The position numbers were made by a program, and so were the translations under genes. From Diadema antillarum (taxonomy: Eukaryota): a DNA stretch of 64,000 nucleotides. Under the pieces are notes generated by a model that was not told the origin of the DNA, did not search any database, and was given only the letters and a program-made list of their open reading frames with translations. Where the stretch lies: positions 806,001 to 870,000 of the forward strand of contig NW_027270915.1 of the NCBI RefSeq assembly GCF_040938485.1. Direction: 5' to 3'. This document shows positions 1-64,000 of the stretch, piece after piece. Position 1 is the first letter of the stretch, and each line of letters starts with the position of its first letter.

Positions 1-232
1 TTGATGTATTGATAATTACGTACTCATTTTTTTGTATCAAAGTTCCCGTGATCTTAATTTGAATCATCTGCCTTGTGTTCTGCTTCTTTCTCAAGGAAAA
101 TCATTAAAAAAAAGATACATGTTTGAGCACCTACAGGGCATACAGAGATACAAAAAATGTTCGAACCAATTAGCACTAATCAAGTTTCATCAACTACAGT
201 GTATTATTAAGTACTGCTACTAAAGAGAAATG

Positions 233-441
233 TACTGTAAAACGAGGAATGTTCGCATGCATTTAATTTCACGAATTTCGCGAGCGCCAAGATTCTCGAA
301 AATAAAATGCATGCGAAAGTTCTTGTCTACACTGTATGAGTTGCATGTCTGTGGCAATTTGCGAAAATTTCATGCCACAAAGAGGCCGTCGGCTCCAATT
401 CACGAAAATTCTATGCCGCGAATATATCATGTTTTACAGTA
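233..441. mobile_element. MITE with 11-bp terminal inverted repeats; degenerate relatives near 40690-40899, 41410-41602 and 42600-42830
   Basis: TACTGTAAAAC at 233-243 and its exact reverse complement GTTTTACAGTA at 431-441. The internal motifs (ggctccaatt, gcaaattgccac, ccaagatt) recur in the other copies. Confidence 0.7.
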
Positions 442-1048
442 CCGGTATATATTTTCAGGATTGTCTTGACTTTTCGAAAATAGGACAAATGCACTTTCCA
501 GAGTATGTGTACATTAAACTAACAACAGCGGACCAGACTTCTAGCATTATCTCCACAGTGCTAGTTCCAGACTCTAAATTGCTATTCAACCTCTGCTAGA
601 CAACCTTTATAATTTGGTTCACCAATGTGACAGCTTAAAGGTCAAATTTACCTCTGGGAGCAGTGATTTAAAAAATGTTTAAGATATCACATTTGATGCA
701 TATCGTATTTGTAGGTCTGTTGTATCACAAAACATCCTACCATATAAAAGCCTAAAATATAAGAAGATTCAGCCTAAAACATAAGAAGATTATATCACTA
801 TATATAAGAAGATTATATCACTATTTTTCTCCTCAAACCATAACTGTAGACAGTTTAGTGTGGAAACATTTTTATTTCAACTATTGTTCACATTTTGTGT
901 GTCTAACAATACTTAACATTGATTATACCTATTCATATTTTCACAGTGGTTGTTTCTATCCCGAACTCACATTTGAGAACTATTTTAAAGCACCAATGCT
1001 GGGTTTTTGGTTTCTTCTGCAAATGGTAAATTGTGCCTTTAAACTTAC

Positions 1049-1101
1049 ATCTGTTGGCAACCTGGTAAATTCTTGTTCCGTCAGTCGCAGGTAGGATCGA
1101 T
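1049..1101 (-). CDS. MMGT1: ER membrane protein complex subunit 5 / membrane magnesium transporter 1, coding exon 2; the gene continues off the left edge
   Basis: cttttcttcAG acceptor and GTAAGT donor. Encodes (H)RSYLRLTEQEFTRLPTD, matching human EMC5 HRSYMRLTEKEDESLPID. In phase with exon 1. Confidence 0.92.
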
Positions 1102-1244
1102 CTGAAGAAAAGAAATGCAAAACTGGTAATGCCATATATGACTGTCTACTCTTCTAGCAACTACATGTACATCATCTCATTTAATTCAAAGTAAATTCCC
1201 TGTACGTAGGCCTACATCAATCTTGCTGTCGGGAAGATGCTTAA

Positions 1245-1334
1245 CCCGTTGATCAGGGGACGAGTCCCGAGTATACTCAGGCAGGAGTCTATGGGAAATG
1301 TGTGTTGCAGCAAAATCAGTCTGTCTTTAACGGA
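1245..1334. mobile_element. piggyBac-type ~90-bp MITE in MMGT1 intron 1
   Basis: TTAA on both sides and a CCCGTTGA left end. The same internal sequence (gtcccgagtatactc, tctatgggaaatg) occurs at 36816-36900, 35528-35612 and about 51500-51590. Confidence 0.7.
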
Positions 1335-2418
1335 TTAAAGCCAAAATATAGAAGAAGGGCTATAAATTAATCTTTTACAGATATCTTTGGAATTTGCTTG
1401 CACTACATCAAAGTGTCCATCAAGAGATTAACCAACCTTGCTGATGCAATTTGCTGGGATGATGAATTGTTTTTGGAATATTTTGAGATCAACAGATCAA
1501 AAGTGTTTAGAAATTAGGTGTATAAAAAATTACCAATGAAAATTTATGTGGCATATTGTACATCGTAGTATCATTCATGACCTGGTATTCAGTGGTAAAA
1601 AGGCCTGAGATTGTGGACTTCTGGTGAACATTTTTTTTGCTAATATTTCTCTTACCAAACCGAAATTGTGTTATTACAAAACTATCTTTTGTATTGTACA
1701 CATTTGTATGCATCCACCAGCATGTGTATATTTCGAAGCCATAAATTACTAATCACTATAGATCTATTAATAATGACAGTTCTAGAAACAGTAGAAAATG
1801 TTTTGCTTTTGGCTTGTTCAATTACGAAACCACTGTCACTGTCCAGCATATAGATGCACAATCAGATTCAGAATACTAAATCAACATATTCACGGCAAAG
1901 TGCAAGCAATAATAGTAATATTAATAACTATAGACAATCTTTTGTATTCCCTGACATGACCTTGGTCATACGGTCATGCATGCATGCTTGCTTGTTGTAA
2001 ACTTGTTCACTTTTATAAAAAGGCACAATTCTTGTAAAAATGCAACATTATTAATGAGGCCATTGAGGGTCTAGAGCGTCTAGAGTCTAGATCTAATCGG
2101 TAATCCCCGCCGGATATACAATACAGTACAACAGTCAATGATTTCATTCATACGGCATACGGCTAGTGTACTGTACTTTCGCACCTGTTTGTCAAATGAC
2201 CTCCAAACATGCACAAACTCATTTTCATACAAATTACAATGATGTTGTCAATGTCATACTGCTGACTGTAATGCATTGCGCACACAACATAAATCTCTAT
2301 ACGACGGACTACAGGCAAACGTCCGCCACAGATTTAGAACTGGTAGGAAATTTCGATAACTGAGCTATCAGAACATAATATTCTGTCAAAATCAACCATA
2401 AAGCGACGTATTCCTTAC

Positions 2419-2494
2419 GTTGAGCCGCCGAATATGCCGCATGGGCAAGTCCTATAATGCCAAATAAGACGATAAAATGACTTGATCCAGCCAT
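2419..2494 (-). CDS. MMGT1: EMC5/MMGT1 coding exon 1
   Basis: ATG at 2494. Encodes MAGSSHFIVLFGIIGLAHAAYSAAQ plus one base, then a GTAAGG donor. LAHAAYSAAQH is the EMC5 N-terminal signature. Confidence 0.92.
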
Positions 2495-2968
2495 TGTGTC
2501 GGAAGGTTCCTCAAAATTAATCAAGCGAATGGAAACCGCAATGGAAACCTTGTGTTACATACGTACATCTCTCGATAGACAAGTGTACATTTCAATAATT
2601 ACAAGTGATAAAGAACAATGAAGCCTGCCTTATTAAGTTCAGTGTTGATGTGTAACACCCTCCACTAGATTGTGTTTAATCCTTTTATCGACCATATTCT
2701 AAAATAATTACTTTTCCATCGAAGACTCTAATCGCAAAACGGGCAACCACCATTCAAAAAAATGAATAAAATAAAACATTTCCAGTGATACCTCACATAA
2801 CAAGAAAAATAACGTGAAAAAAAATTACATATAGTACAGGTATATACGTTGTGTTATTTTCTTGTCTACAACTTAATCGCAAAATTAAGTCTTAAATTCA
2901 CAGGAATAACAATATAAGGAAAATAAAACGAGAATTTCACAAAACTTGACTTTTTGAATAAAGTGCAC

Positions 2969-3234
2969 ATGTGAAGGGTTTGTTTGCAAAAACCGATAAG
3001 TCCATTTTTGAAGATTTTGAAGTACGATCTCTGTCATATAGTACAAAATAATACCTTTTAAATGATATTGGTCACTATATCATAGAGGTATATTTTTGAA
3101 GTTATGGTCAAAAGAAGCAAAAATTTTGTTATTATTCTCTTTATTTTTTCTGGACCTTTAATCGCAAATACAGTACGTGTATCTCCATTTGGCAAATATA
3201 GACTTATCGGTTTTTGCAAACAAACTCTTCATAT
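2969..3234. mobile_element. MITE with ~30-bp TIRs between MMGT1 and EPHX1-like A; a lone matching end occurs at about 7711
   Basis: atgtgaagggtttgtttgcaaaaaccgataagtc versus gacttatcggtttttgcaaacaaactcttcatat, a near-perfect inverted pair. Confidence 0.7.
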
Positions 3235-4389
3235 CTTCGACATGTTACTGAATTATGTTAGGGGTAATATTATTTCCCCTGACTTCTGAAAGGGAGAAGT
3301 CGAGTTTTCTTTTACTATGTGAGAAAAGTGAGAATATCTTGAATTTTCTTTATACTTTCTTTATGTAGTTGTACTCATATGACATCACAAGCTATAGTAG
3401 TCTTCTCATCCAGCTGTGACTGAGCAGAAACTTCAAAAATTCATAACTTTTGAACGGATTGTTCGATTTTCCTCAAACTCTCATTGATGTGTTCTACAAA
3501 TATTGCTGCATTCACTCAACCCACATGTCTATGAAGGTGAACTTGTCCTTTAAAAGGGGCGCACGCGCCCACCATTTTTTTTTTACCCTTTTTGTTTTGC
3601 CAAAAACATAAAGTTAACCATCTCTGTTTTGTTTTTGTTTTTTTCACATTGTATGGAATTGGCAAATTTATCCTATCGATTGCGTGAAAAATATGATTGT
3701 TCAATCGTTTGGTATCGTTTGTCATTTGTTACGTGAAAATGTCTTCCAATGGGAGAACATTACAAAAACATTCTGCCCATGGGCGAACATAACCAATATG
3801 CCTCCATCACGAGACTGCGTTTAGCCAATCACTAACCGGTATTTGACTAACCCATTTAATATTGCATAATAGTGACCACTGCTATACACACCTCCAGTGA
3901 CCTCATTGGACAAATCAGGGAGGTGTCATATACCAATCAGTCCTCCTGGTCAAAGGAAACTTCAAACAGATGACAAGGGTCACTGCTAGATCATTCGTAT
4001 AATAAATTCAGGGTGTTGTGTTTTTTTTTGCTTTTTTTTATTTTTTAGATTTCAGGTTCTTACCATTGTGTAAATCATGTAACGCCAGTAAAAATATAAC
4101 GATGAAAATTATAAAAACAATGGCAGGAAGCCTAGTATGATGCATATTGGCGACTGCAAGGTTGTAATATATTCCGTATACAAGAAAAAAAAATCATAAA
4201 ATCTAATCACATAGACTTTTCTTGAATTAAGTTTTCCCGCATGTTGAGCACTCATTAGTATCAAGAAATACGCATATAATATCATGATCATTGATACGCT
4301 TTCTCCAGATTAGGATAGATAAGACGGAATTTGACTTACGCCATCTTTTGTCAAGGCATGCCTCTCGATTCTGGATAGGCTTGTCAAAT

Positions 4390-4406
4390 AATAAGCCCCG
4401 CCTACC
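4390..4406 (+). promoter_or_regulatory. GC-box-containing motif upstream of EPHX1-like A
   Basis: AATAAGCCCCGCCTACC is identical to 20164-20180 upstream of B. CCCCGCC is an Sp/KLF-type site. Confidence 0.55.
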
Positions 4407-4616
4407 CATCAGCACGAGAACGATAATATACATGAAATAAATATTCCGGCAGTAATATGATAGTTGTTACCTCTATGACCTTGTGCCAGTGAGGTGCTTG
4501 TACAGTACGCTGCATTAGGAAAACAGAAGCGCAAAGTTATTGTAGCTGTCGTGTGAGCTTGAAAGCCTTCTTTCGTGCGTTAATCAAAGTGAACTTGACT
4601 ATTCTTCTTGTTGAAA

Positions 4617-4942
4617 ATGGGTTGGAAAACACCAGCCGTCATTCTCCTAGTCGCGATCCTCGTCTGGTATGGAATCTCTTGTTTATTAAACCCGAATTTG
4701 ATCAGCGAAACCCCCGATGCTGGGAGCGGATGGTGGGGTCCTGGCCCCGAAGTCCCCGGGAGCAAGCAGGACACGTCCGTACGTCCGTTCCGCCTTACCG
4801 TGTCTAATGATATTCTCTCAGATCTGAATAGGCGATTGAAGAATACACGGTTTATTGACGCCAAATATGAAACGACGTTCCGCTATGGTTCTAATCCGGC
4901 CTATATGAAGGAAGTTCAACAGTATTGGCTCAAAAAGTACAG
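4617..4942 (+). CDS. EPHX1: EPHX1-like A exon 1 (membrane anchor and EHN domain)
   Basis: MGWKTPAVILL...GWWGPG...YWLKKY; donor AG|GTAACT. Confidence 0.95.
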
Positions 4943-6560
4943 GTAACTAAGCACAAAGATTATACCAACAACGAATATAGGGTCCTAACTAACATAACGC
5001 AATTTTGCTATGATATGATTCTCTTGTAAAGATGTTCTATGAATAAAAAGCATGCCAATCTGGAATACCATTTTCTTGAAACATAAATACGAAACATAAT
5101 ATAGCCTCACTTGTGTGAGCAACATGGCTTTAAAAGAAGGAATAGAAACTATAAACAATGAATACAGGAAAACATGTTTTATTATTATTCTTTTTTAATT
5201 GACATCTCGTACAAAAGTATAGGACATATTTAGAGGAAAGTTGGTAGGTTAGCAAAAGAGATATTTGTATTTATGATTATGACCATGGTAGTGACGATGA
5301 TAATTCATTAGAATGAAATTGATAAAACCAATTATACCTCTGTATAAGGATATTAAGCACATGAATATACATGTGTATGAAAAAACTACATACAGGACCG
5401 GATAAAGAAAAATATCATTATAGGGTTTATAATAGTGTGTGTGTATACTTGCTATATGTGCATTTTGAAGACAAATTATGTAAGTAATGTTGAACATGTC
5501 TTAATGTGTTGCACTGCTTTCTGATATTTCGTCTTGTGTGTGTGTGTTGTGTGGGTGTTGGTATTTTTGTCACTCCTCAGCTGGCGAGATGCCGAGAAGA
5601 AACTAAACAAGTTTGACCACTTCCTGACCAACATCGAAGGCATTGATGTACATTTCATCCACTCCAAGCCCAAACTAGCGCCTGGACAGAAGGCTAAACC
5701 TATCATGATGATCCACGGATGGCCGAGCTCCTTCTATGATTTTAACAAGGTGATTTTTAAGTCAATTCATTTGGTGTTGAATACACGTACGATTCGTATA
5801 GGGCAATGTCTCGCACTTGACTCGATCGGTTTCCATAATCTTAGTAAGAAGAAACATTATCTACAATGTGTTATCTCTGCGAATCCAGACCTTGCAATGC
5901 TTTCAGTGTATCGGTTGAAATGTGACACACCCCTTTCGTTTAAAGGGGATCATACCATATTGCGAAATAAGGTCACAAGGATGGTTGATAAATATAGATA
6001 CAGAGTTCGCTATAATACACACATCCTAAAGTTGAATTTACATGAGATAATTAGCCATCGTTTGAGAAAGATGACAGCCCGTCGTCGAAACTATCAAATA
6101 CAACTTTTCGATGTGTCTAGAGAACTCTTTATCCACATCGTACCATAACTAGTTTTGCTTTGGCTGAGATGGAGATTCATGTTTTAACTAGAGAACTAGA
6201 AACCATAATGAAATATTAAAAAGCGTACAATTCAAACATGAATTCAAAGTATATTTGAGAGATAGCGGTTTTGTAATAGCCGAGATATCCAAAGACAAAG
6301 CAAAGCAAAATGGTCATGATCCAAAGGTGGGTCCTACCTATGGATAGCTTGACCATTTCAAAACCGATTTTCATCAAATAAACTTTGGATTCCTCGTTGA
6401 AGTGTAAGCTATTCACCTAAGTGGTTTCTATTTAGCTCACAAAAATTTAAAACCTCGATTCCCTTCTCAACCAAAACGATATGCCATTTCTTTAAACAAC
6501 GAGTCCACTAGAGACTATATCTTACGCACACACACACACAAACACACACACACATACACA

Positions 6561-6607
<47 letters not shown>

Positions 6608-8164
6608 GCTTTGTCACGTACACATTTCATAAAAATCACTGACATACGTTGCAAAATCTTCATTCTTTTTTTTGTGGGGGGGGGGGCAAACATGTCTCAA
6701 AGTTGAATAGAACCCGACAGGTGTATATTTCATGTATATTATATGATTATAGCAACTGATTGACAAAATGCCCTACATCCTGCTCGAGTAAGTACATCCA
6801 TGATTTGTTTATTATGGCTCTTGCTAAAACACTGATCAATTCTATGCTTATTTATGTCGATGTAGAGCAATTTGTCAATCAGTTGCAATGAAAACACCTC
6901 GACGGAAGAATTTCATAAATTTGAATATTATGATTACACATGTATAATCTTCTTTCATAAGCGTTGTGTGTATGTTGTCAATTACAGTTTCATGTCAAGC
7001 ATGATTATGTGAAGTTTCACGCACCTTTTGCTTTTGTACGCTATCTGCCTTGTTGAGTAAAATGGTAGAAGATATTACACAAAATAGTTTTCAAAGCTTT
7101 GATTACTTTTGCCCTTTGTTTCTTTATTAACTTAAACATTTTACAACTGTGCAAACAACCCCTAACATTTCTTTTATACTGGAACCGTCATGATATAAAA
7201 ATTGTCTGTAGTTAAAGCTTTTAATTTTTGTGTGTGCTTTGTTTCGTTTTAATGTTTGGAAATACTCAAGATCTCTATAGTGAGCAAAGATCGAGTTCAG
7301 TGAGTCTAATGACTCTATAGGTAAACATTTTGTTGTTTGTCTGGGCTAGACTCAGCGATAAGAAAATGTCAAATGTAAGATACATGCAAAATGTATGTGT
7401 ACATAATTATATACGTGGTTAAGCATGATACACTTATTGACTCGTATGAATGTTTAAACATGAAGATTTTTATTGCAAAATGAGCTATTCGTCATTTCAA
7501 AACATTGCAAAGTCGGCCCAAGTCCATTTATCAGATAGAGCAAAATTCAACCTTTCCAGTAATATCTCACATGTAGCTTAACAAGGACTATTCTAGTAAA
7601 GATTAAAAATATTCTGTATTTTCTTTGTTTATTAGCAGCTTTAATCACAAATGTCTCAACAAGGAGTTAACTCGTTTTACGATAAAACTCTTTATATATA
7701 TATATATATATATGAAGAGTTTGTTTGCAAAAACCGATAAGTCCATATTTGTCAAATAGAGATATTTGCGATTAAAGGTCAAGAAAATATTGTGGAATAC
7801 ATTGGAATGCCTTGCATGGCAATAAAGTATGTATGGCTAGCAAAGTAGAATATAGTAACGGATCATTGAAAAAAGAGAGATATCTGAGATTAAACTAGGT
7901 GAGAGACTACAAGAAGAAAATAAGAAAGTAAAGGATATCTCAATCATAACTTTAAGAATATTTATTGTCAGGCACCAAAATATTGAGCTTTCTCTGGAAA
8001 GGTTTTATTTTCGTTCTAATTTGGAGTGACTTAAGGGATCACTCGAAGATTTTGGAATGATCTCTGATGTCACTCGAAAATCAGTCATGTCAGTGAAAAT
8101 GAACATTGTTTGGAGTGATCCCTGAGGTCACTCGAATATGAGTGAAATTAAACATTTTCACTCG

Positions 8165-8195
<31 letters not shown>

Positions 8196-9519
8196 TATAT
8201 GTGTATATATATACATATATATTTATATATGTATATATATATATATATTCATATGATTTTTTATTATCTTTTTTTTTTTAGAGAGAGAGAGGGGGGGGAG
8301 AATCCACGTACTGGTGTTTACACATTTATTGTCAAGAGAACAGCAGTAAATGTTTTTCTTTTCGCCCAAAATAAAGTGAAAATGATTAATCAGCAACAAA
8401 TTTATCATCTGCTTTCCTCTTGGCAAACATGTGGATTATTATATACATATGGTTACATGATATTTCTTTTTACTCTCCATAAAATGTATGTATATAATAT
8501 TCATTTCAGTTTTTTTTCTTTTTCTTATTTCCTATATATTCACAGATTATCCCTATGTTGTCAGACCCACTCAACCACGGAGGCTCGGCTGAGGACGTAT
8601 TTGAAGTCATATGTCCCAGTATTCCAGGGTATGGTTTCTCGGAACCGCCGCATAAGCAAGGTATTTTCAATCAATTTTGAATGAAGAGATTTAAATTCTG
8701 AATAACTATTATTCCCGTTTTTTCTCTTTTTTTTGGACAAAATTGAAAAAAAGAAGAAGATAAATTTACTGCAAAAAGTGGCACTTCATGAGCTATTGCA
8801 AGCACAAATTACGAATAGTATTTGTTTGTAGATGAGATATGGGCATAAGGATTGGACATAAACTTAACTATCAAAGTGTAGTTTGTATATATTTACATGA
8901 CTCCAAATAATCTATATATAATCCATTATTATAGCAGTGAGTTTGCCTGCATGATCACATTCGTAAGATTTCTATCTTTTGGTATTGAGTCATTTCGGTT
9001 TTTTGTTTTTTGTTGGTTTGTTTCTCTGTTTGTTTTTGCTCAATCCCTTTGTCCCTCTGTTTGTAAACGTTGTGTTATCTCTTTCTGTCTATCTATACAT
9101 ACAGAAATATACACATTACGAATATCTATGCGTATTTCATATTATAATAGCTGAGTATGCTGAACGGGTTGCATGTATAATTCTACTGGGAAAAAGAACT
9201 TTGCATGTTATATGAATAGGCCTGTATACACATTCATACTATGAAACAATAGGTCTATTATGCGCACAAACATAATACATGTAGATATCTCCAGAGGTGT
9301 ATATCTTCATAATATGTACATTTTGTAAACATGACTTGTATAACGAATGTGTGATGTTTGTGAATGGCATGAATGTTTGAATAGTACTGTATATACTAAG
9401 TATTAAAGGGGATTTCGATCAAAATGATACCGTTGAACTCGTAATATTTTACTCTTATCAGACTAACTTATATTTTGACTGGATTTTTTCTTTGAACGAT
9501 GAAAACAAATCCGTGACAA

Positions 9520-9558
<39 letters not shown>

Positions 9559-12500
9559 GGATAACCAATAAGTCCAAAAACTTTATATCTGCGCAGGTCA
9601 TTCAATAATGTTCTTCTTTATATATTGATAGGATATCAGTGAAATGTGAAACATTCTTCTGCCAAGTGTTTAATATAGACCCGTGTACTGCTGTATAATT
9701 CCAAGGTTATATCAATGAAATATATCATGGTGACGAGTTGGACACTTAGGATATATGAAATATTTATACTCTGCCTCCCTCTGCTTTATTTCTGATGAAT
9801 TGCATCTTTCTTTCAATAGGTATCCATGAAATATACTATGGTGACGAGTTGGACAGCTTCTTAGAATAGATGAAATAGTTACTGTGCCTCAGACCGCCTA
9901 ATTTCTGATGAATTTTTTTTTTTTTTTGACAGGATTTACATCTGTAGATGCAGCTCGCATCTTTGACAAGTTGATGATGCGTCTTGGGTTCAAGGAGTAT
10001 TATCTCCAGGGAGGCGACATGGGAATGATGATTGGTATCAACATGGCCGTTATGTTTCCTAGGTAACTAATTTTACACGGTTTCTGAATTTTTTCTCTTT
10101 TTTCTCCGTTTTGCCTTCGTGGTCACATGTCATATCCCAGAGAGCCAAGATTAACATTTGCTTGATTACCCATCATCGAAGTGACGTTACTTTATTGCAA
10201 TCATCTATTTATCATTTTATCACTACACAAAAAGTATGACATGGCATTTCAATGAAGTTATAATATTCCATATTGAGGTAGACCAGTTCTACAGTTATCA
10301 AAGGTCAGGGGTCGTCTTTCTAAGACAGCTGTAAATGTTTTTCGATATGTGATATTGATTTTACTTACTTTTCCTTAAATATTTTGCAAAACTGTTGGAA
10401 ATTTTCTAGTGACCATGCTATGAGTATACTGGATCAAGCGTTAGGGAGAAACTTTGTAGATAAGCAGCTTCAGTAGTGAAGCATGCGATTGAGTGGGATA
10501 TGAAGTCGTTGAAAACGTTATGGAGACACAAATTGCCTCCCAAAGGTCGTGCGTCTCCATAATAAAGTAATCATACATACATACAGTATAGGGCCTGTAT
10601 ATAATTATGTATATTGATTGCAGCATGGTCAGAGTTAAGGTTAACAGGTTAAAGGTCATATACAAGGTCATTCATACATACAGATACGTGTATCCATACC
10701 GTATTGAATATCAAAGTAAATCAAGAAGCTCGATTTTTCTGTAAAGATCATCACAAATGTTACGTGATTCACGCCCTCTGTGTCATATTTACAGCCATGT
10801 CAAAGGTCTCCATAACAACGATGTCCTCCAGGTGAGTGGGATGGCGTTGGTCTACCCATTTGTAGCCAATATCTGGCCGTCTTTCTTCCTCCCCGACGAG
10901 AGGGAGCAGAAGGCCTTACTTCCTCCGGGAGAACGCCTCCTCTTCGTCCTTGAGGAGTCCGGCGTCTTCTACCAGCATGCAACAAAACCGGACTCCGTCG
11001 GTGAGTCCTCTTCACTTTCAAGCCTTAATGACGAGGTTCCGTGACGTCAAATGACGCGTTGTTTGAGGAGCAAAACTAACACTTGTGTAGGGCCTATCAA
11101 GCGCATTGCTCATTACATAGCGCGCGATACGCGTATACCGCATACCACCGGATACCCACCTGCCTATCATAAACGTGAGATTGAACGCTTTCATACGCGC
11201 TTGCCCTCGCGCATGGCTTGATGACGTCATTGGAATCTCGTCTTTTAAACCATGTGACCGTCCTGTAGCCAAAGATAATCCTGGAACAGTGAATTAAAAA
11301 AAAAAAATCAGCAGTAACACCACTGGAGATAGATCAGGGGGGTGTTTCATCAACGAGTTCGTCGGAGGTTTTCACCGACAAATTTGAAAAGCTACTGAAA
11401 TCCTTGCGTCTGATTGGCTGATTGCAAATTTGTCGGTGAAAACCTCCGACGAACTCGTTGATGAAACGCCCCCCAGAGGTTATCACTTATTGCTGGTTTC
11501 ATTCCTGTGAGTTTATTCCTCATTCCCTACAGCTGCGGCTCTCCAAGATTCTCCCATGGGGCTGGCGTCGTACATCCTGGAAAAATATTCCGGATGGTCC
11601 AACAGAAATTGGCGGGACCTGCCCGATGGCGGACTGACCAAGGAATGGACACTGGACGAACTCTTGACCAATGTGATGATCTACTGGGTCAACAACAGTA
11701 TTGGAAATACGCTGCGAATGTTGAAAGAGGACGTGTTACAATTCAGTAGTAACTACATAAATACGTAAGTATTCTGTTTCCTGTCTATTCTTAGATGGCT
11801 AGGAGTATCAAAATATATGTGATCAGAATAATTGAAGAGCTTGCAACCAAAAGGCGCTAAATCCATTGAAAAATGATGGATATAGCGCCTTTTGGAAGCA
11901 AGCTCTTTCCAACCATGTAAAGGAGAAATGCAGATTATCGTTTGGGGGAATTTGGATAATAGCATGAAGATATTCAGAAAAAATGCAAATATTGCCCTTT
12001 TTGAAAAGTATGCATTGATATGCAGAACCGAAGCGAGAAGAGCACAAAATGCATCTTACACCATTAAATTCTGTATGCTTATGAGAAAATAAAGTACAAA
12101 AGATGTTTGTTTATCCGAAAATCAAACAAGCTTCGTTATTCTAAAGGTTCGTTCTATTCGAGAATTACAAATTCCCTGATATAGCCTACGACATGTGCGT
12201 TAAGCCGAAAACAAAAGATTGTTTGTTTAGTATTTGTGGCGTCATTCCGAAGGTTCGTTATTTTGAAGTTTATCAAATAGAAAATAAAATAAGTCTCGTA
12301 TATCCACCAACGAATCTTCGGAATTACGAACCCTATTTCATTTTCGGATTAACGAATCGTCGTATGAACGGACGTTATTTCATTTTCGGGTTAATAAATC
12401 GACGGAATAATGAACCTCATTTCATTTTAGGCTTAACAAACCTTTGGAATAACGAACCGTCGGAACATCGAACTGTATTAACAGGCGGTTTAATACAGTT

Positions 12501-13126
12501 CGATATTCCGACGGTACGTTATTCCAAAGATTTGTTAGTGGGCCCACATCCTTGATTGACAACACCTTCTAGCAAATCACACATAGTCAATATATCATAT
12601 AATTTGTCTTATGTTTTTGTTTTGTTTTGTTTTGTTTTGTTATGTTTCTTTTTTTGTTGGTTTTCTGTCCATGTCTACACTTTGTACCTTAAAAATCAAT
12701 TATTTTGTGAATACTCGTACATAAGGGGGCTTACTTTACAAGGCATTTTTTGGCTTTATTCGAGTTCTCTTTTTTTTTTCATTTTCACAGATATTTATGC
12801 AAAATGATTGATTATCTTTTTGTTCTGTATCGTAAAATTCAATACAGTTGTATTGTTTTATCAGAAAATGAGATGTATAAACCAATGAATTGAATTGAAT
12901 TATGACTTGGCCATCCCGTCACAGGCATTCCACTAGCGTTCCATACGGGCATACCGTTGCGCCCGAGGACTTCCTCGGGTCGGCTGAATGGCTGATGAAG
13001 CCGTTCCACCCTGGACTCATTCATTTCACCTACCTGCCCAAAGGGGGCCACTTTCCCGCCTTCCAGGTGCCCGAGCTGCTGGCGAAGGATGTGCGGGAGT
13101 TCGTTCGGAAGGTGGAAGCCCTCTAG
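4617..13126 (+). CDS. EPHX1: Microsomal epoxide hydrolase-like paralog A (7 coding exons, 459 aa), non-canonical active site
   Basis: Exons 4617-4942, 5581-5749, 8546-8660, 9933-10062, 10795-11000, 11533-11764 and 12925-13126 sum to 1380 nt, all GT-AG and in frame. Shows an N-terminal TM anchor, GWWGPG, HGWP, SIPGYGFS, QGGD, TKPD and GGHF. Confidence 0.95.
5581..5749 (+). CDS. EPHX1: EPHX1-like A exon 2
   Basis: WRDAEKKLNKFDHFLTNIEGIDVHFIH...HGWPSSFYDFNK; 169 nt. Confidence 0.95.
8546..8660 (+). CDS. EPHX1: EPHX1-like A exon 3
   Basis: IIPMLSDPLNHGGSAEDVFEVICPSIPGYGFSEPPHKQ; 115 nt. Confidence 0.95.
9706..9932 (+). repeat. Tandem duplication (114 + 113 bp) of the 3' end of intron 3 of A
   Basis: Both units contain atgaaatat...atggtgacgagttggaca...atttctgatgaatt, then a pyrimidine tract and AG. 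Confidence 0.8.
9933..10062 (+). CDS. EPHX1: EPHX1-like A exon 4 (nucleophile Asp codon 10016-10018)
   Basis: FTSVDAARIFDKLMMRLGFKEYYLQGGDMGMMIGINMAVMFP; 130 nt. Confidence 0.95.
10795..11000 (+). CDS. EPHX1: EPHX1-like A exon 5
   Basis: HVKGLHNNDVLQ...EESGVFYQHATKPDSV; 206 nt. Confidence 0.95.
11337..11474. mobile_element. Palindromic MITE (50-bp arms, 38-bp spacer) in intron 5 of A
   Basis: ggggggtgtttcatcaacgagttcgtcggaggttttcaccgacaaatttg is mirrored at 11425-11474 with one mismatch. Confidence 0.75.
11533..11764 (+). CDS. EPHX1: EPHX1-like A exon 6
   Basis: ALQDSPMGLASYILEKYSGW...LLTNVMIYWVNNSIGNTLRMLKED; 232 nt. Confidence 0.95.
12433..12537. repeat. Near-perfect hairpin formed by two facing transposon-like ends, preceded by ~50-bp subrepeats (about 12310-12470)
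   Basis: ...ggaataacgaaccgtcggaacatcgaactgtattaa / caggcggt / ttaatacagttcgatattccgacggtacgttattcc... Confidence 0.7.
12925..13126 (+). CDS. EPHX1: EPHX1-like A exon 7 (acid Asp 12968-12970, His 13049-13051, stop TAG)
   Basis: HSTSVPYGHTVAPEDFLGSAEW...KGGHFPAFQVPELLAKDVREFVRKVEAL*; 202 nt. Confidence 0.95.
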
Positions 13127-13298
13127 ATCTGAATGAGGGAAAGATAGGGGTGAGGGGGGGGGGGGTACATCTATTCCTTGCCCCCTCTCCCGCAACCCCT
13201 GTGGCGGGCAAGAGGGCAATGGCAGGCCCGTAGCCAGGATTTTTCAAGGGGGGGTGCGGTCACTAAAAAAACGGACCTTCGGTACCAATACCAATGAT

Positions 13299-13375
<77 letters not shown>

Positions 13376-14572
13376 TTTGGACGACCGAACTACAAAAGTT
13401 GTATAAGAATTTGCGCGCGAAGCGCGCCGCAAATTGTGAATTTTGACTGTTTTAATGACGTTTTAAAGTCTCGAGGAAATTTGTATTTTTGTCTGTTGCA
13501 TGCAATCGCGTTACGGTATTTCATCTAGGAAATAGTAAAAACTCATTTTGCCAGGAAGTTGCAAAGTTTAATTGTGTTCGAGACTCTGCGCGCGTAGCGC
13601 GCCGCAAAATTGAGAATAGTGATTTTCCTGGTGTTGTTTTAACTTTTATTTTTTCTATTGTATACCCGCGTTAGCAGGCCTGAAGCCAGGATTTTTAAAG
13701 GAAGGGGGGATTGCGTTAATTAACAAAACGGTCCTTTGATACTGTCCCGGGAGGGGTAGCGACAATTAAAAGGTGGACACCATGCTCATACATGGACTTT
13801 CAAAATGGCCCCTAAACGAGTAATGATCATATGATTTTTTCGGGCCTTAAAAACAAGTATTCCTTAAATGTTTCCTGCACCCTAAAGAAGTACTTCATCA
13901 TGATTGAACAATATACCATTTTCCCAAATTTCGGCCTTTTTGATACCCTTTGATTATATACGCTCGTACATCACACTTCCATCTAATCCGTGAGAAAAAA
14001 CGACCCCTATTACGCGTTTTCTTTAGCGAGTATGGTCACGGTGTCCACCTTTCAGTCGGAGTTTTCCATCCCATTGGATGCTGTTTGGAAGATGAAACAT
14101 TCACTTTACTATACAGTATATCAGCCGTTGGTATGCGAGTTTGTCAAAAACGAAAATAAATAAGAAAATTTTTAAAACAAAATGAATTGTAAATGTGAAC
14201 CATTTATATTTTGCCTCCTTGTGGTAGGATATTTCCAGCATTTCCGAACTTTCAAATAATCATTTTAGATTTAATAATATCAAAGGTAGTAGATCCGATT
14301 CGCAAACATCTCCAATATCAGTCAAATGTCATATTAACCATCATGCTAAGAAGGTTTTCTTTTTGAAATTTGGAGGTCAGTGAAATTCAAAAATTAAACA
14401 TCCGTTAGCCATTGGAAGAAGTTGAGTGCAAATTTAGACCTCAGGCTTAGTGCTCAGATGTTTTCCTATTTGATTTGATCTGTCTTACTGTGCACACTAA
14501 GATACATACTGGAATGGTTATTTCTTATTTATTAAATTATAGTAGCATATTTGGTTACTAGCTGTCTGTAGG

Positions 14573-15545
14573 CATTTTCGAATTTGGGCTGCAAAGAGAT
14601 CCACTACCTTTAAGTTAGAAGAGAGATAAGTAAATAATGATAAAATAAACAAACAAAAAAGAATGAGTTTCTTTTGTAATACTATCTGACAAACTTTTTA
14701 CTTTACCATTTTACTTCATAGCTCAGCACTTTCCATTCTCTCTCATACCCTCTTACCCATTACATTTAAATGAAATACAACTAAAATGAGTTTGCGTGCC
14801 TGCATAATACTCTTTGGAAATTATAAGTGAAAATGTTCTTAGGTTTTGGCTCACTTTAAAATGAGAACCAATAGAACTGTATGAAATGTAGAAATGTATA
14901 AGTAATAATCAACACTACATTTCCGAATTTGGCCTGCAAAGAAATCCGCTACCTGTAAGTTAGAAAAGAGATTAGTAAATAATGATAAAATAAACAACAA
15001 AAAAGAATGAGTTTCTACCGCCGTATCCAGAACAGATCCTGAAACGGTGCAGGCTCAAGAAATCGTTTGTACTAATACGTCTTGAAGTACTGTGTGATAC
15101 TGTTGACTCAGACTTCTGCAAAGCTGTAAGTGAGAATTTTAACCCAATCCGGCTCATTACCTGTGTTTTTTATGAAAAATATGAATAAAGAATGTAGATT
15201 AAATAACGACGCGTCACAATGCAGTCTAACGATCTCACAATGTTATCATACATAGGGTTTTTCCCTGACTGTTTTTACTCCGGAGCTCTTGCAATATTCA
15301 GGCTTTTGTAATACTATCTGACAAACTTTTTACTTTACCATTTTACTTCATAGCTCAGCATTCTCTCTCATACCCTCTTACCCATTACATTTAGATGAAA
15401 TACAACTAAATTGAGTTTGCGTGCCTGCATAATACTCTTTGGAAATTATAAGTGAGAATGTTCTTAGGTTTTGGCTCACTTCAAAATGAGAACCAATCGA
15501 ACTGTCACAACATGAGAAAATGTATACCTAACTAATAATCAACAA
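14573..15545. repeat. ~345-bp tandem duplication inside the hAT element; the second copy is interrupted by a ~286-bp insert (15017-15302)
   Basis: The catttYcgaatttgg...gaatgagtttct block occurs at 14573 and 14918. The ttttgtaatactatctgacaaac block occurs at about 14672 and 15304. Confidence 0.75.
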
Positions 15546-15671
15546 TATATTGAGACAGGCAAGTAATCATCCAAAATAGAAAATGATGATTACATAACAG
15601 GAGTTAGAGGGGAGCATTTGCAGGTCCTTTGAATGTGCACTTGTGCAGTGTGATCTTCGCTTAGTCTTTTT

Positions 15672-15797
15672 CTAGTCTTTAAGCATTGTTTGAAGTTCCA
15701 GTCTTCTGGGATGCTTTCTGGCGAACAATTTCACCACCCTCTCGTTATCAACGTCAAAGTTGTAATGGATATGCATGAGTGCAATCGGGTTAAATCT
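15672..15797 (-). pseudogene. C-terminal fragment of a hAT-family (PRKRIR/THAP12-like) transposase
   Basis: Manual translation gives RFNPIALMHIHYNFDVDNERVVKLFARKHPRRLELQTMLKD*, matching the RLNxLALMHIH...FARKHPRRL ending of hAT dimerisation domains. No upstream in-frame continuation. Confidence 0.75.
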
Positions 15798-18049
15798 ACA
15801 GTTGAAATGATATAGTCTATGACCTTATCATTCCTTTACAACATTATTTCAGTTGATTACCTGTGTACAACACGTGTATATAAGCGCCCGATTGCAGACA
15901 GCAGGTGGCAAGGTGACCGTTGCAACTAACCACCTCCGAAGGAAATGCACCAGTCCGACTACAGCCATCATCGAAAAATGAGAATTGGAATGTGGAATGT
16001 ATTTGGTCGTTTTTGCTCCCAAACTTAACAGTTATGTTGTCAATAAGGCTGCTACGTATCTAGATAATGTCTCACATACAACTGTATCTGGATATTGCGT
16101 TGAAAATGATATTTGGCGAGAAACAAAAGCTTGAAATCACAGGAATTCACACTGCTGACAACGGCAGACAGTGAAGGTCAACGGCTCAAATTTTCGTTGG
16201 TAGTCTCGCCACGTGATAGTTCTGTATGGATTGTACACGTTCCCTATGACAGCAATTGTGAATGGGTAGTCTAGCCAAGGAGGGTACCTCCTTGGTCTAG
16301 CTTTACGGCAAATTTGCGTCAGGACTGCTCAACCAATGGACAAGATTCTTATGTCACAAAAATGGGCAGAACCTCTACTTTCTGAAACCGTGCGCCCCAA
16401 GTTTGTGCGATCTTCCGTTCTCGAGATATCCCGTCTGGAAGAATTGCAAGACGGCAAAATAGCTCAAATTCGTCAAATTTGGACTGTTCGCCATAGACAA
16501 TTCTACTCATAAGGTACTTTTCTGATCTAATTTGCGTCACTGCTACAAATGTTACAATAAAGATATACACACATAAATAATCCTTAAGTGTCCACTTTCA
16601 GAATCCGGGCGCCCCAAGTTTGCTTCTTAAACAGTTCAAAAGTTATGGCAGATTTTGTGGAAAAATGCGTCGATTTTTGACCCGTTTTACGTGTTGTAGC
16701 GTTCGCGCGGAAGCGCGGCTTCGCAGATGACCGAAAGTTTTCAATATGTAATAGCTCGCACAAATTGATACATAATATTTGTGTTTGTGTGCATGGGGGC
16801 GATCCGATGGTTCATACAACAAAAGGGTTTCGTACAATTATTTTTAACATTGTTAAACGTACTCTTCCACATTTACGTAGCATATAATGTGTCTTTATAT
16901 TTATTTGGATTGTTATCTTGAGAATTGCTAAAAACCGTTATTATGAAAAAGTGGACCTTTCAGAATTTTGGGGGGTGCGTACGCACCCGACGCACCCCCC
17001 CCCCCCCCCCCCCCTGGCTACGGGCCTGAATGGGCAATCAAGAGTAGAAATTAGTCTGTCCTTTCTTTCTTTTTTAGTAATACCATGTTCTGCTAATTTT
17101 GTCTTTTGTTATTTTTCCCATATTTCTTCTTAATTCCTGGATTTAGTATTCAAGGAAAGAAGGCACTTTTCTTTACTGAGCATATGTAAATGCTTTATCT
17201 GCTGTCTCGATATACACTATGTTAATTCTCAGTATATTGTTAATTTATTATTTTGAACTTTGTTTTATGATGTTTTATGAACAACAGAACAACAACAACA
17301 ACAACAACAATAAACATATTATGCAATTTGCCTATCTATATGCGCGCCCGTTTTGGTATTGGCGATGTATGAATTATTGGTAATATAGCACATCAGCAAG
17401 ATGAAGCATCTGTCGTTACGTTATAATATCATGGTTATTTGGTGGCTAACATGAACAAATATTGCAATCATTGTCTGCTGCACCGATTTTCCTTAACATT
17501 ACACTGGTTCGGGAATGCTATATAGTTGTACACGAAGCCCTTATTGCCTAAAATTGTTGTCCTTGTTCCTTTGTTTCACCTCACGAACTATATTGCAGTG
17601 TAGAATTTTCAATGTTGTTTGGGGCTTCTCTGCAACGAAAATTACAGAAACGTAGTATCTTTTTTTATTATTGAATTACTGAAGCTGCACCGGTCTTAAT
17701 ACATTGTACCCTCGAGACTCAGTGGAGCGAGTTAAAATACATCTATTTTCATATTTCATTTTATAGTGATGTAATACAATGATGACTACAGAGAGGACAA
17801 ACAAACAAGATACAAAAAATAATAATGGTACGGTGGATCATGACTAGAAAGTGTGTCAGCATACAAGATCTAGATAAAAAAACTTTTTTCAATAAGATGT
17901 GAAAAATCGAGGAACCGCAAAAGCATAGCTTGTAACTCAACTGCGGGTTCACCTTTATGTAGTCGTCTGATAACGAATTCTAGCCCCCACCAAACCTTTA
18001 TCTTTTGAGATGAAACTCTACCAGTTCGAGAATTTATTTCTCTTGAGAG

Positions 18050-18255
18050 TGTAATATTTATGTTCAATTTTTGTAACAACATTCTTCCTGGAGCCTTTTA
18101 TGATAATTTCACTCTGAATTGTACTATTCATGATTATACTTAAATTGGAATTTTATAAGTGTCATTATGCCTTGGAATGTAAATAAAATAAATGAATGAA
18201 TGACTGACTGACTTAGGGAATGAATGAACGAACGAATGAATGAATGAATGAATGA
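18050..18255 (+). mobile_element. CR1/L2-type LINE 3' remnant with a (GAAT)n tail
   Basis: Translates to IFMFNFCNNILPGAFYDNFTLNCTIHDYT*, like the other LINE C-terminal fragments here, followed by aaataaaataaa and (tgaa)n. Confidence 0.55.
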
Positions 18256-18493
18256 AATTGAGAAGTATTCGGAAAGTATTCAGAGTTCATCAGAGGATAT
18301 AACTGTTACTGATATAAAAATTGCCTCCTTTTGAAAATAATGAAGTTTTTGTCTATATAGAAAGTGAGAGAACGCGTGCGGACTAGTTTTGACTGCCACT
18401 GTAATGTATACATGTGCTATCTGGAATGGATTTTTCTTTTCTCAGAAGCTGAAATATTTGTCATTTTGAATATTATGATCCTGTTCATAAGTT

Positions 18494-18530
<37 letters not shown>

Positions 18531-18632
18531 ATAGTGTTCATGTGTGTGTGCGTGCTATAGTATGAATGCTTTCACCTTTTAGAGGACTAACCAGTGCTTC
18601 CTACATAATTGACAAAGTTATGAAGTTGTTTT

Positions 18633-18669
<37 letters not shown>

Positions 18670-18981
18670 CGTGTCCAATGTCAAGACATAAGACATTGAC
18701 GCACACTAAAAGACATATCACTTTCACATAACTCACACGCATTATGCAGAAACAAAGGATTCTCAAGGCCGTAAGTTCACTAGCTATGGGTAAGTATACC
18801 TATTCATCCTGATGCTTAACTTTCCCAGGTGCAGTTGTGCCTGTGATGATCATGATTTAAAGCTATTAAAGTAAAGTACAAATGTTTGTAAGAATGAAAG
18901 TATAATTATTATAAAACAAACAACGCATACCTTGCAGAAAATGACATTAAGAAGTAAATAAAGCGATGGAAATGAGTTTAA

Positions 18982-19365
18982 AGGGACTGTAGCAGTACTG
19001 GTTGAGGTGGGGATTCATGTTTTGAACATTCCAAAGTGAGATAATGAAAAGCCTCTTATGAAATATGAAAGAGCATGTAATTTTATGAAGGATTCAACGT
19101 TTATTTGATGAAAATTGATTTTCAAATGGATGAGATATCCAAAAAAGTGCTAATAACAAAAGGCGACATGCCACAACTTTATTAGGATCTCTTTCTTTCA
19201 CCTTGTTTTTGGATATCTCAGCCATTTCAAAACCGATTTTTATCGAATAAACTTTTGATACCCCTTAGAACTGCATGCTCTTTGACATCTCATAGAGTGG
19301 TTTCTGAACACCTCGCAAAACGTTAAAAGCTAAATCCTCACCACGACCAGAACTGTACACACCCT
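18982..19365. mobile_element. Kolobok-like MITE (TTAA TSD, AGGG termini); related fragments near 6230-6420 and 35015-35260
   Basis: TTAA|AGGGACTGTAGCAGTACTGGTTGAGGTG ... CACCACGACCAGAACTGTACACACCCT|TTAA. Confidence 0.6.
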
Positions 19366-42000: not shown

Positions 42001-44594
42001 ACAATATCCTATCACTATTTATAACTTTTCCACCATCTTCACTATCATCATTCAAGCTGTCTGGATCTGATAGGCACAGTCATAAGGCTGAGTGGCTCTT
42101 CCACTGCTTCTGATTTGGTGCCAGCTGTAGCTTCAATCTGATTGGACAGAAGTTGGTATCCCTGAGCAATAGACCACACCTTGTTTGTGGGGGGCTTCAG
42201 AGAAACCGTATCCAGGGATGCTTGGGCAGATAACCTCAAAGATGTCATCAGCCGTCCCACCATGGCTCAGGGGGTCCGTCAGCATAGGTAGAATCTGAAA
42301 AACAAAAAGGAAGTAGGGATGTAGGTATGATAACTCAGGGCAGTCAACATCTGCAGTGAAAAAAGTAAAAGGGAAAAATACTGATGTGCAGGGTAAAGAA
42401 ATTTGGAAGGCAAAAGTCATATCTTTGACAAAAATGGGATGGTTGCACAAAATGTGTACTGTATGTCAAATCAAATGTCAGAAAATAAAGAACATTATTG
42501 TTAATTAACAAATCATCAAAACATACATCACAAATGCTGATATCCAGCCTTGAATGCAATCCATTCACAAGAAAACAATACATTACTCACAATTCAAACA
42601 CATTTCACGGATAATGTAAAACTATACAGATACATTCGGGGCATGAAACCTTTATGAAATGGAGCCAACGGCCTTTTTCGCGATAGGAAACTTTTGCAAA
42701 TTGCCACTGCCATTCAATGCATATTGGGCGCAGAGAAACACTTTTGTGTGCATTTTGTGAATCTTGGCTCCTTGCAAAATTTGCGGAAGTTTCATGCCCA
42801 CCAAAATTTCTGGTTTTTCAATATTGTATGCATATACTTCATATTACTCCCAAAGGCAACAATGTGAGCTAATGAAAGTGGACGGTTAAGTAGGATACTT
42901 TGTGGGTATGTATGTGGCCTTTTCAGGGCCACATATGTAAACCCAAGAAAGAAAATGCGGTGCACCGTTAAGCCTTCTACCACCAATGTTCAACTGCCAC
43001 GGAAGCCTTCAAAGATTTTACCTTGTAGAACTCGTAGACTGATCCAGGCCAGCCATGGACAATGATGAGGGGTTTAGCCTTCTGTCCAGGCTTCAGTTTA
43101 GGCTTCACATGGAGGAAGTGTACATCGATGCCCTCTATGTTGGTCAAGAACTGGTCATACTGATTTAACGTTCTCTCAGCATCTCGCCAGCTAAGGGAAG
43201 AGTCAAAAATAAGAATCAAAAATTCAAAAATGTTTAGTGAATTTACATGAAAGACTTTCTTAACCTGATGAAGATTCTTATCTGTTTCAACATATCACAA
43301 AATGATTAATCCCTAGTATAAAAAGAACTAAGTATAAGGTGTGCACATCTAAAAAACAAACATACAACTAAAATCAATAGATGTATTGTAATTGTATGTT
43401 ACACTTGAAAATCATTGAGTCGTTGACACTGCACCATCCCGCAGGCAGAACTTCTGACATTTATTCTGCAACAAGACAGAATGCTAGTGCTGGCACAGAA
43501 CCTTTTCAGTGGATGTGAGAGGAGTATTTGTTAGGTTGCTTGTTTTGTTTTACATTTCTTTAGATGGTATCACAACTGAAATACTCTATCAACTGGCAGA
43601 CAACATCATAATGGCATGCACATCATGTTCTTTGCTTGTTTTGATGGGATGCTGGATAATTGATTTTCAAAATGTCATTAGAACCACTGAGAAGTTGTAT
43701 TAAAATTGCCATATGTAGGTCCTAATTCAATAGCATCAACAATCTGTTTTCAATATCATTATTATAAAGCAAAAGTGTATATAATTTTAACATGCATCTC
43801 TGTATTTCACTTGTTAGATGAATTATCAAAATTACTTATATTACTATGGTAGGGTTAGGATTCTTCATTCACATTATATATTCATATTATCAACAAGTCC
43901 TCATATTTTTGTTCTCAGACCCATAAACAATTCAAGCTTGATGAGAAGCACCTTAAAGAAAACAAGCAAAGTTTCATCCACACTCTTTCATGTGTGTGTG
44001 CAAGTGCATTTTTTTTCTTTCATTTTAAAGATTTACCTGAGCCTGAGCATGAGGGGATGTTCTTATCTTATATCTGACTTCTTATTGTCATTAGGTAATC
44101 AACAGCACAGCATTGTCAGGGGCCATGGATCAGACTTTGAAGTGAGAATGGGACCATGTGAAAGGAATTGTTATTAATGTTAAAAGGTTTGCTCCCCACC
44201 TAGCTATAGCAGATCGTCTGGACTCTGGGGAATGGGCCACGCCCACCGACCACAATGCTTCTCACCTGTATTTCTCGAGCCAATATCTCTGCACCTGCTT
44301 CATGAAGTCTGAATTGAAGCCATAATGGAAGGCCGAGTCCTCAAGCCGATCGACAAATCGTGTTTTTTCCAGTCGCTCCTTCAGATCTGCCAATACTTCA
44401 TCAGACACGTTGATACGAAACGGACGAACGGACGTGTCTTGTTCCTTCCCCGCCACTTCGGGCAGACCACGACCCCACCACCCGCTGCCAACATCGGGGG
44501 GTTCAGTGAGCAGGCTTGGAAAGAGCACAAATGAAATCAAATAGCCGCACACGACCGCCAGGATTAAAATGACAATAGGTGTTTTCCAGCCCAT
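35916..44594 (-). CDS. EPHX1: Microsomal epoxide hydrolase paralog C (7 coding exons, 460 aa), canonical active site
   Basis: Exons 44266-44594, 43022-43190, 42180-42294, 40465-40594, 39198-39403, 37579-37810 and 35916-36117 sum to 1383 nt. Shows HGWPGS, GGDWG, ETGYMHIQATKPD, SSMRLYKE and GGHFAAFEEP. Confidence 0.96.
36816..36900. mobile_element. piggyBac-type 85-bp MITE in intron 6 of C
   Basis: TTAA|CCCGTTGAGGA ... TCCTCAATGGG|TTAA. Confidence 0.8.
37579..37810 (-). CDS. EPHX1: EPHX1-like C exon 6 (second Tyr codon 37620-37622)
   Basis: QGVTDSPVGLAAYIMEKFSTW...IASSMRLYKEEIG; 232 nt. Confidence 0.95.
38845..39140. repeat. ~300-bp (ATT/ATC)n microsatellite in intron 5 of C
   Basis: Visible trinucleotide run; it produces the spurious poly-Ile ORFs. 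Confidence 0.95.
39198..39403 (-). CDS. EPHX1: EPHX1-like C exon 5 (first Tyr codon 39232-39234)
   Basis: NVKGIHTNMAV...QETGYMHIQATKPDTV; 206 nt. Confidence 0.95.
39448..39615. mobile_element. Tigger-like MITE remnant in intron 4 of C
   Basis: tacagtgtactcctgttataac ... gctataatgggagttcattgta imperfect inverted ends with TA flanks. Confidence 0.45.
40465..40594 (-). CDS. EPHX1: EPHX1-like C exon 4
   Basis: FTVSQAARVFHKLMTRLGFEKYYVQGGDWGAAITYNMALIFP; 130 nt. Confidence 0.95.
40937..41300 (-). mobile_element. Full-length tRNA-derived SINE with a (CAA)n tail, in intron 3 of C
   Basis: The minus strand reads GGGCGGTGAGTTGGCTCAGTCGGTAGCGCG (A box) ... GGGTTCGAACCCG (B box), then a ~250-bp body and a (CAA)n tail. 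Confidence 0.85.
42180..42294 (-). CDS. EPHX1: EPHX1-like C exon 3
   Basis: ILPMLTDPLSHGGTADDIFEVICPSIPGYGFSEAPHKQ; 115 nt. Confidence 0.95.
43022..43190 (-). CDS. EPHX1: EPHX1-like C exon 2
   Basis: WRDAERTLNQYDQF...HGWPGSVYEFYK; 169 nt. Confidence 0.95.
44266..44594 (-). CDS. EPHX1: EPHX1-like C exon 1
   Basis: MGWKTPIVIL...LEDSAFHYGFNSDFM...YWLEKY; 329 nt. Confidence 0.95.
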
Positions 44595-45081
44595 CTTTTG
44601 AGAATGTTGGTGATCCTAAATTACTTGCAATGTATTTGAAAACGTAAAATGTCAAATTTGAGTGATACGTAGCCGAAAGATGTACCAGCGAACACTAACG
44701 TTAGATAGATACACCTGTAGCTAGCTAGAGCGCCCGCACCTGAACTGCGCTGTGCGCGAGTGGAGGATTAGGAGCGTACGTACGTACAGATATGAGTCGG
44801 CGCAATCAGATCCCCAGCATAGCCTGCTGCAGCTGCATGCGCAGAACCCCAGGGTACCTGGGAGGGGTCATATCGCGATCTTCAGGGTGGCATGATCATT
44901 CGAAGTGGTGCGATTTTCACGAACTAAACCCGCTGAGGTTTTTGAGTTCGTGTTGTGGAAAGAGGTGCATCTCGGCTCCCTCGACCCGCATTTTAACAGA
45001 AAAAAAAAAAAACAGAAAAAAAAAACTTTTAAGGAGGTGGAAAGAGAACCCACCTTCCTGATACGCTTAGGTTCTCATAGT

Positions 45082-45256
45082 CAGGGGCTGATCCGGGAAT
45101 TCCATGGGGGGGGGGGGGGGGGGAGGGGCACCTTTACCAATAAATAAAAAGGGGGTGCACGCTGCCTCCTTCATTTTTCTTTTTATTTCTTTTGTTTTAA
45201 CGAAAATGGGGGGGGGGGGGCACAGATCCGTAAGCCCTCTTCTGGATCTGCCACTG
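45082..45256. mobile_element. Small hAT-like MITE about 490 bp upstream of the C start codon
   Basis: caggggctgatccg ... ctggatctgccactg imperfect TIRs with internal poly-G runs. No TSD recognised. Confidence 0.5.
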
Positions 45257-45515
45257 GTTAAGTTCATTTGTTATTCACATTATCATTGTCATTTAAAAAA
45301 AATATGCTAATAATTAGATTAGGTTATATCGAAGACAGCAAACATAGTTCACTTAAGCATTGCCAATCAATCATAGATGTATTTTTGTATATATTGTATT
45401 AAGATCCATCTACATGTATATTCATCAAAGTATGCATGTGTTTGTAGGCTTATTTCTATCTCTTCTTCTGTTATCATTCTCTCTCTCTTTCTGCACATGT
45501 ATGTGTCTATTACGC

Positions 45516-45550
<35 letters not shown>

Positions 45551-47399
45551 CAGGGTATATATAATACGCCTGAATGTGTATTTGAATGCCATTATGTTAC
45601 ACAGTGCATCATTTTCAAAACTGACATTGCACTACATACATGTATTATATACAACAATTGTAACGGAAATGATGATTATAATATTCTTTATTCCTTTATT
45701 TCATATACAAATAGAGCAGATGAATCTATTCATCAGATCATATATTTGGCATCGTGGCTGTCACAAATGTCAAGTTGAATGCAGTCAATCAATAAATATT
45801 TCTCAATTATATCACTCTGTTTCAATTCATATCACATAATGACATTCAAGGAATAAGAACTACTTTTGCAGCTGCAATTTTTCTTCTGATGGCCTTTTTG
45901 CTGATTTTGTAACATATAGTAAAGTTAAGATGGATTCAAAATGCATGCTTATGAAAAAAAAAAATTGGCAAGATGAAATTAGTCCCTTGATATATAAAAG
46001 GGTATAAAGTAGGTCTGCTGACCTTTCAATACAGAATCATACATCACTTATATACTATAATATATATATATTTTTTTAATCTGAAAATATTCTGATAGAC
46101 ATGTATAGAAAATGAGTTGTCCTTTGAATTTGGCAGTCTTGATTAGAATCTCTTCAATGCTCTTTAATTTTCTTCAGTAGGTCTTTAAAAATCACCACAT
46201 ATAGACTACAGTAAACTCTGCAGGGGTCAAAGTTCATGACCCCTAAATTACTATGCTGGAAGGAAGAAAAAAGTACTTATTTTTGTTCTTAGTACATTTC
46301 ATTATTATGGCTTTTGTATTATAACACCTTTTTCAAAGCGTACAAAGTATTTTACACATGAATTACAACACATCACACATGATTAACTTACACAGGACAT
46401 AACAGAAATGACACTGTAAAATATCATCGAGCATTACTGAAATACCAGTAGATGTAAAAATAGATGAAAATAAAACAATAGCCTGGATGATGCAATCGCT
46501 ATATGAGGGGGATCATGAACTCCAAAGCTTGTTGATGATGTTTGGAAAGGAATGATTTACAGCAATTTTGTTCACTGTACGAGTCTCTGGAATATTTATT
46601 GAGGAAGTTGCATAGAATATGAGATTCATATCTCATGAATTCATGCACAAAATTTCTTTGAAGTTGCTGAGTTAAAAGAAAAGTCCAGTATCGTAAACTT
46701 TCTCTTGAAGTACATAAGAACTTGACTGTATGAATCAAGTGGCCAGGCTTTTCGCAAAATAGCACGATGCAAACATACGTCACACTACGTTGAGCGCACA
46801 ACTCCAACAATACTCATTGATTTCTACACATTATATAACATACCTGGTGTATCTGTGCCAACTATGTGTGACCAGTTAGTTCCAATTTGAAGCTAACGGA
46901 GCCACTGTGTGTGTGTGCGTGTTTGTGTTTGTGTTTGTGTTTGTGTTTGTGTTTGTGTGTATGGGTGCCATGATGCAATTACATGCTGTTTATAGATAAA
47001 ACTGTAGTATTTCTATAAAATGACCGATCAATGCATCCAATGCAGGTGTAGAAAATATATTGACAAAATTAAAGCATCAGGAAAACGAAATGGAAGCATG
47101 CATTCAAAACAGTGACACACACGTACATATTTATCTAATTATGGCATGAACAAGATATTGAATGTCATATGAGTCAAAAACACTTTCTCCAGATCCAAGG
47201 ACTTCAGCTCACACAAAGTTTACTGTAGCATTTTGTTAGTATTTGCAGGACCACAAAATATATTGAGATAGCCTCCAAACAATTCATTGTAATTTGGTGT
47301 GTACAATCAAGGGTTACCATTAATTCACTTCATAGAGGCATACACACTTGTATGTGACAAAGTCTTATTCTATTACACTGTAACAAATTTCAACAGAAG

Positions 47400-47620
47400 A
47401 AGCTTACCCTGGCTTCCAGTCAAAAATCAGATTCAATATAAGATATTGCTACTAACATTTGAATATGTTTCTATATCTTTGCTCCACACTATTTTAAGAA
47501 AGCTACTTCAAATCTACAAACCAGAGAGGAACCTTATTTCAAAAGCAAAGATTCATTTGTTATTCCTAACAGAAGAACCAAATTTTACACAGAGTGAACA
47601 TTTGCTGTTAATGCCCTTAC
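47400..47620 (+). mobile_element. L2-type LINE reverse-transcriptase C-terminal fragment
   Basis: LPWLPVKNQIQYKILLLTF ... LLQIYKPERNL matches the LHWLPxxxRIxYKILLLT(F/Y)K ... LLxxYxPxRxLR motif of L2 ORF2. Confidence 0.75.
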
Positions 47621-48618
47621 CTTACATCATTTTAATCGATGGCGTTTTTTAACCGATAAATATAAATATTCGTTACGTCATACTGGTCCCGTTTTATGGA
47701 ATACGTTAGAACTGAGCAAATTCAATACACAGTTTAATAATATGTTCAAAAGGCAGTACAAGAAGTTATTGATTAGTAAGTATTGATTGGATTATTATGT
47801 ATGGATGTATTGGTCTTTCTTCTATTTGTATTATGGTGTTTAATGTTTTTCTCTTTTTTTGTTATGATTAATTTGATTTTTTTAAAAGTAATTTTCAAAT
47901 GATTATAACGCGGGGTATGTGCAACATAACAAGCCTATTCTGGCTTTCTACGCGCATACCATTTTCCGGTCAACCAAACACATAATGTTAATGAGTTTCT
48001 GTTCTCTGTGTACCTGTGATATCTGTTTTCCCGATGTGTTTTTTTTAAATTCTTTTGTCTTTATCATAATCTCGCTTTGTTTTGTTGTCGTTTCCATTGT
48101 TTTTAAACTCACTTTTTGTACAATTTGCTCATATTCACATATACTTTGTATATTATATATTGAATCGGAAATAAAGATTGAATTGAATTGAAAAAAAAAA
48201 AAAAATTACGGAATTATCTACCCCAGAAAGTAAGACAAATCATTGATATGAATAGATTCAAGTCTATTCAAGTCTGCTTTGAAAGTGCATTAGTTTACAG
48301 TGTAAGCAAACATTGAACTCGGTACCATCACTGTAAATTGGAAGCGTATGTTTTGGTATAATCTTTCCATTTTTTGAGTGCATAGGGACAATATCACTTT
48401 GTGTTATGCACTATATAAGCACTGTTAATTATCAGTATTATTATTATCAAATTTTGATACATCAATACTAATGCCTCTAATTTTCTCCTTGATATATCTG
48501 AAAAATTGTCAATAGAAAATATACCCATTTGTATATTCAGGAATGTTGTCACAAATACTGATTTGATTTTTTTGGCTGACTGAATGATCCGTAAGTGAGA
48601 TAATGGTTATTTGTCTGA

Positions 48619-48820
48619 TTAAAGTGCTTCCACCTTTCTAACGAACTGTCGGATGTCATCCGCTAGGAGGCGTGGCTCTTCAAAGGCAGCAAAATGCCCC
48701 CCACGGGGCATGATGGTGTAACTGATGAGGTTGGGGTTGGCCTCCTTCAAGGCCCACTCGGCTGCATGGGTGAGGTCGTGAGGAAAATCAGCGTAGGCGT
48801 ATGGGACCATGTTTGCATAG
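48619..48820 (-). CDS. EPHX1: EPHX1-like D exon 7
   Basis: YANMVPYAYADFPHDLTH...RGGHFAAFEEPRLLADDIRQFVRKVEAL*; 202 nt. Confidence 0.95.
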
Positions 48821-51800
48821 CTACAGAGAAAGAGACAGATGACAAATTGGATGAATTATTTGTGTATTTTACACTCCCACTTATAAAGGGCATAGACAGC
48901 TGGTTTTGGGAGTGCTCCCGAATAATTCTGAATTCTTAGAAAAACAGAAGACAATCTGGCCCTGGAATGCTCTAAAGTTTAATCTTGAACAGGCCTGCTT
49001 TTTGTCTTTGCTAAATTGGGGGGGGGGGGGGGAGGGGGGAGGGGGGAGGGAGGGCTGGGCTGATTCTCTTTTTCCCCTTGTTTTTTGCAATGGAAATTGT
49101 CACTTATCACTTTTCTACCATAATTAACATAAAATCAATCAATCAATCAATCAAACTGATGGATATTATACATAGTCAGGTTTTTATGAGTTTCATGACA
49201 GCTAGAGCACTGTTTTTTATAGGAAATATGTTCACTAAATCACAAAATGCAAAGGGGATACAGTGTACATGTATCGCTTGACCGCTTTTGTACAGGTGGA
49301 TCAGCAGCCTGTCTGTTCTCTGCCAATGGCTTAATCTCGCTGCGGGAGGGGGGGGGGGGGGAGTTTCATAAGTTCATCAGAGAATTTAGGTAGGAAAGGG
49401 TGAAGCTAAATGCCTCGGAACATAATGGTTCAAGTAAAGCTGACAACAGGTGGTGAAAAAGACCCCAAAAGTGGTAGACCACAGCCAACATACCACGTGA
49501 ACTTCCACTATTCAAAACAAAGCACTCACCTATATTCATATTTCTCTGAGGATCCCCCCAGTTCTTCTTTGTAAAGACGCATGGACGATGCAATGTTCCC
49601 ATTGACCCAGTAGATCATCACATTGGTCAAGAGCTCATCCAGCGTCCAGATCTTGGTCAGTCCACCGTCCGGCAGGTCTCGCCACTCTTTGTTGGTCCAA
49701 GTTGAGAACTTTTCCATGATGTATGCGGCAAGTCCGACGGGAGAGTCATTCACACCTTGCCCTAAACATCAACATGATCAAATGACTTCATTTTGGAAAC
49801 CGTTTCTCTCAAAGTCAACTCACAAAGATGTAGTTTATTTTTACACTGAAAGATAAATTAACTATGCAACTGTGATGACAATACAGTGAAATCAAATCGT
49901 AAATACCAATCTTTTGTAATTTGACCATGTATCACAACAAATACATGTGCAAGAAGTCGTAATTTTACCCTATTTCATGTAAGCACTCAAAATCAGTGAA
50001 ATGGCTCAACCTAGAACTTTTTTTCTTTTTTTTTTAAATGATAATTTCTGAAAGACCAGCTCTGCCTTTATACAATTGTTAATTTTGGGATCCCTGTTAG
50101 AATGAGTGTGAAATTGATAATTTTTTCCCCTTTTCTTCAACACTGAGAAACAGAAAAAAGCTAAAGGAACAAAAAAGCGGAATCAGCATATATGAGGATC
50201 TTACTGACACAAATCGTGCACTTCTCTGGGATGCCTTCGCTGAAATGAAAAGACCAAATACAAAGGTCCTGTCAGCTTGGACCATTGATGGCAGGATCAT
50301 CATTTCCATGAGGGCATCAAATGGGAAAACAATCACAAAAAGAATCTACAGCAAGATTGACTTGCAAAAGCTCTGAAGATCCACCAACATATGAAGTGAT
50401 TAATAGATTATTGATTCTATGTAAACTGGGTTCTGCTGATTGATTTCATATGTCTGACAACATAAAGGATCCGAACTTCAATACTACCACTCATATCTCA
50501 CAAGTTTAGTGTCTAATGAAATAATTGAAAGGTGTTTTCTCCTGGTGTTTCTTTGCTCTTGATTACAATTAAAATACGATCTAGGTTTATGCAATCTTAA
50601 TTTTTGCATTGTTTTTCCTTTGTTTTTCCCTCAACTTGCCAATAGTGTGATAGTTATTTCAACCACTCTGTAGTTATGTCTGTGTGTATTTTCGTTAATG
50701 TCAATATCTGTGCCTCTCAGGTAAAACGTGTGTCGGCTTTGAAGTTTTTAGGATTAATACTTGATGAAAATGTTACCTGGAATGCTCATGTAAATTACCT
50801 TTGTAATGTGTTGAATATTGGTGCTATGTATTTAAAGTCAATACCTAAAGTGTTTTTAAAAATGATTTATAATTCAATTTACCACATTTGTCATACGGGA
50901 TCATAATTTGGGGCAATGCATCAAAAATCCAGTTGAACAGAGTTTGTGTCTTACAAAAACGTGCAATACGTATTGTACACCATGTTTCATATCTTGCCCA
51001 TTCAAAATCAATCTTTCATTTGTATAAGATGCTGCAATTTTGTGATATTTATCTTTTACAGTTGGGTATTTTTATGTATTTTTGTTACAAAAAGTTCCTT
51101 CCAGAATCCCTTTTAGACACACTCTTCACATTCAACTCTAATATGTTTTGGAAGGATCATACTATTCCATGTAAAGGTGCCACAGTATTAATCATAACTA
51201 GTATTTACTTAATGCATGCAAAATTTCAGATTAATGCAATGATCACAGCAGTATAACCTTCCATTCCACATCCCTTCATTGCATAGAGCAGCACTGGGTA
51301 AGATAACACCTTTCTATCTGGTATAGGTACTTTACATTATCTATGAGTTTGGAAAGTCAATTTATATTATGCTTTATGTAATCCTAAAGCTCAAAGTGTG
51401 CTCTTTCAGAATTTGCCCTTCAGCGAAAATCCACGTCTGGCAACTTCTAGATCCAAGATGGTTTTGAGATGCAGGGTCACACATTTAACCTGCTATCAAA
51501 GGATGAGCTGCTTTTGCTACATAACATGCATTTCCCTTAGACACCTGCCCACATATACTAAGGACTAGCCTTCAACAGGCTAATAATATTCCAGTGCTCT
51601 TCACTGACCAGCAGTGTCCGGCTTGGTGGCCTGGATGTGCATGTATCCGCTCTCTTGGAGGGCAAAGAAGAATAGTGAACTGAATGGAAGAAACCGGTCC
51701 TGATCCTCTTTCTTTGGCATTAGCAGAGACGGGCAGAACCCAGCAACAATGGGATAAATGAGGCCCTTAAAGTTGGACAGAGTCGCCATGTTGTTGTGGA

Positions 51801-54800
51801 CACCTTTAACATGGCTGAGAAATGCGAGGCAACAAAAGAGAGACAACTATCAAAAAGCAAGAAGAATGATGATCATCAAAGGTGAGAAGTGAGACCTCAA
51901 GTGAGATAGTCATATATATAAAAAAAATTACTAAAACTTAGAGCATATTATATACCATTTGCAGATGAAACAAACACCCGGCTTTACTGCTTCAAAAAAG
52001 TTCTAAAAGGAGAGTTATATGGATAGGAAAAAAAAACAATGTAAAAATCTTAATCAGTATAATCAGTAAGTATTATTGAATATACAAATGTAAACAATAT
52101 AATAATTATAATAAAATTGTTTCTAGAATAAACCATCTCCAGTTGATGACTTATCAATAATAATGTTATCTCCTAAATAATTGAGGCATAATTGCAGAAT
52201 TTTTATATGGTAGGAGGTTTTGTGATACAACTGACCTACATAAGTACATCAAATGCGATAACTTGGACAATTTCTAAATCACTGCTCCAAATGATAAACA
52301 ATAAAGTCTGTCAACACAGTACCAATATCAATTACTTGAAGATCATTGGGGATACATACTCAGGGAACATGATGGCCATATTTCGAGTGATAAGACTTCC
52401 CCAGTCGCCCCCTTGGACGTAGTACTTCTTAAACCCAAGACGACCCATCAGTTTGTGGAAGACTCTTCCCGCTTTGGATGCAGAGAAACCTGGGTTGGTT
52501 TGAGGAGAATGAGAAGACCAAATCAGCACTGCATTGCTCTTTTATCTACAGGGTCGTAGATGAAACATACCTATAAATATGATCCATGTTTAACCACATA
52601 TGATGACATACGACTTTCCAGGGTTATGTTTCCTTAAATATGTAAGCATCCATTCTCCATACCCCTGTAGGAAAAAAACCAACAATAACATACAAGCTCA
52701 CCATTCAATAAAACTAGTAACTTTTACAAGTAATGGTAAAACTTTGTAATCAGTGGTAAATATTAACAATTTCTTGGCTTTGTTATGCTATGCCTTATGG
52801 GTGTGGCTATGGAAGTTACACTTGATCGTAAAGTTACCAGAGTTTTATGTGATGGTCCCATGGTCATTCCCTATTCCATGTGCACTTTTGACATGGAAGC
52901 ACTTTCTCAAAACTCAAAACAGAGAACCACAACTTATACACAATGTCCTGTCTCTCCTTCACTTGATATTAAAGTGAACTCACCTATTTTTTTTTTAATG
53001 CAATTTGGTAAATCTGAAGTGACATACAGCAAAAATTCAAAATTGAAAGCATTTACGTTTTGATACAAAAGTCCTCTGATAAACCAGCTGAAAGACATGA
53101 AATATTGCCATAATTACATTCAATGAATAAAAATCCCAAGATTTCAATTTCCTTATTAACACTCAATTTTTGAACGAATATAGTATTGCTTGGAGAAACT
53201 TATGAAATTACTAGTGAGAACCTGATCCAATTTGAATCTCTCTGTGCAAATTATACAAACTGGCTAACTTCCTGATTGGACAGAAGTTGGTATCCCTGAG
53301 CAACAGACCACACCTTGTTTGTGGGGGGCTTCTGAGAAGCCATATCCTGGGATACTTGGGCAGATAACCTCAAAGATGTCATCAGCCGTCCCACCATGGC
53401 TAAGGGGGTCCGTCAGCATTGGTAGCATCTGAAAAATACAACCATTCATTCCATGTTTGCAATTCAATGTGAAGCATGAAATCAAGTCAAATCAAACATG
53501 TAATCTAGCTACCCATTTTACTTGACACAGGTCTCTTTAAAATTAACATCATATCTGCAGCAGCCTCTTGGTTTTATGGTACAGAAAGATTGCAGAAAAT
53601 AAAATTCCACTACTTCTAGGTTCAAGATCCAGTGGTTTCCTGAAAAATAAAAATGTGATAAAAAGTGTATAATTTGACTGTGATGACCTCCTAACACATG
53701 TGCCTAGAAAAGGGATATGACTGCATACATGTGTGCAAATCGGTTCTGTAAATGTAGCCTCTTTCTGAGACTCCACAAGTAAAAATCATGCTTAATGTGC
53801 CTACGTTTTTTTTTTTTTTTAATATCAGACAATGTGTTATATTGTTTACTGTGTGTATTTGCCACTATGGTGTCACATTTTAATGAAGATAATGGCCTGA
53901 AAATAAGTTCCATGTGTATTGTTCTATATGCAATATTTGCTATTACATGAGTATGGGATTACTTATTTTTGTTATGATTTGTGAACAGAAATGACAGAAA
54001 AAGCAACAAATAAGACAATAAAGAAACAAGCACACAAAAACTCAAACAAACAAACAAACAAACAAAAAACAAACAAACTATCAAACAAAACACCTGCCCA
54101 ACTGCCAATGTAACATGGTACTGTGGAGCTAGGGACTGGTCTATCAATGATTATGATAATATTACTGGTATCAGATTTGATTTTGATTTGATTTGATTTT
54201 ATACATAATAATATTTTATACATAATAATCATACATATAAATGGATATGTACATGAACATTAGTTGCTAACAAAATGAGGTTTTTTTCATTACTTTTAGA
54301 ATATACAGCAATACATTTCTTCATTTGCCTGTACAATGTCCAACAGAACAGTGATGCAATGAATAACGCAGAAGGGCTACAGCTTAAGCATTGCTCGATT
54401 TGCATGCAGCCCTCGTACATAATACATAACATATAGGAAAATAGGGGGAGGGATGACTTGCATAGAGATAGGATAGGAGAAAGGAGAGAGGAGAGGTCTG
54501 TCTGCTTTCACTAATACACAAAGTTAGATCACCTGGATCACTGAATAGTAAAGCATGGCAAAGTAATTTCTCACCGAGGTACAGGTGAACAGTTACAGGT
54601 CATGGTCGGTTACATAACATTATGCAACAAGGAAATGTAGAAATTACGCGGTGCGTAATATATGTCCCCGCCGGAAGTAGCATTTAGTAGCAAAATGTAC
54701 AATATAGGTAAAAAGATCAAGGTCAAAGGTCAAAGAAGTCAAAGGTCAAAATTCTATGTAGAAGTTTTGAAGCCCTCACCTAGTGCCATCATTTAAAGCA

Positions 54801-57800
54801 AACGGAATCGAAATCGGGTTAGAAATGGCGAAGGAGTAGCATTTTGTAGCCAATGTACAATAAAGGTAAAAAATCAAGATCAAAGGTCAAAGAAGTCAAA
54901 GGTCAAAATTCTGTGTAGAAGTTTTGAAGCCCTCACCTAGTGCCATCACATAAAGGAAACGGAATCGAAATCGGGTTAGAAATGGCAAAGGAGTAGCATT
55001 TGGTAGCAAAATGTACAATACAGGTCAAAATCAAGGTCAGAGGTCAAAGAAGTCAAAGGTCAAAATTCTGTGTAGAAGTTTTGAAGCCCTCACCTAGTGC
55101 CATCACTTAAAGCAAACGGAATTGAAATCGGGTTACAAATGACGAAGGAGTAGCATTTTGTAGCAAAATGTACAATATAGGTAAAAAATCAAGGTCAAAG
55201 GTCAAAGAAGTCAAAGGTCAAAATTCTGTGTAGAAGTTTTGAAGCCCTCACCTAGTGCCATCACATAGAGCAAACGGAATCGAAATCGGGTTAGAAATGG
55301 CGAAGGAGTAGCATTTTGTAGGCAATGTACAATACAGGTCAAAAATCAAGGTCAAAGGTCAAAGAAGTCAAAGGTCAAAATTCTGTGTAGAAGTTTTGAA
55401 GCCCTCACCTAGTGCCATCATATAAAGCAAACGGAATCAAAATTGGGTTGGAAATGGCGAAGGAGTAGCATTTTGAAGCAAAATGTACAATATAGGTCAA
55501 AGGTCAAGGTCAAAGGTCACAACTGAAATTCTGTATAGAAGTTTCACAGCTCCCATGTAGTGCTATCATATAAAGCAAACAGAATCAAAATCGGGTTAGA
55601 AATGGCGAAGGAGTAGCATTTTGAACATTTTGATCACACACGGACGCACGGACAGACGGACAGACGGACAGACGGACAGACGGACACACACACGTACGGA
55701 GCCTGTTTCATAGTCCCCTGCTCGAACTCGTTCGGCGGGGACAATAAATTCAGACCAACGATAATTCCATGAGGGAATTTCATACACAATACAATTGCAC
55801 TGACATTTTAAGATCACTGATATCCAGAGAGCAGCATTGTCTTTACAGCTTTCTTGAAAGAATACATAGACTTTAAAGTTCGAATTTCTGAAGGAAGAGA
55901 GTTCCAAATATCAGGTCCAGTGTGTCTGATAGATTTCAGAGCCATCACCGTTTTTAGGATTTTGTAGATGAAATTTATCAGATTGCCTTGTGGGATAAGA
56001 ATGTATATCCTTGTTTAAATGAAATAATGAGAAAAAAGAAGATGGCAACTGACCGTTACACAAACGAAACATAAAAAGTGAATTTTGCAAAAAATTAATA
56101 TCATTTACCTTTAGTGTTTTTAATTCTACGAACAAAGGATCTGAATGGTCCCGATAACCTGAATTGGTGCATATACGTATAGCTTTCTTTTGTAGAAGCA
56201 ATATACTGTCAATGTGACATCTTTCCCCATCGCTTATTCAAGCAAACATGAGACCGAGTTTGCTTTTCACTCCACTTTATGTACGGTACATAATAGCCTT
56301 GTAGCTGGAGGAATCATGCTATAGGTTTTCATAGGATATAATGTGCCGACCCCCCCCCCCCCAAAAAAAAAAAAAAAAAAAAAATGCAAAAGATAAGCAT
56401 CTGTGGGTTAAGCAATTAATGGCAGCAATTGCAACTGGAATCTCAATGGGGACCAACTGGAACCAGTAAACACCCATTGAATTCAATGGGAACCAATTAA
56501 AACCAATTGAGACCAATTGAATTTTCAATTGGGATTCAACTGGATTTTCGTCCTGGGTTAACTTTTATGAAATGACTAACTCATGAATGCACTTCTTGTG
56601 TTGATGGATTACACCCTTAACGATAAGAGTTTGTGGTAGACCTGCTGGTACATGGCTGTACTTTGCTGCCTTAGAGAGGGAACAGTGTTTGTGCAAACAT
56701 TAGGAAGATATGGTGTCTGTCTAGACGAAATGTTCTATCTGCAATCACCAACTCATGACGGACCTGAACAACATCCTTTCCGTTTTGACCTGGTAAAGGT
56801 CACAAAGTGCATGGACGTGCTCCTTTGTTTGGTACATATCATCCCTGTTCTCACTCTAACTCAGAAGATTTAAAGACAGGGGCCACGGAACAGGCAGGGG
56901 AGAAGGCTGCAGCCCCCAGTCCCACTTTTTTTTTTTTTTTTTGCTAAAAAAAGAAAAACAAACAAACGATTAAACAAAGCACACAAAACAAAACAAAAAT
57001 ATAAAGAAAGAAAACAGATCACAAAACCCATGAATTTCCAAAGGTTCCATGCACAGATCCTTCCTGTCCCCTCCTCCCAAGGAAGGTAACTTTGACCTCG
57101 GTTTTCCCCTTTTCTCCAGTCATCCCCACCCCCCTTCCCCCCGAGGAAAACAAAAAACAAAACTAAGCAACCCCCCCCCCCAAAAAAAAAAACCCTGAAA
57201 GGGAAAGTCTACATCTGGATGTTATGTTGCTGCTGTGTAAACATAGAGATATCTGATAAGTTCATCAGTGAAAAGTTAGGAAGGAAACCTAATGCATGAA
57301 AAAAAAATTATGAACTGTGAAATTTGATAGAGTAAATTGGTGAAGTATTTAGATACGGGTATCCTGTAAATACCATATTTTTTTCTCCTCAATTTGGGTT
57401 ACTGTCTCACGAGGAAATCTTGCAAAAACATCTGCATGCTGAAGGGCTTTCAACCATTAACTGTATAATAACATGGATACCTTGTAGAACTCGTAGACTG
57501 ATCCAGGCCAGCCATGGACAATGATGAGGGGTTTAGCCTTCTGTCCAGGCTTTAGTTTAGGCTTCACATGGAGGAAGTGTACATCAATGCCCTCTATGTT
57601 GGTCAAGAACTGGTCATACTGATTTAGCGTTTTCTCAGCATCCCGCCAGCTATGACATAAAGTAAGAAATGACAAAAAAGAAAAGAAAAGAAAAATACAA
57701 GAGTGACATTTGAAAGATAGATGTAGAGCTCTTATATATTTTCCACTTTCTTTAGAATCTTGAAAAATTAGTCCCAAACACTCTACAACTTGATTCCTTG

Positions 57801-59164
57801 GGGGTCGGTAGTATATACAATAGGGGGTTATACTGTGTAGTATATTTCTGTCTATTAAAAGAAATGGTCATATTAGTCTCAGATGTCCCACTATTGATGC
57901 TCAGGTCTAGTATGTATTATTTCATCCTACAGGTTTATATTATCAATGTTAGTTTGATTTCATTTATGAATCTGATGTAAAGCAACTGAATCAGCCTTCC
58001 AGCTGGTGGATAGCTATTTTATATACCACAATGAACCATTTTGAACTGAATTGATTTGAATTGAATTGAATTGGATGTCTTGGAACTCCAAAATGCTTAG
58101 TCATTGACTAGTGTACTACATATGGAGGTAAGAAAGAGATGGGGGGGGGGGGATGCACAGTGCTCAATAAACTTGATTACTCAGACCAGGGCCTTTTGCA
58201 CAGACTACACAGAGTTCCATCGTAGCTGTGCTCCTTGCTTTGTATGGACTGTGATTGCACTTGAACTTTGTTCAGTTAGTATTGACTTACAAGGTTAAGC
58301 GTCCTTTTCTAAATTTGATATTATGCACAGTTTGCAATCCAATGGCTTAGCTTTGCAAAGATGCAGAACTGCACTGCTAGTTTTATGGAAATCTAATAGA
58401 CAGGAATTTGCAAAGAAGTCTGCTACAGGACTTAGAAGAAAATTATAATCATTGATCTATGACTGTGAGCATGCATGAATCAGTAAGCGTGGAGGTTCTA
58501 CATACCAACAGATAGACCACAATGATCATTATGCTATGTGCGTACACTGACTGTTGCAGATATTGTGAACTCTTACCTATAATGTACAGAACTATCATTG
58601 CATATTTGTGTCTTCTGTGTACACAAATTCAACACACATAGTCATGGACAGGAAATAAAATGGCACATAGAGGCCTGGGTTACTGGTACATAATGTCTGT
58701 AATTTACTGTATGCAGTAACTTTACAGTGAACTGAGGACGGAGCTGAGGATTTATGTCAATCTTGTTAATAGATTTAAAACACTCACGACTTAGGTCTTT
58801 AATTAATAAGTTATCAGACACTCTACCAGTTTTACCTGTATTTCTCGAGCCAGTATCTCTGAACCTGCTTCATAAAGTCTGAGTTGAAGCCATAATGGAA
58901 GGCCGAGTCCTCAAGCCGATCAACAAATCGTGTTTTTTTCAATCTCTCCTTGAGATCTGCCAGCACTTTGTCAGACACGTTGACGCGAAACGGGCGAACG
59001 GACGTGTCTTGTTCCTTCCCCGCCACTTCGGGCAGACCACGACCCCACCACCCGCTACCAGCATCGGGGGGTTCAGTGAGCAGACTGGGAGAGAGCAAAC
59101 GTGAAATAAAATAGCCACAAGCGATAGCCAGGACTAGAATAACGAAAGGTGTTTTCCAACCCAT
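48619..59164 (-). CDS. EPHX1: Microsomal epoxide hydrolase paralog D (7 coding exons, 460 aa), canonical active site
   Basis: Exons 58836-59164, 57481-57649, 53314-53428, 52360-52489, 51609-51814, 49530-49761 and 48619-48820. Sizes and phases are identical to C, and all catalytic motifs are present. Confidence 0.96.
49530..49761 (-). CDS. EPHX1: EPHX1-like D exon 6 (second Tyr codon 49571-49573)
   Basis: QGVNDSPVGLAAYIMEKFSTW...IASSMRLYKEELG; 232 nt. Confidence 0.95.
50700..51150 (+). mobile_element. Degenerate CR1/L2-type LINE ORF2 fragment in intron 5 of D (antisense to D)
   Basis: KFLGLILDENVTWNAHV, then after a frameshift YGIIIWGNASKIQLNRVCVLQKRAIRIV...FMYFCYKKFLP; typical of the region downstream of the RT core. 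Confidence 0.85.
51609..51814 (-). CDS. EPHX1: EPHX1-like D exon 5 (first Tyr codon 51643-51645)
   Basis: HVKGVHNNMATL...QESGYMHIQATKPDTA; 206 nt. Confidence 0.95.
52360..52489 (-). CDS. EPHX1: EPHX1-like D exon 4
   Basis: FSASKAGRVFHKLMGRLGFKKYYVQGGDWGSLITRNMAIMFP; 130 nt. Confidence 0.95.
53314..53428 (-). CDS. EPHX1: EPHX1-like D exon 3
   Basis: MLPMLTDPLSHGGTADDIFEVICPSIPGYGFSEAPHKQ; 115 nt. Confidence 0.95.
54626..55748 (+). mobile_element. Helentron-associated (HINE / pearl / DINE-1-like) modular element in intron 2 of D
   Basis: Starts AACAAG. Has subterminal inverted repeats tgtccccgccgga (about 54663) and ttcggcggggaca (55731), a central tandem array, an (ACGG/ACAG)n microsatellite at 55640-55686, and a 3' stem-loop at 55713-55742. 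Confidence 0.75.
54676..55625. repeat. Six tandem ~158-bp units inside the HINE-like element
   Basis: The anchor T of aatgtacaa falls at 54696, 54854, 55012, 55169, 55326 and 55484. Confidence 0.95.
55814..56203 (-). mobile_element. CR1/L2-type LINE ORF2 C-terminal fragment with one frameshift
   Basis: LLQKKAIRICTNSGYRDHSDPLF...IHSYPTRQ, then KSIRHTGPDIWNSLPSEIR...SFKKAVKTMLL*. Confidence 0.85.
57481..57649 (-). CDS. EPHX1: EPHX1-like D exon 2
   Basis: WRDAEKTLNQYDQF...HGWPGSVYEFYK; 169 nt. Confidence 0.95.
58836..59164 (-). CDS. EPHX1: EPHX1-like D exon 1
   Basis: MGWKTPFVIL...YWLEKY; 329 nt; donor AG|GTAAAA. Confidence 0.95.
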
Positions 59165-59489
59165 CTTTTGAGAAACTTTTGAATATGTGGATCGAAATAT
59201 TTAACGAAGTTGAAGCGATAGACATCAGGGTGTTTGAAAAGGTGGGCGGTACTAACAAAGGAACATGCCCACCAAAGAGCATGCGTGCGCTTCTGCTCTT
59301 TATACTTTGGTTTTGAGCGATGTGAGTCATACATGGGAACCAAAGAAGAACGAACGTGTAGAATACTAGTACAGTGTAATAGGATAGCGAGCGCGCGCGC
59401 ACCTAAAGCTGGAGGAGGTTGTGTGTGCACAGTGTACTCAACAGCGTAGAAGTGCGCCAAGAGAGCCTACTCTCCCGATTTTGCGTAGT

Positions 59490-59630
59490 ACGCTCACGGG
59501 CGGGTACGCAGGCGGGTGCGTGTTTTTTTTAACAGCGTCGCTCATGGGCGGGTAGGCGGGTAGCGTCGCTCATGGGCGGGTGCAAGCGCCATTTTAGGAA
59601 GCAAAGCGATCGATAGCGGGCGGATTTTTT
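59490..59630 (-). promoter_or_regulatory. CpG-rich, GC-box-rich putative promoter of D
   Basis: GGGCGG at 59498, 59546, 59574 and 59618. A duplicated 19-mer gcgtcgctcatgggcgggt. A YY1-like GCCATTTT at 59588. Lies 330-470 bp upstream of the ATG. Confidence 0.55.
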
Positions 59631-59694
59631 TACGGATGGAGAGGTACAGTATCTGATCTGCCTCTCTTTCATTTTCTCCCTTTTAGGGAAGCAT

Positions 59695-62571
59695 CAGGGG
59701 CGTCACCAGCTTTTTTTCAAGGGGGGTGCGTTTTGACAGTAAATATAAACTGTGAGATTTTTTTTTTTTTTTTTGATTTGATTTATTGGCTCCTGTGTCA
59801 TCATGTACATTTACACATACTCTATATAGACATGTGAGTGTATACATACACGAATCTTATGAAGGACTATACGGGGGTGCATTATGTGACGGTGTGAGAT
59901 CCTCGGCGATGATCTATTCCGCTCCTTCAGTGCGGAGGGTGTGGGAGGGGGATACCCCCTCCCACGGTAGGAACTTTTTGTAAAAACAAGAGTGTAAAAG
60001 TCGCGCTTATAGAGCATAGTAAAAATAAATATATACTATGACTGACTATTACGGGGGTACATTATTATGTGACGGTGTGGTGTGAGATCCTCGGCGAGGG
60101 AGCGAAGCAACCGAGCAGGAGAGGGTGTAGGAGGGGGATACCCCTCCCACGGAGGGACTTTACGTGAAAAGAAAAAAAAAAAGAGGAGAATTGCATAACA
60201 ATTAAGTGCGAGCGAGCTTGAAAATTTTGATATTTTACAATCCCAAACTGCGGTTTGTAGCTATATTTTTTTCGCTTTGGAAATGAAGGGGGGGGGGGGC
60301 ACCGGGCGCAACTGCTGAACATGAGGATAAGGCATAACGATTAAATGCGAGCGAGCGTAGCGAGCAAGCTTGAAAATGTTGACATTATTTTTACAGTCCC
60401 AAAACTGCCGTTTTTAGCTCTATCTTTTCGCTTTGGAGATTGAAGGGGGGGGGGGGGCGGCGCACAGGGCGCAACTGCTGGCAATTACTGGCAGCAACGT
60501 CAGGAGAATGGCACAACGATAAAATGCGAGCGAGCGAAGCGAGCGAGCTCGAAAATTTTGGCATATTACAGCTAAACTAAAGATGTCGTTTTTAGCTACA
60601 TTAAATTGAAATTAGGCAGGGCGCACCGGGAGCAACTGCTGGCAATTACTGGCAACAACATCAGGAGAATGGGATAACGAGTAAATGCGAGCGAGCGGAG
60701 CGAGCGACTTTGAAAATTTTGACATTTTACTGTAGAAAAAAAAGCTTCCGTTTGTAGCTATTCTTCGCTTTGGAAATTAAGGGGGGCGCACAGGGCGCAA
60801 CTGCAGGCAATTACTGTCAGTTAACATCAGGAGAATGGCATAACAATTAAATGCGAGCGAGCGGAACGAGTGAGCTTGAAAATTTTGACACAGTCAAAAA
60901 ATTGCCGTTTGTAGCTATATTTTTTCGTTTTCGAAATTAAGGGGGGGGGGCGCATCGGGCGCAACTGCTGGCAATTACTGGCAGCAACATCAGGAGAATG
61001 GCATAACGATTATATCGTCTGTATCACTTCAGTCAATCAATTTTCCTTACAACGTTTTTGTTAAAATACCCCAAGGTTCCACAATTATGTTTTCTCAGTT
61101 TACTTTGTTTTGATTATGCAACCTTATTCTATGTTACCAAAGAAAGTGAAATGTTTATGTTCTTTTTGAAAAATGAAATAAAGTTTTAATTGAATTGAAA
61201 TGAATTGAATTGATTAAAATGCCAGCGAGCGGAGCGAGCGAGTGTGAAAATTTTCACATTTTACAGTCTAAAAACTACCGTTTGTAGCTATTCCTTTTCG
61301 CTTTGGAAATTAAGGAGGGGGGGGGGGCGCACCGGGTGCAACTGCTGGCAATCTTACTGGCAGCAACATCAGGAGAATGGCATAGCGATTAAATACGAGC
61401 GAGCGGAGCGAGCGAGCGTGAAAATGTTGACATTTTACAGTCCAAAAACTGCTGTTTGTAGCTTTGTTTTTTCGCTTTGGAAATTAAGGGGGGGGGGCGG
61501 TGCGCCACTGGTAGTCAAGGATGTCGGTTTATGTTCATGATTGCACGGGGGAGGTGTGACCAGCAAGGGGGCGTCGAAGTGACCAAGCGGGTGAAGGATG
61601 TCCAAAATCTGCACTTTAGAGCATCCCCTAATTGTTTGTGTTTGTGTGTGTGTGTTTTATACATGGAAAAGTTGGGAAATAGCCCATGCAGGTCCCGTCT
61701 TATTATTGGCAATGCAAGGCATTTTGATATAGACTATAAGTATGTAAAGCAACAGTCAGTGATCTAGCTTTGATATAACGAAGTGTAAGGTACAGAGGTG
61801 TACATTCTACATCACATTGCGCAACATTGCAGCGACTCTTTGCCGTTCGGATGTTAATTTCTGAGTATACTATACGCTGCTCCATCCTCCTTATCATTCA
61901 GAATGCCAACCAGGAATCACGCTGAATCACAATCTTTTGTCGGCTCCGGGCTTTTTGAACAATGTTTCACACTATTGATGTCACTTTAATTATGGTTAAA
62001 AGAAATCTTAGAGAAAAAAAAAAATCTTGCTCACCCTTTCATGTCAATTTCAAAAGCAGTTTACTAATCCTTGGATAACCATTTTTTTTTTTTGGGGGGG
62101 GGGGTGGGGGGGGTACCAGCGGATGGGGGGGGGGACACCCCCCGTTTCGCCACTGATTGGAGGGAGACTTATAACGGGGGAGGAGGGTGTATGGGCGGGG
62201 TATCTCCCTCCCATGCGACGGAGCTTTTGCATTTTCTGAATTGATAATCCGTTGCACAATGAAATAATATACAGTACGGTCGATATAAGTAGTAAACACA
62301 TTGTATAGCATCAGCGCTGCCAGAGCCGGGGTGCGATTGTTTTTGTTTTTTGTTTTTATTTTTGTTTTGTTTTTGTTCTGTTTTGTTTTTTGTTTTGTTT
62401 TTTTTTCCTCCTGGTGCAAAATATAAAAAAATATGAAGAAAAATGAAAAAAGAACAATTATTTAGCGTCCGGCGTTGAGGTCGCTCGCAGACTGAAGCAT
62501 TTTTTTTTTTTTTTTAAGGTTCTGAAGGGGGGTGCGTTCGCACCCAGCGCACCCCCCTGGTGACGCCCATG
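59695..62571. mobile_element. 2.9-kb non-autonomous TIR element with a 5-bp TSD, related to 13223-17028
   Basis: CAGGGGCGTCACCAG at 59695 and CTGGTGACGCCCATG ending at 62571 (14/15 inverted match). AGCAT on both sides (59690-59694 and 62572-62576). Confidence 0.8.
60190..61500. repeat. About seven degenerate ~165-180-bp tandem units inside the TIR element, interrupted by a ~200-bp insert ending in a (TTGAA)n tail
   Basis: Recurring aaatgcgagcgagc...gaaaattttgaca...ttcgctttggaaatt...poly-G...gcaactgctggcaattactgg...caggagaatggc. Confidence 0.9.
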
Positions 62572-64000
62572 AGCATACAGGGAAAAGAAGAACTCCAGAC
62601 CTCATTACGGCATTTATTTCTGCCTAAGAACGATGAAGGAATGCCCTTTAATATCCAATCTAATGTATACTTCCTCAAAGTTCGAGCTAACTCCCAATGA
62701 TAGGGAGTAGGCCTAACAATGCCTAATGCATGATGTGTCATGCATGAGGGCGGCTCACCACAGCTTTCGAGCCCTTCCCCCCCCCCCTCTCTCTCTCTCT
62801 CTCTCTTTTTTTTTTTGGGGGGGGGGGGGAGACGTGTCCCCTGGTTTTTTTTTTTCCTGAGGATCATCCCCCCCCCCCTGTATTCACAAACTATTATTAT
62901 TTTTCTTTTTTAGCACCCTTGTATATATGCAATAGACTATGTCACGATGATCTGCAATGCGAACATGTTGAAGATTACATTAATATTTGATTGAAAATTC
63001 TCAAATATTCCACCAAAGGTGTGCATCACATGGCTGAATTTTAATTCTGAAAATGCATAGGCCCTCCCCGGCCTCTTCGGTCCACCTCTTACGCAATGAA
63101 GACGCGCATAATAATTAATGTCGATCCTGCATAAAGAGGTCGCGAATGATAACGAATTTAGCCACATTTTCCCTACATTTCCTCCTTTTTTAATTAAAGA
63201 TTGCAAATATTCCACCAAAATGCGCACCAAGTCGTATCAATTCTGAAAATACGGGTCCCTCGTGTGGGAGGGAGACATCCTAAGCCCCCTCCCCCTCTCC
63301 TAGGCCCCATGCACTGTCGACTTCCAATAAACACAGACAGAGTACCAAGTATACACCGTGAAGACCGACATCGTATATAGATCAAGAGGTGGCAGATACC
63401 ATGATTCAGCCAATCACTGTCCCAGAATCTCTTTGATTAAAAACATATCATTCCACCAAAGTGGGCACCGCAAATATTGTTGAATTCTTCTTGAAAAATC
63501 CAAAAGCTCCGACGGTATAGAGTGGACAGTGGCGTAGACAAGTCCATACACAGATCAGACCTATAGTTGTTATGATTTGCGGCCAAGAGAAACAATCTCA
63601 ATCTATTACGGCCAAGAAAGGCGATTCAATGAATGTCCGTTCAAGCCCCCCCCCCCCCCCCCCCCCCACCCACACACCATGGCCACTTTAACCAGGAATA
63701 TTTTTCTGTTAAGGGCAAGACTATAATCGACATTTGTTATACTTGTAATAACAAGAGACGTTGTTTTTAGGGATCAGTAATGTGAAAATATGCGGTGGTG
63801 GCGACAAAGATCACTATTATGATAAATAAGATAATTCATACTAACAAGAAGAGCGCCATGGTTGATAAGAATAATTTTTCTTTCATTTCATAATCATATT
63901 TACTCCAGGACGGCACGTGATTCATCCAATTAAGGGCTTCCTCATGTCCGTGCACCGTAACAATGAAAAAATAAAAGAAATAAAAATAATACCACCGCTT

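What the first reader, a model, noticed from the sequence alone, without database searches (positions are those of the whole stretch)
10795..11764. Paralogs A and B have lost both epoxide-activating tyrosines but keep the catalytic triad: a candidate new hydrolase class derived from mEH
Seen: at the position of human Tyr299 (ESGYMHIQ), C and D have GYMHIQ, while A has GVFYQH (Val, 10964-10966) and B has GFLYQH (Phe, 26405-26407). At the position of human Tyr374 (RFYKE), C and D have RLYKE, while A has RMLKE (11721-11723) and B has RMFKE (27569-27571). Both genes have seven intact exons, the nucleophile Asp, the His in GGHF and the acid. Established: these two cap-domain tyrosines polarise and protonate the epoxide oxygen in alpha/beta-fold epoxide hydrolases, and removing them cripples the chemistry. 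Inference: loss of both in two otherwise well-conserved genes fits a change of reaction (ester, amide or carbon-halogen hydrolysis through an Asp-ester intermediate) better than decay. The new Tyr two residues along (YQH) might partly substitute.
Basis: partly seen in the sequence, partly recalled or inferred. Interest (0 to 1): 0.88.

Follow-up and report, generated by a model that had tools for sequence, protein, structure and literature searches.

The report
Tyrosine-less epoxide hydrolase paralogs in Diadema
Two intact sea-urchin copies of microsomal epoxide hydrolase, kept by selection, lack both tyrosines that normally activate the epoxide but keep the catalytic core; they are the end point of an old, stepwise rebuilding of the active site in an urchin-specific gene lineage, and what they do is untested.

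Summary
The window is from Diadema antillarum and holds four seven-exon EPHX1-like genes: A and B on the + strand, C and D on the - strand. My models equal RefSeq proteins exactly.

- **Tyrosines lost.** At human Tyr299, A has Val and B has Phe. At Tyr374, A has Leu and B has Phe.
- **Core kept.** HGWP, the Asp nucleophile, the His and the acid are all present.
- **Rarity.** Of 311 full-length animal relatives, only the four Diadema A/B proteins lack both tyrosines.
- **No decay.** D. setosum has the same four-gene array with the same substitutions. Ortholog dN/dS is 0.135 for A and 0.085 for B, against 0.084 for C and 0.051 for D.
- **New: the lineage is old.** A/B group (100/99 support) with full-length S. 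purpuratus and L. variegatus proteins. Those proteins already have Tyr374Phe, His301Tyr, Asp-Val/Met-Gly and an Asp after beta6, but keep Tyr299.
- **New: the loss was stepwise.** The 'YQH' tyrosine predates the loss of Tyr299. It lies at i+2 in a modelled helix, so it probably does not fill the old position. The Diadema-specific His at i+4 shares the face of the lost tyrosine.

Whether A/B are compensated epoxide hydrolases or have a new chemistry cannot be settled here. 'New hydrolase class' is not shown. I rate it a new variant of a known kind, of moderate interest.

The parts
4617..13126 (+). Gene A (type-2 EPHX1-like, 459 aa). Exons 4617-4942, 5581-5749, 8546-8660, 9933-10062, 10795-11000, 11533-11764, 12925-13126.
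   Evidence: Splice model. Translation is identical to RefSeq P0340 (XP_071478189.1 / XP_071501224.1). Pfam EHN on exons 1-2.
20352..29042 (+). Gene B (type-2 EPHX1-like, 459 aa). Exons 20352-20677, 21747-21915, 23411-23525, 24204-24333, 26236-26441, 27381-27612, 28841-29042. The N runs 23080-23223 and 26526-27028 lie in introns 2 and 5.
   Evidence: Translation is identical to P0134 (XP_071478180.1).
35916..44594 (-). Gene C (canonical type-1 EPHX1-like, 460 aa) with Tyr305 and Tyr380; the internal control.
   Evidence: Identical to P0344. Tyr codons TAC at 39234-39232 and 37622-37620.
48619..59164 (-). Gene D (canonical type-1 EPHX1-like, 460 aa) with Tyr305 and Tyr380.
   Evidence: Identical to P0345. 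Tyr codons at 51645-51643 and 49573-49571.
10964..10978 (+). A codons 304-308, V-F-Y-Q-H. Val304 is at the human Tyr299 position, Tyr306 at His301 and His308 at Gln303.
   Evidence: codons; alignment to 4QLA; family columns; inside helix 291-310 of the model.
11721..11723 (+). A Leu379 (TTG) at the human Tyr374 position, in R-M-L-K-E.
10016..10021 (+). A nucleophile Asp232 followed by Met233. The family has Trp at this position in 303 of 311 proteins.
10820..10822 (+). A Asp256 just after strand beta6. The family mostly has Met, Phe or Leu here. Asp is shared by every type-2 urchin protein.
12968..13051 (+). A charge-relay acid Asp408 (12968-12970) and catalytic His435 (13049-13051), both kept.
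26405..26419 (+). B codons 304-308, F-L-Y-Q-H. Phe304 is at the Tyr299 position.
27569..27571 (+). B Phe379 (TTC) at the Tyr374 position, in R-M-F-K-E.
24287..24292 (+). B nucleophile Asp232 followed by Trp233 (the canonical D-W).

Best explanation
A and B are working, selectively maintained, ER-anchored members of a fast-evolving, urchin-specific paralog clade of microsomal epoxide hydrolase, here called 'type 2'.

The machinery for covalent catalysis is kept: the HGWP oxyanion-hole motif, nucleophile Asp232, His435 and Asp408. The cap elements that activate the leaving group were rebuilt in steps:
- Before the Diadema/camarodont split: Tyr374 to Phe, His301 to Tyr, Met to Asp after beta6. 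Trp after the nucleophile became Met or Val in most members.
- In the Diadema line: Tyr299 to Phe (B), then to Val (A), Phe374 to Leu (A), and residue 303 to His.

My best guess for how they work (inferred, not shown): Asp232 still attacks an electrophilic carbon, and His435/Asp408 still hydrolyse the enzyme-bound ester. The substrate is most probably still an epoxide or a similarly activated electrophile. Its oxygen would be handled by a non-canonical donor set: His308 on the face of the lost Tyr, with Tyr306 and/or Asp256. This is analogous in principle to the His/Tyr pair of Cif-type epoxide hydrolases. The substrate range would differ from that of the canonical neighbours C and D.
For: - **Shown, intact genes:** the models equal RefSeq proteins.
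- **Shown, conserved array:** D. setosum has the same four-gene array in the same order and orientation.
- **Shown, purifying selection:** NG86 dN/dS between the two Diadema species is A 0.135, B 0.085, C 0.084, D 0.051 at dS 0.21-0.29. The ML codon-model omega is 0.161 for the A/B subtree and 0.139 for C/D.
- **Shown, residues fixed:** all key residues are identical in D. setosum.
- **Shown, old clade:** the type-2 clade has 100/100 support, and 100/99 after removing the trait's own columns. Full-length S. purpuratus P0348 and L. variegatus P0349 keep Asp, His, the acid and HGWP, and carry G-Y-M-Y, R-L-F-K-E, D-V/M-G and N-N-D.
- **Shown, targeted change:** of 101 columns at least 90% conserved in 299 other family members, A/B keep 90. 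The 11 changes are enriched in the cap (8 of 11; Fisher one-sided p = 0.03), five of them in residues 304-316. C/D changed 1.
- **Shown, fold kept:** the AlphaFold2 model of A has pLDDT 92.4, and its best PDB match is Bombyx JHEH 4QLA at TM 0.86/0.93. Residues 304-308 are helical in the models of both A and C.
- **Literature:** epoxide hydrolases with a non-Tyr donor exist (Cif His177/Tyr239; PMC12918957, PMC8244358). A single Tyr-to-Phe change in sEH leaves about 10% activity (PMC6331936).
Against: - No coordinates were available, so no distance from His308, Tyr306 or Asp256 to Asp232 could be measured. The donor assignment rests only on helix periodicity.
- In characterised alpha/beta epoxide hydrolases, removing both tyrosines abolishes activity (my own knowledge of the EchA and sEH double mutants; not retrieved here).
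- His at position 303 also occurs in family members that keep Tyr299 (P0239, P0313). There is therefore no general link between His303 and loss of Tyr299.
- A also lost the Trp next to the nucleophile, and several changes sit near the acid and the His (Phe405, Glu440). That fits a deeper change of chemistry as well as it fits compensation.
- No expression data were examined.
Confidence: 0.4

Rival explanations
1. One reading: A/B, and perhaps the whole type-2 clade, have changed reaction class. The Asp nucleophile and the His/acid pair now hydrolyse a substrate whose leaving group needs no tyrosine. Candidates are a carbon-halogen bond (dehalogenase-like) or an ester or amide via an anhydride-type intermediate.
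For: - Both ring-opening tyrosines are gone while the triad and oxyanion motif stay under purifying selection.
- The rebuilding is old and coordinated: Tyr374Phe, His301Tyr, Met256Asp, Glu440Gln and Trp233 to Met or Val are shared across urchins.
- Mammalian mEH already shows an esterase activity on 2-arachidonoylglycerol (PMC7792612, citing Nithipatikom 2014).
- After the mEH-type structures, the next fold matches are fluoroacetate dehalogenases, which use the same Asp/His chemistry.
Against: - The fluoroacetate dehalogenase matches are weak (TM 0.41-0.49, 14-17% identity) and reflect the shared superfamily fold.
- A lacks the Trp after the nucleophile that haloalkane dehalogenases use to hold the halide.
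- Camarodont type-2 proteins still keep Tyr299 in all three species seen. This suggests epoxide chemistry persisted long after the clade arose.
- No halide-binding or acyl-pocket signature could be tested.
Confidence: 0.3
2. A/B are non-catalytic or nearly so. They would be membrane-bound binding, sequestering or regulatory proteins (pseudoenzymes), for instance partners of C/D, that keep the fold and pocket but no longer turn over substrate.
For: - Loss of both tyrosines is expected to cripple epoxide chemistry.
- The family does produce apparent pseudoenzymes: P0143 and P0168 have Asn in place of the nucleophile Asp.
- Purifying selection alone does not prove catalysis.
Against: - Unlike those cases, every type-2 protein keeps the nucleophile Asp, the His, the acid and HGWP across a clade that includes both Diadema and camarodont urchins.
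- This holds despite branches about twice as long as in type 1. A pure binder has no need to keep all of them.
Confidence: 0.15
3. A/B are duplicates in early decay. The tyrosine losses would be neutral damage in redundant copies.
For: - Type-2 branches are long: about 0.5 substitutions per site from the urchin node, against about 0.25 for type 1.
- A has a somewhat higher dN/dS than B, C and D.
Against: - There are no stops, frameshifts or broken splice sites in A or B in either Diadema species.
- dN/dS is 0.085-0.135.
- 90 of 101 family-conserved columns are kept.
- The lineage survives with full-length genes in S. purpuratus and L. variegatus.
Confidence: 0.03

Closest known systems
Microsomal epoxide hydrolase / juvenile hormone epoxide hydrolase (EPHX1, JHEH; Pfam EHN + Abhydrolase_1; solved example Bombyx mori JHEH, PDB 4QLA)
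   Same: - Homologous over the full length, 42-46% identical to vertebrate and arthropod members.
- N-terminal hydrophobic anchor helix, EHN domain, HGWP, G-G-D-x-G nucleophile elbow, G-G-H-F histidine and an acid before it.
- The model superposes on 4QLA at TM 0.86/0.93, rmsd 2.0 A.
- Same exon structure as the canonical neighbours C and D.
   Different: - Both ring-opening tyrosines are replaced (Val/Phe and Leu/Phe).
- The near-invariant H-I-Q after the first Tyr reads Y-Q-H.
- There is an Asp after beta6.
- Glu440 is Gln.
- A has Met instead of Trp after the nucleophile.
Echinoid 'type-2' EPHX1 paralogs: S. purpuratus XP_030844990.1 (P0348), L. variegatus XP_041457947.1 (P0349), L. pictus XP_063953777.1 (P0236)
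   Same: - Same clade, with 100/99 to 100/100 support.
- Shared derived states: Tyr374Phe, His301Tyr, Asp after beta6, Thr314Ser, Gly316Ala, Ala328Ser, G-G-H-F-P-A-F-Q-V-P, and Met or Val after the nucleophile (as in A).
   Different: They still have Tyr299 (G-Y-M-Y) and Phe at position 303. Diadema A/B have Val or Phe at 299 and His at 303.
Cif-type epoxide hydrolases (P. aeruginosa Cif, Burkholderia Cfl1/Cfl2)
   Same: They are a precedent that an alpha/beta epoxide hydrolase can work without the canonical Tyr/Tyr pair, using His177/Tyr239 as the ring-opening pair (PMC12918957, PMC8244358). A/B offer a His and a Tyr on the first cap helix.
   Different: - Cif belongs to the sEH-like branch, not the mEH branch, and has no EHN domain.
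- In Cif the His sits at the first-Tyr position and the second Tyr is kept.
- In A/B the first position is Val or Phe, the second Tyr is lost, and the candidate His and Tyr are two to four residues downstream. This is an analogy only.
Haloalkane and fluoroacetate dehalogenases (alpha/beta fold, Asp nucleophile)
   Same: Asp nucleophile, His/acid hydrolysis of an alkyl-enzyme ester, and no need for tyrosine proton donors. Fluoroacetate dehalogenase chains are the first matches outside the mEH-type structures in the fold search.
   Different: The similarity is at superfamily level only (TM 0.41-0.49, 14-17% identity). A lacks the halide-stabilising Trp after the nucleophile. No second halide-stabilising residue was identified.

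Membership tests
Microsomal epoxide hydrolase family (EPHX1/JHEH), by descent and architecture | N-terminal EHN domain (Pfam PF06441) followed by an alpha/beta-hydrolase domain | tested here: met
   Exons 1 and 2 of A hit EHN at 33.8 and 65.4 bits (cut-off 22.8). Exons 3 and 4 give weak Abhydrolase_1 hits. The database lists PF06441 + PF00561 for B's protein.
Microsomal epoxide hydrolase family (EPHX1/JHEH), by descent and architecture | mEH-type fold with cap domain | tested here: met
   The AlphaFold2 model of A has pLDDT 92.4. Its best PDB match is 4QLA at TM 0.86/0.93, followed by Streptomyces and Aspergillus mEH-type structures.
Microsomal epoxide hydrolase family (EPHX1/JHEH), by descent and architecture | Single N-terminal membrane anchor | tested here: inconclusive
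   Residues 4-24 are hydrophobic and modelled as one helix. No dedicated topology predictor was run.
Microsomal epoxide hydrolase family (EPHX1/JHEH), by descent and architecture | Groups inside the animal EPHX1/JHEH tree | tested here: met
   A/B sit inside the echinoid EPHX1 clade in the ML trees.
Alpha/beta-fold epoxide hydrolase, as a catalytic class | HGXP oxyanion-hole motif | tested here: met
   H154-G-W156-P in A and B.
Alpha/beta-fold epoxide hydrolase, as a catalytic class | Asp nucleophile with His and an acidic partner | tested here: met
   Asp232, His435 and Asp408 are present in A and B and in both D. setosum orthologs.
Alpha/beta-fold epoxide hydrolase, as a catalytic class | Two cap tyrosines that polarise and protonate the epoxide oxygen (human Tyr299, Tyr374; PMC8331186) | tested here: not met
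   A has Val304/Leu379 and B has Phe304/Phe379, aligned against 4QLA and 311 family members.
Alpha/beta-fold epoxide hydrolase, as a catalytic class | Epoxide hydrolysis activity | not testable with these tools
   Needs an enzyme assay.
Cif-like epoxide hydrolases (His/Tyr ring-opening pair) | His at the first-Tyr position with the second Tyr retained | tested here: not met
   The first position is Val or Phe and the second is Leu or Phe. The His is at +4 and the Tyr at +2 from the first position.
Haloalkane dehalogenases | Halide-stabilising Trp directly after the nucleophile, plus a second Trp or Asn | tested here: inconclusive
   B has Asp-Trp and A has Asp-Met. A second halide-binding residue cannot be assigned without coordinates. 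Similarity is at fold level only.

The most novel reading that the evidence does not exclude
The urchin type-2 lineage, with Diadema A/B as its end point, is a natural case of an mEH scaffold that has left epoxide chemistry. It would use the retained Asp/His/acid machinery for a different bond, such as carbon-halogen bonds of algal metabolites or an ester. The camarodont genes, with one Tyr left, would be living intermediates of that transition.
Probability: 0.3. Interest if true: 0.8.

Novelty: new variant of a known kind. Interest (0 to 1): 0.55.

Why it matters
The two cap tyrosines are treated as a defining catalytic feature of alpha/beta-fold epoxide hydrolases. They are Tyr in 304 of the 311 animal mEH-family proteins sampled here.

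This lineage lost them one after the other, yet kept the nucleophile, the histidine, the acid and the oxyanion motif under purifying selection. It therefore offers a graded natural series for study:
- type-1 C/D with both tyrosines
- camarodont type 2 with one tyrosine
- Diadema B with Phe/Phe
- Diadema A with Val/Leu and Asp-Met

The series lets one ask how this scaffold tolerates or compensates for the loss, or how it moves to a new reaction. All four Diadema genes sit in one 55-kb array, so matched controls come for free. The result would bear on function prediction for the many 'epoxide hydrolase 1-like' annotations and on engineering of mEH-type biocatalysts.

Tried and rejected
- **Whole-library HMMER search with A's exon 5 alone.** It returned nine hits, all fragments or repeats.
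- **Exon rows aligned to a poor scaffold (A1) or to a mammal-like template (A2).** MAFFT misplaced the fragments, so I did not search with either alignment.
- **What worked.** I first searched with P0008 (a Gryllus protein fragment returned by that exon search) to obtain full-length templates. I then searched a cleaner alignment, A3, and then B's own protein.
- **Link between His at position 303 and loss of Tyr299.** Only one independent case supports it (Glandiceps P0246, G-H-F-H-I-H). Other proteins have His303 together with Tyr299. I do not use it as evidence.
- **Geometric test of the YQH tyrosine.** The structure tool returns no coordinates. Only secondary structure and helix periodicity could be used.
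- **dN/dS on the type-2 stem.** Not attempted. At about 59% protein identity between types, synonymous sites would be saturated, and no branch-model software was available.
- **Literature.** Searches found nothing on urchin mEH paralogs, and nothing in the open-access library for the Aspergillus Tyr251/Tyr314 papers.
- **L. pictus type-2 gene.** Canonical exon 1 was not found within the fetched locus, which extends 10 kb upstream of the annotated start. I left this unresolved because the L. variegatus and S. purpuratus orthologs are full length.
Full report
**What is in the window**

Stop-to-stop ORFs carrying mEH motifs, tblastn of the copies against each other, and splice-junction matching resolve four genes:
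- A on the + strand, 4617-13126
- B on the + strand, 20352-29042
- C on the - strand, 44594-35916
- D on the - strand, 59164-48619

Each has seven coding exons with GT-AG introns. Exon lengths are the same in all four: 326 nt (A/B) or 329 nt (C/D), then 169, 115, 130, 206, 232 and 202 nt. There are no internal stops. The finding's range, 10795-11764, is exon 5, intron 5 and exon 6 of A. Exons 1-2 match Pfam EHN, the epoxide hydrolase N-terminus. A and B are 87% identical, C and D 83.5%, and A/B against C/D about 59%.

**Observation check**

| Position (human numbering) | A | B | C and D |
|---|---|---|---|
| Tyr299 | Val304, GTC 10964-10966 | Phe304, TTC 26405-26407 | TAC (Tyr) |
| Tyr374 | Leu379, TTG 11721-11723 | Phe379, TTC 27569-27571 | TAC (Tyr) |

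HMMER alignments of A's exons 5 and 6 to the solved Bombyx JHEH 4QLA place Val and Leu opposite the tyrosines of G-Y-M-H-I-Q and R-L-Y. Human EPHX1 uses Asp226/Glu404/His431 plus Tyr299 and Tyr374 (PMC8331186). A and B keep HGWP, Asp232, Asp408 and His435. In 311 full-length animal family members, each tyrosine column is Tyr in 304. Six other proteins lack one tyrosine. Only the four Diadema A/B proteins lack both.

**Source and gene models**

Database searches identify the genome as Diadema antillarum. My spliced models are identical to RefSeq proteins: A = P0340, B = P0134, C = P0344, D = P0345. I reached these through a detour, because exon-sized queries cannot find full-length proteins.

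**Selection**

Diadema setosum carries the same four genes in the same order and orientation on OZ188197.1. I extracted its coding sequences exon by exon, and they translate exactly to its RefSeq proteins.

| Gene | NG86 dN/dS between species |
|---|---|
| A | 0.135 |
| B | 0.085 |
| C | 0.084 |
| D | 0.051 |

Synonymous divergence (dS) is 0.21-0.29. A Goldman-Yang codon model gives omega 0.161 for the A/B subtree and 0.139 for C/D. The replacement residues are the same in D. setosum: A has Val, Leu and Asp-Met; B has Phe, Phe and Asp-Trp. Decay is excluded.

In ML trees, A/B group with S. purpuratus and Lytechinus proteins at 100/100 support. Support is still 100/99 when full-length sequences are used and the trait's own columns are removed. 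The full-length S. purpuratus XP_030844990.1 and L. variegatus XP_041457947.1 keep the nucleophile, the His, the acid and HGWP. They read G-Y-M-Y-(V/D)-F, R-L-F-K-E, D-(V/M)-G and N-N-D.

An urchin 'type-2' paralog therefore arose before Diadema and camarodonts split. It already had Tyr374Phe, His301Tyr and Asp after beta6, but it kept Tyr299. Diadema then replaced Tyr299 and acquired His at position 303, where camarodonts have Phe and the family has Gln.

Codons fit a path of single steps, with A the more derived copy:
- Position 299: TAC (Tyr) to TTC (Phe, B) to GTC (Val, A).
- Position 374: TAC (Tyr) to TTC (Phe, B and camarodonts) to TTG (Leu, A).

Type-2 paths from the urchin node are about twice as long as type-1 paths.

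**Pattern of change**

Of 101 columns at least 90% conserved in 299 other family members, all four A/B proteins differ at 11. C/D differ at 1. The 11 changes are:
- Leu83Lys
- Tyr304Val/Phe
- His306Tyr
- Gln308His
- Thr314Ser
- Gly316Ala
- Ala328Ser
- Ser375Thr
- Tyr379Leu/Phe
- Phe405Ala/Thr
- Glu440Gln

Eight lie in the cap region, residues 255-399 (one-sided Fisher p = 0.03). Five lie within residues 304-316. The core is preserved, and the leaving-group-activating region is rebuilt.

**Structure**

The AlphaFold2 models are confident: A has pLDDT 92.4 and C has 93.2. A's best solved match is 4QLA (TM 0.86/0.93, rmsd 2.0 A), followed by Streptomyces and Aspergillus mEH-type enzymes. Fluoroacetate dehalogenases follow far behind at TM 0.41-0.49.

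The segment 304-308 is helical in both models. By helix periodicity, which is inference, the YQH tyrosine at i+2 points roughly opposite to residue 304. His308 at i+4 shares the face of the lost tyrosine. No coordinates are returned, so no distances could be measured.

**Interpretation**

Shown:
- A/B are intact, conserved, constrained members of the mEH family by descent.
- They fail one defining catalytic feature of epoxide hydrolases.

Inferred:
- The triad and oxyanion motif are kept throughout a clade that spans Diadema and camarodont urchins, so covalent Asp catalysis most likely persists.

Open:
- Either the substrate is still an epoxide handled by relocated donors (His308, Tyr306, Asp256), or the chemistry has changed.
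- Cif's His/Tyr pair is a precedent for non-canonical donors (PMC12918957, PMC8244358).
- The persistence of Tyr299 in camarodont type-2 genes, and the roughly 10% residual activity of single Tyr-to-Phe sEH mutants (PMC6331936), tilt me slightly to the first option.
- The breadth of the remodelling and mEH's known esterase side activity (PMC7792612) keep the second option alive.

My odds are compensated or specialised epoxide hydrolase 0.4, new reaction class 0.3, pseudoenzyme 0.15 and decay 0.03.

**Verdict**

This is a new variant of a known kind: a naturally tyrosine-less, selectively maintained mEH lineage with living intermediates. Interest is moderate to good, and the answer depends on enzyme assays.

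Noticed in passing
window 11334-11477 (intron 5 of A, inside the finding's range): A 56-nt inverted repeat, 95% complementary, with a 32-nt spacer. It looks like a small hairpin-forming (MITE-like) insertion and has no bearing on the coding sequence.
   Followed up: partly
L001/L002 (D. setosum B and A), exons 2-3: In D. setosum, A and B differ by only 3/169 and 7/115 nt in exons 2 and 3. That is less than each differs from its D. antillarum ortholog (9-10), which suggests gene conversion between the two paralogs there. Exons 4-6, which hold the key residues, behave as clean orthologs. This also explains why the protein tree pulls A of D. setosum towards B.
   Followed up: partly
outside the window, same D. 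antillarum contig (P0347) and the other contig (P0346): RefSeq lists further D-like proteins in D. antillarum. P0347 has 27 differences from D and lies on the same 2.66-Mb contig. P0346 is 464 aa and lies on the 4.25-Mb contig. The array may therefore hold a fifth copy beyond the window, and the two contigs may be haplotypes.
   Followed up: no
P0246 (Glandiceps talaboti, hemichordate): An independent EPHX1-like paralog reads G-H-F-H-I-H, with His at the Tyr299 position and His at position 303, and the second Tyr kept. This is a Cif-like His/Tyr arrangement inside the mEH branch.
   Followed up: no
P0143 (Agrilus planipennis) and P0168 (transcript assembly): These family members have Asn instead of the nucleophile Asp. 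P0143 also has Asn for the catalytic His. They are likely pseudoenzymes and contrast usefully with the intact triad of the urchin type-2 clade.
   Followed up: no
window 12968-12970, 28884-28886, 36074-36072, 48777-48775: All four Diadema genes have Asp rather than Glu at the charge-relay acid (human Glu404). Asp is the minority state in the family, 47 of 311. PMC8331186 notes that the Glu404Asp variant was proposed to raise mEH activity.
   Followed up: partly
window 10820-10822 and 26261-26263: The Asp after strand beta6 (N-N-D) is shared by all type-2 urchin proteins. It also occurs in two otherwise canonical gecko EPHX1 proteins (P0249, P0253), so on its own it does not mark a change of mechanism.
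   Followed up: partly
L005 (Lytechinus pictus type-2 locus): Exons 2-7 are intact. The annotated first exon is unrelated to the canonical exon 1, and no canonical exon 1 lies within the fetched locus, which extends 10 kb upstream of the annotated start. This is either an alternative 5' end or an annotation gap.
   Followed up: partly
window 23080-23223 and 26526-27028: The two N runs fall in introns 2 and 5 of B and touch no exon. They were left as they are.
   Followed up: yes

What the first reader, a model, noticed from the sequence alone, without database searches (positions are those of the whole stretch)
10796..10822. A and B gained an Asp at the post-beta6 site that dehalogenases use for the catalytic acid
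Seen: A reads PSHVKGLHNND (Asp codon 10820-10822) and B reads PSHVKGLHSND (26261-26263). C and D have Met here (VKGIHTNM, VKGVHNNM), like human VKGLHLNM. Established, from remembered sequences: counting ten residues from the residue that opens this motif (Pro in mEH) gives Glu132 of haloalkane dehalogenase LinB (RVQGIAYME), Asp134 of fluoroacetate dehalogenase (RLSKLAVLD) and the catalytic Glu of Renilla luciferase. Inference: with the tyrosine loss, A/B may have converged on a dehalogenase-like layout with two candidate acids (post-beta6 and post-beta7). An ER-anchored animal dehalogenase would be plausible for a marine grazer exposed to halogenated algal metabolites, but that is speculative and the register comes from an ungapped hand alignment.
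Basis: partly seen in the sequence, partly recalled or inferred. Interest (0 to 1): 0.75.

Follow-up and report, generated by a model that had tools for sequence, protein, structure and literature searches.

The report
Conserved extra Asp in urchin mEH paralogs
Two of four tandem microsomal epoxide hydrolase genes of the sea urchin Diadema antillarum belong to an old urchin-only branch that put an aspartate beside the catalytic histidine, at the spot where some related enzymes keep their catalytic acid. Nothing else makes them look like dehalogenases.

Summary
Genes A and B have GAT (Asp256) at 10820-10822 and 26261-26263, 24 residues after the nucleophile Asp232. Genes C and D have ATG (Met257) there. 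My hand-built gene models equal the RefSeq proteins of Diadema antillarum.

The Asp is not special to A and B. It is fixed in all 8 proteins (two are isoforms or older versions of others), from 5 species, of an echinoid-only mEH clade (Diadema, Lytechinus, Strongylocentrotus). It is absent from about 225 other mEH-family proteins, which have M, L, F, I or V.

The site is the alternative acid site. It lies two residues after strand beta6 in a high-confidence model. LinB, both fluoroacetate dehalogenases, Renilla luciferase and the epoxide hydrolase Cif all place their acid at nucleophile+24.

The dehalogenase reading is not supported. The usual post-beta7 acid is kept, HGWP is kept, and the halide-binding Trp after the nucleophile is Met or Val in most of the clade. 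The first tyrosine is lost only in Diadema.

The Asp travels with H306Y, Y379F/L and E440Q. My best reading is a remodelled mEH-derived hydrolase with a second carboxylate next to the catalytic His. The His-Asp distance could not be measured here.

The parts
4617..13126 (+). Gene A, an EPHX1-like divergent paralog of 459 aa. Exons: 4617-4942, 5581-5749, 8546-8660, 9933-10062, 10795-11000, 11533-11764, 12925-13126.
   Evidence: Hand-built GT/AG model, identical to RefSeq XP_071478189.1 = P0250. Pfam EHN plus Abhydrolase_1.
10820..10822 (+). GAT = Asp256 of A (nucleophile+24, post-beta6). This is the residue of the finding.
10016..10021 (+). A: nucleophile Asp232 (GAC) followed by Met233 (ATG), in a GGDMG elbow.
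10964..10972 (+). A: Val304 (Tyr299 equivalent lost) and Tyr306 (an otherwise near-invariant His replaced by Tyr).
11721..11723 (+). A: Leu379 (Tyr374 equivalent lost).
12968..12970 (+). A: Asp408, the usual post-beta7 charge-relay acid, retained.
13049..13066 (+). A: catalytic His435 (13049-13051) in GGHFPAFQVP. Gln440 (13064-13066) replaces a near-invariant Glu.
20352..29042 (+). Gene B, an EPHX1-like divergent paralog of 459 aa. Exons: 20352-20677, 21747-21915, 23411-23525, 24204-24333, 26236-26441, 27381-27612, 28841-29042. The N runs 23080-23223 and 26526-27028 lie in introns and were left alone.
   Evidence: Model identical to XP_071478180.1 = P0216.
26261..26263 (+). GAT = Asp256 of B (nucleophile+24).
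   Evidence: The AlphaFold2 model puts beta6 at 249-254.
24287..24292 (+). B: nucleophile Asp232 followed by Trp233 (GGDWG).
28884..28886 (+). B: Asp408, the post-beta7 acid, retained.
28965..28967 (+). B: catalytic His435.
35916..44594 (-). Gene C, a canonical EPHX1-like gene of 460 aa. Met257 is ATG at 39378-39376. Both tyrosines, His307 and Glu441 are present.
   Evidence: One residue differs from P0108, 'epoxide hydrolase 1-like [Diadema antillarum]'.
48619..59164 (-). Gene D, a canonical EPHX1-like gene of 460 aa. Met257 is ATG at 51789-51787.
   Evidence: 96.5% identical to D. setosum P0116.

Best explanation
Shown: A and B are intact genes under purifying selection. They code for ER-anchored proteins of the microsomal epoxide hydrolase family and belong to an echinoid-specific paralog clade.

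On the stem of that clade the hydrophobic residue at nucleophile+24 (Met in the canonical copies) became Asp, and it has stayed Asp in every member found. The same stem changed three near-invariant positions: H306Y, Y379F/L (the Tyr374 equivalent) and E440Q. Changes of A437P and, in most members, W233M/V came with them.

The covalent machinery is kept: the HGWP oxyanion motif, nucleophile Asp232, His435 and the post-beta7 acid at position 408 (Asp in Diadema, Glu in the camarodonts).

Inferred: nucleophile+24 ends strand beta6, directly under the catalytic histidine. HLD-II dehalogenases, fluoroacetate dehalogenases, Renilla luciferase and Cif all hold their charge-relay acid there. Asp256 therefore most likely puts a second carboxylate next to His435. 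It would act as an auxiliary or alternative charge-relay acid that retunes the water-activating, hydrolytic half-reaction, in an active site whose substrate-polarising tyrosine pair has been rebuilt.

The enzyme would remain an Asp-His covalent hydrolase derived from mEH, with altered substrate or kinetics. It would not be a dehalogenase.
For: Gene models equal RefSeq. dN/dS between A and B is 0.175. Pfam EHN plus Abhydrolase_1. The clade has 100/100 support and sits inside a 100/100 echinoid mEH clade, and both clade types occur in Diadema and in camarodonts. Asp is found in 8 of 8 clade proteins and neither D nor E in about 225 others. Co-substitutions at near-invariant sites: elsewhere His is 223/227, Tyr 225/227 and Glu 218/227. 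The post-beta7 acid is D or E in all clade members. The AlphaFold2 model of B has pLDDT 94.1, beta6 at 249-254 and Asp256 two residues later. HMMER aligns B without a gap to AncHLD2 from the elbow through beta6. The nucleophile+24 rule in the literature: LinB 108/132, FAcD 110/134 and 104/128; in DhlA (nucleophile Asp124), N148D or N148E rescues D260N; RLuc 120/144; Cif Glu153, and Cfl1 123/147. FAcD shows that an Asp, not only a Glu, can serve at this site.
Against: No coordinates were available, so the Asp256-His435 distance and the side-chain direction were not measured. In the Cif-like enzyme Cfl1 the Asp at this same site points away from the His and is not the H-bond partner. The usual acid is retained, so a second acid is not required. 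Two carboxylates beside one His may be unfavourable. There are no activity or expression data; no RNA run was listed. The comparison set is mostly deuterostomes and arthropods, not all mEH-like proteins.
Confidence: 0.42

Rival explanations
1. One reading: A and B have converged on a dehalogenase-like layout and hydrolyse carbon-halogen bonds of algal metabolites, with Asp256 as the catalytic acid.
For: Asp256 is at the acid site of HLD-II and FAcD enzymes. The epoxide-polarising Tyr374 equivalent is lost across the clade, and both tyrosines are lost in Diadema. After the mEH-class structures, the best Foldseek matches of the B model are fluoroacetate dehalogenase entries and an isobutylene epoxide hydrolase. 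An epoxide hydrolase with side dehalogenase activity has been reported in a marine yeast.
Against: The halide-stabilising residues are missing. LinB uses Asn38 (which I take, from memory, to be the X of its HGXP motif) and Trp109. The clade has HGWP, and Met or Val after the nucleophile in 6 of 8 members, including A. The post-beta7 acid is kept, unlike in HLD-II. The camarodont orthologs keep the Tyr299 equivalent. The acid site is shared with the true epoxide hydrolase Cif. The FAcD fold match is probably generic to mEH folds; no control with a canonical copy was run. Sea urchins already have a bona fide HLD, DspA.
Confidence: 0.07
2. Asp256 is a substrate-facing residue, either a general acid or H-bond donor or a binding site for a cationic or polar group. 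It makes up for the lost Tyr374 equivalent and defines a new substrate class, and it does not talk to the His.
For: It appeared on the same branch as Y379F/L and H306Y. The residue sits at the core-cap junction where the active-site cavity begins; this follows from the topology of the fold, with beta6 ending at 254 and the cap helices starting at 262.
Against: In every relative with an acid at this site that I could document, the acid is assigned to the histidine and not to the substrate. The pocket could not be inspected without coordinates.
Confidence: 0.2
3. Asp256 has no direct catalytic role. It is a structural or compensating change inside a rewired polar network (H306Y, E440Q, A437P) and may point away from the His as Asp147 does in Cfl1. 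Alternatively the clade has lost efficient catalysis and binds ligands.
For: The Cfl1 precedent. Loss of a negative charge at His+5 (E440Q) on the same branch as the gain of Asp256 fits charge compensation. There are long stem branches of 0.26 and 0.38.
Against: The Asp has been strictly conserved since the Diadema/camarodont split, alongside full conservation of nucleophile, His, acid and HGWP and a dN/dS of 0.175. That argues for an active enzyme and for a constrained role of this residue.
Confidence: 0.25

Closest known systems
Canonical microsomal epoxide hydrolase (EPHX1; insect JHEH, PDB 4QLA)
   Same: N-terminal anchor helix, EHN domain, HGWP, GGDxG nucleophile elbow, GGHF histidine and post-beta7 acid. 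Best sequence and fold match: 4QLA at E 6e-93 and TM-score 0.93 normalised to the target. A and B nest phylogenetically among echinoid mEH genes.
   Different: Asp instead of Met, Leu or Phe at nucleophile+24. The Tyr374 equivalent is lost (both tyrosines in Diadema). An invariant His is replaced by Tyr at 306. Glu is replaced by Gln at His+5. Trp is replaced by Met or Val after the nucleophile in most members.
Cif-class epoxide hydrolases (Pseudomonas Cif; Burkholderia Cfl1 and Cfl2)
   Same: These epoxide hydrolases carry their charge-relay acid at nucleophile+24 (Cif Glu153; Cfl1 Asp147 with nucleophile Asp123) and have a non-canonical ring-opening pair. Cfl2 (7JQZ) is B's best PDB sequence match outside the mEH class.
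   Different: They are soluble bacterial enzymes without an EHN domain. They have no documented second acid after beta7, and they use a His/Tyr pair. They are not phylogenetically close.
HLD-II haloalkane dehalogenases (LinB, DhaA, DbjA), Renilla luciferase and sea urchin DspA
   Same: An Asp nucleophile and His base with the acid at nucleophile+24 after beta6 (LinB 108/132, RLuc 120/144). B aligns to them without a gap from the elbow to beta6.
   Different: They use Glu rather than Asp and, from memory, have no acid after beta7. Halide is bound by an Asn (Asn38 in LinB) and by the Trp after the nucleophile. A and B have HGWP, A has Met after the nucleophile, and the N-terminal EHN domain and anchor are absent from HLDs.
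Fluoroacetate dehalogenases (RPA1163, Burkholderia FA1)
   Same: An Asp, the same residue type, serves as the acid at nucleophile+24 (110/134 and 104/128). They are the best non-mEH structural matches of the B model.
   Different: Their halide pocket (His155, Trp156, Tyr219) is in the cap and was not found or tested in A and B. They are bacterial, soluble and dimeric.
DhlA double mutant D260N + N148D/E (engineered move of the acid)
   Same: It shows by experiment that an enzyme with a post-beta7 acid can also be served by an acid at nucleophile+24 (124/148).
   Different: It is an engineered bacterial dehalogenase in which the beta7 acid was removed. A and B carry both acids naturally.

Membership tests
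Microsomal epoxide hydrolase family (EPHX1-like, EHN + alpha/beta hydrolase) | EHN N-terminal domain followed by an alpha/beta-hydrolase domain, with an N-terminal membrane anchor | tested here: met
   Pfam PF06441 at E 4e-32 and PF00561 at E 2e-19 on A. Helix 4-24 in the model of B.
Microsomal epoxide hydrolase family (EPHX1-like, EHN + alpha/beta hydrolase) | HGWP oxyanion motif, Asp nucleophile in a GGDxG elbow, catalytic His in GGHF, and an acid after beta7 (human Asp226, Glu404, His431) | tested here: met
   A and B have H154GWP, Asp232, His435 and Asp408. The human residues are from PMC8331186.
Microsomal epoxide hydrolase family (EPHX1-like, EHN + alpha/beta hydrolase) | Pair of epoxide-polarising tyrosines (human Tyr299 and Tyr374) | tested here: not met
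   A has Val304 and Leu379; B has Phe304 and Phe379. The camarodont orthologs keep Tyr304 but have Phe379. In other family members Tyr is 223/227 and 225/227. A and B are therefore members by descent, but epoxide hydrolase activity is not assured.
Microsomal epoxide hydrolase family (EPHX1-like, EHN + alpha/beta hydrolase) | Phylogenetic placement inside the family | tested here: met
   The clade has 100/100 support within a 100/100 echinoid mEH clade.
Haloalkane dehalogenase, HLD-II layout | Catalytic acid after beta6 at nucleophile+24 | tested here: inconclusive
   An acidic residue is present at the right position. Whether it contacts His435 could not be measured.
Haloalkane dehalogenase, HLD-II layout | Halide-stabilising Trp directly after the nucleophile (LinB Trp109) | tested here: not met
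   A has Met233. Across the clade the residue is Met in 4, Val in 2 and Trp in 2 proteins (B-type only). The LinB residues are from PMC6100074.
Haloalkane dehalogenase, HLD-II layout | Second halide-stabilising residue (LinB Asn38, which I place in the HGXP motif from memory) | tested here: not met
   All four genes read HGWP.
Haloalkane dehalogenase, HLD-II layout | Halide release from haloalkanes | not testable with these tools
   Needs an enzyme assay.
Fluoroacetate dehalogenase | Asp as the acid at nucleophile+24, plus a cap halide pocket (His155, Trp156, Tyr219 in RPA1163) | tested here: inconclusive
   The Asp is present. The cap residues could not be aligned by sequence and no coordinates were available.
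Cif-class epoxide hydrolase | Charge-relay acid at nucleophile+24 with a His/Tyr ring-opening pair | tested here: inconclusive
   The acid position matches. The ring-opening pair could not be mapped. By phylogeny and domains (EHN) A and B are not members.

The most novel reading that the evidence does not exclude
An ER-anchored animal enzyme family derived from mEH has taken up the post-beta6 acid site while still holding the post-beta7 acid. That would be a natural 'two-acid' intermediate in the migration of the catalytic acid. With its rebuilt tyrosine site, the enzyme would now work on a non-epoxide or otherwise unusual electrophile, possibly halogenated algal metabolites.
Probability: 0.12. 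Interest if true: 0.75.

Novelty: new variant of a known kind. Interest (0 to 1): 0.5.

Why it matters
In the alpha/beta-hydrolase superfamily the catalytic acid sits after beta7 in some families and after beta6 in others. How evolution moves it is known only from one engineered case, the DhlA mutant D260N + N148D/E.

A natural clade that has carried acids at both sites since before the Diadema/Camarodonta split, under purifying selection, would be a ready-made system to test whether two-acid intermediates work. It could also show how an acid next to the histidine tunes the rate-limiting hydrolytic step of mEH-type enzymes.

It also flags that 'epoxide hydrolase 1-like' annotations in sea urchins hide a subfamily whose epoxide-activating site is rebuilt. 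This matters when these genes are counted as detoxification capacity.

Tried and rejected
1. I first suspected a 7-residue insertion (HNN-DVLQVSG-MALV against human HLN-MALV) that would leave the Met in place. I rejected it because A, B, C and D have equal lengths from HVKG to YP and to KPD.

2. A perfect donor-like CAG|GTGAGT lies right after the Asp codon. I rejected it as a real splice site because the encoded QVS is conserved in the camarodont proteins and the RefSeq models read through it.

3. The representatives search with exon 5 alone (68 aa) gave only 9 hits, mostly exon-sized fragments and none with Asp.

4. I tried to build full-length profiles from exon references with MAFFT. Alignments A1-A4 and A6-A8 misaligned the fragments. 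Only exons 2-4 with P0080 (A5) and exons 2-3 with P0108 (A9) were usable.

5. The search with A5 did not list A or B. The search with A9 did, and the cluster look-up gave A an id.

6. No RNA runs were listed, so read laying was not used and expression is untested.

7. Foldseek gives no residue-level map.

8. In the census, the single 'D' outside the clade was P0006, an unrelated 1811-aa protein and not an mEH.

After that, only references and ids were used.

Full report
WHAT IS IN THE WINDOW

The window holds four intact microsomal epoxide hydrolase (EPHX1-like) genes. Each has seven coding exons with identical intron phases. A (4617-13126) and B (20352-29042) are on the plus strand. C (44594-35916) and D (59164-48619) are on the minus strand.

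My hand-built models are confirmed by public annotation. A is identical to P0250 (XP_071478189.1) and B to P0216 (XP_071478180.1). Both are named 'epoxide hydrolase 1-like [Diadema antillarum]'. C differs by one residue from P0108 of the same species. So the window comes from the sea urchin Diadema antillarum.

A carries Pfam EHN plus Abhydrolase_1. The two N runs lie in introns of B and were not touched.

THE OBSERVATION

Exon 5 of A begins at 10795. With the split codon it reads S-HVKGLHNND, and GAT is at 10820-10822. B reads SHVKGLHSND, with GAT at 26261-26263. C and D read NVKGIHTNM and HVKGVHNNM, with ATG.

The four proteins align without a gap from the nucleophile through this motif. Asp256 of A and B and Met257 of C and D are each exactly 24 residues after the nucleophile, which is Asp232 in A and B and Asp233 in C and D. 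HMMER also aligns the stretch without a gap to Bombyx JHEH (4QLA), which has Met. Two Streptomyces mEH-class structures have Leu or Phe at or next to this position.

I first suspected a 7-residue insertion, and then a cryptic splice donor (CAG|GTGAGT at 10829-10837). Both were rejected.

THE ASP IS OLDER THAN A AND B

A cluster look-up and alignment found the same 'NND' in several relatives:
- the D. setosum orthologs of A and B (P0252, P0251);
- Lytechinus variegatus (P0253);
- L. pictus (P0219);
- Strongylocentrotus purpuratus (P0256, XP_030844990.1).

In a maximum-likelihood tree these proteins form a clade with 100/100 support. It sits inside a 100/100 echinoid mEH clade that also holds the canonical copies of Diadema and of camarodonts. 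The duplication therefore predates the Diadema/Camarodonta split, and the A/B split predates the two Diadema species.

I took a column census of 235 full-length proteins (vertebrates, amphioxus, hemichordates, other echinoderms, arthropods). It gives Asp in 8 of 8 clade proteins. Among about 225 other mEH-family proteins there is no Asp or Glu; the counts are Met 136, Leu 33, Phe 31, Ile 9 and Val 8. ATG to GAT needs three base changes. dN/dS between A and B is 0.175. The residue is derived, rare and constrained.

WHAT TRAVELS WITH IT

The same clade differs from nearly all other family members at several positions:
- 306: His in 223/227 elsewhere, Tyr in all clade members.
- 379, the Tyr374 equivalent: Tyr in 225/227 elsewhere, Phe or Leu in the clade.
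- 440, which is His+5: Glu in 218/227 elsewhere, Gln in the clade.
- 437: Ala becomes Pro.
- 233, the residue after the nucleophile: Trp in 217/227 elsewhere; in the clade Met in 4, Val in 2, and Trp only in the B-type.

The Tyr299 equivalent (304) is kept in Lytechinus and Strongylocentrotus and is lost only in Diadema, where A has Val and B has Phe. HGWP, the nucleophile, the catalytic His and the post-beta7 acid (Asp or Glu at 408) are kept in all members. The human reference residues Asp226, Glu404, His431, Tyr299 and Tyr374 are taken from PMC8331186.

IS IT THE ALTERNATIVE ACID SITE?

Yes, as far as sequence and secondary structure can show. An AlphaFold2 model of B, built on a 102-sequence alignment, has pLDDT 94.1 and pTM 0.93. 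It places beta5 at 226-230, helix C at 232-244 and beta6 at 249-254, so Asp256 lies two residues after beta6.

HMMER aligns B without a gap to an HLD-II protein (AncHLD2) from before the nucleophile through beta6. DhaA and DbjA hits keep the same offset at the nucleophile and at the end of the aligned stretch.

- LinB Asp108/Glu132.
- FAcD RPA1163 Asp110/Asp134, and Burkholderia FAcD Asp104/Asp128.
- DhlA Asp124/Asn148, where N148D or N148E rescues D260N (PMC6100074).
- Renilla luciferase Asp120/Glu144 (PMC5413902).

The site is not a dehalogenase hallmark, however. The epoxide hydrolase Cif uses Glu153 there. In the Cif-like Cfl1 the aligned Asp147 (nucleophile Asp123) turns away from the histidine (PMC8244358).

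THE DEHALOGENASE READING

It has no support beyond the position of the Asp.
- The halide-binding residues of LinB are Asn38 and Trp109. They are answered here by HGWP and, in A and most of the clade, by Met or Val.
- The usual post-beta7 acid is retained, so the acid has not moved.
- By domains, sequence and fold the proteins are mEH-class. 4QLA matches at E 6e-93 and TM-score 0.93 normalised to the target. FAcD entries come next, but far behind.
- Sea urchins already have a characterised HLD, DspA.

BEST EXPLANATION

This is an echinoid-specific, neofunctionalised mEH paralog lineage that keeps the covalent Asp-His chemistry. Its active site was rebuilt in one episode: M256D, H306Y, Y379F/L and E440Q.

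From the fold topology, and from all documented relatives with an acid at this site, I infer that Asp256 lies next to His435. It would act as a second or alternative charge-relay carboxylate that changes the water-activating step. I give this about 0.4.

The rivals are:
- a substrate-facing role (0.2);
- a true dehalogenase-like function (0.07).

WHAT COULD NOT BE DONE

The tools give no coordinates, so the His-Asp distance that would decide between these readings was not measured. No RNA run was listed, so expression is untested. No activity data exist. The comparison set does not cover fungi or bacteria beyond the few solved structures.

NOVELTY AND SCORE

The genes are annotated only as 'epoxide hydrolase 1-like'. 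I found no paper describing this clade in the library searched. It is a new variant of a known family. It is of moderate interest to enzymologists as a possible natural two-acid intermediate. I score interest at 0.5.

Noticed in passing
window 10829-10837 (A) and 26270-26278 (B): A perfect splice-donor consensus, CAG|GTGAGT, lies inside exon 5, three codons after the Asp codon, in both genes. It is read through as Q-V-S in the RefSeq proteins, and QVS is conserved in the camarodont orthologs. It is probably not used, but no RNA data could be checked.
   Followed up: partly
window about 24274-24313 (B, exon 4): Where B differs from A in exon 4, it matches C or D at a cluster of sites around the nucleophile elbow (GACTGGGGAGCAG...). 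This suggests a short gene-conversion tract from a canonical copy that restored Trp233 in the B-type. It is shared with the D. setosum B-type, so it is older than the species split.
   Followed up: partly
A 10970-10972 and 13064-13066; B 26411-26413 and 28980-28982: His306 to Tyr and Glu440 to Gln are clade-wide changes at positions that are nearly invariant in the rest of the family (223/227 and 218/227). They may be an interacting pair that changed together with the gain of Asp256. Their role in canonical mEH is unknown to me.
   Followed up: partly
P0080 (Ptychodera flava epoxide hydrolase 1-like): This hemichordate mEH also has a GGDMG elbow (Met after the nucleophile) while keeping both tyrosines and Met at nucleophile+24. 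So Met233 alone is not tied to the A/B-type active site.
   Followed up: no
window 4617-59164: The four genes form a tandem cluster. A and B point rightwards and C and D point leftwards, so B and C are tail to tail. A/B have dS 0.36 and C/D have dS 0.64.
   Followed up: partly
window 37752-37750 (C, codon 321): The window reads Thr (ACT) where RefSeq P0108 has Asn. This is probably an allelic or haplotype difference; two accessions or contigs exist for these proteins.
   Followed up: no
window 31008-31628 (minus strand): An ORF of 206 aa lies between B and C and has no Pfam match. The other long ORFs at 26337-27121 run across an N run and are artefacts.
   Followed up: partly
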